Shown here: positions 1 through 64,000 of the stretch, piece after piece
Layout of the letters: each line of letters starts with the position of its first letter
Position numbering within the stretch: the stretch's first letter is position 1
Origin: Chitinophagales bacterium
GTDB taxonomy: Bacteria; Bacteroidota; Bacteroidia; Chitinophagales; Saprospiraceae
Direction of reading: 5' to 3'
DNA length: 64,000 nt
Assembly (NCBI GenBank): GCA_043764095.1
Contig: JAYUKX010000056.1
Span: 74,175-138,174 of the forward strand
The notes under the pieces: generated by a model
Told to the model about the DNA's origin: nothing
Databases searched by the model: none
Seen by the model: the letters and a program-made list of their open reading frames with translations, nothing else
Position numbers and translations under genes: made by a program

Positions 1-138
1 ACTGTACCAAAAAATCTTTTTATCGGGTTTTACATTGGCCGCGCTCAACTCAGCACCAGCGCGTGTAAACAAAAACCATATTGCGGCCAGGGATAATAAA
101 ATCCATACAATCCCTGAAAATTTTTTTACTGCATTCAT
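1..138 (-). CDS. Small membrane protein, 5' part only (runs off the window start). It resembles the DUF6814-type mini-protein that follows this MFS family in Bacteroidota.
   Basis: ATG at 138 on the minus strand, with the frame open to nt 1. MNAVKKFSGIVWILLSLAAIWFLFTRAG... gives one hydrophobic helix. It lies 48 nt downstream of the MFS stop on the same strand. Confidence 0.35.
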   Translation of the reverse strand, partial: MNAVKKFSGIVWILLSLAAIWFLFTRAGAELSAANVKPDKKIFWYS

Positions 139-186
139 ATTATTATGATCATGTAATAATGTTAAAAAATAATTGTGAAATGTTCC

Positions 187-1749
187 TTAATGCTCATTAT
201 TGTGCAAATTATCGGTACGTGCTGGCAGGAACAATGAGCCAATAACAAGACAGACTGCTGCTATTATCATCGGATAGAACAAACCCGCAAGCGGATCACC
301 TGTTGGATTTTGTGCTGTTATGGTAGTAGAAACGAGGAATGTAGCAATATACGGCACAAGACCACCAAAGATACCATTGCCAATGTGATAGGGCAATGAC
401 ATGGAGGTATAACGGATACGTGTCGGGAATAATTCAACAAGGAATGCTGCAATAGGACCATATACCATTGTTACATACAAAATTTGGAGAAAAACAAGGA
501 ATGCCATCATCCACCAGTTGGACGACGACAACCAAACAGATGTTTTTACTTCAGGCTTTTTTTGCTCTTTTGATTTATCCGCCAAAATCTTTGTTGTTTT
601 TACTTCTTTTGAAGTATTACCGTCAACAAATGCTTTTACTGTCGTCACCACAATGGTAGAGTCGCCTGTTGCAGCATCTACTTTTACGGTTGTACCAACA
701 GCGCCTTTTTCAGCGATTTCAGTCTTTTTCATGCTGGAAAGTTCCAACATTTTTGAATAAATAGGACGGTAAGTGAGGATACCCAGCAACATACCTGCCA
801 TCATTATCCATTTACGACCAATTTTATCCGAAAGTGCCCCGAATACAAGGAAAAATGGTGTACCAAATATGATGGCAATTGCCAAAATCCAGCGAACAGT
901 ATTAAATTCAATTTTGCAAATCGTATCCATAAACGACATCGCATAGAATTGACCTGTGTACCAAATAACACCCTGACCAGCCACAGCACCAAAAAGTGCC
1001 AACAATACCATTTTCAGGTTGGCTCGGTTGGCAAAAGATTCTTTTAATGGATTTGTAGATAGTTTACCACTCTCCTTGATTTTGGAAAACATGGGTGATT
1101 CCGACATTTTTAAACGGATATATATCGAAATAGCGATCATTACTGCAGATATAATAAACGGTACACGCCAGCCCCAGTCGCTAAATACTTCATCGCCCAA
1201 ATATGTTTTGGTTCCGATAATCACCACGATGGAGAGTAAGAGTCCCACCGTTGCAGTAGTTTGAATAAAACCAGTATAAAAACCGCGTTGATTGGCAGGA
1301 GCATGCTCAGCAACATAAGTAGCGGCACCTCCGTATTCACCACCAAGAGCAAGGCCCTGCATCAAGCGGAGCAAAAGAATAAGGAATGGTGCAAACATAC
1401 CGATTTGGGCATATCCCGGAATAAGACCAATACAGAAGGTGGAAAGCCCCATCAATATCAGTGTTACTAAAAAGGTGTATTTACGACCGATAAGGTCACC
1501 TAATCGGCCAAAGAAAAGTGCCCCAAATGGACGCACAATAAATCCTGCCGCGAAAGTACCTAACGCAGCAAGGTAAGAGGCTGTAATATTATCGCTTGGG
1601 AAAAACTGTTTGGCAATGTACGGAGCCAGTGTTCCGTAAATGTAAAAATCATACCATTCGATAAGTGTACCTACCGAAGAGGCTAAAATTACACTCATCA
1701 GTCCCCAGCCTGTCTTTACCGTCGAATCATGTGTTGATGAAGTTGGCAT
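187..1749 (-). CDS. MFS transporter, metabolite:H+ symporter (MHS/ProP-like) family, with a long Lys/Thr/Val-rich insertion in the central loop
   Basis: 520-aa ORF with the MFS signature GRLGDLIGRKYTF and 12 hydrophobic segments. The central loop reads EKGAVGTTVKVDAATGDSTIVVTTVKAF...KEQKKPEVKTS. Confidence 0.85.
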   Translation of the reverse strand: MPTSSTHDSTVKTGWGLMSVILASSVGTLIEWYDFYIYGTLAPYIAKQFFPSDNITASYLAALGTFAAGFIVRPFGALFFGRLGDLIGRKYTFLVTLILMGLSTFCIGLIPGYAQIGMFAPFLILLLRLMQGLALGGEYGGAATYVAEHAPANQRGFYTGFIQTTATVGLLLSIVVIIGTKTYLGDEVFSDWGWRVPFIISAVMIAISIYIRLKMSESPMFSKIKESGKLSTNPLKESFANRANLKMVLLALFGAVAGQGVIWYTGQFYAMSFMDTICKIEFNTVRWILAIAIIFGTPFFLVFGALSDKIGRKWIMMAGMLLGILTYRPIYSKMLELSSMKKTEIAEKGAVGTTVKVDAATGDSTIVVTTVKAFVDGNTSKEVKTTKILADKSKEQKKPEVKTSVWLSSSNWWMMAFLVFLQILYVTMVYGPIAAFLVELFPTRIRYTSMSLPYHIGNGIFGGLVPYIATFLVSTTITAQNPTGDPLAGLFYPMIIAAVCLVIGSLFLPARTDNLHNNEH

Positions 1750-1991
1750 AATCTAAAAGCAAATTTAATTAAGTGAAAAAGTGAAAGCAAATATACTGTA
1801 CTTGAATAAGTACGGAGCAAATGTATATACACATCTACATATTTTGATTATTTTTTTTGAAATTTTTTTCTGAATTTATCATTTATTTCCAATTTTTATT
1901 AATTATTCTGTCTGAATGTAAAATATATGTCGCTTTCAGAATTTTATTTGGCAAAAAAATAATCAAAATCTGGAAGGCGTGTCTTCCAAAT

Positions 1992-2027
1992 AAAAAAGGA
2001 GGCTTGCTTCGGTACAAGTCTCCTTTT
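1992..2027 (-). terminator. Intrinsic terminator after the ArsR-family gene; A-run and T-run on either side make it potentially bidirectional
   Basis: Stem GGAGGCTTG / CAAGTCTCC (one G-U pair) with a CTTCGGT loop. A6 lies before it and T4 after it on the plus strand, which gives a T-run after the hairpin on the minus strand. Confidence 0.55.
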
Positions 2028-2068
2028 GGAAAATAATATTCTGATTTTGAAAACAAGGCTTTCCGACC

Positions 2069-2365
2069 TTAAATTGCGGACATCAACATCTCGATAAGTT
2101 GGTAATAAATATTGTTGGTCAACATATAGTTACTGTTTTTACCATCACGGCGTACAGTAACAATACCCTTGTCCTTTAATATACGCAACTGATGGCTCGT
2201 GACCGCCTGCTCTACCTGCAAAGCTTCGTAAATTTCGGTTACGTTCATCGCCTGATTGCGGTGCAGCATTTGAACAATCAAAATCCGGTGTGGATGAGCC
2301 AAAGCCCGAAGCGTTTCGGTGGCAGTTTCGAGCATCTGGAAAGAATAGGCGTTTTCAGCAGACAT
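2069..2365 (-). CDS. ArsR/SmtB-family metalloregulatory transcriptional repressor
   Basis: 98 aa. The winged-HTH region reads LRALAHPHRILIVQML...NVTEIYEALQVEQAVTSHQLRILKDKGIVTVRRDGKNSNY. Confidence 0.85.
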   Translation of the reverse strand: MSAENAYSFQMLETATETLRALAHPHRILIVQMLHRNQAMNVTEIYEALQVEQAVTSHQLRILKDKGIVTVRRDGKNSNYMLTNNIYYQLIEMLMSAI

Positions 2366-2404
2366 ATACAGACTTAAATATGATGTTTGATAAAATAATC
2401 ACCA

Positions 2405-2430
2405 CAAATGTACATATATATATCCATTTG
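2405..2430. promoter_or_regulatory. Candidate ArsR operator: 26-bp AT-rich palindrome upstream of the ArsR-family gene
   Basis: CAAATGTACATATATATATCCATTTG has outer arms CAAATG / CATTTG around an alternating TA core. It lies 40-65 nt upstream of the start at 2365. Confidence 0.3.
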
Positions 2431-2588
2431 AGAAAAGAAATGACGCTATTGCTTTATCCTCAGCAATACTTTTTTTCTTTACTTCGATATAATTTCAAGA
2501 TAAACCACTGGTAATCAAATATATAGCAATCTTATTATGGCACTACAATTACTTGCTCATCAGTCGTCAGCCAGTCTTTACTGCTGCA

Positions 2589-2807
2589 TCAGGTGTTGGT
2601 GAAGTTGGCATCAGCTAAAACCAAATCACCCGCCTCAAAAGGCGCAACTTGCCGCCCAACAAAGCGTTTTCCCGCGCTTTGCTCTATAAACGTCAATTCC
2701 AATTCCGGATGAAAATGATATGGCGCATCAAATTGCGGTAAACTAAAAGAGCGATGCAAAAAAGAATAGCCTGTTTTGTCGTTTAATTGTTCGTAAGTAG
2801 CTTTCAT
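2589..2807 (-). pseudogene. Truncated AraC-family regulator: only the N-terminal cupin part remains, with no HTH domain
   Basis: 72 aa. FDAPYHFHPELELTFIEQSAGKRFVGRQVAPFEAGDLVL is a typical AraC cupin sensor. The frame then ends (..ADANFTNT*), and no helix-turn-helix coding sequence follows in 2366-2588. Confidence 0.6.
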
Positions 2808-2962
2808 TTTTATCTATTTTTACCTAAATTTCCTAGTATTCAATAACTTTGGATAAAATTACACCATTTTTGATAAATAAAAGTAAAGATTAGTGTTTTA
2901 GAAACTTGTTATTTTGCACCATTAAATACAACCACGTTCTTTACATACTTCGACTCCGTAGG

Positions 2963-3010
2963 TTTTGTGCATAAAAATCGTATTACGTCCCTATAAATCT
3001 ATGCACAAAA
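2963..3010. promoter_or_regulatory. 11-bp perfect inverted repeat upstream of the PhyH-family gene; either a regulator site or a 5'-UTR hairpin
   Basis: TTTTGTGCATA (2963-2973) and TATGCACAAAA (3000-3010) are separated by 26 nt. The element ends 37 nt before the ATG at 3048. Confidence 0.25.
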
Positions 3011-3047
3011 TCTAACGACGCTCAGTATAAAATTTAAAATAATAAAA

Positions 3048-3857
3048 ATGAAAGATTTGCTCAACCAGCCTTACGAACTACCGCAACACGCCGTTGATTT
3101 TTATCAAAAGTACCGTTATATCAAACTGAAAAATGTGTTCGATGCGGATACTTTGGCCTATTATGGCGGTAAAATTAGCCAAAAAGTAGCAGAATTGAAT
3201 AAAAATGATACCCCTTTAGACCAACGCGACACGTATGGTAAGGCTTTTTTGCAAATTTTCAACCTTTGGCTGCAAGATGATACGATAAAAGAGTTTGTCT
3301 TTAGCAAAAGACTCGCTAAAATTGCTACCGATCTGCTCCAAACCGATGGTGTACGCATTTACCACGACCAAGCCCTTTTCAAAGAAGGCGGCGGTGGCAT
3401 TACGCCTTGGCACGCTGACCAATATTACTGGCCACTCAGCACCGATAAGACGGTTACCGCTTGGATTCCACTGCAAGAAGTACCCTTGGAAAAGGGGCCG
3501 CTCGAATTTAGTGCAGGCAGCCATGTGATCGTTGCGGGTCGAGAATTGGCCATCGGCGATGATAGCGAAGTGACGATTCAACAAAAATTGCGGGTGACAG
3601 ATTTCAAACACGTGATCGAACCGTTTGATTTGGGGGAAGTAAGTTTTCATTCAGGATGGGTTTTTCATCGTGCAGGTGCGAACCAAACCGATGAAATGCG
3701 TAAAGTAATGACCGTTATTTTTATGGATAAAGATATGATTTTGAAACAACCAGAAAACGAGAATCAAGCGCATGATTGGAATACTTGGTGCCCAAGAGCG
3801 AAGGTTGGGGAAGTGATCAATTCGCCGATTAACCCCGTTTTGTACCAACATCCATAA
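3048..3857 (+). CDS. Phytanoyl-CoA dioxygenase (PhyH) family Fe(II)/2-oxoglutarate oxygenase
   Basis: 269 aa, with GGGITPWHADQYYWPL and ...SFHSGWVFHRAGAN, which fit the His-x-Asp...His facial-triad context of PhyH. Confidence 0.8.
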   Translation: MKDLLNQPYELPQHAVDFYQKYRYIKLKNVFDADTLAYYGGKISQKVAELNKNDTPLDQRDTYGKAFLQIFNLWLQDDTIKEFVFSKRLAKIATDLLQTDGVRIYHDQALFKEGGGGITPWHADQYYWPLSTDKTVTAWIPLQEVPLEKGPLEFSAGSHVIVAGRELAIGDDSEVTIQQKLRVTDFKHVIEPFDLGEVSFHSGWVFHRAGANQTDEMRKVMTVIFMDKDMILKQPENENQAHDWNTWCPRAKVGEVINSPINPVLYQHP

Positions 3858-3861
3858 CAAC

Positions 3862-4710
3862 ATGATTCAATGTAAAGCCTCCGTTTTTGACGATATTGAA
3901 AACATTTTTTACAACGCATCACAAGGCAGCCGCAATCCCGAACATTCGAGTATCGCTTATTTGAAAACCGATAATTCTTTTGAAATGTTAGGCACTAAAA
4001 ATGGCGAAGTAGAAGCCAATCGCAATCAAACGCGCTATAAATACTCGCCTGCACACCAAGACGTGGCAGTTTGTTGCAATCCAAATGCAGGAAAAATTAC
4101 ACCTTATTTTGTGCAATCTGCTTGGATGAAAGAGGGCGAAAATACTTTTGTAGCCACGCTTTTATGTCCCAATATTTTGGAAACAACCGTAAAAAACACA
4201 CCCCTCCGCATAGAAATGGCTACGACATATCCTTACGAAAACCGTGTTGTTTTTAACATAAAAACAGGTCAACCTACGGCATTTGTTATAAAAATAAGAA
4301 AACCAAATTGGGTTACAAAAATTAAAACAAAAGAAAAGTATCGCATTGAAGATCAATATATTGTAATTGAAAGAACGTTTTCAAGAGCCGATAAAATAGA
4401 CATCAACTTTGTGGCCAATGTTGAAGTAAAAGAAGATTTGAACAAGGAAAAATATTTCACTTATGGCGCATTGATGTATGCAAAACCAATGGCCGCCACC
4501 GAGCAAAAAGGAAAAGCATACGCCGTAGGTTTCAACGATTGGATGTATGCTTCTACAGATACCACACTATATAATTTTATTGCAGCGCACAAAGCCCGTT
4601 ATAAAAAAGGAAAAATATATGTCCGCTTGCAAAACCAAAGTAATCAGCAAATGGAAAAGTTGGAATTGATACCTTTTGGAAAAATGATTTTAAGGCAAGT
4701 TAGTTTTTAA
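3862..4710 (+). CDS. DUF1680/GH127-like protein, C-terminal portion only (probable gene remnant or stand-alone fragment)
   Basis: 282 aa. AVCCNPNAGK resembles the Cys-Cys zinc/nucleophile motif of GH127 beta-L-arabinofuranosidases. My recollection is that this family is normally 600-800 aa. The ATG lies 4 nt after the PhyH stop. Confidence 0.4.
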   Translation: MIQCKASVFDDIENIFYNASQGSRNPEHSSIAYLKTDNSFEMLGTKNGEVEANRNQTRYKYSPAHQDVAVCCNPNAGKITPYFVQSAWMKEGENTFVATLLCPNILETTVKNTPLRIEMATTYPYENRVVFNIKTGQPTAFVIKIRKPNWVTKIKTKEKYRIEDQYIVIERTFSRADKIDINFVANVEVKEDLNKEKYFTYGALMYAKPMAATEQKGKAYAVGFNDWMYASTDTTLYNFIAAHKARYKKGKIYVRLQNQSNQQMEKLELIPFGKMILRQVSF

Positions 4711-4722
4711 CATGAGCGATAA

Positions 4723-5031
4723 ATCCAATTTTTTTTTAGCAAAGTACCAGATAGCCCTATCATTAGTGCACCTGTTTTTTGTATAGTAGAAGCCAAAAAT
4801 GACAACCTTGAAAAAGGCGTTGCACAATGTATCGCTGAAATGTACGCGGCAAGATTGTTCAATAACAACCAAAAAAAACCTATTGACGTCATATATGGTA
4901 GTGTAACGACTGGTTATCAGTGGCAATTCTTAAAATTGGAAGGACAAACAGTTTTGCAGGACATCTCTATTTTTTCCATTAATGAACTACCAAAAATCTT
5001 AGGGATACTTCAATTTATAGTGGAACAATAG
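4723..5031 (+). pseudogene. Remnant of a PD-(D/E)XK (restriction-endonuclease-like) fold protein with no start codon for its N-terminal part
   Basis: The frame is open from the stop at 4720-4722 and reads ..PIISAPVFCIVEAKNDNLEKGVAQCIAEMYAARLF..., which contains an E-x-K nuclease motif. The only ATG (4840) lies after that motif. Confidence 0.35.
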
Positions 5032-5172
5032 ACTTTCTTTAATTTAGGCTGTTTCGCCCTAGAAAACTTATCATTTCTTTTTTACCTTAGCTTATGCTTT
5101 AAAAAGCACCCAAATTATCCGCTAACAATACGATCAAACAAACTAAGCAATGCTAAATTCAAAACAATTACA

Positions 5173-5640
5173 ATGACTAGAAACTCATTTCTTGCCAATA
5201 GACTACGAGAGGTACTCCTCCATGGTAAATGGATCGCTAACACCAATTTTAAGGAACAAATACAGAGTATCACTTGGGAACAGGCCAATCAAAAAGTGGG
5301 CAACCTAAATACAATTGCTTTATTGACTTTTCATATCAACTATTACCTGCAAGGGTTGTTGAATGTTTTTAATGGCGGTGCGCTCGAAATCAGGGACAAA
5401 TACAGTTTTGATATGCCCGAAATCAATGCTGAAAAAGACTGGAATGTATTAGTAACCAGTTTTTTAACTAATGCCGAACTATTTGCAGCCTACGTGGAAC
5501 AGATGGAAGATAGTGCATTTGATCAGCCGTTTGTGGACGAAAAATATGGCACTTATTTAAGAAATATTGAAGGCGTAATCGAACATAGTTATTACCATCT
5601 AGGACAAGTTTCCTTATTAAAAAAGATGGTTACGCAGTAG
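5173..5640 (+). CDS. DinB-family (four-helix-bundle, metal-binding) protein
   Basis: 155 aa. It has LLTFHINYYLQGL near the N-terminus and IEHSYYHLGQVSLLKK at the C-terminus, matching the DinB His motifs. Confidence 0.75.
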   Translation: MTRNSFLANRLREVLLHGKWIANTNFKEQIQSITWEQANQKVGNLNTIALLTFHINYYLQGLLNVFNGGALEIRDKYSFDMPEINAEKDWNVLVTSFLTNAELFAAYVEQMEDSAFDQPFVDEKYGTYLRNIEGVIEHSYYHLGQVSLLKKMVTQ

Positions 5641-5718
5641 AGGTTCTATTTCCATCGGCCCCAAGTATGGGTTATCTTCGTTGTAGAACCTCCATTCTCG
5701 TTCGTCAATAACTATTTT

Positions 5719-7878
5719 TTATTCATAAAAATTCACTTTACCCGTTTCTACATCATAAAGCCCGCCTACTATTTTAATTTTTCCCACCTTTTCAAGTTCA
5801 CAAATCAGCGTACTCTCTTGCCTTATTCTTTCTATGGTACAAAATACGTTTTGTTCGGCCACTTTATCTACAAATACGCTATTTGAGCCATTTCTGTACT
5901 CAATCACTGTTTTTTCGTTTTCAATAGCAGGTTTTACTTTTTCTAAAAGTGAGGTCAAGTTACCAAGTTTTACATGATTACATGCGCCAATGATCGCGCC
6001 GCATTTGGTGTGTCCTAGTACAACGATTAGTTTTACCCCAATTTCGTGTACCCCAAATTCCATACTACCCAATATATCTTGGTTCAAAATATTCCCCGCA
6101 ATTCGAACACTAAAAATATCACCAAGCCCCAAGTCGAAAATATGCTCGGTAGTCGTTCTGCTATCAATACAACTCAAAACAATCGCAAAAGGATTCTGCC
6201 CAAACGACGTTGCGTTCAACTGGTGTTTTAAGTATTTTTCAGACGAATTTCCACTTACAAAACGTTCGTTTCCAACTTTCAAAATATTCAAAATGACTTC
6301 GGCAGTTAGTTTTTGTTGGCCCGCTTTATCCAACACATTCACAAACTGTATATGGTCGTCTAATTTGTAGATTTCCTTGAGTCCAAGAATATTTAATTTA
6401 ATATTTTTTTCTTTTGAAACAGTCGTTTTGAAATCATTTATTATTTCTAATACGTCATTATCAATAAAGTCGGAATAAGTGGCATCAATAATTACTTTTG
6501 AGTTTTGGGGTACGCTCCATAAAGTATCTTTGATCGATGCCTTATTCAAAAAAGATACTTGGTTGGGCAACTCCAATCGCATCGTTTCATCTTCGTGCAT
6601 TGTTTCTTTTTGTAGCACAAATGGATTTAAGAAATTGCTTTTTAAAATATAAAAAATACTAATCGCCAAGCCAATTAAAACACCAAGCAGCAAATCGGTA
6701 AATACAATAGCCAAAATAGTGGCAATAAATGGAATAAATTGATCTTGCCCTTTGCTGTACATCTCTTTAAACAGCGAAACTTTTGCCAATTTGTAACCCG
6801 TGAATATCAAAATACACGCCAATGAAGCCAAAGGAATCAAATTTATGATAGGGCTTAGCACAACAATACTGCACAATAAAAATACACCGTGTAGAATAGC
6901 AGACAACTTGGATTCGGCACCAGCATTAATATTTACTGAACTCCTAACAATGACAGAAGTGATTGGGATACCACCCACCATACCTGAAAACATATTGCCA
7001 ATTCCTTGTGCTATTAGTTCTCTATTGGGAGATGCTTGCCTTTTACGAGGGTCAATATTCTCCACAGCCTCCAAATTGAGTAAGGTTTCCAAAGAAGCAA
7101 TGATCGCAATCGTAAACGCTACAAACCAAACCTGCACATTACCTATACTACCAAAGTTGGGTAATGTAACCATAGAACTTATACCCTCAAATTTTGGAAT
7201 ATTCACTAAATGCTCCGTTGCAATGGCTATACCGGGAAACATATTTTGAAATAAGGCATTGAGTACTACCCCAAGGATAACGACAAATAAAGAGGCAGGA
7301 AATATCTTTACTTTTTTCATCGGTGTTTTATCCCAGTATATTAATACCAAAAGAGAAATGACTGAGATGATAATTGCGCCCCAAGAGAAAAAATTAAAGA
7401 TATTCAATAACTCCGAAAACGTATTTTCGCCATCTTTTTGAAAAAAGGTAAAGTCATCTTCTGTATCTCGGTCAAAACCAACAGCATGAGGGATTTGTTT
7501 AAGTATCAGGATAATACCGATCGCCGCCAATAATCCTTTAATTACATTGGATGGGATATAGTTGGCGATAAACCCAGATTTTGCGATACCGGCAATCAAT
7601 TGGATGGCTCCAGCAATCACTACGGCTAATAAAAACGTATCAAAACTACCTAATTGAGTAATTGATGATAGCACTACCGCTGCTAATCCCGCGGCAGGGC
7701 CACTGACGCTTGCATGCGATTGGCTCATAGCCCCAACGACTAATCCACCAATTATTCCAGCAATTATTCCTGATAATAAAGGTGCGCCACTCGCTAATGC
7801 AACACCCAAACATAAAGGAAGGGCTACTAAAAACACAACTATACTAGCCGGTAAATCATTCTTAACTGTTGAAAACAT
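5719..7878 (-). CDS. SulP-family anion (bicarbonate/sulfate) transporter fused to STAS and a C-terminal beta-carbonic anhydrase
   Basis: 719 aa. The N-terminal part is a SulP membrane domain, followed by a STAS-like segment. The C-terminus carries SCIDSRTTTEHIFDLGLGDIFSVRIAGN and VVLGHTKCGAI, the beta-CA Cys/Asp-Arg/His-x-x-Cys zinc site. Confidence 0.9.
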   Translation of the reverse strand: MFSTVKNDLPASIVVFLVALPLCLGVALASGAPLLSGIIAGIIGGLVVGAMSQSHASVSGPAAGLAAVVLSSITQLGSFDTFLLAVVIAGAIQLIAGIAKSGFIANYIPSNVIKGLLAAIGIILILKQIPHAVGFDRDTEDDFTFFQKDGENTFSELLNIFNFFSWGAIIISVISLLVLIYWDKTPMKKVKIFPASLFVVILGVVLNALFQNMFPGIAIATEHLVNIPKFEGISSMVTLPNFGSIGNVQVWFVAFTIAIIASLETLLNLEAVENIDPRKRQASPNRELIAQGIGNMFSGMVGGIPITSVIVRSSVNINAGAESKLSAILHGVFLLCSIVVLSPIINLIPLASLACILIFTGYKLAKVSLFKEMYSKGQDQFIPFIATILAIVFTDLLLGVLIGLAISIFYILKSNFLNPFVLQKETMHEDETMRLELPNQVSFLNKASIKDTLWSVPQNSKVIIDATYSDFIDNDVLEIINDFKTTVSKEKNIKLNILGLKEIYKLDDHIQFVNVLDKAGQQKLTAEVILNILKVGNERFVSGNSSEKYLKHQLNATSFGQNPFAIVLSCIDSRTTTEHIFDLGLGDIFSVRIAGNILNQDILGSMEFGVHEIGVKLIVVLGHTKCGAIIGACNHVKLGNLTSLLEKVKPAIENEKTVIEYRNGSNSVFVDKVAEQNVFCTIERIRQESTLICELEKVGKIKIVGGLYDVETGKVNFYE

Positions 7879-8062
7879 GTTTGATTTTTTTAAATTATGT
7901 CAACGCTTTTGGTCTATTGACACAACAGCATTAAAAGGATGTCATTCTTTGTATTATTTATAACAATTGCTCAAAAACTCGGTGCAATATCTGAAAGGTA
8001 TCTGAATTAGACAAATAAAGCCATATAAAGTTTATCAAGTCTTACTGCAATGGCTCAGAAAC

Positions 8063-9439
8063 TCACCTCACCTCCATCCGAATGCGCCGCTCCGGGGGCA
8101 AATAATTGTTCATACGGTTGGGCAATACCTTTATCCAACCCAATGCTAAGCCGCTATAAGTCACCATTGCCCAACCTTTAGGTGTATCGGACGCTACATC
8201 AAAAGTTTCTTTTTTTAGGAAGGTGAGCGCTTGTTCTCTGTCCAATTCCACCCGATTTATCGTGGCTGCCACCATATTGCTCAAGGCCAAACTGTGGGCA
8301 GGAATCAAATCATCGCCTTTGAGTGCACCGATAAAACAACCAAACCATTTGCTTTTAATATGTTTGTCAAAAAGCAACAATTCCTCCTCGCGTGCCGTAG
8401 GTAGTGCCAATACATCGCCCGAATGGGTTTGGTAAAAACTAAGACTATCGGCATCTTTTAACCAAGGCGTAATAACGGGTTTAAATCTTTTGGGCAGCGC
8501 CGTGATATGTATAAATCGCTCGCCATGGCTTAGTTTCAATGGCCTTTGCTCCGTGTCTATTTTTTCAAAAGCGGCAATATAAAAACCCTCACCTTTGGTA
8601 TGGTGCGGCATAAACCGGTACCCGATATCGCAGGTTAAAATGCCTTGATTTTCAATGTTTTGCAATTGAATAGCGCGGTAGTTTTCTGTTGGAAAATGCT
8701 GCTTCATCTGGTCTTCATTTTCCGAGCGATTAAAGGTACAAGTGCTATAAATCAGGAGTCCACCGGGAGCAAGTGCTTTTTTGGCAATGGCCAGTATTTG
8801 GCTTTGCCGCGTGGTACAAAGTTGTACATTATCCAGCGACCATTCTTTTACGGCAATTGGGTCTTTGCGGAACATTCCTTCGCCGCTACAAGGGGCATCG
8901 ATCAAAATAATATCGAACCATTCGGGCAGATTTTCAAAAGCGGCTACATCGGTACTGGTAACTGCGGCTTTGGAAATACCCCATTTCTCCAAATTTTCGC
9001 GCAGCACAGCCGCACGCGCTGGAATAATCTCATTCGCCGTCAAAATGCCTTGTACCGCATCATTCAACAGCGTCGTTTTACCGCCGGGTGCAGCACACAA
9101 ATCCAAGACTTTGAGGGGTTTATTGAGCCTGTTGGCTTGTTTCAATACCTCATAGACAAACATAGAGGAGGCTTCCTGTACATAATACGCACCTGCATGG
9201 AACAAGGGATCCAAGGTAAATACGGGGCGTTCTTTGAGGTAATACCCGTCTGGATGCCAGTTAATTGCGCCATCTGAAGGGGGTAAAAGGGATGGATCTG
9301 ATGGTGTTTTGGCCGGATTAAGCCGGATACTTACTGGCGTTGGGGTTTGTAATGCTGCTTCCAACAATTCCCATTCGGTATCGCCGAACTGACCACGTAT
9401 TTGCCTTTCAAAAGGCTTTGGGAAAAAATCTTGTATCAT
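8063..9439 (-). CDS. RsmB/RsmF-like rRNA cytosine-C5 methyltransferase (NOL1/NOP2/Sun family)
   Basis: 458 aa with DLCAAPGGKTT (SAM-binding motif), IDAPCSGEGMFRKD and IYSTCTFN (the two catalytic Cys motifs). Confidence 0.85.
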   Translation of the reverse strand: MIQDFFPKPFERQIRGQFGDTEWELLEAALQTPTPVSIRLNPAKTPSDPSLLPPSDGAINWHPDGYYLKERPVFTLDPLFHAGAYYVQEASSMFVYEVLKQANRLNKPLKVLDLCAAPGGKTTLLNDAVQGILTANEIIPARAAVLRENLEKWGISKAAVTSTDVAAFENLPEWFDIILIDAPCSGEGMFRKDPIAVKEWSLDNVQLCTTRQSQILAIAKKALAPGGLLIYSTCTFNRSENEDQMKQHFPTENYRAIQLQNIENQGILTCDIGYRFMPHHTKGEGFYIAAFEKIDTEQRPLKLSHGERFIHITALPKRFKPVITPWLKDADSLSFYQTHSGDVLALPTAREEELLLFDKHIKSKWFGCFIGALKGDDLIPAHSLALSNMVAATINRVELDREQALTFLKKETFDVASDTPKGWAMVTYSGLALGWIKVLPNRMNNYLPPERRIRMEVR

Positions 9440-9486
9440 GTTGTAGCATCTAGTGATTTTAAAAGGTGCATTCTTAATACTTGGGA

Positions 9487-11469
9487 TTAGTTCCCCAGCA
9501 CAATCCGTTGAGTAACAACTTTTGTCCCGTAATACACTTCCAGCCAGTACGTGCCATTAAGCCCGAACACCTTTTTTTTATCGTTGGGTAAATACGTACG
9601 AATGGGTTGCCCGAGGTTATTCACCAATACGATTTTATCGTAAGTTTGATCTGATTTAATCTCAAAAAAGTCTTTTGCAGGATTAGGGAATACCACAAAC
9701 GAAGCAGATTTCCATACAGCCGAACAAATATTACTGAACGAACTTTTACCATCTGTGTCCAATTGCTTTAGTCGGTAATACCCCGTACCTTCTAAGGGAT
9801 TAACGTCCAAATAGCGGTATTCTTGGTTTGAATTACCTTGCTTTTTTGCGGCGATTGTTGCAATTTTATTAAAAAATATCCCATTTTCGCTACGTTCTAA
9901 TTCAAAACCTTTATTGTCGCGTTCCATAGCAGTAGTCCAATCCAACACGACACCATTATCCGTTGTCCGTGCTTGTAATCCGCTCAAATACTCCACTGGA
10001 AGCAGTACCGTGCGCCCTAAAATAAAATTATCAAAGGTATAAACAGCGCCACTAAAACGCGCTAAGTCCATATTATACAGCAATTGAGGAACTCCAGCAG
10101 GCGCATTAAAAATAAGTGAAAACTCTTGCCAACTGGTGGTTGCCGTAAAATTGCTACTGGCGTAACTGTTATAATTCGTGGGGTGAATAAACGCAACCGA
10201 GAATAGCCGATTCATATCTGCTTTTGCCCAAAAACGTAAGGTATAAGACTGCCCCGCAATAACATCGGCGGTACGGGACAACTGCATATCCCAAGGATTA
10301 GCACCAGCCGCTGTACACGTCACTACTGCGGCTTTTAACCCTTGCTGAACACCTGTGGTCGTAATGGCGACACTACCATTGGCGGTACCACTTTTTCGGA
10401 AAGTCCACTGCTGCAAATCTTGTTCAAAATCGGGGTTGTTCCAAATATTAGGCGATACCGTTACGGCCAATGAACGTGTAACCGTTCCGCATGAATTAGC
10501 AACTGTTGCCGAAACATTTCCACCTGTATTGCCCCAATTCACAGTAATCATATTGGTACCCTGCCCACTTACAATGGTCGCACCTGTGGGTACTGTCCAA
10601 TTAAAGGTAGCCGCGGGAATATTGGCTATTTTGTATGTTTTTCCGGCTGTTCCTGGCTCTACCAATACTGGCCCAAGCACAATAAGGTCTTCCAATTTTT
10701 GGTAAATCCGTACCCAATCTACTTCCATTGTTTGAGGAAATACCGTGGTAGCATTGGGAGCACCGGGCCAATTACCACCTACTGCAATATTTAAAAGGAT
10801 ATGAAAAGGTCGGTCAAATGGCCACGGATTAGCGCCTAACGATGCTTGGGTATTGGTATGATACAGCACATCATCGCAATAATGCCGAATAATACCGGGT
10901 TCCCATTCTACCTTAAAAGTATGGAAATCATCAGCAAAAATACCCGTTGGTAGGTTGTAATTCCCCCCCGATGAAACTAAACCGCCATTATTAGAAGCGT
11001 GATCGGTACCATAAACACGGGCAGGTAGGTTACCGATGAGTTCCATCACATCTATTTCGCCGCTATAAGGCCAACCACCATAATAACTTTCTTCGGGAAG
11101 TGCCCAGAACGCTGGCCAAATTCCTTGGCCAGTAGGTAATTTTATTCTTGCCTCTAATTTACCATACGCAAAGGATATCTTATTTCTGGTCACCATACGC
11201 GCAGAGGTATAATTGCTCCCTGAATAACTTTCCTCCAATGCCTTTATTTTTAAAGACCCATTCGCAACCGCAGCATTTTCGACGCGGCTGGTATAGTATT
11301 GTAATTCGTTGTTGCCCCAGCCGCCAGCACCTATATCGTAGCCCCAATTGGCCGTATTAACTGTAGCACCTGTAAATTCGTCTTCCCATACCAAGTTCCA
11401 GCACTGGGCTGTAAGGGACGATAAGGCCGTGAACGAAGTAAAAAGCAGTGTGATGATGTGTTTATTCAT
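9487..11469 (-). CDS. Secreted GH16 beta-glucanase (laminarinase-like) carrying a PKD-like domain, a CBM4/9-like domain, a pre-CTD module and a T9SS type A C-terminal sorting domain
   Basis: 660 aa with a signal peptide and the GH16 catalytic motif GEIDVMELIG. NPDFEQDLQQW begins the CBM-like domain. The C-terminus reads FPNPAKDFFEIK...YWLEVYYG. Confidence 0.85.
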   Translation of the reverse strand: MNKHIITLLFTSFTALSSLTAQCWNLVWEDEFTGATVNTANWGYDIGAGGWGNNELQYYTSRVENAAVANGSLKIKALEESYSGSNYTSARMVTRNKISFAYGKLEARIKLPTGQGIWPAFWALPEESYYGGWPYSGEIDVMELIGNLPARVYGTDHASNNGGLVSSGGNYNLPTGIFADDFHTFKVEWEPGIIRHYCDDVLYHTNTQASLGANPWPFDRPFHILLNIAVGGNWPGAPNATTVFPQTMEVDWVRIYQKLEDLIVLGPVLVEPGTAGKTYKIANIPAATFNWTVPTGATIVSGQGTNMITVNWGNTGGNVSATVANSCGTVTRSLAVTVSPNIWNNPDFEQDLQQWTFRKSGTANGSVAITTTGVQQGLKAAVVTCTAAGANPWDMQLSRTADVIAGQSYTLRFWAKADMNRLFSVAFIHPTNYNSYASSNFTATTSWQEFSLIFNAPAGVPQLLYNMDLARFSGAVYTFDNFILGRTVLLPVEYLSGLQARTTDNGVVLDWTTAMERDNKGFELERSENGIFFNKIATIAAKKQGNSNQEYRYLDVNPLEGTGYYRLKQLDTDGKSSFSNICSAVWKSASFVVFPNPAKDFFEIKSDQTYDKIVLVNNLGQPIRTYLPNDKKKVFGLNGTYWLEVYYGTKVVTQRIVLGN

Positions 11470-11601
11470 TGTTGTTAGTATTTTTTATGATTTTGACACG
11501 CTTTTGTGAACTAAAAACAAGCGAAGCGTTACTCTACGTTTTTGTGGACTGTTGTGTACTTTTGTGGTAGAAAAAAGTGTACGCCACATTATTATCCCTA
11601 C

Positions 11602-12411
11602 CTATTTCGATCGAGTCCAAGACACCATTGCCGCAGGCGTAAAACCCAAAACAGGATGCCATTCTGAGCCAAAATCGAGGTGAAGGCCGTTTTTTAGCGC
11701 AAAACCTGCACCAAACGACGTTCGAGCGGGGTAACTACGGACACCCAAGCGCAAACGCACCAAAGAAATGGGTCTGTATTCTACCCCCGCTTTTATCTGC
11801 GCAGGCCTCTCCAAATCTTTAGCGATTTCGGTGCTGATTAAAAACAGATCAGACGGCCGCCAAACTCCTCCAATTTTTAAAATATTGGCAATGGTTTCGC
11901 CTGCTACGCGCTGTGGAGCAGGGTTTTGAATCGTAGCACCGATTGTAAAACGCGGCAAAACGCGGGCTGTAATGCCTACTAAAAAGGTCAGTGCTGATCT
12001 ACTGCCGTATTCATCAGCGGATACACGCATACCTTGAATACCGCCGCCTAAAGCAAATTTTTCGCTGAGTTTGCGCCCATAACTCAACTGAGCGCGTTGT
12101 TCGGCATAACCTTCGATACCAGAATGCAGGATATCCAAACTAAAACCGCTGCGTTGTTGTACGCTTTTGATGACTTGAAACCCGTGTGATTGCCATCCGG
12201 AAATGCTATAAGGCACTGCTGAATAGGCAAAAATGCCTATTTGTGGTGCGTATCCCAATTGCGCAGGATTGGTAACACCATTAATAGGTTGCTGCAAACC
12301 CACTGTTGCACTGCCCATTGCTAGGTTGGCGGCATTTTCAAAAGGAGTCATAAATACCTGCGCCTGCAATGGAATAGCGATCAAAAGCAGTAAAAAAGCG
12401 AAATATCTCAT
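11602..12411 (-). CDS. Outer-membrane beta-barrel protein, PorV/PorQ-like (possible T9SS accessory component)
   Basis: 269 aa with a signal peptide (..IPLQAQ), ENAANLAMGSATVG...NPAQLG near the N-terminus, and alternating beta-strand patterns throughout. Its start overlaps the udk stop in an ATGA. Confidence 0.4.
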   Translation of the reverse strand: MRYFAFLLLLIAIPLQAQVFMTPFENAANLAMGSATVGLQQPINGVTNPAQLGYAPQIGIFAYSAVPYSISGWQSHGFQVIKSVQQRSGFSLDILHSGIEGYAEQRAQLSYGRKLSEKFALGGGIQGMRVSADEYGSRSALTFLVGITARVLPRFTIGATIQNPAPQRVAGETIANILKIGGVWRPSDLFLISTEIAKDLERPAQIKAGVEYRPISLVRLRLGVRSYPARTSFGAGFALKNGLHLDFGSEWHPVLGFTPAAMVSWTRSK

Positions 12412-13058
12412 GCTTTTTGTAGTTTAGAAGATATAAATCCAGTAATTACATCCAGTCCCTGCTCAAAGTTGCGGTTATTATTGATCACAATATCTGCATC
12501 TTCTTGGTATGGCTCGATGTATTTTTCAAAAGAAGGGAGCACGTGGTGCTCGTATTTATACAATACATCTTCCAACGGATAATTACGCTCCACGCGGTCG
12601 CGGTAAATGCGCCGGATCACTTTAAGGTTCTCTTTAGCGCTAATAAAAACCTTGAGATTAAACATAGGTGCTATTTTTTTGTAGTGGAATACAAACAGTC
12701 CTTCTACAATAATAATAGGTGCTGATTTAAAAACCAGTGTTTTGGGGGTCGCGTTCTCGTTATTGAACACGTATTCTTGTTTTTCCACTGTTCCGCCGTC
12801 CATTAATAATTGTAAATCTCGTCGGAAAGCCTTTTTGTCAAAGGATTTGGGCAAATCAAAATTTTTTTCGCCCTGTGTATCCTCGTGCTGCTCTTCGCGG
12901 GGCAGGTAATAGTCGTCCATAGAAACGATACAAACCTGGTCGAGCGAAAACTGCTCGCGAATACGGCGAATAAAAGTAGATTTACCGGAACCGCTGCCGC
13001 CAGTAATGCCAATTAAGAAAGGTTGGTTTTTATGATGTTCTGATTTCGTGTCTTGCAT
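12408..13058 (-). CDS. udk: Uridine kinase
   Basis: 216 aa with P-loop IGITGGSGSGKSTF, followed by DDYY and VEGLF motifs typical of Udk. Confidence 0.9.
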   Translation of the reverse strand: MQDTKSEHHKNQPFLIGITGGSGSGKSTFIRRIREQFSLDQVCIVSMDDYYLPREEQHEDTQGEKNFDLPKSFDKKAFRRDLQLLMDGGTVEKQEYVFNNENATPKTLVFKSAPIIIVEGLFVFHYKKIAPMFNLKVFISAKENLKVIRRIYRDRVERNYPLEDVLYKYEHHVLPSFEKYIEPYQEDADIVINNNRNFEQGLDVITGFISSKLQKA

Positions 13059-13083
13059 TTCAATATTTTAATAAATAACGGAG

Positions 13084-13091
13084 CAAATCTA
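13084..13091 (-). promoter_or_regulatory. Bacteroidota -7 promoter box (TAGATTTG on the minus strand) for udk
   Basis: CAAATCTA on the plus strand matches TAnnTTTG on the minus strand, 26 nt upstream of the udk ATG. Confidence 0.4.
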
Positions 13092-13166
13092 CGTCAAGAA
13101 AAGAGAAATCTATTGGTCGCACATTATTTTCTTGTTGTTGATGGTTGTCTTTAAAACATCTTCGCG

Positions 13167-13174
13167 TACTTTTG
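13167..13174 (+). promoter_or_regulatory. Bacteroidota -7 promoter box (TACTTTTG) for the nucleoside transporter gene
   Basis: Exact TAnnTTTG match 33 nt upstream of the ATG at 13207, divergent from the udk promoter. Confidence 0.45.
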
Positions 13175-13206
13175 GCCGCGAATAATCACTTTTATTTTAT
13201 TTATTT

Positions 13207-14448
13207 ATGGATCGTTTGATTGGATTGCTGGGTATTGCTATCATTTTAGGTATTGCATTTTTATTGTCGAATAACCGTAAAGCCATCAATTATCGTACTG
13301 TTGGTATGGGTTTGGCTATTCAGGCGGCATTGGCTGTCTTTATTTTAAAAACGCCCCTTGGAAGGGATATTTTTGGGTGGTTGGGTGCCAAGATCACCAA
13401 AGTTTTGAGTTTTTCTGATGAAGGTGCCAAATTCGTTTTTGGCGTTTTGGCCGATGATGCCAAGATGGGGGCTGTATTCCCCAATGCCGGATTTATATTT
13501 TTTATGCGGATTATACCGACCATCATTTTTGTGGCTTGTTTGGTCAATATTTTTTATTATTTCGGTATCATGCAAAAGATTGTGGAAGTGCTGGCGCGCG
13601 GCCTCAATTATATCATGAAAGTAAGCGGCGCAGAAGCATTGAGCAATATATCCAGCGCATTTGTAGGGCAGGTAGAGGCACAAATTATGATTAAACCGTA
13701 CCTCAAAGGTATGACAACCTCCGAGTTAATGTCGTCTATGACGGGTAGTTTTGCCTGTATCGCAGGTGGTGTAATGGCTACTTATATCATGTTTGGCGTT
13801 CCTGCTGCATACTTGATAGCAGCTTCTATTATGGCTGCACCGGGCGCATTAGCCATTGCAAAAATCATGCACCCCGAAACAGGCGAGCCTGAAACACAGG
13901 GTAAGGTAAAACTGGAAAGCAAAAAGGAATTTTCTAATTTAGTAGATGCTATTTCGGCGGGCTGCTCCGATGGTTTGAAAGTGGGCTTAAATGTGGCTGC
14001 TATGTTGATCGGTTTTTTGGCTTTAATTGCATTGATTAACTATATTTTAGGACATATTGGTGGCTTGGCAGGGTATCCAGCATTGAGTTTAAATACGATT
14101 TTAGGCGGCGCATTTGCTGGTTTGGCTTGGTGTATGGGTGTTCCGGGCAACGAAACCATGACTGCAGGTGCTTTAATGGGGACCAAGTTGGTGGCCAATG
14201 AATTTGTGGCTTACCTACAATTGAAAGATATTATGGCAGCGGGTACATTATCGCCTAAAACAATTGCCATCGTGAGTTTTGCACTCTGTGGTTTTGCCAA
14301 TTTTGGTTCGGTAGGTATTCAAATAGGCGGTATTAGCGCATTGGAACCCAGTAGAAGGGCCGATTTGGCCAAACTCGCATTTAGGGCTTTGATCGCTGGT
14401 ACATTAGCATCGTATTTGTCGGCCACGCTGGCCGGGATGCTGGTATAA
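13207..14448 (+). CDS. nupC: NupC-family concentrative nucleoside transporter
   Basis: 413-aa polytopic protein. The layout is CNT-family: an N-terminal LGIAIILGIAFLLS segment, then VSGAEALSNISSAFVGQVEAQIMIKPY. Confidence 0.88.
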   Translation: MDRLIGLLGIAIILGIAFLLSNNRKAINYRTVGMGLAIQAALAVFILKTPLGRDIFGWLGAKITKVLSFSDEGAKFVFGVLADDAKMGAVFPNAGFIFFMRIIPTIIFVACLVNIFYYFGIMQKIVEVLARGLNYIMKVSGAEALSNISSAFVGQVEAQIMIKPYLKGMTTSELMSSMTGSFACIAGGVMATYIMFGVPAAYLIAASIMAAPGALAIAKIMHPETGEPETQGKVKLESKKEFSNLVDAISAGCSDGLKVGLNVAAMLIGFLALIALINYILGHIGGLAGYPALSLNTILGGAFAGLAWCMGVPGNETMTAGALMGTKLVANEFVAYLQLKDIMAAGTLSPKTIAIVSFALCGFANFGSVGIQIGGISALEPSRRADLAKLAFRALIAGTLASYLSATLAGMLV

Positions 14449-14453
14449 AACCT

Positions 14454-15491
14454 CTAAATCCCTAATATTGCCCAAACGGGATAATGATCCGACCATTTCA
14501 AATCATGCACTACCTTGCTATCGTGTACGGGAAAACTAGGATCGGATAGGATATAATCAATGCGCAGTAAGGGCAATGTACCGGCAAAGGTTGTTCCAAG
14601 GCCAAATCCGCGGGCTTCAAAGGTATCGGTTAACCCGTCTGCTATATGGTGATACACGTAAGAATTGGGGGTATCGTTAAAATCGCCGCATATTACGACG
14701 GGATATGGGCAATCCAAAATATGTTGCCTCAAGCGTTGTGCCTGCTCCGATCGGCGCGATGTAGCACCGCCCACTTTGTTCATTACTTTGCTCAAGCCCT
14801 CCCATGATTGGTCATCTTGAATCACTTTTTCGGCATCTTTGGTGACGCGGTTCGATTGTAGATGTACATTGTATATCCGTACAATGCGCTGATCGGGTAA
14901 TTCAATATCAGCCCACAACGTAGAATTATAGGTTTTGCCAAAAGGAATATCTCCACCCGCCTTGATAGGGTATTTACTCATAATCACCGTGCCTTTTTTT
15001 AGGTTAAAACGCTGATCGTAACCTAAATAATTACCCAACAAAGGATAAAAACTACCACGGGTTTCTTGGGTGCAAAGTATATCAGGCTTGCCATTTTTAT
15101 TTAGAAAATTGGCATAAGCAGCGGCAAGGCTGTCTGTTTGTGCGGGTGTGGCTTTGGAATTGTAAAACATCAAACCGAGGTTGTGCGTTACAATAGTGAT
15201 GCTTTTTTCGGGTAAATAGGGTTTGCCCAATTGCAAACCCACAAATTTGGTGCAATAAGACCAACCCAAGGCGATGATGATCAAATGATAGATACCAAAA
15301 CGGTTCATCCGCCCCAGCCAAAATAGCATTAATACCACATTGAACAGCAGCCACCACGGAAACGCAGTACCAAAAAAAGATAACCACGGAAACGTACCCG
15401 GATTGACATAAGGCGATATATAGGATAAAGCCGTCATTAAAATGACCAGCGTACTGATGGTTTTAAAAGTGTTTTTAAAAAGAGAGCGCAT
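14454..15491 (-). CDS. Membrane-anchored endonuclease/exonuclease/phosphatase (EEP) family protein
   Basis: 345 aa with four N-terminal TM helices, then an EEP fold with VVICGDFNDTPNS and a C-terminal SDHYPVWA. Confidence 0.8.
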   Translation of the reverse strand: MRSLFKNTFKTISTLVILMTALSYISPYVNPGTFPWLSFFGTAFPWWLLFNVVLMLFWLGRMNRFGIYHLIIIALGWSYCTKFVGLQLGKPYLPEKSITIVTHNLGLMFYNSKATPAQTDSLAAAYANFLNKNGKPDILCTQETRGSFYPLLGNYLGYDQRFNLKKGTVIMSKYPIKAGGDIPFGKTYNSTLWADIELPDQRIVRIYNVHLQSNRVTKDAEKVIQDDQSWEGLSKVMNKVGGATSRRSEQAQRLRQHILDCPYPVVICGDFNDTPNSYVYHHIADGLTDTFEARGFGLGTTFAGTLPLLRIDYILSDPSFPVHDSKVVHDLKWSDHYPVWAILGI

Positions 15492-15663
15492 AGGGATTAA
15501 GTGGATTATTGTGGTTTATTCGTGCCGTTTGTTGACTCCGATATTTCCGAAATGAAACGCATTCATTGTGATTTTTCCCCAAAATTACGTCAAATACTTT
15601 GGCCACCAATACAACTCAATGGAATAAATTTTCACCTTTGTTAATAATTACTTACGAACAACT

Positions 15664-16932
15664 ATGAGATATATACTTTCTTTGCTAATTTTTGCTTGCT
15701 TCGCTCACCCTATTTGGGCTCAAGAAGATACAAGTGAGCGTATTTTGGACGATAATATTAGATCTGTACAGCTCAATGCTGGCTCGGTTACTCCCGTCGT
15801 TGATTTAAAAAACGGACGAATTAATCTTACATTCGATTATGTTTCTGACGAAATAATGGACTTTGTTTATACCATTGTACATTGCAATAGCGATTGGTCG
15901 CCTTCAGAATTGGGAGACAATGAGTACATCAATGGGTTTACGGAGGATCGAATTACCAATATTACCAATTCGATTAATACCTTAGTGGCTTACAATTATT
16001 ACCAAATGACGCTGCCCAATTCAAATATGAAATGGGCACGCTCAGGCAACTATATCTTAAAAATATTTGACGACAACGACGACCACCGTTTGGTATTGGT
16101 ACGTCGTTTTATGGTTTCGGAGAATAGATGGAAAGTAGCCGCCAAATTATCGCCGGTCATTAATTCCTCCAAGATTTTTACGCACCAAGAAATAGATTTT
16201 CAGGTGGTGCACGAGGGAACAATCATTAGTAATCCTGAAAGAGAAGTAAAGGCATTTGTTATTCAAAATATGCGTTGGGATCGTATGATGGGGCCTATTG
16301 CGCCACGCCCTTTTATTGCAAATAGAAGTAGTTTGAATTTCGATTTTCAAGATTCGATTGTATTTCCATCAGGTAAAGAGTTTCGCTATTTTGACATACG
16401 AACTTTTGATTTCAAGGGGAATAACATCCTTAAAATTCAACGAAACCCCGATACTTACCAAGTTTTTCTACAACCCGAACACGACCGTTCGGAGAGTCAT
16501 AGTTATGGTTTAACAGGCGATATGAATGGCCGATTCTCCATCGAAAACCGCAGTCAAGGGCAATCATTCATGCAATGCGAATACGCCAATATCATGTTTA
16601 TCCTCAGCCGTAACGCTGCATTTGAAGACAAGGAAGTTTATGTGGTGGGAGGTATGACGGATTGGCAATTGAAACCCGAATTCAAGATGCAATACGATGC
16701 GCCATCTAAGTCGTATTTTTGTAATCCACTCTTGAAACAAGGTTTTTATAACTACGAATTTCAGGTGGTAGATGATAATAATTTCCGTATTTCCAAGGAA
16801 GATGACATAGAGGGTAATTGGCACGAAACAGAGAATCTTTATAATATTTTAGTCTATTATCGGCCATTTGGAGAGCGTTATGATCGTTTGATGAGTAGCG
16901 GCGGCACCACCTCTGGGCCCAATAACAAGTAA
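15664..16932 (+). CDS. DUF5103 / T9SS plug-protein-family protein
   Basis: 422 aa with a signal peptide. IRSVQLNAG...INLTFDYVSDEIMDFVYTIVHCNSDWSPSEL matches my memory of the DUF5103 (T9SS_plug_1st) N-terminal domain. No search was run. Confidence 0.5.
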   Translation: MRYILSLLIFACFAHPIWAQEDTSERILDDNIRSVQLNAGSVTPVVDLKNGRINLTFDYVSDEIMDFVYTIVHCNSDWSPSELGDNEYINGFTEDRITNITNSINTLVAYNYYQMTLPNSNMKWARSGNYILKIFDDNDDHRLVLVRRFMVSENRWKVAAKLSPVINSSKIFTHQEIDFQVVHEGTIISNPEREVKAFVIQNMRWDRMMGPIAPRPFIANRSSLNFDFQDSIVFPSGKEFRYFDIRTFDFKGNNILKIQRNPDTYQVFLQPEHDRSESHSYGLTGDMNGRFSIENRSQGQSFMQCEYANIMFILSRNAAFEDKEVYVVGGMTDWQLKPEFKMQYDAPSKSYFCNPLLKQGFYNYEFQVVDDNNFRISKEDDIEGNWHETENLYNILVYYRPFGERYDRLMSSGGTTSGPNNK

Positions 16933-16953
16933 TAGACATTTGAGATAAAGTAT

Positions 16954-16961
16954 TACCTTTG
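16954..16961 (+). promoter_or_regulatory. -7 promoter box TACCTTTG placed 4 nt before the ATG (leaderless geometry)
   Basis: The sequence reads TACCTTTG-CCTT-ATG. Confidence 0.45.
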
Positions 16962-16965
16962 CCTT

Positions 16966-17694
16966 ATGGATATTCATTTACACCACGATCACAACAACAA
17001 CGACCACCACAACGAAGAGCACTTAGAGAACTCGGACTTTATTACGGATATTGTAATAGGTATGTCTGATGGGCTTACGGTGCCTTTTGCCTTGGCTGCG
17101 GGTTTGTCGGGCGCAGTAGCCAGCAATGCTATTGTAACCACAGCCGGATTGGCCGAAATTATTGCAGGTAGCATTGCGATGGGCTTGGGTGGATATTTGG
17201 CTGGCCGTACCGAACTGGATCATTACCAGGCGGAGTTGCGGCGCGAGGAGGAAGAAGTGGAACGCGTTCCAGAGCGCGAAAAACAAGAAGTCCGCGATGT
17301 ATTTGCGGCTTATGGCCTAAGCAAGCACTTACAAGATGAAATTGCGAATGAACTAGCGAAGGACAAAAAGCAATGGGTCTCCTTTATGATGCGTTACGAG
17401 TTGGGTCTTAGCGAACCTAATCCGCGCCGCGCCACACAGAGTGCTTTAACGATCGGTATTTCTTATATAATTGGTGGTATTATCCCATTATTACCCTATT
17501 TTTTCACCAATACACCAACAGAAGGGCTTTACTACTCCGCTATTATTACCCTGGTCTGTCTCTTTGTTTTTGGCTGGTTCAAAAGCAAGATGACTGGTCA
17601 ACCACCGTTCTCAGGAGCACTCAAGGTAATGGTTATCGGTGCTTTGGCAGCAGGCGCAGCGTTTGCTATTGCACAAGCCATTGGTCATGGCTAA
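16966..17694 (+). CDS. VIT1/CCC1-family iron/manganese transporter with a His-rich N-terminal tail
   Basis: 242 aa with the VIT motif GMSDGLTVPFALAAGLSGA. The N-terminus reads MDIHLHHDHNNNDHHNEEH. Confidence 0.85.
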   Translation: MDIHLHHDHNNNDHHNEEHLENSDFITDIVIGMSDGLTVPFALAAGLSGAVASNAIVTTAGLAEIIAGSIAMGLGGYLAGRTELDHYQAELRREEEEVERVPEREKQEVRDVFAAYGLSKHLQDEIANELAKDKKQWVSFMMRYELGLSEPNPRRATQSALTIGISYIIGGIIPLLPYFFTNTPTEGLYYSAIITLVCLFVFGWFKSKMTGQPPFSGALKVMVIGALAAGAAFAIAQAIGHG

Positions 17695-17707
17695 ATTTTC
17701 GTAAAAA

Positions 17708-17876
17708 CTTAGCCGCTCGCATTTCGGCCAAAAAAGGTCAAATTTTGCCCAGCCTACTTCGGCAGGCTCAGCATAAAATCGCCGTTTTTTTCGTCCGATG
17801 CGCTGCATCGAACTCAAAAAAGCGGCTTGTCTGACCAAAATTTGCCTGCTTTTTTGATCCGAAACCGCTGGCTAAG
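17708..17876. repeat. MITE-like palindromic intergenic element, long form (169 bp)
   Basis: The imperfect terminal inverted repeats are CTTAGCCGCTCGCATTTCGGCCAAAAAAG and CTTTTTTGATCCGAAACCGCTGGCTAAG. There are internal hairpins. A short derivative lies at 19267-19324. Confidence 0.6.
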
Positions 17877-17901
17877 TATTTACAAATTTTCAATATAAAA
17901 A

Positions 17902-18699
17902 ATGGATTTTAAACATAAAAGAGTTTGGATTACAGGTGCATCTTCAGGAATTGGGGAAGCATTGAGCAAAGCATTTGCTGAGCAGGGCGCGCATTTGATT
18001 ATTTCTGCTCGAAATGAACGCGAATTACAACGCGTGGCTGCCGATTGTGCTGCCGCAGGAGCCGCTTCTGTATTGGTGCAACCGCTGGATTTGGGCGATC
18101 ACGCAAGTATTCCCGCCATTGCCCAAAGTGTATTACAACAAGTAGGCAAATTGGATATCTTGATCAATAACGGCGGTGTATCACAGCGTTCGCTCGCCAA
18201 AGATACGGGTATTGAGGTGGATTTGCGGATTATGAACATCAATTATATCGGCACAGTAGCACTTACTAAGGCTGTATTGCCGTCTATGTTACTGCACCAA
18301 TTGGGGCATTTTGTGACTATTACAAGCCTTACGGGCAAGTTTGGTTCGCCGCTGCGCAGTACTTATGCCGCATCAAAGCACGCATTACACGGTTTTTTTG
18401 ATAGCCTACGTGCTGAATTGGTGGATACACCTATTAAAGTTACCTTGGTTTGTCCTGGATATGTGCGGACTAATATCAGCGTAAATGCCCTCACCGGTAG
18501 CGGCCAACAACAGGGCTCAATGGATGAGGCAACCAACAATGGACTTTTGCCCGAAGTAGTGGCGCAGCGTATCCTTACCGCCATCGAACGCGGGAAAGAA
18601 GAAGTGTATTTTGGTGGCAAGGAAATACTAGGCGTGTATTTAAAGCGTTTTTTCCCAAGGTATTTCTCGCGACTCATTGCGCGTACCAAAGTTGTTTAG
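17902..18699 (+). CDS. Short-chain dehydrogenase/reductase (SDR) family oxidoreductase
   Basis: 265 aa with ITGASSGIGEA (TGxxxGxG), NNGG and YAASKHAL (the YxxxK catalytic motif). Confidence 0.9.
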   Translation: MDFKHKRVWITGASSGIGEALSKAFAEQGAHLIISARNERELQRVAADCAAAGAASVLVQPLDLGDHASIPAIAQSVLQQVGKLDILINNGGVSQRSLAKDTGIEVDLRIMNINYIGTVALTKAVLPSMLLHQLGHFVTITSLTGKFGSPLRSTYAASKHALHGFFDSLRAELVDTPIKVTLVCPGYVRTNISVNALTGSGQQQGSMDEATNNGLLPEVVAQRILTAIERGKEEVYFGGKEILGVYLKRFFPRYFSRLIARTKVV

Positions 18700-18731
18700 G
18701 TTTTCAATTATAAATTAACCATTTAACCACC

Positions 18732-19130
18732 ATGTTGTTATTCTTTTATTTTTGGTTAAGCACCCAATCAATGAACATACAAATAAACAATATCCAAACA
18801 GGACATGGGCAGGTATTAGTGGCTGTTTATCAACAAGCAGAAGGCTTTATGTCGGTAGATAAGGCTATTTTCAAACAAGCCTATCCGATCACTAAAAAAG
18901 GTGCAATTAGCATTGATCTGCCTGAATTAGCAGAAGGTAATTATGCTATTTCTTGTTTCCACGATTTGAATAATAATGGTGTTTTGGACAAAAATATGCT
19001 GGGCATCCCGACCGAGCCTTATGGTTTTTCACAAGGGATAAGACCAAAATTCAGGGCACCTACTTGGGACGAAGCAAAATTCAAATACAAAAAAGGAGGG
19101 CAAGTCGGGATCTGGCTGGAGAAATGGTAG
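18732..19130 (+). CDS. DUF2141 domain protein
   Basis: 132 aa. GQVLVAVY...FHDLNNNGVLDKNMLGIPTEPYGFS is characteristic of DUF2141. Confidence 0.7.
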   Translation: MLLFFYFWLSTQSMNIQINNIQTGHGQVLVAVYQQAEGFMSVDKAIFKQAYPITKKGAISIDLPELAEGNYAISCFHDLNNNGVLDKNMLGIPTEPYGFSQGIRPKFRAPTWDEAKFKYKKGGQVGIWLEKW

Positions 19131-19223
19131 TTGCAAAATTTTAAAGAAAACGGTTGAATCTCGACGTATGAGCGGGACAGCCGTCGTTCCACCCATGCAC
19201 AGCATTGGGTGTCCATTATAAAG

Positions 19224-19259
19224 GGGTAGTGCGCTATGGCGTGCTACCCTATTTTTTTT
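19224..19259 (+). terminator. Intrinsic terminator of the SDR-DUF2141 unit
   Basis: Stem GGGTAGTGCGC / GCGTGCTACCC (two G-U pairs) with a TATG loop, followed by T-A-T8. Confidence 0.6.
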
Positions 19260-19266
19260 GAAAAAA

Positions 19267-19324
19267 CTTAGCCGTTCCCATTTCGGCCCAAAAACGATCT
19301 GTTTTTGATCCGAAACCACTGGCA
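19267..19324. repeat. Short (58-bp) copy of the 17708-17876 element, consisting of the two ends only
   Basis: CTTAGCCGTTCCCATTTCGGCCCAAAAACGATCTGTTTTTGATCCGAAACCACTGGCA equals the left end plus the right end of the long copy, in the same orientation. Confidence 0.6.
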
Positions 19325-19361
19325 AAATTTTTTTTCAAAAAAAATAATGAAATTAGAAGTT

Positions 19362-19663
19362 TGGCACGGAAGTTGTATTTATATAAACATCACTGACAGC
19401 GTGATTTTTTTAATCCTTATTATTTAATCCAACAACCGATCAAGAAATAGGGCCTCTAGTGGTCTTAAATCCGTGGAGAGGGGCCAGTTCCACTGGGGGG
19501 TAGGGCTGGCCTCCTCGCCACAAATTCTTTCAACTTTTTTCTGGATAGATCCGTACTTTAACCGTATAAATAAATGTCTATCAAAATATAAATAACATTT
19601 TTTCAGTATAATCCCATGACGCAAACGGGTAGGTGGACTTCGGTTAACCTACCGTTTTTTTTT
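19362..19663 (+). ncRNA. Candidate ~300-nt structured non-coding RNA of unknown family
   Basis: There is no plus-strand ORF above ~20 codons. The start has a sigma-54-like TGGCACG-N4-TTGT (19362-19376) overlapping a near -7 box, GAAGTTTG. Inside, GAGAGGGGCCAG...CTGGCCTCCTC can pair. The unit ends in a strong plus-strand terminator (stem ACGGGTAGGT/ACCTACCGT, C(UUCG)G loop, T9) at 19625-19663. Confidence 0.3.
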
Positions 19664-19695
19664 GTGTAAACGGCTCACTAAAGGTCAATAATTGC

Positions 19696-20364
19696 CTACT
19701 TTTCAGGTGCTTTATTAATAAATCTACCATAATAATCATAGCCATTCATCACCCAGGTTACTTCATATCTATCTTTGCCCTCCCCATTAAGCATATAAAG
19801 ATACTTTCTTCGGTTATCATTAGAAAGATACGCCTTAAAATAGTGTTGCGGCTTTTTTCTATCTTTTTTTGTTTTGCAATAGTATATTGGAACTTCGTAA
19901 ATGCCATCAAATGCATTTTCAGGAATTCTAACCCTATATTTTTCATGAAAGAAATCAATTCTACTGACTTGTCTTTTAGGAAGTCGGTTAGAAATTCCAT
20001 AACATGAATGATCATCTATTGCTAAAATGATAGAATCTTTACCGTAAGTAATGCTATGATTTAATATGTCAAATGGCTTAAAACTAATATAGAATGCCCA
20101 ATGTGTGCTATACCAATCTGCTTTTTCTAATCCTACGACTGAATCACCAGAATAAGTTAGTGGAATCTCTTTAAGTATTATACCCATATCACTATAGTCT
20201 TTATTTCCCGAAGCACCTGCAATGGTAAAATAATCCATTTCTCGATGTACAATAGAGTCGTTGATTATTGATTTGGCATGATGCTCATTTTGCCCAAAAC
20301 AAATGGATTGGGACGATAAGAAAAATGAAAAAATACCTAAAAAGATAAAGATGAATACACGCAT
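19696..20364 (-). CDS. Hypothetical secreted protein encoded by an AT-rich gene
   Basis: 222 aa with signal peptide MRVFIFIFLGIFSFFLSSQS. I recognise no family motif. The gene is visibly more AT-rich than its neighbours. Confidence 0.5.
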   Translation of the reverse strand: MRVFIFIFLGIFSFFLSSQSICFGQNEHHAKSIINDSIVHREMDYFTIAGASGNKDYSDMGIILKEIPLTYSGDSVVGLEKADWYSTHWAFYISFKPFDILNHSITYGKDSIILAIDDHSCYGISNRLPKRQVSRIDFFHEKYRVRIPENAFDGIYEVPIYYCKTKKDRKKPQHYFKAYLSNDNRRKYLYMLNGEGKDRYEVTWVMNGYDYYGRFINKAPEK

Positions 20365-20365
20365 A

Positions 20366-20523
20366 AGGAATGAAATTTAAATAAAGGTACAAATTTGGGG
20401 AGATGATTTTGGCTCTATCAAGGCATGAAGAGGGCGTTTAGTGGTGCTAAACAACCGATAAATAACGAAGAGAGGGGCAAAATGAAGCCGCCAAATCTGT
20501 ACGTTTATTTAAATTTCATTCCT
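20366..20523. repeat. 158-bp palindromic element with 20-bp perfect terminal inverted repeats
   Basis: AGGAATGAAATTTAAATAAA (20366-20385) pairs with TTTATTTAAATTTCATTCCT (20504-20523). The arms extend imperfectly for ~15 more bp. The element starts 2 nt upstream of the ATG at 20364. Confidence 0.6.
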
Positions 20524-20625
20524 AATAGTAAAAAGCAGTTTTAAGAGATATTATACGAAACCAAGTATCTCTTATTGTTTAAGGTCTAAATGATAAAAGG
20601 AAATATTGTCAATGCCTCTTCCACC

Positions 20626-21711
20626 TTAAACACTCCCATCTATACCCGGCTCACCAGCCAATACCCGCACCTGCTTATCCGGCATGACATGCAACATGAT
20701 ATAATTCAACAACACCGTAGATAACACCAATACCAAAAGTAGTCGATTGATACCAATATCTTGCAGCCCAACAGTAAGTCCAATCAGTAATACATTTACA
20801 GCACAAAGAATACCTGTCGATTCCATGTGCGAGTATCCTTTAGCCAAAATCAGGTGGTGAATATGGGTCTTATCGGCATGAAACGGCGAATGCCCGTGCA
20901 TCATTCGGCGTAAAAAGACCCGCATGGTATCATAAATCGGCAATATCATAACACTGAGCGCTACTACCGGTGCACCATCAAAGAAATAAATACTATCAGA
21001 AGGGAGTGTTTTACTCAAAGCGATAAACTCAAACGACATCACCGAGCAAGTAAGACCAATCAGCAGCGAGCCCGTGTCGCCCATAAAAATCCGAGCCGGT
21101 GTGAAATTAAATTTAAGAAAAGCCGTCAGGGCACCTACCATAGAAATAGCCACAGTAGCCCATTCAACGTGACCCGTTAAGAAAAACCAACTACCAAAAA
21201 ACATGGAAGCAATCAGTCCAATACTCCCTGCAAGGCCATTGATCCCATCAATCAAATTATACGCATTAACAATACCTACAATAGCAATCAGGGAAAATAT
21301 AAAACAAAACAACTCATTGAGTTCGTTGACCCCTAGAATACCCCACAAGTCGGTAATACAAACCTTTGCTTTATAGATCAAAATAACCGCTGCTAATACC
21401 TGAATTACTAATTTTTTAAACGGCGGAATTGGCACAAGATCATCGCGGGTGCCTACGAGGAACAACAGAATAATAGCGGCTAAGGTATATTGTAATTGGC
21501 CAAAATACACGGTGGGTGTCCATAAAATTACACCACAAATAACACCACCAAAAATACCAATACCACCCAATGAAGGCGTTGGAGTAGAGTGGGAACTCCG
21601 GCCATTCGGCTGGTCAAAAAGTTTGCGCGCCTTTGCTACAGTGATGATGGCGGGAATGGCCATATAGGTGATTACAAAGGACGTAATAAACCCAAGTATA
21701 AGTACACTCAT
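20626..21711 (-). CDS. WecA/MraY-family (GT4) undecaprenyl-phosphate sugar-1-phosphate transferase
   Basis: 361-aa polytopic protein with NAYNLIDGINGLAG and FMGDTGSLLIG motifs. Confidence 0.85.
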   Translation of the reverse strand: MSVLILGFITSFVITYMAIPAIITVAKARKLFDQPNGRSSHSTPTPSLGGIGIFGGVICGVILWTPTVYFGQLQYTLAAIILLFLVGTRDDLVPIPPFKKLVIQVLAAVILIYKAKVCITDLWGILGVNELNELFCFIFSLIAIVGIVNAYNLIDGINGLAGSIGLIASMFFGSWFFLTGHVEWATVAISMVGALTAFLKFNFTPARIFMGDTGSLLIGLTCSVMSFEFIALSKTLPSDSIYFFDGAPVVALSVMILPIYDTMRVFLRRMMHGHSPFHADKTHIHHLILAKGYSHMESTGILCAVNVLLIGLTVGLQDIGINRLLLVLVLSTVLLNYIMLHVMPDKQVRVLAGEPGIDGSV

Positions 21712-21829
21712 AAGACGATTAGTTGGTATGAAACTGGGAATAAAATAATGTAAAAGATTAAAACGAAAGAACGAGGACTAAGTCACAAAAATATAAAAAA
21801 ACAAGGCAATTAAGGTTACTTACTGTGAT

Positions 21830-21983
21830 TAGAGATTATGTAACTTTATTTTTGAGGCCGGCCCCTCCCCATCTTCTTTCCTTTTTTCGCCGTAATTACC
21901 CCATTATGGCTACAAAAAGCGCATTGCTAGGAACAAAAATCTCTAATTCCGGCCTATACAAAAATAAAATCACATAATCTCTA
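21830..21983. repeat. 154-bp palindromic intergenic element between the alkaline phosphatase and WecA-like genes
   Basis: The left arm is TAGAGATTATGTAACTTTATTTTTGAGGCCGG. The reverse complement of the right arm is TAGAGATTATGTGATTTTATTTTTGTATAGGCCGG. The outer 12 bp are perfect, and the right arm abuts the phosphatase stop codon. Confidence 0.5.
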
Positions 21984-23102
21984 TTAATTCCACCCCATTG
22001 CTTTTTTTATTTTATAAAAAATATCTGTATTATCGTAGATACCGTTAAAAAAATCGGCACCGGGGCCATAAGCAAATACGGGAATCATGGATGCTGTATG
22101 ACCTTTGCTTGTGAATTTAAGATCCAAAGAATCCAAATTGGAGCCTTGAAGAATAGACATACCTCCCGTTTCGTGGTCAGCAGTTACAACAACTAATGTT
22201 TCGCCATCTTTTTTGGCAAAATCTAAAGCATTGGCAATTGCCTTTTCAAAATCTGCCATTTCTGCAATTAGGGTTAGTTTATCGTTACTATGACCAGCCC
22301 AATCAATTTGCGAACCTTCTACCACCATAAAAAAACCTCGGCTATTGTCGCGTTTTTGGATAAAAGAAATGCCTTTTTGGGTCATTTCAGGCAAAAAAGT
22401 ACGACCCTTCAATACCGATGGTGGTTCTTCATCAGAAGTAATCCAAAAAAATGGGCGTTCAGTACCCGGTATTTTCGGTATGGAATCATAACGGTTAGTG
22501 GATACTTGATAGCCTGTTTTTTCCATCTCCTGCACTAGATTTCTTTTATCTTTGGTGCGTTTGTTAAAATACTTGCCTCCGCCACCGATCAAAAAATCAA
22601 TACGATTTTGTACCAACCACACTGCTATCTCCTCCATATTGGAACGTTCAGTTACATGTGCAAAAAATGAGGCGGGCGTGGCGTGGGTAATGCTACATGT
22701 CACCACAATACCCGTGGACATACCCAGCGAATCTGCTGTTTCCAATAATGTTGGACAGGGGTGCTTTTTTGCGTCTAAGCCTATGGCGCCATTAAAGGTT
22801 TTGCAACCACAAGAAAAAGCGGTTGCGCCTGCTCCTGAATCGGTGATCAAGTGATTGGCAGATTGGGTTGTCATTAAACCAGTTACAGGAAAACGATCAA
22901 AAACGGTGTTGTTGCGCTGAGCGTACATAGAGGCCGTAATTTGACCTAAGCCCATTCCATCGCCTACCATAAAAATAATATTTTTAGGGCGTTTGGCGGT
23001 TTCCTGTGAAACGCCATAAGTCATTGCACCCAAAAGGCCGGCTGCAGAAAGAGTAAGTACTATCTTTAGTATTGGATTCAATGCTGTAATTTGATGTGTC
23101 AA
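21984..23102 (-). CDS. Alkaline phosphatase (PhoA family)
   Basis: 372 aa with a signal peptide, MVGDGMGLGQ, the active-site TDSGAGATAFSCG, and DHETGG and GHT near the C-terminus. The start is TTG at 23102. Confidence 0.88.
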   Translation of the reverse strand: MTHQITALNPILKIVLTLSAAGLLGAMTYGVSQETAKRPKNIIFMVGDGMGLGQITASMYAQRNNTVFDRFPVTGLMTTQSANHLITDSGAGATAFSCGCKTFNGAIGLDAKKHPCPTLLETADSLGMSTGIVVTCSITHATPASFFAHVTERSNMEEIAVWLVQNRIDFLIGGGGKYFNKRTKDKRNLVQEMEKTGYQVSTNRYDSIPKIPGTERPFFWITSDEEPPSVLKGRTFLPEMTQKGISFIQKRDNSRGFFMVVEGSQIDWAGHSNDKLTLIAEMADFEKAIANALDFAKKDGETLVVVTADHETGGMSILQGSNLDSLDLKFTSKGHTASMIPVFAYGPGADFFNGIYDNTDIFYKIKKAMGWN

Positions 23103-23109
23103 AGTTCTG

Positions 23110-23117
23110 CAAAGATA
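23110..23117 (-). promoter_or_regulatory. -7 promoter box (TATCTTTG on the minus strand) for the alkaline phosphatase gene
   Basis: CAAAGATA on the plus strand lies 8 nt upstream of the TTG start. Confidence 0.4.
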
Positions 23118-23216
23118 CGAATGAAGTACTTAATATAGCCTATAAACTTAAAATTTAGCCTAAAGCTAACATTGGAGGACAATTGTTTCTTTTACTAACA
23201 GGTTGTTTTTTGGGCA

Positions 23217-24752
23217 TCAAAATGGAATATCTTCATCGTTCATACGGGAAGGGATAGAAGTAGATGGCGTAAATGGCCCCGACAAAGAACTTTCCATACT
23301 GCCGGAGAAGGATGGGTCGTCGAGGTTAGAAAATTTGGCAAAAGTGTCCGTAAACTTAATTTTTACAGTATCCAATGCACCATTCCTGTGTTTTGCCACG
23401 ATAAATTCGGCTACACTTTTCAAACTTTGGCCTTCTTCGTCTTCCAAAATACCGTAGTACTCCGGTCGATAAATGAAGGAAACAATATCAGCATCCTGCT
23501 CAATGGCACCAGATTCACGTAAGTCACTCAATTGTGGACGTTTGTTGCCACCGCGGGTTTCCACAGCACGGCTCAATTGCGAGAGTGCAATCACGGGCAC
23601 GCTCAGTTCCTTGGCCATATTTTTCAACGCACGTGAAATACCCGAAATTTCTTGTTCGCGGTTGGTGTTTTTACCTTCGGAAGAACCCGTCATCAATTGA
23701 AGGTAGTCAATAATCACCATTTGGATATTGTGCTGCATTTTGAGGCGACGGCATTTAGCGCGCAACTCAAAGATATTGATACCCGGCGTATCATCGATAA
23801 AAATTGGTACTTTCGATAGTGTATCTACTGTTTTTTGGAGTTGTTGCCATTCCCAATCTTCCAGTTTGCCATTCCGCATTTTGGAGCCTTGTATTTCGGC
23901 TTCCATGGAGATCAAACGCGACACCAATTGTGTACTACCCATTTCTAGCGAAAACAGCGCAACTGGTTTCCCAAAATCCTTAGCGGCATTGAGGGTCATG
24001 GCCAATACCATACTCGTTTTACCCATACCGGGTCGTGCCGCAAGGATGATTAAATCGGAGGGTTGCCACCCCGAAGTGAGCCGATCCAGATCCGTAAAAC
24101 CAGTAGGAACCCCTGTGAGGCCATCGGCTTTTTGCGACATTTCCTCAATTTGCTTGAGTACCTTGCTCGCCAATGTGTCCATCGATTCGTAACTCCTGCT
24201 CAGGTTGTTTTGGGTAATACCAAATAATCCTTTTTCGGCATCATCGAGTAGGTCAAAAACATCGGTAGTGTCCTCGTATGCATCCTTGATAATACCCGTA
24301 CTGACGCGGATCAATTCGCGTTGGATATGTTTCTGAGCAATGATACGAGCATGAAATTCAATATTAGCCGCTGATGCTACGCGGTTGGTGAGCTCTACCA
24401 AATAATACGGACCACCTACTTTTTCTAAATCACCACTTTTGCGCAACTCCTCTGTTACTGTTAACAAATCGACAGGATTGGAACGCTCAAATAATTTAAT
24501 CACCGACTTATAAATATGCTGGTGTGCTTCGAGATAAAAGCTATCCGAACGCAAAATATCCATCACCACAGGCAAGGCTTCCCGATCAAGCATTAACGCA
24601 CCCAGCACCGCTTCTTCTAATTGAAGTGCTTGTGGTTGTACTTTGCCAAACACGTAAGTGGAAAGCCCTTCTGCATTTTGTCGAGAAGAGTTCTGTTTAC
24701 CTTTTCGGTTCGAACTACCTTGTTGATCTGATTTTGAATATTCTTCTGCCAT
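23217..24752 (-). CDS. dnaB: Replicative DNA helicase DnaB
   Basis: 511 aa with Walker A AARPGMGKTS, IIDYLQLM and SQLSRAVETRG motifs, plus a low-complexity N-terminal tail. Confidence 0.95.
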   Translation of the reverse strand: MAEEYSKSDQQGSSNRKGKQNSSRQNAEGLSTYVFGKVQPQALQLEEAVLGALMLDREALPVVMDILRSDSFYLEAHQHIYKSVIKLFERSNPVDLLTVTEELRKSGDLEKVGGPYYLVELTNRVASAANIEFHARIIAQKHIQRELIRVSTGIIKDAYEDTTDVFDLLDDAEKGLFGITQNNLSRSYESMDTLASKVLKQIEEMSQKADGLTGVPTGFTDLDRLTSGWQPSDLIILAARPGMGKTSMVLAMTLNAAKDFGKPVALFSLEMGSTQLVSRLISMEAEIQGSKMRNGKLEDWEWQQLQKTVDTLSKVPIFIDDTPGINIFELRAKCRRLKMQHNIQMVIIDYLQLMTGSSEGKNTNREQEISGISRALKNMAKELSVPVIALSQLSRAVETRGGNKRPQLSDLRESGAIEQDADIVSFIYRPEYYGILEDEEGQSLKSVAEFIVAKHRNGALDTVKIKFTDTFAKFSNLDDPSFSGSMESSLSGPFTPSTSIPSRMNDEDIPF

Positions 24753-24756
24753 TTCG

Positions 24757-24764
24757 CAAATATA
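24757..24764 (-). promoter_or_regulatory. -7 promoter box (TATATTTG on the minus strand) placed 4 nt before the dnaB ATG
   Basis: The minus strand reads TATATTTG-CGAA-ATG. Confidence 0.45.
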
Positions 24765-24816
24765 GCATGAATTTGGTACTTCATACTTTCAAAACAATCC
24801 GTATTGACCCCATTTC

Positions 24817-25015
24817 TGTGGAAAAGCCAAGTCGCAATGTTGATAACTATGGGAATAAAGTGGGTTACTCACATGATTTATTGGTTTTCCACACTATTTA
24901 TCCACAAGGCACCTTTAATGTTAAGCCTAGGTTAAGTGCATGAATAATAGACAGTTAGCATAGAATTTCAAAAGAAAATCACTGTGCGGGAATACTTTTT
25001 ACTCGATGTGGACAA
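24817..25015. promoter_or_regulatory. Cluster of five DnaA boxes, either a DnaA-regulated dnaB promoter or a candidate oriC/DnaA-titration site
   Basis: The boxes are TTATCCACA at 24898-24906 (perfect), TTTTCCACA at 24885-24893, TTTTCCACA (minus strand) at 24817-24825, TTATCAACA (minus) at 24838-24846 and TTGTCCACA (minus) at 25007-25015. An AT-rich, T-run-rich tract follows at 25016-25079. Confidence 0.5.
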
Positions 25016-25079
25016 CTTTTTTTAAAATGATTTTGACACACAAAGATACTATTTTTTGTTTGGATTTTTTTTGTTTTTG

Positions 25080-25115
25080 TTGGTGGTTAGTCGAGATGAG
25101 TTGACTAACCACCAA
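25080..25115 (-). terminator. 13-bp perfect hairpin just after the PD40/TolB-like gene; no U-tract on the minus strand
   Basis: TTGGTGGTTAGTC-N10-GACTAACCACCAA lies 8 nt downstream of the stop at 25123. Confidence 0.35.
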
Positions 25116-25122
25116 CCCAACA

Positions 25123-26214
25123 TTAATCTACCCAATCTGCTACAAAAACATTGGTATCACGTCCGCCACCATTGTCGCGGTTACTACAGAATACCAGTTT
25201 TTTGCCATCGGGAGAGAACATAGCAAATGCATTAAAAATACTTTCCGTTGTGATCTGGGTTAGACCAGTACCATCTATATTGATCATGTACAACTGAAAA
25301 TCGTATCCACGCGTGGCATGGTGGTTGCTGGAAAAAATAATTTTTTTACCATCGGGATGGAAATAAGGTGCCCAATTGGCCTTACCCAATTTGGTAATTT
25401 GCTTAAGGTTGGTACCATCCACATTTACCGTATAAATTTCCATATTAGTGGGTGCTACCAGCCCTTTAGCCAAATAATCTTTGTATTCTTTAATCTCCGC
25501 TTCGGTAGTCGGGCGGCTCGCTCTGAACACCAATTGTTTGCCATCGGCGGAGAAAAACGCACCGCCATCATAGCCTAATCCGGTCGTAATTTGTTTTTGA
25601 TTGGAGCCATCCGTATCCATGATCCATAGTTCTAAGTCACCGGAGCGATCGCTGGTAAATACAATTTTGTCGCCCTTTGGACTTACCACGGCCTCTGCGT
25701 CATAGCCTTTTGTATTGGTCAATTGTTTGATCAATTTACCTTTTTTATTGGCTACAAAAATATCATAAGTATCAAAAACAGGCCATAAATATTTGCCTCC
25801 TTCGCGCAAATTACCCGTATGTGGGCAAGACGCACCGCCTTCGTGCGTGCTGGCATAAAGAATATCTTTCCCGTTTGGCATAAAAAACGAGCAAGTAGTA
25901 CGGCCTTTCATGGTACTGATCGGCTTTGGGCGATAAGTTGGGTTATTGGCCGCTTTATCCACATCAATCCTAAATATTTGATCGCATTGCAGTCCCCATT
26001 TAGGGTTATTGCTCTGAAAAGTAAGGAATTTGCTGTTCGGACTCCAATAGGCTTCCGCATTATCACCGCCAAAAGTGATTTGGCGAATATTTTTTAAATG
26101 TACCTTCTCCTCTACGGCAGGTTTAGGAGTAGGAGTTGCCTCTGTTTTTTGAGCAGATAGTATATGAGTGCTCAATAACGCGCACAAAATAAAATTACGA
26201 CTGAGTAATTGCAT
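25123..26214 (-). CDS. Periplasmic PD40/WD40-like beta-propeller protein (TolB-like)
   Basis: Repeated PD40 motifs are present (WSPNSKFLTF, SPKGDKIVFTSDRSG, FSADGKQLVFRASR, FHPDGKKIIFSSN, FSPDGKKLVFCSNRD). I chose the start at MQLLSRNFILCALLSTHILSAQ (signal peptide); the ORF is open to 26292. Confidence 0.8.
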   Translation of the reverse strand: MQLLSRNFILCALLSTHILSAQKTEATPTPKPAVEEKVHLKNIRQITFGGDNAEAYWSPNSKFLTFQSNNPKWGLQCDQIFRIDVDKAANNPTYRPKPISTMKGRTTCSFFMPNGKDILYASTHEGGASCPHTGNLREGGKYLWPVFDTYDIFVANKKGKLIKQLTNTKGYDAEAVVSPKGDKIVFTSDRSGDLELWIMDTDGSNQKQITTGLGYDGGAFFSADGKQLVFRASRPTTEAEIKEYKDYLAKGLVAPTNMEIYTVNVDGTNLKQITKLGKANWAPYFHPDGKKIIFSSNHHATRGYDFQLYMINIDGTGLTQITTESIFNAFAMFSPDGKKLVFCSNRDNGGGRDTNVFVADWVD

Positions 26215-26465
26215 AGAATAATGTTGTTTTACGATGATGTTTTTTTTTAAAAACGGCGCAAGATTAGCAATTAAACCTAACAATTCAGTCAATTTTTAGT
26301 CAATTTTATATATGCTGATGTGCGTTACCTTAACAAACAACGGGAAAGTACTTACCCGCAAAAAACAGAAGGGCATGTTATGCGAGGCTAAAACAATTTT
26401 ATTGGAATGGTAATCAACAATTTAATACACTTGAACATATTCATTTGAGGTACGTATTTTGGCCG

Positions 26466-26473
26466 TATATTTG
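26466..26473 (+). promoter_or_regulatory. -7 promoter box TATATTTG upstream of cinA
   Basis: Exact TAnnTTTG match 82 nt upstream of the ATG at 26556. Confidence 0.35.
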
Positions 26474-26555
26474 CACCGCTTTTCAGGACTCTAAGTGGTG
26501 GTTTAAGGCGATAAAATTTAATTTATCATAAGGCAAATAGCCTATTTATACAAAT

Positions 26556-27818
26556 ATGACAGCACATCTGTTAACCATAGGCGATGAAATACTCATTGGC
26601 CAAATTATCGACACTAACTCTTCTTGGATGGGGCGCGAACTCAACCTAAAGGGCATACGTGTCACCAGCAGAAGCAGTGTAGGCGATACCGGGGATGCCA
26701 TCCGAAATGGTATTGCGCACGCCGAACAACAAGCCGATGTGGTGATTATGACGGGGGGCTTGGGGCCGACAAAGGACGATATTACAAAAAAAATATTGGC
26801 GGAAATATTTGAGTCCCAAATGGTTTTTCACGAGCCTACTTTTAGCCGTATTGAAGGTTATTTTGTGAAAATAAACCGCCCTGTGCCTCATACCATGCGC
26901 GATCAGGCTACTTTGCCCGATAAAGCGACCATTTTGACCAATAAAGTGGGTACAGCACCGGGTATGTGGTTCGAGAAAAACGATAAAGTATATATCGCAT
27001 TACCAGGTGTACCTTTCGAAATGGAATACCTGATGAGCCATGAGGTAATACCACGGCTGACCGAGCGTTTTCAATCGCGCCCCATTGCGCACCGTACCTT
27101 GCTTACTGCCGGAGAAGGGGAAACCAATATTGAAAAGCGGATCGAAGATTTTGAACGCAACCTGCCTGCTCATTTAAAAATAGCCTATTTGCCCGGACTT
27201 GGGCAGGTGCGTTTACGCTTGACCGGTGTATGGGAAGGTGCAGTAACGCCAGATTCAGAAGCCATACTAGCGGCAGAATTGGATATAAAAATAGCCGAAA
27301 TGGAGGCCATTATACCTGATTTGGTTTTTGGTCGCGAAGAAGAAACATTAGCGCAAGTGGTGGGACAAAAACTATTGGCGCGCAATTGGCAAATCGGTAC
27401 AGCCGAAAGTTGTACAGGTGGCTATATTGCACACCTTATTACAGAAGTCCCCGGTGCATCCGCTTATTTCCCAGGGGCTATTGTGGCTTATTCCTATGAA
27501 ATGAAGCAAGAAAAACTTGGAGTACCGGCCGCGCTGTTGGCATCGGAAGGGGCGGTGAGTGAGGCCTGTGTCAAATCTATGGCAGAAGGTGCTTTATCGG
27601 CCTTGCAAGTAGATGTGGCCGTTGCAGTATCGGGAATTGCAGGGCCCAGCGGTGGCACGCCCGAAAAACCAGTCGGCACAGTATGGATGGCAGTAGCCAG
27701 CAAAGACAGAACCGTGGCTGTAAAGTATATTTTTGGCCGCGACCGTCGGAAAAATATCGAATTAACGGGTACTTATGCCCTCAATTTAGTGCGCAAATTT
27801 TTAGATGATAAACTATAA
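26556..27818 (+). CDS. cinA: CinA-family competence/damage-inducible protein (MoCF-binding domain plus NMN deamidase domain)
   Basis: 420 aa. The N-terminus LLTIGDEILIGQIIDTNSSWM and TGGLGPTKDD mark the first domain. The C-terminal TAESCTGG and SGIAGPSGG mark the PncC-like domain. Confidence 0.9.
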   Translation: MTAHLLTIGDEILIGQIIDTNSSWMGRELNLKGIRVTSRSSVGDTGDAIRNGIAHAEQQADVVIMTGGLGPTKDDITKKILAEIFESQMVFHEPTFSRIEGYFVKINRPVPHTMRDQATLPDKATILTNKVGTAPGMWFEKNDKVYIALPGVPFEMEYLMSHEVIPRLTERFQSRPIAHRTLLTAGEGETNIEKRIEDFERNLPAHLKIAYLPGLGQVRLRLTGVWEGAVTPDSEAILAAELDIKIAEMEAIIPDLVFGREEETLAQVVGQKLLARNWQIGTAESCTGGYIAHLITEVPGASAYFPGAIVAYSYEMKQEKLGVPAALLASEGAVSEACVKSMAEGALSALQVDVAVAVSGIAGPSGGTPEKPVGTVWMAVASKDRTVAVKYIFGRDRRKNIELTGTYALNLVRKFLDDKL

Positions 27819-27823
27819 TTACT

Positions 27824-28408
27824 ATGGCTAATAGAATAAGCCTTATTGGGGCAATCCTTTTTATTTTTTTCCTGGGTGGCTGGGCCAGTTGGTACTTTTT
27901 TACACCCAAGTCGAATAGTGTGGAAGAAGCACAGGTCATGTTAGAACGGATTCGTACGGTGATGAAACTGGTGACGGTGGAAGGCCAATTTTCAGAGTTG
28001 TTTAGCAATGATGATTACGAAGGCGCCTTTAGTTTCTTTTGGGAGAAGAAAATGTTGGTACGCGTAACGGCTACTGTTTCGGCAGGGTACGATCTTGAAA
28101 AAGTAAAAATAGAAACGGATGCCCAAAATAAAACAATAAGGATCGGTCCACTGCCCGCGGCAACTATACTGAGCATCGACGATAAGGTGGATTACTACGA
28201 TATTTCTGAAGGTATTTTTACCTCTTTTTCACCGCAAGATTTTAACCGCATCAACGAGCGGGTAGAGCAAATTATTCGCGAAAAAGCGCAAACCTCGCTA
28301 CTGCCCTCCGCAGAAGAACAAGGCCGAAAAACCCTCGATATGCTCAAAGCCATGATCGAAAGTGCTGGCTGGAAAGTAGAAATTGTAGGGGAATCTAAGG
28401 GGCGCTAA
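27824..28408 (+). CDS. DUF4230 domain membrane-anchored protein
   Basis: 194 aa with an N-terminal TM helix. MKLVTVEGQFSELF...VRVTATVSAGYDL is typical of DUF4230. It lies 5 nt after cinA. Confidence 0.65.
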   Translation: MANRISLIGAILFIFFLGGWASWYFFTPKSNSVEEAQVMLERIRTVMKLVTVEGQFSELFSNDDYEGAFSFFWEKKMLVRVTATVSAGYDLEKVKIETDAQNKTIRIGPLPAATILSIDDKVDYYDISEGIFTSFSPQDFNRINERVEQIIREKAQTSLLPSAEEQGRKTLDMLKAMIESAGWKVEIVGESKGR

Positions 28409-28418
28409 CAGCAATACT

Positions 28419-28961
28419 ATGACAAAAGAGAAAAAACAAAAATCGGTAGAAATAAATCCGGTAACGCTTATGGCGGCCTTGGTGAGCCTTTGCGCGCTAT
28501 TTCTGTCTGTATATCAGATGCAATTGCAAAAAAAACAACAATATGCCTCCGTATGGCCGCATTTAAGGCCATATTACACGACCAATTTGAATGATTCTAC
28601 CTTTGAATGGGCGCTGCATGTGGCCAATTATGGTGTAGGACCTGCCGTTATACAAGAGGTGATTTACGAAATAGATGGCAAACCATTGGAAAGTTTTGGG
28701 GCATTTACTGATTCATTATCGATTAGCGAGAGTCCAGTATCGGAAGATGCGATCCAAGATTTAATCTATCCAGGGGAGTTCTTGCCTGTCGGCGCAGATA
28801 TTGCGATGATAAGTATCAAACGGGATGCAAAACTATACCCAGCCTTTAATACACAGACCAGAAGGATAAATTTAAGGATCAAATACGCATCGGTGTATAA
28901 CGAGGAATGGGAAGTGTGTATCGCTTGCCCTGATAATTCGCTGAATCAAAAATTGAAGTAG
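28419..28961 (+). CDS. Hypothetical single-pass membrane protein
   Basis: 180 aa with one TM helix (VTLMAALVSLCALFLSVY). I recognise no motif. It lies 10 nt after the DUF4230 gene. Confidence 0.5.
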   Translation: MTKEKKQKSVEINPVTLMAALVSLCALFLSVYQMQLQKKQQYASVWPHLRPYYTTNLNDSTFEWALHVANYGVGPAVIQEVIYEIDGKPLESFGAFTDSLSISESPVSEDAIQDLIYPGEFLPVGADIAMISIKRDAKLYPAFNTQTRRINLRIKYASVYNEEWEVCIACPDNSLNQKLK

Positions 28962-29003
28962 CGTGAATACTTATTGCATCCTAATCACTTGGTTAGCCCT
29001 ATT

Positions 29004-29046
29004 AAAAAAAACGCCAACACAGATCAACCGTGTTGGCGTTTTTTTT
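29004..29046. terminator. Bidirectional intrinsic terminator between convergent genes
   Basis: A7, then stem ACGCCAACAC / GTGTTGGCGT (10 bp perfect, 9-nt loop), then T7. Confidence 0.7.
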
Positions 29047-29064
29047 GTCCACTTACCCTATATT

Positions 29065-29715
29065 TTAGAATGCCACACTCAAACCACCACGGAACATACC
29101 AAGTGAACCCGTACCACATTCAATATGTGCACCTACTGGACCGGCATTAAAACGTACTCCTAAAGCGGTCAACTGACCAGCGGCGTGCATTTTTTGTCCA
29201 TCCCTTTTTTCCCTTGTTTTTTCGTAATTATGCTTTGTAAAACCAATACCAGCACCACTGTAACAGGTTAATTGGTTACGGCACAACCAAGCATATTGCA
29301 CATCGGTCATTACGGTGGTGAACTTTTCGGTATCTTTCGTTTGAATACCAGATAACCAGTTGCGCGTCATATCGTATTCAAAGTGGCTGGTGTTTATGCC
29401 TACTTGAACACGTTTTTCAGCACCTAGACCAATCCGGCAACCCAATGAATAATTCCGCTTGTTGATGATGTATTGCTCGGTCACCTTATCAAACTCGCCT
29501 GCAAATGGATCTGCTTGTCCGCCAGTAACTACAAAGGCGAAAAAACCCAATACGGGTGTTTGCGTATCGTATATATTGTTGTAACGCCCCAAATAATTTT
29601 CATTGGTGGACTCCGTATTTTTACCGATATAGGCTACAAAAGAGGGTTGTTGTTGACCAAAAAGCACAAAACAAGTGCTGCAAACAAGTGCGAAAGAAAA
29701 TGCGATCTTTTTCAT
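29065..29715 (-). CDS. Outer-membrane beta-barrel protein (OmpW/OmpA-beta-barrel-like)
   Basis: I chose the start at MKKIAFSFALVCSTCFVLFGQQ (signal peptide); the ORF is open to 29874. The protein has alternating beta-strands and a C-terminal ...GGLSVAF. A promoter box lies at 29747-29754. Confidence 0.65.
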   Translation of the reverse strand: MKKIAFSFALVCSTCFVLFGQQQPSFVAYIGKNTESTNENYLGRYNNIYDTQTPVLGFFAFVVTGGQADPFAGEFDKVTEQYIINKRNYSLGCRIGLGAEKRVQVGINTSHFEYDMTRNWLSGIQTKDTEKFTTVMTDVQYAWLCRNQLTCYSGAGIGFTKHNYEKTREKRDGQKMHAAGQLTALGVRFNAGPVGAHIECGTGSLGMFRGGLSVAF

Positions 29716-29746
29716 AATAAATGTCGTTTTAATTATTTTGATGACA

Positions 29747-29754
29747 CAAAGGTA
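29747..29754 (-). promoter_or_regulatory. -7 promoter box (TACCTTTG on the minus strand) for the OMP gene
   Basis: CAAAGGTA on the plus strand lies 32 nt upstream of the ATG at 29715, which supports the shorter start. Confidence 0.45.
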
Positions 29755-30062
29755 TGGGTGGATGTACGCCGCTGGAAGGAGATAAGGCTTGGTTTGTATA
29801 TTTTTTAATACAATATCAATAAAACACAAAAAGTACTTGTAATAAAGTAGATACTCGTTATCTAAATTCCGCACTTTTTGAAGTCAATCCCAAAATGACA
29901 TTGATAATCAATGTATTACGAAAATCCGAGTCACCTATTAGGGTGTCCCGTTGTGTTTTTGCGAATAAAAAGGAGTAAAAACAGGAGTTTTAAGATCGGA
30001 AACAGGAATTAGGTCTCAACGCGCGGATAGGTTTGTCCATTTGCCTTAATATGGTTGCAGTT

Positions 30063-30482
30063 CAAAAAAAACAAAAAAAAACTGGGCCGCTCTTTTGCCG
30101 CCCAGTCTTAATTTTACGTATTGCTCAAACTACTACGGGTGTTTGTATCTTTCACCGAATGAAAAAATGCCCCTCTCACACGATTGCTACCCTGTAAAAG
30201 GGGCTCTCCATCGGAATCTAATCATTTAAAAAATTAGGTCTTATTTTTGTATTAAAAAGGTGGTGGACTTTTTAATGATAAGACCTTAATTTGGTATTTA
30301 TTTTTGCTTTTGGTAGAGGCTGAGATAATTTTCAGCATCAAATTTAACGTTAAGAACAACTACATCTTCTTTAAGAACCAGCCAAACAGAATAATATTCT
30401 AAATTTAAGCGTATTATTTTACTCTACTGCTCATAAAAGCGTTATTATGTTATTCTCCCTAATTAAATATGCCACAAAGGTA
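30063..30482 (-). ncRNA. Orphan minus-strand transcription unit (~400 nt) with no convincing ORF; candidate sRNA or small-peptide RNA
   Basis: A -7 box (TACCTTTG on the minus strand) sits at 30475-30482. A minus-strand intrinsic terminator sits at 30063-30106, with stem ACTGGGC/GCCCAGT followed by T9GT8 on the minus strand. A long hairpin spans 30231-30291. The longest minus-strand ORF is 28 codons (MLKIISASTKSKNKYQIKVLSLKSPPPF). Confidence 0.25.
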
Positions 30483-30724
30483 AGGTGAATTACAATACCC
30501 CGCAAGGGCAAATGCAAATTATTTACATTAATTTAACAAATGGACAAAATTTTAATCTAAAAAATAACCTAAAAAGACCTTTAAAACAGAATAATATTTG
30601 CCAAATGTACAATTGCGCAAATATACGCTTTTTGACTTTTTTATATTACTCAAAATTTAATATTTTTTTTTCTGTGCTACTGATTTTGCTACAAAATACT
30701 TTCAAATGACCCACAAATACAAAC

Positions 30725-30732
30725 TACCTTTG
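30725..30732 (+). promoter_or_regulatory. -7 promoter box TACCTTTG placed 4 nt before the ATG (leaderless geometry)
   Basis: The sequence reads TACCTTTG-CAAT-ATG. Confidence 0.45.
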
Positions 30733-30736
30733 CAAT

Positions 30737-31411
30737 ATGGATATCACCAACCTAGACTTTGGCTACCGCTCCGCCGAAAAAATCCTGAACGGCCTCTCTC
30801 TCCATTTAGTACCCGGTGAGAAACATGGTGTTTTGGGGGTAAACGGCGCTGGTAAAACAACCTTGTTTCGACTGCTCTCCGGCCAAATGAAACCCAATTC
30901 TGGTACCATAACCAGCCAAAACCTCCCTTTGCGCCGCGAACAGGTATCTTTCCTTGAAGCAGAACCTTATTTCTATCCCTATATGACTGGGATGGAGTAC
31001 CTACGATTTATCAACGACCAACCCGCCCAAATTGAACGCTGGAATTCGTTATTTGACCTTCCGCTCGTTCAATACGCCGAGGAGTATTCCACCGGTATGA
31101 AGAAAAAACTGGGGCTTATCGGCGTATTATTACAAGAAACCCGTCCATTACTTATCTTGGATGAGCCTTTTAATGGCGTGGACTTTGAAAGCAACGAGAT
31201 CATTATGTCGGTACTCAAACAAAATTATACAGCCTCCAGAACGGTATTGATCTCCTCGCATATACTACCCACACTCACCCGTATTTGCCAACGCATCAGT
31301 GTGTTGCAAAACGGCAGTATTAGCCGTACTTACGAGCAAAGCGAATTTGGGGAATTAGAAAAAATGGTGCAAATAGACGTAGATTTGAAAGTAAGTGAAG
31401 CACTTCGCTAG
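30737..31411 (+). CDS. ABC transporter ATP-binding protein with no adjacent permease
   Basis: 224 aa with Walker A GVNGAGKTTLFRLLSG, signature YSTGMKKKL and Walker B LLILDEPFNGVD. Confidence 0.88.
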   Translation: MDITNLDFGYRSAEKILNGLSLHLVPGEKHGVLGVNGAGKTTLFRLLSGQMKPNSGTITSQNLPLRREQVSFLEAEPYFYPYMTGMEYLRFINDQPAQIERWNSLFDLPLVQYAEEYSTGMKKKLGLIGVLLQETRPLLILDEPFNGVDFESNEIIMSVLKQNYTASRTVLISSHILPTLTRICQRISVLQNGSISRTYEQSEFGELEKMVQIDVDLKVSEALR

Positions 31412-31486
31412 GATTGATATTTGTCGTGCAGCCATTTGCAACAAGTGACCTAAAATATTGTTTCACAGGTTCAATTATCGCGCACT

Positions 31487-31957
31487 ATGTCATTACATTC
31501 ATTTAAAAGAGTACAACGCCTACCTATTACTGTTGATGCAGCATGGGATTTTTTTTCCAATCCCGATAACCTATTGGAAATCACCCCAGAATATATGCAA
31601 TTCAAAGTCACTTCTGACCCTGATTTTCGCACAAAAATATACCCCGGACAAGTCATTACCTATACCGTTCGACCAGTTTTGGGTATTCCACTGTTTTGGA
31701 TGACCGAAATTACGCATGTATCCGACAAAATGTTTTTTGTGGACGAACAACGCATGGGCCCATACCAACTATGGCACCACCAACACCATTTCAAGGCTAT
31801 TCCGGGTGGCGTTGAGATGACGGATTTGGTACATTATCGCGTTCCGATGGGCATACTCGGCGATTTTGCCAACTGGCTTTTTATCCGTAAGCAATTGGAG
31901 GGCATCTTTGCTTTTCGTTGGCAGTGGCTCGAAGGTAGATTTGGCAAGATGGCTTAG
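31487..31957 (+). CDS. SRPBCC (START/Bet v1-like) superfamily protein
   Basis: 156 aa. LPITVDAAWDFFSNPDNLLEITPE...WHHQHHF is typical of the SRPBCC ligand-binding fold. Confidence 0.65.
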   Translation: MSLHSFKRVQRLPITVDAAWDFFSNPDNLLEITPEYMQFKVTSDPDFRTKIYPGQVITYTVRPVLGIPLFWMTEITHVSDKMFFVDEQRMGPYQLWHHQHHFKAIPGGVEMTDLVHYRVPMGILGDFANWLFIRKQLEGIFAFRWQWLEGRFGKMA

Positions 31958-31962
31958 ACCTC

Positions 31963-32352
31963 TTATTTTACGGTAATTCGACTCAATAACCAAGCCGACA
32001 AAACGGCAAATACCGTTTCTGTTGCCATCCATTGCACCGCAAATGCGCCAGGCATACCGTCCAAAATAATACTCATTAACCGTCCTATGGCAAAACCTCC
32101 GGTATAAAGCAACGCTAAAGTGAGACCCATACTTTGTTGGCGAAAAGCAGCATAAAGCCAAAATAACCCAAATGCCAGATTTACCCCTCCATATAGGGCG
32201 CGTACAGAATTACGGGCTGTTAGGTTGCCCAACTGAACTTGTACATTATCAAAAATGGTTTGCGGATCTAGCATCGCCTGTACAGCAATGTTCAAAGTGG
32301 CTAATGCCAACAGAATAAGAAAAATGCGAATAATAAGTGGTGTGTTTTTCAT
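31963..32352 (-). CDS. DUF4345-like four-helix membrane protein
   Basis: 129 aa with four hydrophobic helices and VRALYGGVNLAFG. Confidence 0.5.
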   Translation of the reverse strand: MKNTPLIIRIFLILLALATLNIAVQAMLDPQTIFDNVQVQLGNLTARNSVRALYGGVNLAFGLFWLYAAFRQQSMGLTLALLYTGGFAIGRLMSIILDGMPGAFAVQWMATETVFAVLSAWLLSRITVK

Positions 32353-32421
32353 AAAAATACAACTTTTGTTAAATAATAGTGCAAAAGTCGGCTAGGAAAA
32401 ACACGTAAAACTTGACCGCGA

Positions 32422-33009
32422 TCAAGATTTATTTCTAATTCTGCTCAGGGTTTCGGGTTGTATCCGTAAATAAGTAGCGATATAACGAAGTGGCACCAAT
32501 TGGAAGATATGGGGCGCACGCTTCAGTAGATGCTCGTAGCGTTCAATCGGGCTGGTGGTATGTATTTCAATTTCACGTTCAATGATATTTGCTAATGCCA
32601 TTTCCACCGCAGTTGTCCAAAACCGCGAAATACCAGGACATTTTTCAATAGACATCCGCAAATCTGTCCTCGAAATACCGCAAACATGACATTTGGAGAG
32701 GGCTTGTATCGAAAAAGCAGAGGGCTGTTGGCGAATATAGGACGGAAATGAGCATACTATATTGTTATTATAGGCAAACCCGACACAAATTTCTTCGGTA
32801 TCCGTAGGGTAATAGAGCCGCAATACGCCTTCGTTGACGAACCAAACATGCTGTTCTATTTTCCCTGGAGCACAGAGAAAATCGCCACGGCTTAGTACTT
32901 TAGTTTTGTTCCATAAAAGCGCAAATGCTAACGCTTCTTCTGATGCAATACCAGCCTGTTGTGCTAAAAAATCTGATATACCAATCGAATAATCGTACAC
33001 TTGTTTCAT
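32422..33009 (-). CDS. Crp/Fnr-family transcriptional regulator (cNMP-binding domain plus HTH)
   Basis: I chose the start at MKQVYDY; the ORF is open to 33105 but that extension would overlap anmK by 85 nt. The protein has the beta-roll GDFLCAPGKIEQHVWFVNEGVLRLYY and the C-terminal HTH LRYIATYLRIQPETLSRIR. Confidence 0.8.
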   Translation of the reverse strand: MKQVYDYSIGISDFLAQQAGIASEEALAFALLWNKTKVLSRGDFLCAPGKIEQHVWFVNEGVLRLYYPTDTEEICVGFAYNNNIVCSFPSYIRQQPSAFSIQALSKCHVCGISRTDLRMSIEKCPGISRFWTTAVEMALANIIEREIEIHTTSPIERYEHLLKRAPHIFQLVPLRYIATYLRIQPETLSRIRNKS

Positions 33010-33020
33010 ACACGTTATGC

Positions 33021-34220
33021 TTAATTGGGTAACGATATTTTCCCCATCGACACTAACGGTATTCCGCCCAATACCATCCCCGGAACTGCGGCACCTGCCA
33101 CACATTCATTAGCCAGCATAGCAAACAGCACCGCTTCTTTTGCATCGCCAGGAATTCCAATTTCTGACATATCTTTTATAACCCATTTGGGTAATAATTC
33201 TTTTAAATAATTGATTACAAAAGGATTATGCGCCCCACCACCGCTAACATATATCGCGCCTACTAGCCCGCCAGTTGCCCGCAGGATCGCCTCCGCCACC
33301 GTCTCGGCGGTTAATGTAGCCAATGAAGCCATAATATTGTACGGGTTGTGCGCTGGTGTGCCTTTGGGTAATTGTGCCAACGCAGTATCGACCCAAGCAG
33401 GGCTAAATAATTCGGGGCCGATGGTTTTTGGGAAACCTGCTTTAAAAAAAGGCTCGGACTTGAGCGTATCTACCAAACCGCGATCGGGTACGCCAGCCAA
33501 TGCCAATTGTGCATCTTTATCAAATGGTACACCAAAATGACGTTGTGCATAAGTATCCATTAAGGTGTTACCGGGGCCTGTATCTGTGGCAAAAACAGAT
33601 TCGGTGTGGCCATCGGCAGGCAACCACGTAAAATTGGCAATACCGCCAATATTTAGCAAAATTCGATTTTCCACAGCATTAGCAAACAAAAAATAATCGC
33701 CATATAGTGCTAATGGAGCACCCTCGCCACCGGCAGCCACGTGTTTTTGCCTAAAATCGCTGATGGTGATAATGCCCGTTCGGCGTGCAATATGGTCGCC
33801 ATCGCCAATTTGCAAAGTGGCATTGGGATAGTGGCTCATACCGTGCAATACCTGAGGCGCGTGGAATACCGTTTGGCCATGACTGGCAATGAGGTCAATA
33901 TCCAACGCATTGCAATTCCATGCTTGCAAACAATCATTTACAATGGTCGCGTGCCGTTCTGCAATAATGGCATTCAGTAGCGTAAGATGTTGGAAATCAA
34001 TCTCTTTTTTGGCAAAAACACGTCTTATCTCATCCTTAAACGCCTCGTCGTAGGGGGCTGTATGAAATGCTTTAAGGGTAATATTGGCCTGTTTACCACA
34101 GCCATTTATTTCGCACCAAGCCACATCAAGGCCATCGAGCGAAGTACCCGACATCAGCCCAATGATTTGACGGGTAGGTTTTTGGGCTATTTGGTAGAGG
34201 TGATGAATGTCGCTGAACAT
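33021..34220 (-). CDS. anmK: Anhydro-N-acetylmuramic acid kinase
   Basis: 399 aa with IGLMSGTSLDGLDVA and the ...NIGGIAN... and GGGAHN motifs of AnmK. Confidence 0.9.
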   Translation of the reverse strand: MFSDIHHLYQIAQKPTRQIIGLMSGTSLDGLDVAWCEINGCGKQANITLKAFHTAPYDEAFKDEIRRVFAKKEIDFQHLTLLNAIIAERHATIVNDCLQAWNCNALDIDLIASHGQTVFHAPQVLHGMSHYPNATLQIGDGDHIARRTGIITISDFRQKHVAAGGEGAPLALYGDYFLFANAVENRILLNIGGIANFTWLPADGHTESVFATDTGPGNTLMDTYAQRHFGVPFDKDAQLALAGVPDRGLVDTLKSEPFFKAGFPKTIGPELFSPAWVDTALAQLPKGTPAHNPYNIMASLATLTAETVAEAILRATGGLVGAIYVSGGGAHNPFVINYLKELLPKWVIKDMSEIGIPGDAKEAVLFAMLANECVAGAAVPGMVLGGIPLVSMGKISLPN

Positions 34221-34242
34221 GTGTGAATAAGGGTTTGGAGGG

Positions 34243-36567
34243 TTATTTTTTTGCCTTTTCTACTCGATAACTACAACCCATATAAAATTCCCTTCCGCGG
34301 GTAGGCCCCCAAGCAAATGCCGGATCAAAACCGACCGAAAAGGGCTGTTCCCAACCCAAAATAGGCCGTTTTTGCCTAAAGTCCAAGAGGTTTTCGCAAC
34401 CTGCAAAAATAGAAAAACGCTTCAAATTCAGTCGCGCCTGTACGCTCGCCATCGTATAGGCTTGCGAATAGTCGGGTCTGCGAAGGGCTTCCGGGTTGAG
34501 GCGGGTATCGGGTAGCCGTTGCTTTGCATACCAGTGGATATTGGTATCGAATTGCCAGCGTTCGTTGGGTGTCCTAACGGTTGCCACACCGAGTATTTTG
34601 TGGCGGGGATTAAAGGGGAGCACTTTTTTTTCGCCATTTTGCACGCGGTAAACATCCAAAAAATTATAGGCCGTACGCAATTCCACGCGGCGTTTCCAAG
34701 CCGCACTAAACTCCAATTGCAAGCCATTACTGATGGATTTGCCCATAAAATTGGCCAAAATTGCTCGGTTAGGTGCGGTATCATAATCTGGAAAAAACTG
34801 GTTCTGAAACCGTGTATGATAAAGATCGCCCGTGAGCGTAAAATTGAATTGATGTAACTTGAAACGTTGGGTGGCATTTACGCCCGTATTCCAAGATTTT
34901 TCGGGTTGTAATGTTTCCACAAATACCAAATCGCGGTTGCCTGTAAGTAGTCCAATTTGTTCGGAAAATAGGTTCACCGTTCGCCACCCCGAGCCGATAC
35001 TACCCCGAATATCGAGGTTGGGAGAAGGGGAAAAGCGCAGCATGGTACGCGGTGTTACCTGCCAACCAAATGTATTATGGTGATCGGCGCGCAGGCCAGT
35101 AATCCAAACCCAACGTCCATCTTTAAAATGAAACGTATTTTCGGCAAAAAGACCAGGAATTTGTTCTTTTTTGAGGTAATTACCTGCATAATTGCGCCCC
35201 AAAGTATCTGGTGGTGCAAACCGAATCGTTTCGTCCAAGTTGAAATGTCGGTAACTCATTCCGGTTTTGAGTTCGTGTAGGTGTTGTTTTCCCCAGTACA
35301 ATTCGTATTGCAAATTGGCGTAAGCATAGCGTTGATTGGCATGGTAGCGGGTAAGCCCAAACCATGATTGTTGGTCTTGAGCGACAAAAGAAGAGAGCAA
35401 GGAAATTTTTCGGTTTTCGTCCCAACGCCAACCTATTTTGGTGCTTATTTCGGGTTGGAAAAAACGCACTACTTGTCCGTAAGAGCGCATTGTGCCTGTA
35501 TCTTGTGGGTAATTGAAGGTTTTTTGACCACCAATACGCTGTTCCTGCACTATTCTTCCTGCCACAAAGGCGCTGAATCCTTTTTCGTTTTCTTTTCTAA
35601 ATCGCCATTTGTTATACACGGAATAACGCGTTAACAGGGGTAAATCAAGAAAATTATCGTTGTCGCGGTCCCAACGCCCCCCCGGTTGAGAGGTATGGAC
35701 GGCCAAGTAATTTGTATATCTTTTTTTATTGGTTGCAACGGCTGTATTCAAGTGTTTTTCGCCAAAACTATTGACCAAAATATCAGCAGTGAACGGTTCT
35801 GCTGTGCCGCCTTCGCGTGGGAATACGGTTATTTGGCCTACCATGGATTCGTAGCCTTGCAGCACGGAATTAGCGCCTTTCACCACCCAAATATTATCGA
35901 GCATACTGCCCGGAATAGTACCTGTGCCGTAAGTATAAGTCAACCCTTGTATCGTTGGAAGTCCATCTATCAGTACTTGGTTATATACGCCACTCAAGCC
36001 GAGGATACGCAGTTCTTTGGCATTGGTAAGGACATTGGTGGTGGTGGGTTGCACCGTACTTTGGGTTTCAAAACAGCCTGCCAGATCGCAACAGGCCGCT
36101 TTTCGCAGTTCGGCTCGGTTGATCATCTCTGTTTTGATGGGTTGTAGCACAGAAACAAATGCCCCTGAATGCTCGTCGAGTATCGTTACTTCTTGTAAAG
36201 TTACTTGGGCAGCCACCTGCAATGTCCAATAACTACTCAGGTCGTCCACAAAAAAAGTATCACGCACGAGTCCAAAAACAACAGCCAATTTGAGTGGTTT
36301 TATGCTCGTATCGGCAGGGAATGGGAGCGCAAATTCACCTTCTTGGTTGGTCGCCGCACCTACACTAGTGCCAAACCATACCACTACGGCATCGGGTAGG
36401 GGCGTGTCCTTCATGTCTGTTACTTGGCCATAGAGGTATTGTGCCGAAAGGATATGAGGGCATGCCGCCAAGACAACGACAACACAACAGTATTGAAACG
36501 CTGCATTGAAAAGCGAACTAAGGATTTTTTTTACCTGAAATATTGAAAATGAACGAAGGGTAAGCAT
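34243..36567 (-). CDS. TonB-dependent receptor with an N-terminal carboxypeptidase-regulatory-like domain and no SusD partner
   Basis: 774 aa. YGQVTDMKDTPLPDAVV marks the CarbopepD_reg-like domain, and a plug region follows (ELRILGLSGVYNQVLIDGLP). The rest is a long beta-barrel ending in an aromatic-rich C-terminus. Confidence 0.85.
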   Translation of the reverse strand: MLTLRSFSIFQVKKILSSLFNAAFQYCCVVVVLAACPHILSAQYLYGQVTDMKDTPLPDAVVVWFGTSVGAATNQEGEFALPFPADTSIKPLKLAVVFGLVRDTFFVDDLSSYWTLQVAAQVTLQEVTILDEHSGAFVSVLQPIKTEMINRAELRKAACCDLAGCFETQSTVQPTTTNVLTNAKELRILGLSGVYNQVLIDGLPTIQGLTYTYGTGTIPGSMLDNIWVVKGANSVLQGYESMVGQITVFPREGGTAEPFTADILVNSFGEKHLNTAVATNKKRYTNYLAVHTSQPGGRWDRDNDNFLDLPLLTRYSVYNKWRFRKENEKGFSAFVAGRIVQEQRIGGQKTFNYPQDTGTMRSYGQVVRFFQPEISTKIGWRWDENRKISLLSSFVAQDQQSWFGLTRYHANQRYAYANLQYELYWGKQHLHELKTGMSYRHFNLDETIRFAPPDTLGRNYAGNYLKKEQIPGLFAENTFHFKDGRWVWITGLRADHHNTFGWQVTPRTMLRFSPSPNLDIRGSIGSGWRTVNLFSEQIGLLTGNRDLVFVETLQPEKSWNTGVNATQRFKLHQFNFTLTGDLYHTRFQNQFFPDYDTAPNRAILANFMGKSISNGLQLEFSAAWKRRVELRTAYNFLDVYRVQNGEKKVLPFNPRHKILGVATVRTPNERWQFDTNIHWYAKQRLPDTRLNPEALRRPDYSQAYTMASVQARLNLKRFSIFAGCENLLDFRQKRPILGWEQPFSVGFDPAFAWGPTRGREFYMGCSYRVEKAKK

Positions 36568-36643
36568 GCGGTTTACACAATTTTTAGCGATAAAATCCTT
36601 AGGAAAGAAATTTAATTAAGGTCATTCCTTACACTATCATTCC

Positions 36644-37636
36644 TCAAAAGAACCGTCTTTGTCGCATAAACCAATATAATCCGCCTGTTAATGCGAAGGT
36701 CGAGGCCACGGTTAACCAAAATGCTAATGGGCTATCGGGCATACCATTGGGGATATTCATCCCAAAAAAGGAGGAAATGAGGGTAGGTACCATGAGTACG
36801 ACGGTGATAATGGTGAGCCGATGGATTACTTCATTCAGGTTATTGGAAATAATACTCGAGTAGGCATCCATCGTGCCGTTGAGGATATTGGTATATACAT
36901 TGGCCATGGACAAGGCCTGCGAATTGTCGATAATAATGTCTTCAAACAATTCCGTGAGGTCTTCATCGCCGTTGATATGTAAGAAATCGGTGCGTTTTAC
37001 CTTCATTTTGAGCAATTCATTGGCATTCAAGGAATTGACAAAATACACCAAACTTTTTTCGATACTGAGCAATTGCTTCAACTCGCGGTTGCGGCTGCTG
37101 TTCATCAGTTCCCGTTCAATCCGGTTACGGCGCAGGTTGAGTTTTTTGAGGCACGACAAAAAGCGATATACGTTTTGCTCCAAAATTTGGAGGACGAACC
37201 GTTTTTCGTCGGTGGGATCAAAATTGCGGACTTTATTCTCAATAAATGTCTCAATAACAGGTGTTTCGATCGCCGATACCGTGATCACATGCTCAATGGT
37301 GAGCACAATACCAATGGGCACAGTGATATAAATGGCTTCGTTATTGCCTTCTTCCTGTACTTCTTTGTTGAGTACGGGCGTATTGATCAGAATAAAACGT
37401 ATATCCTCGTCGCGCTCGTAACGTGCGCGTTCGTCGAGGTCAAGGGAGTCTGTGAGGAAAACAGGATCGAATGCCATTTGACGGGCAAAATCATCCAGCT
37501 CATCCGGCCCAAAGGGAGGGGTAAGATTAATCCAGCAGCCGGGTTCTGGCTCCTGAAGTTCGACTAAGCGTCTTTTTTCGCGTGCGTAATACCGAATCAC
37601 CGTCCATGCTTGCGTGTTTTGTGAATATTGCGGCAA
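36644..37636 (-). CDS. corA: CorA-family magnesium/cobalt transporter
   Basis: The GMN motif (FFGMNIPNG) lies between two C-terminal TM helices. The TTG at 37636 coincides with the end of a -7 box (TATCTTTG, 37634-37641), so the true start may be the GVG... correction: GTG at 37600 (MIRYYAREK...). Confidence 0.85.
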   Translation of the reverse strand: MPQYSQNTQAWTVIRYYAREKRRLVELQEPEPGCWINLTPPFGPDELDDFARQMAFDPVFLTDSLDLDERARYERDEDIRFILINTPVLNKEVQEEGNNEAIYITVPIGIVLTIEHVITVSAIETPVIETFIENKVRNFDPTDEKRFVLQILEQNVYRFLSCLKKLNLRRNRIERELMNSSRNRELKQLLSIEKSLVYFVNSLNANELLKMKVKRTDFLHINGDEDLTELFEDIIIDNSQALSMANVYTNILNGTMDAYSSIISNNLNEVIHRLTIITVVLMVPTLISSFFGMNIPNGMPDSPLAFWLTVASTFALTGGLYWFMRQRRFF

Positions 37637-37694
37637 AGATAGACTAAAAACGTAGAGCGGGTAGTTAAGGAACGAGAAATTAAAAAATCCGCTT

Positions 37695-37702
37695 TATTTT
37701 TG
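37695..37702 (+). promoter_or_regulatory. -7 promoter box TATTTTTG for the GNAT gene
   Basis: Exact TAnnTTTG match 47 nt upstream of the ATG at 37749. Confidence 0.4.
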
Positions 37703-37748
37703 CGCTAAACACATATCATTTCACCAACATTAATCATACCATTGCACA

Positions 37749-38228
37749 ATGACTAGACGCGCCTTGCCTTCCGATTTTGACTATTTTTTTTATCTGTATT
37801 TTCATCCAGACATCCAGCCGTATCTGTTGTATGAGTCGATGACTAAAGCGGCGTTTCAACCTATTTTCGATGATTTACAAGCGAAAAACTTGATTTATGT
37901 ATTTGAACACGAAGGCCAGTCGGCAGGTATGTTCAAGTTGATACCGCTCACCTATCGCACCGATCATATCGCCTACCTCGGTGGTGTGGCCATCGATCCT
38001 GCTTTTATGGGCAAAGGATTGGGACAGGTAATGATGAACGAAATTCTTGACTTGGGCAGAGCGCGTGGTTTGCTTCGGATAGAATTAAGTACGGCCACTA
38101 TTAACGAACGCGCCATCCGGTTGTACGAAAAGATGGGGTTTGAAAAAGAGGGTATTTTACGCAAATATACCTACCTCAAAAGCGAAGATCGGTTTTTGGA
38201 CGAAGTGTTGATGGCGGTGTTTTTGTGA
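37749..38228 (+). CDS. GNAT-family N-acetyltransferase
   Basis: 159 aa with the acetyl-CoA-binding motif GKGLGQVMMNEILDLGR and RAIRLYEKMGFEKEG. Confidence 0.85.
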   Translation: MTRRALPSDFDYFFYLYFHPDIQPYLLYESMTKAAFQPIFDDLQAKNLIYVFEHEGQSAGMFKLIPLTYRTDHIAYLGGVAIDPAFMGKGLGQVMMNEILDLGRARGLLRIELSTATINERAIRLYEKMGFEKEGILRKYTYLKSEDRFLDEVLMAVFL

Positions 38229-38508
38229 TATAAAGTAGTGTATGTAATACGATCAGAATTTACTATTTCTTAAAATTTGCCTCAAAATACCCTTCTCTTA
38301 AAATAACCCTATCCGGTGTGAATGAGGTGCAACAAATGGAGCAGCAGTAGCACACCAGAAGCGTTTTTCCTACATCCAGCGAGTTCTAAAAGACTATCAA
38401 AAAACACCTACTTTTTCGACTTTATCTCGTTGAATTGAGTTTACTCCTCTTTTTACGACAAAACTTAAAAACTTAAACCCTAATTATTTTGCTCTTCCTA
38501 AATAGCAT

Positions 38509-38516
38509 TACTTTTG
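38509..38516 (+). promoter_or_regulatory. -7 promoter box TACTTTTG for the first metzincin paralogue, implying a ~170-nt leader
   Basis: Exact TAnnTTTG match 179 nt upstream of the ATG at 38695. Confidence 0.4.
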
Positions 38517-38694
38517 CGAGGGATTGTTTCAGAAATGCAGACGGAAGTCCCTTTATTTCGACTAAAAGCATCATATCATCGAATATAATCGTTTTATTGC
38601 AACGTTTTATAATAAATTTACACCTTACAAAGACTATTGAGCAGTTTCGTTCTTCAATCACAATTAATACTATATATTTAACTAATATCATTCT

Positions 38695-41600
38695 ATGAAA
38701 AGCAAATTATTACTGTTGTTCTTATTTTCTTTTTCGATACTCCGGGCGCAGGAGTTTTTTAAATCCATCCCATCAAATCAGTTACCTACTGCTGAAAATG
38801 GTAAAGCACGCACTTGGATGCCAACCGCTTACAGCGCGTGGCAACTCAATTTGAACGCCCTTTCTGCGGCGATTCAATCCGCTCCGATGGAATTTACTAC
38901 TGCTGCATACTACAACAATTCATCCGTGGTGGCTATTCCGCAACCCGATGGACGCACGGAGGATTTTGCTATATTTAAGGTGCAATCTTGCGAACAAGCG
39001 ATTTATGACAAACACCCGGAAATCAGGACTTTTGCGGGTCGTTCGTTGAGCAATCCAGCAAAAACTATCCGTGGTAGTATCACGATTCGCGGTTTTCGAT
39101 TGATGATTAACGAGGAAGATAAAAGTACTTCTTTTGTAGAACCTTATTTAGAAGGCAATACAATGTACTATTTGGCATATCGGGTAAATGCTATTTCGAA
39201 AGATCTTTTCCCACAGGGCTTGTCGCGCGGCGTTGCGCCCAATGCACCTGAAAACACACTACCCGATGTAGCGGCTTTGGCTACAACCAGTGGCGTTTCG
39301 GAGCGGAGTACCGAATTGGTGCAATTAAAAAAATACCGTTTGGCTGTTTCTTGTACCGGTGAGTTTGGTCAAGATCATGGTGGTACCAAAGAAGGTGCCT
39401 TTGCAGGTATTGTTGAATACGCCAACTGGACGAGTAGCCTTTTTGAAAGAGATATGGCATTGCGGCTGGAATTGGTAGCCAAAAGCGAAGATGTGGCCTT
39501 TTTTGATCCCGTAACGGATCCGTTCCCGAGTACTAATCCACTTTCTTTATTGGCGACTAATGGACTGGTCATTAATGGTTTTGTTGGTATTGATAAATAC
39601 GATATTGCACATAATTTTTCTCGTTATGATCCTGCTACTGCGGGCGGAATCCTTGGTGTAGCGGGTGCTATCGGCAATGGCTGTGTAGAAAGCAACAAAG
39701 CAGATGGCGTTTCTACGGGTTTTAAAAACGTTGATTATGGTGCTAACTTTGTAAATACTATTGGTCAGGAACTCGGCCACCAGTTGGGAGGAGGACATAC
39801 CTGGAACCGTTGCGGTGGCGGTAATGGCCGCAATGGATCAAGTGCTTTTGAACCGGGTAGCGGCTCTACGATTATGTCGTATGGAGGTGCTTGTGGTAGT
39901 GATAATGTACAATCCGATTCTGATTTGTATTTCCACGCGGGTTCTATTGAAGAAATTAAAGCGTATTATACCTTCTTTTTTGGGGCAACTTGTGGTACAT
40001 TTACCGAAACAACCAACCATATTCCTCAAGTAACGCTACCTTATACCAACGACTTTTTTATACCAATCAAAACCCCTTTTGAACTCGATGGTAGTGCAAC
40101 GGATGAAGATGGTGATACGATTTCTTATTGCTGGGAACAAATGAATACGGGTCCAGAAACGCCTTTGCAAACGCCTGTGGGTAATTCTCCTTTGTTCCGG
40201 ACTTGGCCACCAAATGCCAATACGAATCGCTATTTCCCAGCGTTGGGTAAGGTATTGGCCAATACTTTTGAGGTAACGGAGCAATTGCCTACCTATTCCC
40301 GCGATTTGGATTTCCGCCTTTCAGCGCGGGATAATCGCCCAAGTGATGGCGGTACCAATTGGGCCGATGTGTCCTTCCGCGCAACAGATTTGGCGGGGCC
40401 ATTTGTGGTGATGCAACCCAATCTAGCGTCTGTATCTTGGAAAAGTGGTGAATATGTGGCTGTAAAATGGGATGTTTCCAATACCTTCGCCGCTCCAGTC
40501 AGTTGTAAAAAAGTAAATATTCGCCTCAGTACCGATGGTGGTCTTACTTGGCCTACTACACTCGCAACAGGTGTAACCAATGATGGCGAACACACGATAA
40601 GTGTACCAAATATCGTGACCACCAAAGCCCGTATCCGCGTTGATGCAGCGGATAATGTGTTTTACGATGTTTCCAATTTTAACTTTAAAATAGAAGCACC
40701 CACGCAGCCTTCATTTACGGCGGCAATGAGCGAAAATTCGGGTACACTTTGCTTGCCCAATACGTTCACCGCCGAAGTACTCACGGCTGCTGTTTTGGGC
40801 TTTAGCAATACCGCAACGATTGAGATTGTTGCTGGTAATTTACCTGCCACCGCAACAGTATCTTTAAGCAAAACAAGCGTGCAACCGGGCCAATCGGCTA
40901 CGCTTACTGTGGATATGTCTAATGTAACACAAGCGGGTATATTTACTTTTGATATCAAAGTGAGTGCTGCGGGTGCTACTGATGTCATTTTCCCAGTTAC
41001 AATTACAACAATTACCAATGATTTCTCCACTATGGCGCTGCAATCACCTTCTGATGGTAGTTCCAATTTGGTGCAATCGCAAATATTACGTTGGACAAAG
41101 GCTACTGATGCAGAAACTTATAACCTCCAATTGTCTACCAGTGCGAATTTTGCACCGGGTACTATTGTCGCTACCAAAAGCAATACCCAGTTGGATACGT
41201 TCAAAATACCATTCCTTTTGGAGAAAAGCAAGGCGTATTACTGGCGCATTCGCCCCAATAATGCTTGTAGCCCGCATGCTTGGACAGAGCCGTATTTCTT
41301 TTCAACGCTGACCGAAAGTTGTGCTAATTTTGGCCCGGCGGATCTACCCAAAAGCATTGCGCCGGGTATTTCTTCCGTCATTGAATCTAAAACAGAATTA
41401 TTATCCAATACGATTATTACGGATATCAATATCAAGCAATTAAAGGGTTTTCATGGCGAATTTTCCGATTTGGATGTACGTTTGATTTCACCTGCTGGTA
41501 CCGAGGTGACCTTATTTAAAAGTAAATGTCAGGGATATAATGGCGTTTTTGATTTGGCACTAGACGACAGCGCTCCCAGTTCGTTCTCTTGTCCGCCAAG

Positions 41601-42363
41601 CAATTTAGGTAACTCGTATGTACGTCCACAAACCCCATTAGCGGCTTTTATTGGTCAAAGTGCGCAAGGTATCTGGACGCTGCGCCTCAAGGATGTACTG
41701 GCTGGCGAAGGCGGTACTTTGGAATCGTTGCAATTTGATATTTGTCAGTCATTGGAAGTAAATCCGCCAACAATTGTCACCAATAATATTCTCGGCTTGG
41801 ATAATGGAACGAATAAGGTTGTTTCTTCCGATTATTTGTTGATTAATGATGCCGATAATACCCACGAACAATTGGTTTTGACCTTGTTAACAGTGCCTTA
41901 CCACGGCTACTTGGCCAAGGATGGTATCTCATTGGTGCAAGGTGACAAATTTACCCAATCCGATATAGACAATGGCATTATCCGTTATTACAATGATGGA
42001 ACAGGGGCAACCAGCGATTATTTCCGTTTTGTGGTGAGCGACGGCAATGGCGGTTTTTATGGTACACCTACCTTTTTGATCCAAATCACGGTAGATGCGC
42101 CTGAATTGGCGGCCAACAACTACGCTTTCCGCCTTTCTCCCAATCCAGCACAGGATGCAGTTTGGATTACATTGGAGCAACCTGTAATGGATGATTTAAG
42201 TGTTTTGGTGTATAATACATCGGGACAATTGGTGCGCTCGGAGGTGATGGCCCGCGGCAATACACGCCACCAAATCATGATGGCTACTTTGCCTCGTGGT
42301 ATGTATTTTGTACAGGCCAGCGGTAAAGATGGCGTGCGCGTGGAGAAATTGATGTTGAAATAA
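38695..42363 (+). CDS. T9SS-secreted reprolysin-like metzincin homologue with a variant zinc motif (QELGHQLGGGH), a proprotein-convertase P-domain, a cadherin/CSPG-like domain and a type A CTD (paralogue 1)
   Basis: 1222 aa with a signal peptide. The motif is IGQELGHQLGGGHTW with Met-turn GSTIMSY. The P-domain reads DLDVRLISPAGTEVTLFKSKC...GIWTLRLKD. The CTD reads LSPNPAQDAVWITL...GMYFVQASG. Confidence 0.85.
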   Translation: MKSKLLLLFLFSFSILRAQEFFKSIPSNQLPTAENGKARTWMPTAYSAWQLNLNALSAAIQSAPMEFTTAAYYNNSSVVAIPQPDGRTEDFAIFKVQSCEQAIYDKHPEIRTFAGRSLSNPAKTIRGSITIRGFRLMINEEDKSTSFVEPYLEGNTMYYLAYRVNAISKDLFPQGLSRGVAPNAPENTLPDVAALATTSGVSERSTELVQLKKYRLAVSCTGEFGQDHGGTKEGAFAGIVEYANWTSSLFERDMALRLELVAKSEDVAFFDPVTDPFPSTNPLSLLATNGLVINGFVGIDKYDIAHNFSRYDPATAGGILGVAGAIGNGCVESNKADGVSTGFKNVDYGANFVNTIGQELGHQLGGGHTWNRCGGGNGRNGSSAFEPGSGSTIMSYGGACGSDNVQSDSDLYFHAGSIEEIKAYYTFFFGATCGTFTETTNHIPQVTLPYTNDFFIPIKTPFELDGSATDEDGDTISYCWEQMNTGPETPLQTPVGNSPLFRTWPPNANTNRYFPALGKVLANTFEVTEQLPTYSRDLDFRLSARDNRPSDGGTNWADVSFRATDLAGPFVVMQPNLASVSWKSGEYVAVKWDVSNTFAAPVSCKKVNIRLSTDGGLTWPTTLATGVTNDGEHTISVPNIVTTKARIRVDAADNVFYDVSNFNFKIEAPTQPSFTAAMSENSGTLCLPNTFTAEVLTAAVLGFSNTATIEIVAGNLPATATVSLSKTSVQPGQSATLTVDMSNVTQAGIFTFDIKVSAAGATDVIFPVTITTITNDFSTMALQSPSDGSSNLVQSQILRWTKATDAETYNLQLSTSANFAPGTIVATKSNTQLDTFKIPFLLEKSKAYYWRIRPNNACSPHAWTEPYFFSTLTESCANFGPADLPKSIAPGISSVIESKTELLSNTIITDINIKQLKGFHGEFSDLDVRLISPAGTEVTLFKSKCQGYNGVFDLALDDSAPSSFSCPPSNLGNSYVRPQTPLAAFIGQSAQGIWTLRLKDVLAGEGGTLESLQFDICQSLEVNPPTIVTNNILGLDNGTNKVVSSDYLLINDADNTHEQLVLTLLTVPYHGYLAKDGISLVQGDKFTQSDIDNGIIRYYNDGTGATSDYFRFVVSDGNGGFYGTPTFLIQITVDAPELAANNYAFRLSPNPAQDAVWITLEQPVMDDLSVLVYNTSGQLVRSEVMARGNTRHQIMMATLPRGMYFVQASGKDGVRVEKLMLK

Positions 42364-42474
42364 TTGTAGATTTATCAAACTATATATTTAGATGCGGTTT
42401 GTAGGTGTTTTAATTTTACATGTTAAAGCACTTACAAACAGCCGCTAAAAACGTCTAACCAATCAAGTTCACTT

Positions 42475-45400
42475 ATGAAAGGTAAACTATTACTCATATT
42501 ATTATTCCCTTTTACTGGGCTTTCGGCACAGTCATTTTTTAAATCCATTCCAGCAGGAATGCTTCCAGCAGCCAAAGATGGTGCAACGCGCACGTGGACA
42601 CCGTCGGAATACACCGCTTGGCAACTCAATTTGGATGCCCTTTCTGCGGCGATTCAATCAGCCCCCATTGAATTTACACCTGCTGCTTACTACAATAATA
42701 CATCGGTAGTAGCCATTCCGCAACCCGATGGCACTACGGAGGACTTTGCCATTTTTAAGGTGCAAGCCTGTGAGCAAGCCGTTTACGACAAACACCCCGA
42801 AATCAGGACTTTTGCTGGTCGTTCTGTGCGTAATCCAGCCAAAACGATCCGCGGTAGCATCACTATTCGAGGTTTTCGAGTGATGGTTACAGGCGACAAT
42901 TATAATACATCATTTGTAGAGCCTTATTTGGAAGGACAAACAGATTATTATTTGGCCTATAATGCCAGTGATGCACCCCATGACCTCCTGCCTCCGGGGC
43001 TTACCCGTGGTGTAGATCCAAATACACCAACTTATATCCGCCCCGAACTGCCTGCTACAGTTACACAAGTGGCCGAGCGCGGAAGTGCGGAGTTGGTACA
43101 ATTGAAAAAATATCGTTTTGCTGTTTCCTGCGCGGGTGAATTTGGAGCTGACCACGGTGGTACAAAAGCATTGGCATTTGCGGCAGTGGTAGAATATTCC
43201 AACTGGGTGAGTAGTATTTTTGAAAGAGATATTTCCTTGCGCCTCGAATTGTTAGCTGTTTCGGAGGAAATGTCGTTTTTCAATCCCAGTACTGATCCAT
43301 TCCAATCCCCTATTACCGAAGAATTACTTGCAACGAGTAGTATTGTCATCAATGGTTTTGCTGGAATAAACGGCTATGACGTAGGACACGTATATGGTCG
43401 TTATGTATCTGGTGCCGGTGGCATTGCCGGTGGTAATGGTTGCGTATCGACGAGTAAGGCTAGAGGCGTTTCAACTGGTGATGGTGGTAATAACTATGGC
43501 CCCGGGTTTATCAGTATCATCGGACAGGAAGTAGGACACCAATTGGATGCCGGACATACCTGGAACCGCTGTAGCACGATTGCTGGCCGTGCCGGACAGA
43601 GTGCCTTTGAACCGGGTAGCGGCTCTACGATCATGTCGTATGCGGGTTCGTGTGGTAGCGATAATGTGCAGGGTTATTCGGATTTATACTACCATTCGGG
43701 GTCTATTGAAGAAATTAAGCGGTTTTATACATTTTTTTTTGGTGCTAATTGCGGCACATTAACGGAAACGACAAATCATCATCCTACAGTTACGTTGACT
43801 TATACCAACGACTTTTTTATTCCCATCAAAACGCCTTTTGAACTCAATGGTATTGCAACGGATGAAGACGGCGATGCGCTTTCTTATTGCTGGGAGCAAA
43901 TGAATACCGATATTGAAACACCGCTACAAAGTCCCGCAGGGTCAGTGCCATTGTTCCGTACTTGGCTACCCAATGATAAAACCAACCGCTATTTCCCAAC
44001 CTTGGCCACGGTGTTATCCAATGGATTTGATGTTACGGAACAATTGCCCACGTATTCCCGCGATATGGATTTTCGCCTCACTGCCCGCGATAACAACCCA
44101 AGCGGTGGCGGTGTACATTGGGCCGATGTTTCTTTCCGCGCAACAGATTTGGCGGGGCCATTCGTCGTACAACAGCCGAATACCGCAACAGAAATTTGGA
44201 AAATTGGCGAATTTGTGGCTGTAAAATGGGATGTAGCCAATACGTTTGCTGCGCCCGTCAATTGTAAAAAAGTAAATATCCGCCTTAGCACCGACGGCGG
44301 TCTTACTTGGCCAACCACCCTTGCAACTGGTGTAGCCAACGATGGAGAACATACCATAAGCGTGCCAAATACCACTACAAACAAAGCCCGGATTCGTATT
44401 GATGCAGCAGATAATGTATTTTTCGATGTATCAAATACCAATTTTAAAATAGAAGCACCCACACAACCTTCTTTCACAGCAGCGATGAGCGAAAATTCCG
44501 CTTCGCTTTGTTTGCCCAGTAGTTTTAGTGCACAAGTACTTACCACTTCTGTTTTAGGGTTTAATAATCCCGCAACGATCGCCATCGTACCGGGAAATAT
44601 GCCCTCAACGGCTGTTGTTACACTTAGTACCAACACTGTGCAGCCAGGCGAATCGGCTACGCTCAATGTGGATATGTCAGATGTAAAGCAATCAGGTACT
44701 TTTACGTTCAATATTAAAGTGACGGCCACCGGCGCAGCAGATATTGTATTCCCAGTAACGATCACAACCATTACGAGTGATTTTTCTACCATGGCACTGC
44801 AATCCCCTTCTGATGGTAGTACCAATTTGGTGCAGTCGCAAGTATTACGCTGGTCAAAGGCTACTGATGCAGAAAGTTATAACCTCCAATTGTCTACCAG
44901 CGCGTCTTTTGCGCCGGGTACAATTATCGCCACCAAGAGTAATACACAATTGGATACGTTTAAAATACCATTCCTTTTAGAGAAAAATAAGGCGTATTTC
45001 TGGCGTATTCGACCCAATAACCCTTGTGGGCCACATGCTTGGACAGAGCCTTATTTCTTTTCAACTTTAACAGAAAATTGCGCCAAATTTGGCCCTGCTG
45101 ATCTACCCAAAAGTATTGCGCCGGGTATTTCTTCCATCGTGGAATCCAAAACAGAATTGATCTCCAATACCATTATTACAGATATCAATATCGAGGAATT
45201 AAAGGGTTTTCATGGCGAATTTTCTGATTTGGATGTCCGCTTGATTTCACCTGCGGGTACCGAGGTAGTCTTGTTCAAAAATAAGTGTCAAGGGTACAAT
45301 GGCGTGTTTGATTTGAGTATAGATGATAGTGCACCCAATGCCTTCTCGTGTCCGCCCAGCAATACAGGCACAGCGTATGTACGCCCACAAAGCCCATTAT

Positions 45401-51712: not shown

Positions 51713-54700
51713 ATGAAGAAATTTTTCCTTGTAGCAGCGGCTTTTCTTTTTTTGGCCCTGAATCTTGTAGCGCAAGCCCCCATTAACAATGAATGTGCAA
51801 CAGCCATTAATCTTGGGGTAGCACCATCATGTGATACCAGTATTGTGTATTCCAATGACAACGCTACATTGTCGAATATTGGTGACGAGAACAACCCCTC
51901 TTGCTTTAATGGCGGTATCCCCAATAGGGATGTTTGGTTTTCTTTTGTTTGTCCCGATACACTCTTTGATTTTCGCATCCTACTCAGCGGGAATGGTGGG
52001 GTTTTAAACAGTATTGTTAACCCACAAATTGCTGTATATCGGGGCGATTGCACGTTTAATGACTTGTTCGAACTGTCCTGTGCTATTGCGGATGTAGGCG
52101 AAACGGGTGTTTATTTGGATTTGGCAGGGCTTACGCCCAATGTCACGTATTATATCCGTGTTTCGGATTATTCCTTGACTGCCGCGCCCAATTCGGGCAA
52201 TTTTACACTCTGCGTGGATAAACTCCCCGAGATTGTGACCATCGACCAAGGTAGTTCGAACCAATGTATGGGTACGATTACCGATTCGGGTGGCGCAAAT
52301 GGCGACTACAGCCCCAACGAGGACTATGTATTTACGATTTGCCCTAGCCAGCCTAGCGCTTGTATTACTTTTACACTGGAATATTTCAACATAGAAGAAA
52401 GTTTTACGGATGGGTTAACCATTTATGATGGCAATAGCATCAATGCACCGGAATTGGCTTCGATCAATTCTTTTGCATTTAGCCAAACTTCCGTCTCCGC
52501 TGGCGGTGGAGTTTGTTTTAAGGTACACGGTACCAGTCCCTGTATGACACTCCAGTTTTTGTCGGATGATTTTGTAGAGTTTGAAGGTTTCTTGGGGCAT
52601 TGGGAGTGTAGTAATTTGCCTTGTCCACCCGATGATATCCTTACGGTAAATTCACCTATTGAGAACCAAGTTATCGTAAATGCAGTAACGACCCCTGCAA
52701 CACAGGTCACCATTACGGATATTAAATGTAATACGGACGCTTATGGCTCTTTTAGTTATCCAACAGCCAATAACGATTTACAGATGACCAAGGGGCTGGT
52801 ACTTTCCAGCGGCCTTGTTGCTGATATACCTGGTTTTGGCCAAGATTTTGCGGGTACGCCATTGAACGAACCTGGTGATCCAGACCTTGATTTTCTTTCT
52901 ACGCAACAAGGTGGCCAAGAATCTTACGATGCTTGTGTGGTGGAATTGGATGTTTTTGTTGCCACCGATCAACTCAGTTTTGAGTATGTTTTTGGATCAG
53001 AGGAATACCCAGAATTTGTATTTGCGTCAGGAGGTTTTAATGATATATTTGCCTTTTTGGTTTCCGGCCCGGGTATTGTTGGGCAACCTGGTTTAAATGG
53101 ACAGAAGAACATTGCGGTATTGCCCGGTACTAATGTCCCTGTTGAAATTGACGCGGTGAATAACCAAGTTAATTGGGAATTTTATCGCAATAATGAAATA
53201 GGCGAACAAGTTATTTTTGATGGACTCACTTCGGATTATTTAGGCATAAAAAAATCCTTAACCGCCAAAACATCAGTAACACCTTGTAATACTTATCACT
53301 TAAAACTAGCCATAGCCGACCGTGGTGATGCGGCATACGACTCTGGCGTATTTGTTTCCGAGATCAAAGGCGGCACACCGGGGCTTGAAGTAGCGTTTGC
53401 GAGCGGTATTGAGTATTTTATTGAAAGTTGTTCGGGTACAGAAGATATGTTGATTATTTCGTTGCCAGAGCCATTACAACAAGCCACTACGTTTATCACG
53501 ACTATTTCGGGTACTGCTATTTTAGGTACCGATTATATTTTAGATCTTCCCGCTACCATTACATTTGCCGCAGGCCAAACCCAATTAATGTTTCCTATTT
53601 TCCCGATTCAAGATGCCTTGGATGAGGGTACAGAAACGATTAAAATTTCCTTGTCCAGTAATTTTGGATGCGGTACGGTATTGCTCAAAACCATTACCAT
53701 CAACTTGGAAGATAAAGTAGTGGTTGATATAAATGCAGGAGCGGATACCGTGTTTATATGTTTAGGATTTCCACTCGAAGTACAGGCAGAAGGAGCGGTT
53801 GACTATTTTTGGACACCAGTATCGGTGGTGAGCAACCCGACTATTGCCAATCCAATTGTTACAACTACACAAGATGTTATGCTTTTTGTAACAGGTACAG
53901 TAGGCACTTGTGTTTCTACGGATTCAGTATTGGTAAAAGTAATAAACCCAACCATCAATCTTATTGCCTTGAGCGATACACTGATTTGCGTTGGAGGCTC
54001 GGTACCACTCAATGCGATCAATAATGTTGATAATCAAGGACTTTCGTGGATTCCATCAACAGGATTAAACGACCCAACCACCAATTTGCCTATCGCTTCG
54101 CCTACTACTACGACCACTTATACCGCACGTTTGGATATTGGGGGATGTATCAAAACGGATCAAATTACGATCAAGGTAGATACCCTTTTTGAACCCGTGC
54201 TGATTGCGGATACAACTGTTTGCCAAAACTACCCCGTACTTTTGGGGACAGCAATAGAAGGGGAAAGCACCGTTTATCAATGGACACCAGCAGCAGGCTT
54301 GAGTAGTACAACGATTTCAAATCCATTGGCAACGCCCGATCAAACCACCACTTATACCTTGTTTTCACAAAGTGCTAATGGCTATTGCGATAATACAAAA
54401 CAGGTAAAAGTAACCATTATTGCAGCGGATATTGATATTGCAGGACCTGAAAAATACGAAATTTGTTTGGGGACTACCATTCCGCTACAAGCCGTGGTAA
54501 CCCCAGCGAGTGGCAGCCCAATTACATGGACGCCACCCTTCTTTTTAAGCAACCCAACAGGGCCCAATACAGTACTCAACACCGATGAATCTTTGACGCT
54601 AAAAGCCACTTATACGGTGAACGGCTGTAAAGTGACCGATTCTATCTATGTGCGCGTGGATTCGCTGCCCGATCTTACGTTAAGTCTGAAACCAGTTAAA

Positions 54701-56182
54701 GAAATTTATTGCCCCGGCGATACAGTTACACTATTCAGCACCACTTACGAACCGGCGAGTTTCCCATTTATACAAAATACTTGGTTACCCGATGGTTTAG
54801 GCCAAATAACGCCCGATTCTTTGTGGAATTTGGTGATTCGTGCCCAAGTTACGGATACGTTTACCCGCATCACCGTAAATAGAGGTTGTAGGGATACCTC
54901 ATCTATTGCTGTTCCGGTAGATTCGCTGCCCATCATTACGGCTACTGCTGCCAAATCAACGGTTTGTCCCGGAGAATTGGTACAATTGAATGCCACTGTA
55001 TCGCCCGAACAAAAACTAGAATGGGGCCCAGTAAATGGATTAAGTTGTACGGACTGTAAAAATCCTGTGGCAACCATCAATGGCACCATTACCTATACCG
55101 TTATGCCACCAGATGCCAACTGTCCGGCCTCGGCTTCAGTAACTATTGTGATGACACCAGCTCCCTTACTGGTTTTGCCCAATGATGCGACCCTGTGCCT
55201 TGGATCTACTTTTGTGCTCAATAATTTGCCTCCGGAGCCCAATACGACCTATCAATGGACATCGGTGCCACCAGGATTTACGTCCAGTTTACCACAACCA
55301 CAAGTCACCCCACTGGTTAATACCAAGTACTCTGTTTTGGCCTCCAATCCTGCCTGTACCAACAAAGATAGCGTTTCGGTAGAAGTAGTGAGCGCAACCG
55401 TAAATGCTGGTGTAGATCAAACTGTTTGTGCAGGTACTAGTTTTACTTTGAATGCAACACCCAGCGGATCAACAGGTTTATTTGCTTGGAATATATTAAA
55501 TGGCAATACCGTTGGCAATACCCAACAAGTCGCCCTGTCTGCCAACAATACGGCAACGTATCAGGTCGTATATACCTATAGTAGCGCGCTTTGTGTAGCC
55601 ACCGATGAAGTGACGGTCAAGATAAATCCAGTACCATCCCTAACACCGCTAACAATTGACTCGGCAGAGGTGTGTGCAGGAGAGGTAATCCGTGTAAAGT
55701 CAATATTACAAGGCGGAACAGCACCATTTACCTATAATTGGACATTGGATGGGGCACCAACCAACCCGGGAGCGAAAGACTCCATTAGCCTTTCGCTGGA
55801 TAGTGCATTGGATGGGCCAAAGGATTACCAAATTGGTTTATCCGTTGTAGATGCCAATGGCTGTGTATCGGAAGTGGAATCAGGAGGCGTAAAAGTAAAT
55901 AAATGCTTTGCGATTCCGAATGCCTTCACACCGGGGAACGGAGGGGTAAATGACTTCTTTGAACCCGTTGGTACAAGTGGTAGTACGCTAAATGTCACTA
56001 AATTTTTGGTTTATAACCGTTGGGGACAAAAAATATTTACCGCTAGCCCATCCGTACGTTCTTGGGATGGCACAGTGGGCGGCAAGGCAGCACCCATGGA
56101 TGTGTATATTTATCAAATCACCATAACCCGCCTTGATGGCATTGAAGAAAATTATTCCGGAGAAGTAAATCTAATCAGATAA
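51713..56182 (+). CDS. Giant surface adhesin carrying CUB-like, choice-of-anchor-L and Calx-beta-like domains, about ten Cys-containing Ig-like repeats and a T9SS type B (gliding-motility-associated) CTD
   Basis: I chose the start at MKKFFLVAAAFLFLALNLVAQA. The choice-of-anchor-L region reads NDIFAFLVSGPGI...LAIADRGDAAYDSGVFV. Repeated ~70-aa units fit C.G..v.L.A.G...Y.W.P...L. The C-terminus reads IPNAFTPGNGGVNDFF...YNRWGQKIF, a type B CTD. Confidence 0.85.
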   Translation: MKKFFLVAAAFLFLALNLVAQAPINNECATAINLGVAPSCDTSIVYSNDNATLSNIGDENNPSCFNGGIPNRDVWFSFVCPDTLFDFRILLSGNGGVLNSIVNPQIAVYRGDCTFNDLFELSCAIADVGETGVYLDLAGLTPNVTYYIRVSDYSLTAAPNSGNFTLCVDKLPEIVTIDQGSSNQCMGTITDSGGANGDYSPNEDYVFTICPSQPSACITFTLEYFNIEESFTDGLTIYDGNSINAPELASINSFAFSQTSVSAGGGVCFKVHGTSPCMTLQFLSDDFVEFEGFLGHWECSNLPCPPDDILTVNSPIENQVIVNAVTTPATQVTITDIKCNTDAYGSFSYPTANNDLQMTKGLVLSSGLVADIPGFGQDFAGTPLNEPGDPDLDFLSTQQGGQESYDACVVELDVFVATDQLSFEYVFGSEEYPEFVFASGGFNDIFAFLVSGPGIVGQPGLNGQKNIAVLPGTNVPVEIDAVNNQVNWEFYRNNEIGEQVIFDGLTSDYLGIKKSLTAKTSVTPCNTYHLKLAIADRGDAAYDSGVFVSEIKGGTPGLEVAFASGIEYFIESCSGTEDMLIISLPEPLQQATTFITTISGTAILGTDYILDLPATITFAAGQTQLMFPIFPIQDALDEGTETIKISLSSNFGCGTVLLKTITINLEDKVVVDINAGADTVFICLGFPLEVQAEGAVDYFWTPVSVVSNPTIANPIVTTTQDVMLFVTGTVGTCVSTDSVLVKVINPTINLIALSDTLICVGGSVPLNAINNVDNQGLSWIPSTGLNDPTTNLPIASPTTTTTYTARLDIGGCIKTDQITIKVDTLFEPVLIADTTVCQNYPVLLGTAIEGESTVYQWTPAAGLSSTTISNPLATPDQTTTYTLFSQSANGYCDNTKQVKVTIIAADIDIAGPEKYEICLGTTIPLQAVVTPASGSPITWTPPFFLSNPTGPNTVLNTDESLTLKATYTVNGCKVTDSIYVRVDSLPDLTLSLKPVKEIYCPGDTVTLFSTTYEPASFPFIQNTWLPDGLGQITPDSLWNLVIRAQVTDTFTRITVNRGCRDTSSIAVPVDSLPIITATAAKSTVCPGELVQLNATVSPEQKLEWGPVNGLSCTDCKNPVATINGTITYTVMPPDANCPASASVTIVMTPAPLLVLPNDATLCLGSTFVLNNLPPEPNTTYQWTSVPPGFTSSLPQPQVTPLVNTKYSVLASNPACTNKDSVSVEVVSATVNAGVDQTVCAGTSFTLNATPSGSTGLFAWNILNGNTVGNTQQVALSANNTATYQVVYTYSSALCVATDEVTVKINPVPSLTPLTIDSAEVCAGEVIRVKSILQGGTAPFTYNWTLDGAPTNPGAKDSISLSLDSALDGPKDYQIGLSVVDANGCVSEVESGGVKVNKCFAIPNAFTPGNGGVNDFFEPVGTSGSTLNVTKFLVYNRWGQKIFTASPSVRSWDGTVGGKAAPMDVYIYQITITRLDGIEENYSGEVNLIR

Positions 56183-56193
56183 TAGACACCACC

Positions 56194-57312
56194 ATGACTT
56201 TACCTAAATTGTATATCCACGCCCAGGATTTTATGCCTATTAATGGCACCGACTATCTAGAACTTTATGTCAGCAATGCCAAACAAGCGGCACATTTCTA
56301 CAAATCAGCTTTTGGATTCCGTACTTTGGCTTATGCCGGTTTGGAAACAGGGTTAAAAGACCGCGAATCGTATGTTGTAGAGCAAGACAAAATTCGACTG
56401 GTACTTACTTCTCCTTTGCGGAGCGGCACCGATATTGGCCGCCATATTGACCAACATGGCGATGGTGTAAAAGTCACCGCCCTTTGGGTGGACGATGCTA
56501 CTTATGCTTATAATGCTGCCATGGAACGCGGTGCACGTTCCTATATGGAACCTGTAACGGAATCCGACGAGGATGGCCATGTAGTGCGTTCGGGTATTTA
56601 TACTTATGGCGAAGTGGTGCATATCTTTGTAGAACGCAAAGACTACAATGGTATCTTTTTGCCGGGATACAAAAAAATGGAATCGCATTATAATCCCGAA
56701 CCAGTTGGCCTCAAATTTGTAGATCACATGGTGGGTAATGTAGAACTGGGCAAAATGAATGAGTGGGTGGACTTTTATGAAAAAGTAATGGGCTTTACCC
56801 AAATCCTTTCGTTCGACGACAAAGAGATTTCTACGGAGTTCACAGCCCTGATGAGTAAGGTAATGAGCAATGGTAATGGCCGTATCAAGTTTCCGATCAA
56901 CGAACCAGCTCCTGGAAAGAAAAAATCGCAAGTGGACGAATACCTCGAGTTTTACGAGGGCGCAGGTGTGCAGCATATTGCCGTGGCTACCGATAATATT
57001 ATTCAAACCGTAACGGCACTTCGCGATCGTGGTGTGGAATTCCTGCGCGTACCCGGCACGTATTACGATACACTCCTCGACCGCGTTGGGCATATTGATG
57101 AAGACTTAGCTCCTTTGCGGGAACTGGGTATTCTCGTTGACCGCGATGATGAAGGTTATCTTTTGCAAATTTTTACCCGCACAGTGCAAGCCCGACCCAC
57201 GATGTTTTTCGAAATTATACAAAGAAAAGGTGCTCAATCCTTTGGAAAGGGCAACTTTAAGGCGTTATTCGAGGCATTGGAAAGGGAGCAGGAATTGCGG
57301 GGAACACTATAA
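56194..57312 (+). CDS. hppD: 4-hydroxyphenylpyruvate dioxygenase
   Basis: 372 aa with two VOC domains, GAGVQHIAVATDNI and LLQIFTRTVQARPTMFFEIIQRKG...FGKGNFKALFEALEREQ. Confidence 0.92.
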   Translation: MTLPKLYIHAQDFMPINGTDYLELYVSNAKQAAHFYKSAFGFRTLAYAGLETGLKDRESYVVEQDKIRLVLTSPLRSGTDIGRHIDQHGDGVKVTALWVDDATYAYNAAMERGARSYMEPVTESDEDGHVVRSGIYTYGEVVHIFVERKDYNGIFLPGYKKMESHYNPEPVGLKFVDHMVGNVELGKMNEWVDFYEKVMGFTQILSFDDKEISTEFTALMSKVMSNGNGRIKFPINEPAPGKKKSQVDEYLEFYEGAGVQHIAVATDNIIQTVTALRDRGVEFLRVPGTYYDTLLDRVGHIDEDLAPLRELGILVDRDDEGYLLQIFTRTVQARPTMFFEIIQRKGAQSFGKGNFKALFEALEREQELRGTL

Positions 57313-57358
57313 ATAATTGATTGTTTTTTCCCGAATACCTTTTTAAGATATATTTAAT

Positions 57359-57385
57359 GGGTTACTATGGTGTTCATAGTAACCC
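57359..57385 (+). terminator. 11-bp perfect hairpin after hppD; the U-tract is weak
   Basis: GGGTTACTATG-GTGTT-CATAGTAACCC, followed by AT-rich sequence, 47 nt after the hppD stop. Confidence 0.4.
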
Positions 57386-57427
57386 ATCTAATTATATTTA
57401 TTCATCCAAGTTCTTTTATTGCTCAAC

Positions 57428-59935
57428 ATGAAAAGTTTAAATCAATTGGCCGCCACGGTATTGTTATTAATGCTAGGCCACACACTCCTGTCCCAAACCA
57501 TTACACTCAACCGCAGCCTCTGGACCAGATTAAACGAAACTCAAATTACCGTAAATGCTTCCGATCGCCAAATTATTCCAGAAGAATATTTGACTTACCA
57601 GCTAGATGTAACACAACTCCGACAACTACTCAGTAATGCGCCCTCTGAAGCGGATGTTTTGAACAACGATGCAACACCGCTTTTGATGGAATTTCCGACT
57701 CCCACGGGTGGTTTTATGCTCTACAGGGTTTCTGGGTTTACCATGATGCACCCTCAATTGCAGGCGCAATTTCCTGAAATACGGACTTTTTCGGGTACTT
57801 GCGTGGATCCTGCTGGAGGTGTAGTCTTTTTTGATTTTACGCCACAGGGCTTTCACTCCATGACACTTCGTTCGGAGCAGGGTTCGGTATTTATCGATCC
57901 TTATTCCAAGGCGGATGACCAGCATTACTTGGTTTATTACAAGAAAAACTTTGTAAGAAAAGAAAGTGACCGGATGGTTTGTCATGTCACGGAGGATTTT
58001 CCAGTACAGATCAAAGTGCCAGAAATGAACAATGCCGAACTTCCTGCTACCAACTGTACCAAGCGACGAGAATATCGCTTAGCATTGGCGGCAACAGGCG
58101 AGTACACGGCTTTTCATTCTCTACCAGGTGCTCCTGCTGTTGCTCTGGGACAAGCGGCCATTGTAACTGCGATGAACCGTGTTAACGGCGTATATATAAC
58201 CGAGGTAAGCGTACAAATGAATCTTATTGCGAATAATTCGACTGTCGTTTACACCAACGCTGCCACCGATCCTTATACGAATGGTAATGGGGTAACTATG
58301 TTGACTGAAAATGTCAATAATCTTAACTTGGTAATCGGAACGGCTAATTATGATATTGGCCATGTATTTAGTACTGGCGGCGGCGGCGTAGCCTCTACCT
58401 CTCCATGTGTCACTTCAAGCAAAGCAAGGGGTGTTACAGGTCTTACTTCCCCCATTGGTGATCCATTTTATATTGATTATGTAGCCCACGAAATGGGACA
58501 CCAATATAGTGGTTCTCATACCTTTAGTAGTACGGTGGGTAGCTGCTCTGGCAATGGTGTTGCTACGTCCGCGTTTGAACCGGGTAGCGGAACAACCATT
58601 ATGGCTTATGCGGGTATATGTTCACCCGAAAACGTACAAAATAACAGTGATGCCTATTTTCATGCGCGCAGTCTGCTTCAAATATCAAGTGCAATTGCCG
58701 CCCATACCTGCGAGTCCGAAATAGCCAATGGTAATACTGCGCCTAGTGTGGCCGCATTGACTAGTATTACGATACCAACCTCCACGCCGTTTGTCCTGAA
58801 TGGTAGTGCCACTGATCCTAGCCCATTGACTTATTGTTGGGAGCAATACAATAATGCCCAAGTATCACCACCCAGCGGTACCAATACAACAGGGCCTTTG
58901 TTCCGCTCATTGACACCTGTTTCGGAAACGAATCGGCATTTTCCAAGTTTTGACAATACTTTTAATGGTACTGTTGACCCCTGGGAAGTACTGCCTAGTG
59001 TAGCTCGATCCCTTATTTTTAGGCTAACTGCCCGTGATAATGCAACGGTGGGTGGCTGCTCCGATGAGAAAGATATTACAGTAACGGTATCTGCGGGTGG
59101 ACCATTTTCCATTACAGCACCGAATAGTGGTGCTTTTGCGGGCAACTCAACAACTACTGTTACATGGAATACGGCCAGTTCTGCCACGTATGCTCCCAAT
59201 GTGGATATTTTGTACAGTACTACGCCCTCGGATGCTAGTTCATATACACTTATTTTGGCCAATACGCCCAACGATGGAACGCAAGCCATCACAGTACCTA
59301 ATTTAACGACAAGTACAGCCCGTATTATGGTGCGTTCATCAAGCACGAATGGCACTTTTTTCTATGATATTTCCAATAATAACCTATCCATTTCATTGCC
59401 CGTGGAATTGGTCGGTTTTAATGCCGAAAAGCAAAAAAATCAGGTATTATTGCAATGGGAAACAGCCTCGGAGCAAGATAATCGTGGTTTCCATGTGCAA
59501 CGCAGCGTAAACAGTAGCCGTTATTTCGAAAATATTGGTTTTGTAGCCGCTACCAGCGAATTGAAGGCTAAAAATCTTTATAATTTTACGGATAAAGACG
59601 TTAAGTCCGGCAATATCTATTACTACCGCCTCCGTCAGGAAGACCAAGATGGCGATAGCAATTTGTCGGATATACGCAGTGTAAGTTTTGAAGGCGTAAC
59701 CGGACAATTACAAATTACGCCAAATCCAGCACGCGACTATATCCAACTCACCGCATCAGAGATGGATTGGGAAGATGTTTTTGAAATAACGATCATCAAT
59801 GCCGCTGGGCAAGTTATACGCCAAACAACAATGAGCCTCGATAATGCCTTATCTACCGTAGATTGGCCTGCTGGGGTGTATCTGATCCGCGCTGTATCGG
59901 AAAATAAAATATGGGCAGGTAAAGTAGTTAAGTAA
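57428..59935 (+). CDS. T9SS-secreted reprolysin-like zinc metalloprotease with the canonical HEMGHQYSGSH motif, a pre-CTD module and a type A CTD
   Basis: The signal peptide is MKSLNQLAATVLLLMLGHTLLSQ. The motif VAHEMGHQYSGSHTF lies at 58487-58501, with Met-turn GTTIMAY. The N-terminal and catalytic regions are homologous to 38695/42475. The C-terminus reads ITPNPARDYIQL...GVYLIRA. Confidence 0.85.
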   Translation: MKSLNQLAATVLLLMLGHTLLSQTITLNRSLWTRLNETQITVNASDRQIIPEEYLTYQLDVTQLRQLLSNAPSEADVLNNDATPLLMEFPTPTGGFMLYRVSGFTMMHPQLQAQFPEIRTFSGTCVDPAGGVVFFDFTPQGFHSMTLRSEQGSVFIDPYSKADDQHYLVYYKKNFVRKESDRMVCHVTEDFPVQIKVPEMNNAELPATNCTKRREYRLALAATGEYTAFHSLPGAPAVALGQAAIVTAMNRVNGVYITEVSVQMNLIANNSTVVYTNAATDPYTNGNGVTMLTENVNNLNLVIGTANYDIGHVFSTGGGGVASTSPCVTSSKARGVTGLTSPIGDPFYIDYVAHEMGHQYSGSHTFSSTVGSCSGNGVATSAFEPGSGTTIMAYAGICSPENVQNNSDAYFHARSLLQISSAIAAHTCESEIANGNTAPSVAALTSITIPTSTPFVLNGSATDPSPLTYCWEQYNNAQVSPPSGTNTTGPLFRSLTPVSETNRHFPSFDNTFNGTVDPWEVLPSVARSLIFRLTARDNATVGGCSDEKDITVTVSAGGPFSITAPNSGAFAGNSTTTVTWNTASSATYAPNVDILYSTTPSDASSYTLILANTPNDGTQAITVPNLTTSTARIMVRSSSTNGTFFYDISNNNLSISLPVELVGFNAEKQKNQVLLQWETASEQDNRGFHVQRSVNSSRYFENIGFVAATSELKAKNLYNFTDKDVKSGNIYYYRLRQEDQDGDSNLSDIRSVSFEGVTGQLQITPNPARDYIQLTASEMDWEDVFEITIINAAGQVIRQTTMSLDNALSTVDWPAGVYLIRAVSENKIWAGKVVK

Positions 59936-60515
59936 CCGTGAATCCTTTTACGCCATGAAAGCGCAACAAATGATTTGGCGTGTTTTCGTTGTACAAGCAA
60001 AGAATAAGTGCTTGACGGAGTTTAGGATCGGTGTTAAATAAAATTTTAATTGGATTGTGGATATACCCGCGTTCGGGAAAGAGTTGCAATTGGGAAGTTC
60101 GTTGTTTACGGAACAATTTTAACTCATCAGCATTTGCCGGAACGGGTATATCCCCATATCCATGCTCTTTTAAAAAATCGATGACCATATTGTAGGAGGC
60201 TTCTATTTTACCACCAGCAAATATCGTTCGGTATTCCCATCCATCGCTTTTACCACCAAGGTAATTACTGCCTGCTTCTGGAAAATCCCCCCGAATGGGT
60301 ACAATTGGTTCAAATACCTCCTCTATTACCCTTGTAGAGGTGTCATCCTCTTCAAAAGTTTCGGTACCGTCTATTATAAAACCAAATTCGTCGTATTCGA
60401 TGGGTGGCATGGCTATGAGCGTTAGAATTGCGGCTGCAAAATTACGATATTTGTACCGATTTGGGTATGCATGCTTATAAAAACAGTAATTTAGCCAATA
60501 AGATATTTTAAGCAT
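59928..60515 (-). CDS. Hypothetical cytoplasmic protein; the start is uncertain and may be the ATG at 60410
   Basis: 195-aa ORF in which I recognise no motif. The acidic segment EYDEFGFIIDGTETFEEDD follows the internal Met. The 3' end overlaps the convergent protease gene by 8 nt. Confidence 0.4.
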   Translation of the reverse strand: MLKISYWLNYCFYKHAYPNRYKYRNFAAAILTLIAMPPIEYDEFGFIIDGTETFEEDDTSTRVIEEVFEPIVPIRGDFPEAGSNYLGGKSDGWEYRTIFAGGKIEASYNMVIDFLKEHGYGDIPVPANADELKLFRKQRTSQLQLFPERGYIHNPIKILFNTDPKLRQALILCLYNENTPNHLLRFHGVKGFTVT

Positions 60516-60631
60516 CCCGAAGTATCAAACATTAATTGTTTAATTTTTTTATTTTTAAAATTAAAATATTGAACAAAAAGATATTTTTCTTGTTAGTTGT
60601 TGGTTTGGTTTTATCATTCAAAAATATTTCG

Positions 60632-61018
60632 ATGTCTAGTTGCACAACCAATGGTATAACGGTACATGTTGAAACCCAATACTTGCCAGAGCACTCTAAT
60701 CCGAGGGGGCAAAAATTTATATTTGGTTACTATGTCGTCATCGAAAATGGCTCTGATATAACCGTACAACTACTGCGCCGCAAATGGATCATTACCGATG
60801 CAACCGGTGTTGTACGGGAGGTAGAAGGCGATGGTGTTGTGGGGCTACAACCTACGCTTCAACCTGGTGAAATCCACGAATATATGTCTTTTTGTAACCT
60901 TTTCTCCGAAATTGGTAAAATGAAAGGATCTTATACGATGCTTTGTATTAAGGATAATACGCTGCTGGAGATTGAAATTCCTGAGTTCCACATGTTTACA
61001 CCATCAGTACTAAATTAG
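60632..61018 (+). CDS. apaG: ApaG (DUF525) protein
   Basis: I chose the start at MSSCTTNGITVHVETQYLPEHSNP...; the ORF is open from 60536. FIFGYYVVIENGSDITVQLLRRKWIITDATG...VVGLQPTLQPGE is the ApaG signature. Confidence 0.85.
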   Translation: MSSCTTNGITVHVETQYLPEHSNPRGQKFIFGYYVVIENGSDITVQLLRRKWIITDATGVVREVEGDGVVGLQPTLQPGEIHEYMSFCNLFSEIGKMKGSYTMLCIKDNTLLEIEIPEFHMFTPSVLN

Positions 61019-61205
61019 GAATGAGTTAAGTACTAGGACACTCATTTTTCACTTTATTTCTTCCATAAATTAACGATCTTTGCGCCGATTTGATTGCTGT
61101 TTTAGCGTTAAGGAACGGGACTCCAAAATCTTTAGCCTGAATGGTGGAACTTATTTCGACTCCGTTCCTAATCAATTATTGCTCACCTAATTTATCTGCA
61201 CAAAA

Positions 61206-61634
61206 GTGACACCCGAAAATTTCTATTGGTACTCCAGCGTTCTCATTTTTTTCCCTTGGTTGGCGCTTACATTTGCGCCCAACTGGAAATGGAGCGAAAC
61301 CCTTGCTTCTGTTTCGGCAATTATTTTATTGATTGCCAGTACTTATTTTACCATCATTTATTTGCGCTCTGGCCATGAAGGCGGAGGGCATGTTTTTTCT
61401 TTTGAGGGCATCACCCATCTTTTTCGTAGCACCGAAATGTTAATGACGGGTTGGCTCAATTACTTGGCCTTCGCCTTGTTGGTGGGTATTTGGGAGACCA
61501 ATGATGCCCATAAAAATAAAATACCGCATATTTTTGTAGCACCCTGTTTGTTGCTCACCTTTGTGATGGGACCAACGGGTTTGCTGTTGTATTTGCTGGT
61601 TCGGTGGGTACGTACGCGGTCTTTAAAGATATAA
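61206..61634 (+). CDS. DUF4281 (ABA4-like) membrane protein
   Basis: 142 aa with a GTG start and four TM helices. It contains FFPWLALTFAPNWKWSE and LNYLAFALLVG. Confidence 0.55.
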   Translation: MTPENFYWYSSVLIFFPWLALTFAPNWKWSETLASVSAIILLIASTYFTIIYLRSGHEGGGHVFSFEGITHLFRSTEMLMTGWLNYLAFALLVGIWETNDAHKNKIPHIFVAPCLLLTFVMGPTGLLLYLLVRWVRTRSLKI

Positions 61635-61637
61635 TTT

Positions 61638-64000: not shown

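Follow-up and report, generated by a model that had tools for sequence, protein, structure and literature searches.

DnaA doubles as a transcription factor, with the dnaA P1/P2 and nrdAB promoters of Escherichia coli as examples, and the dnaA region consists of two tandem promoters with DnaA boxes between them. Clusters of DnaA boxes are also present on the E. coli chromosome outside the origin, namely DARS1, DARS2 and datA, which modulate DnaA. For dnaB, the replicative DNA helicase gene, binding of DnaA to the upstream region was shown in Mycobacterium tuberculosis (dnaB/Rv0057), and dnaB was reported as a member of the DnaA regulon in Caulobacter crescentus (PMC7738170). No description of DnaA control of dnaB in Bacteroidota was found in the literature searched.

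The locus described here lies in a window of 64,000 nt (the whole stretch of DNA that was analysed) from a contig of a Chitinophagales bacterium. It is like the Caulobacter and M. tuberculosis cases in that DnaA boxes are placed in the promoter region of the same gene, dnaB, and formally like E. coli dnaA P1/P2 in that the boxes are located between two putative tandem promoters. It differs from the known DnaA-regulated promoters in belonging to another phylum and carrying Bacteroidota -33/-7 motifs and in having more boxes (4-6) with a rigid phasing together with an 18-mer and a TTAAY-N6-TTAAY repeat. The box cluster is, in our judgement, rather probably a DnaA operator of the dnaB promoter region and part of a cis-regulatory module of about 330 bp in a Saprospiraceae/Lewinellaceae clade.

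The dnaB gene (positions 23217-24752, minus strand) lies directly downstream of the module and was identified by TIGR00665 (557 bits, E = 2e-167), and an identical call was obtained on the 219-kb ENA metagenome contig k141_1327679, to which the window belongs. The closest relatives of the window's contig are Saprospiraceae/Lewinellaceae (Chitinophagales/Saprospirales) MAGs. On the other side of the module, the gene of a TolB-like/PD40 beta-propeller protein (25123-26292, minus strand) reads towards it and is co-oriented with dnaB, as was the gene immediately 5' of the cluster in 35 of the 36 cases recorded in the -1000 to 0 bin of 77 related loci. Right after the stop codon of this upstream gene, a hairpin with a perfect 14-bp stem (25081-25115, minus strand) was found by RNA folding, with -26 kcal/mol and z = -7.0 against shuffles. 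The hairpin has no U-tract and is probably the terminator of the TolB-like gene, by which the module would be insulated.

Five DnaA boxes with at most one mismatch span 24817-25015 (199 bp), together with a sixth, degenerate one, and the coordinates and strands of the five agreed with the initial annotation. Counted from dnaB outwards, box d (TTTTCCACA, 24817-24825, minus strand) reads towards dnaB, with its centre about 57 nt upstream of the -7 box and 52 nt between its end and this TAnnTTTG box. Box c (TTATCAACA, 24838-24846, minus strand) reads in the same direction and starts 21-22 bp from the start of box d. The degenerate box b (TTACTCACA, 24865-24873, plus strand), with two mismatches, and box a (TTTTCCACA, 24885-24893, plus strand) are directed away from dnaB; the former was recognised by its alignment with the consensus box b of the relatives, which is TGTGGATAA when read in the dnaB direction. 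An extra perfect box (TTATCCACA, 24898-24906, plus strand) follows 4 nt from box a, is also present in the close relatives L002 and L004, is absent from the consensus of 37 loci and is specific to the window's sub-lineage. The distal box e (TTGTCCACA, 25007-25015, minus strand) is placed just downstream of a distal -7-like box.

In the 64-kb window, 32 boxes with at most one mismatch were counted against a shuffle mean of 20.1, so that about 0.06-0.1 boxes per 200 bp are expected. The earlier estimate of 0.04 chance hits per 200 bp holds for uniform composition and was of the right order. Five boxes within 200 bp were present at this single place of the window, and the maximum reached in 300 Markov-2 simulated windows was 3; the cluster is real and non-random.

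For the analysis of conservation, boxes were counted in 77 related loci oriented on dnaB. Between -200 and -100 bp upstream of dnaB the density was 1.47 boxes per locus, versus about 0.05 per 100 bp elsewhere, which corresponds to an enrichment of about 30-fold just upstream of the gene, and the density was raised across -100 to -400. A non-coding module of about 330 bp before dnaB is kept in 37 loci, the window included, with the elements following each other towards dnaB in the order of distal promoter, optional box, TTAAY repeat, conserved block, boxes a-d, 18-mer and -7 box. Boxes a and b are directed away from dnaB and boxes c and d towards it, with their starts about 20, 27 and 22 bp apart, and boxes a, b, c and d were found at the aligned positions in 29, 30, 31 and 35 of the 37 loci, respectively, the count for box d (at most one mismatch) taking in four loci of a variant shorter by 10 bp. 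The distal box position is filled in 16 of the 37 loci, with 12 boxes in the opposite orientation and 4, those of the window's lineage included, oriented as in the window. The window thus differs from its relatives in a degenerate box b, an extra perfect box and a distal box that is flipped relative to most.

More distant Saprospiraceae carry only 0-2 boxes upstream of dnaB, and such a graded loss is typical of an operator rather than of an origin. In a box-only metagenome search made with no reference to dnaB, all of the five modules recovered (5/5) have dnaB 69-150 bp downstream. The comparison indicates that a cluster of putative DnaA-binding sites at dnaB is real and evolutionarily conserved in the Saprospiraceae/Lewinellaceae clade. 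As in a DnaA-regulated promoter, the boxes lie next to the promoter (34-35 of 37 loci) and are conserved together with the gene (77 loci; 5/5). The arrangement of the sites and their placement with respect to the promoter motifs are likewise observed. That the boxes are DnaA sites is strongly supported by the enrichment among the 77 loci and by the fixed spacing and orientation in the 37, and control of dnaB by DnaA, which had been offered as an alternative reading in the initial annotation, fits best.

The combination of TTG and TAnnTTTG is the -33/-7 promoter pattern of Bacteroidota, as described for Bacteroides and Flavobacterium promoters. A proximal -7 box of this type (TATATTTG, 24757-24764, minus strand), corresponding to TAnnTTTG, is located 4 nt before the ATG of dnaB, and 34 of the 37 loci have TAnnTTTG at the same aligned place, +38 to +41 counted from the ACGGATTGTT anchor. 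A TTG 17-22 nt further upstream accompanies the proximal box in only 4 of the 37, which is consistent with activator dependence. The distance of 4 nt to the ATG implies a leaderless or near-leaderless mRNA in the window's lineage. That a leaderless mRNA must be assumed there counts against the operator reading.

The alignment of the 37 loci revealed a near-invariant 18-mer (ATACGGATTGTTTTGAAA in the window, 24787-24804, minus strand; consensus ATACGGATTGTTTGGAAA) that comes after the last DnaA box and before the -7 box. Its 10-nt core gave 43 matches in 1.48 Mb of related DNA, about 38 of them upstream of dnaB at the module position, with about 7 expected by chance, and is thus all but confined to this place. 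The gap from box d to the 18-mer is either 1 nt or 10-12 nt across the 37 loci. These two spacer variants, one helical turn apart, point to an interaction with the promoter apparatus on one face of the helix, and the 18-mer may be bound by RNA polymerase or by a second factor. On the other side of the boxes, a TTAAC-N6-TTAAC direct repeat with an 11-bp period (24920-24935, minus strand) belongs to a TTAAY-N6-TTAAY motif that is present in 18 of the 37 modules, where 0.003 occurrences in 330 bp would be expected going by 665 kb of surrounding DNA, and is a candidate site for a second DNA-binding protein. It is joined by a block of conserved alignment columns, TAA-N5-TAC-N3-TCA-N5-TTAA (24936-24963, minus strand).

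Other readings of these blocks were tried and rejected. For the 18-mer and the conserved blocks, sigma-54 and IHF were set aside by inspection on account of a misfit in consensus spacing or sequence. A non-coding RNA or riboswitch between the two promoters was likewise rejected, with no Rfam family at threshold and no consensus pairs given by RNAalifold on 24 sequences; the conserved blocks are sites at the level of DNA, not RNA. The 4-6 boxes, the repeat and the invariant 18-mer exceed most known DnaA-regulated promoters in elaborateness, and this too counts against the operator reading.

The AT-rich tract (25016-25079, minus strand) includes an A/T run as well as a distal TAnnTTTG box, has 80% A+T over 25020-25079 and sits between the putative terminator hairpin of the TolB-like gene and the distal box. 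The distal TAnnTTTG box of the window (TATCTTTG, 25041-25048, minus strand) is its copy of a conserved motif, which 32 of the 37 loci carry at a distance of 245-300 nt upstream from the anchor. In 17 of the 37 this motif is preceded at 17-22 nt by a TTG, which the window's own lineage lacks. Across the alignment TA and TTTG are retained whereas the two 'n' positions differ between loci, which is the signature of a promoter motif and not of mere AT-richness. The tract thus aligns with what appears to be a conserved distal promoter, TTG-N17-22-TAnnTTTG, pointing at dnaB. It is about 200 bp from boxes a-d, and an adjoining DnaA box is present in only 16 of the 37 loci. The tract had been proposed as an unwinding element, and its AT-richness was borne out, but its conserved letters are those of a promoter and the four conserved boxes are about 200 bp away. 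A box cluster with an AT-rich tract is insufficient to call a Bacteroidota origin, because AT-rich promoter motifs mimic unwinding elements.

For the operator reading, the following mechanism is proposed. DnaA would bind the four phased boxes immediately upstream of the dnaB core promoter. This core promoter, which has a good -7 box and usually no canonically spaced -33 TTG, would be weak by itself, and the nearest box, whose centre falls some 65-70 bp before the expected start site, would suit the activation of a weak promoter by DnaA, possibly jointly with whatever binds the 18-mer. The supply of helicase would then track the level of active DnaA. The distal promoter, about 290 bp upstream, would read through the boxes and could be blocked by bound DnaA, and the optional box is placed just downstream of it. 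Bound DnaA would also be titrated, which is compatible with a regulatory role. DnaA binding, the sign of the regulation and the use of two promoters are predictions from the arrangement of these sites.

The box-only metagenome search was run with the b-c-d geometry and gave more than 120 matches, in all of which this geometry is enforced by the search pattern. Recovered were the five Saprospiraceae dnaB modules, many classical origins beside dnaA and two Bacteroidota-looking groups with few boxes. In group A, three boxes are located just after parB in a promoter-less convergent spacer. In group B, four boxes lie between an M15-peptidase gene and a periplasmic-binding-protein gene, also in a convergent spacer without promoter, and the array is flanked by ATGTAAGGTT repeats; dnaA is 1.2-4.7 kb from the array in three loci, and four related dnaA loci have no array within 10 kb. 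Both groups are like the dnaB module in an inverted box followed by forward boxes at +27/28 and +49/50, a geometry preset by the search, and in the extended flanks TGTGGATAACTC... and ...GTTATCCACA that are common to both. They are unlike it in that the genes on both sides end at the array, which leaves none for it to regulate, and in having neither the 18-mer nor the -7 box. Judged by their sequence and surroundings, the arrays of groups A and B may be minimal origins; if they are, small origins without trios occur in Bacteroidota, and the likeness of their triad to the dnaB module is suggestive. Triads in promoter-less spacers cannot be promoter operators and may belong to an origin, an observation that counts against the operator reading.

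The same triad at promoter-less places of other Bacteroidota would also suit a site that mainly handles DnaA in a non-transcriptional way, as a datA-like sink with hydrolysis or as a Bacillus-type cluster, with the dnaB neighbourhood being incidental. To this may be added that 4-6 boxes of high-affinity type with conserved phasing go beyond the needs of a simple operator, and that the additional conserved blocks might be bound by an architectural protein, much as datA is by IHF. We consider such a site unlikely. DARS1, DARS2 and datA are like the dnaB module as DnaA-box clusters on the chromosome outside the origin, but in E. coli DARS and datA act independently of a neighbouring promoter, whereas the spacing of the module to its promoter is fixed: the boxes keep their distance to the 18-mer and to the dnaB -7 box in 34-35 of the 37 loci, and the module was never seen detached from dnaB (5/5 in the box-only search). 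The titration of DnaA is in any case compatible with regulation.

The geometry of the two E. coli types was compared with that of the module. The DARS core is convergent and compact and consists of box I, 5 bp, an inverted box II, 3 bp and box III (in MG1655, TTATCCACT-5-TGTGGATAA-3-TGTGTATTA for DARS1, with DARS2 being analogous), whereas in the module the opposed boxes of the central pair diverge with 18 bp between them, and 11-13 bp separate the tandem boxes. A DARS-like site, as suggested in the initial annotation, is thus not supported by the core geometry. For datA, which requires an IHF site, the number of boxes in the module is compatible, but no IHF consensus of E. coli type was recognised on inspection of the conserved blocks; in the block at 24936-24963 no match to this consensus was seen.

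The headline reading had been that of a chromosomal origin, in which the oriC of the Saprospiraceae lineage would lie beside dnaB rather than dnaA and DnaA would unwind the adjoining AT tract. It was not supported and is regarded here as quite unlikely. Like a classical oriC, the module combines opposed sub-arrays of consensus boxes with an AT-rich tract within one spacer, and what speaks for an origin is that 5-6 boxes in 200 bp form two opposed sub-arrays, similar to those of E. coli oriC, next to a tract of 80% A+T. The classical origins recovered by the search, however, contain 10-27 boxes, frequently spaced by 2-3 bp, together with (CTA)n trios and an AT-rich element, and are located beside dnaA at a skew switch, whereas the module has 4-6 boxes 11-18 bp apart, no trios, no skew switch and an AT tract that is promoter-like. 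DnaA-trios (a run of at least three units) were found in 0 of the 37 modules, against the textbook order of box pair, GC cluster, (CTA)n and AT-rich stretch at the classical origins. For over half of the module loci, no box comes closer to the AT tract than about 200 bp. Again in favour of an origin are the arrays of 3-4 boxes that other Bacteroidota carry in convergent spacers without a promoter; they share the triad geometry and resemble minimal origins, and such small, trio-less arrays make the low number of boxes and the missing trios weak arguments in Bacteroidota.

The location of dnaA was considered as well. By a DnaA-signature regex and tblastn with the DnaA of E. coli and B. subtilis, no dnaA was detected in the window, nor in the 10 kb that flank dnaB on each side in the 80 loci analysed. 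In several other Bacteroidota, namely a 9-Mb Bacteroidota genome and several group B relatives, dnaA has no box cluster within 6-10 kb, from which it follows that origins away from dnaA exist in the phylum. Both observations leave room for an origin beside dnaB. On the other side of the balance, no classical origin-linked gene was found in the window, as judged by tblastn for dnaA and by Pfam/NCBIfam on the larger ORFs for dnaN, parAB, mnmG and rpmH. In the literature on Bacteroidota or Saprospiraceae origins, nothing specific was found in a search of limited reach.

GC skew was compared with positive controls, for which 15 classical origin arrays (at least 8 boxes) were taken from the metagenome scan and the raw skew of their 3-10 kb flanks was calculated. 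Among these, 12 of 15 had negative skew on the left and positive skew on the right, and in 13 of 15 the right flank exceeded the left one. At the module loci, measured in the same way with up to 10 kb of flank available on either side, the polarity was origin-like in 3 of 34 and the right flank exceeded the left one in 6 of 34, and the two sets differ with Fisher p = 2e-6 and p = 8e-6, respectively. At fourfold-degenerate sites, which were used to tell effects of replication from those of transcription, the pooled switch amplitude was -0.014 (95% CI -0.032 to +0.005), the left and right components correlated positively (r = 0.47), and of 16 loci in which either flank holds genes of both orientations, 12 show one skew sign on the two sides of the site and 1 is origin-like. 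Two independent checks of this fourfold-site signal were weak (r = -0.29 and p = 0.08 against AT skew, with no correlation with gene orientation), so the raw-skew comparison with the positive controls carries more weight. In 80 kb of the window's own contig no skew switch was seen at the cluster (r = 0.001). None of the skew models was significant in the 64 kb of the window or in the 80 kb of the extended contig, a result that is uninformative for this genome by itself.

An orientation switch of the genes around the site had also been taken as a sign of an origin. The genes beside the site are indeed oriented as was noted, and over 80 kb of the contig about 70% of the coding length is directed away from the site (68% in the window), in favour of this view. 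The switch is statistically weak, being equalled by 44% of directon shuffles (p = 0.44), and a higher value, the window maximum of 75%, was reached at 37.6 kb. Across the loci, both flanks taken without the nearest genes are about 54-55% co-oriented with dnaB, and the gene just upstream reads into the site in nearly all loci. Taken together, of the marks of an oriC a box cluster above chance was observed, while a flanking unwinding element and a skew switch were not, and an origin at this site is disfavoured; a better origin is expected elsewhere in Saprospiraceae genomes.

A combined arrangement is also conceivable, in which the module would be the minimal, trio-less origin of a Saprospiraceae/Lewinellaceae clade, based on the box triad that other Bacteroidota have behind parB or close to dnaA and fused to the dnaB promoter, and initiator assembly, origin firing and helicase expression would be brought together on one element. 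This arrangement is held to be quite improbable.

A chance or neutral box cluster with no function, for which it can be said that single 1-mismatch boxes are frequent in the window, has a probability close to nil, since the simulated windows never held more than 3 boxes per 200 bp and the reading is already refuted by the conservation of box position, orientation and spacing in 37 loci whose DnaB proteins are 65-100% identical to that of the window (best aligned segment).

The reading preferred here remains that of a DnaA operator in the dnaB promoter region. Direct DnaA control of the helicase gene has been reported in Alphaproteobacteria and Actinobacteria only, and, if the reading is true, Bacteroidota would be the third phylum. 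The module, deeply conserved and architecturally rigid, is well defined by its four phased boxes, its invariant 18-mer and an additional repeat motif. The recurrence of its triad in promoter-less spacers of other Bacteroidota may in addition serve as a lead towards the poorly known origins of this phylum.

Within the module, the approximately 330-bp non-coding DnaA-box region upstream of dnaB that is represented by 37 related loci including the window, conservation was highest in the 18-mer ATACGGATTGTTTGGAAA (24787-24804 in the window). This 18-mer was nearly absent elsewhere in 1.48 Mb of related DNA, was present in two copies 61 bp apart in the related dnaB loci L063 and L066, and gave no match to known motifs. 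A direct repeat of the pattern TTAAY-N6-TTAAY, with a period of 11 bp (24920-24935 in the window), was detected in 18 of the 37 modules and was approximately 100-fold enriched in the module, and its form is the same as that of the Caulobacter CtrA boxes (TTAA-N7-TTAA). Outside the module, a second perfect DnaA box, TTATCCACA, was located on the plus strand at 25955-25963 within the coding sequence of the adjoining TolB-like gene, isolated from other boxes, and is probably a chance occurrence.

In some relatives (L047, L048, L066 and L078), the dnaB matches spanned 1974-2178 nt for about 485-500 residues. This length exceeds by 450-700 nt the one expected from the matched residues and points to an intein or other insertion within the helicase gene. 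In L072, an insertion of approximately 200 nt, rich in GTGTTT/AAACAC repeats, separated the proximal -7 promoter box from the dnaB start, and in L002 a run of short GTTCGGT/GTTCGCT tandem repeats (approximately 9480-9640) was found at the position that is occupied in the window by the TolB-like gene's end and terminator hairpin.

Elsewhere in the window, three paralogous genes for reprolysin-like (M12B) metalloproteases with a type IX secretion C-terminal sorting domain were located on the plus strand at 38695-42363, 42475-46122 and 57419-59935, respectively, the first two in tandem. A CHU_C-domain protein of 1497 amino acids was encoded at 51689-56182, and a SulP-family anion transporter and a beta-carbonic anhydrase domain were fused in one ORF on the minus strand (5719-7878). 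No Rfam family, tRNA and rRNA included, was detected at the gathering score in the whole 64-kb window (1-64000).

For L207, a Bacteroidota-like metagenome-assembled contig of 9.08 Mb, no DnaA-box cluster was found within 6 kb of dnaA (6001-7422), and therefore its origin is probably located away from dnaA. In seven further loci (L104, L118, L119, L125, L140, L158 and L213), Cytophagales-like according to DnaA similarity, a four-box DnaA array (16199-16256 in L213) occupied the spacer that separates two convergent genes, one for an M15 (VanX-like) peptidase and one for a Peripla_BP_2 protein, with ATGTAAGGTT repeats approximately 100 bp away on either side. The distance from array to dnaA was 1.2-4.7 kb in L119, L125 and L213, and the related dnaA loci L208, L209, L211 and L212 were without an array within 10 kb of dnaA. 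The four-box array is a candidate for an origin not tied to dnaA.

Exactly three perfect DnaA boxes were present in the convergent spacer directly 3' of a ParB-like gene in L087, L095, L124, L126 and L145, as an inverted box followed by forward boxes with starts at +27/28 and +49 (a geometry enforced by the metagenome search), and no other DnaA boxes were found within 400 bp of these arrays. The same array was carried by L101, on whose short contig no ParB-like gene was found beside it and whose source is probably outside Bacteroidota because its G+C content is 59%. The three-box array following a ParB-like gene could be a minimal origin in some Bacteroidota.
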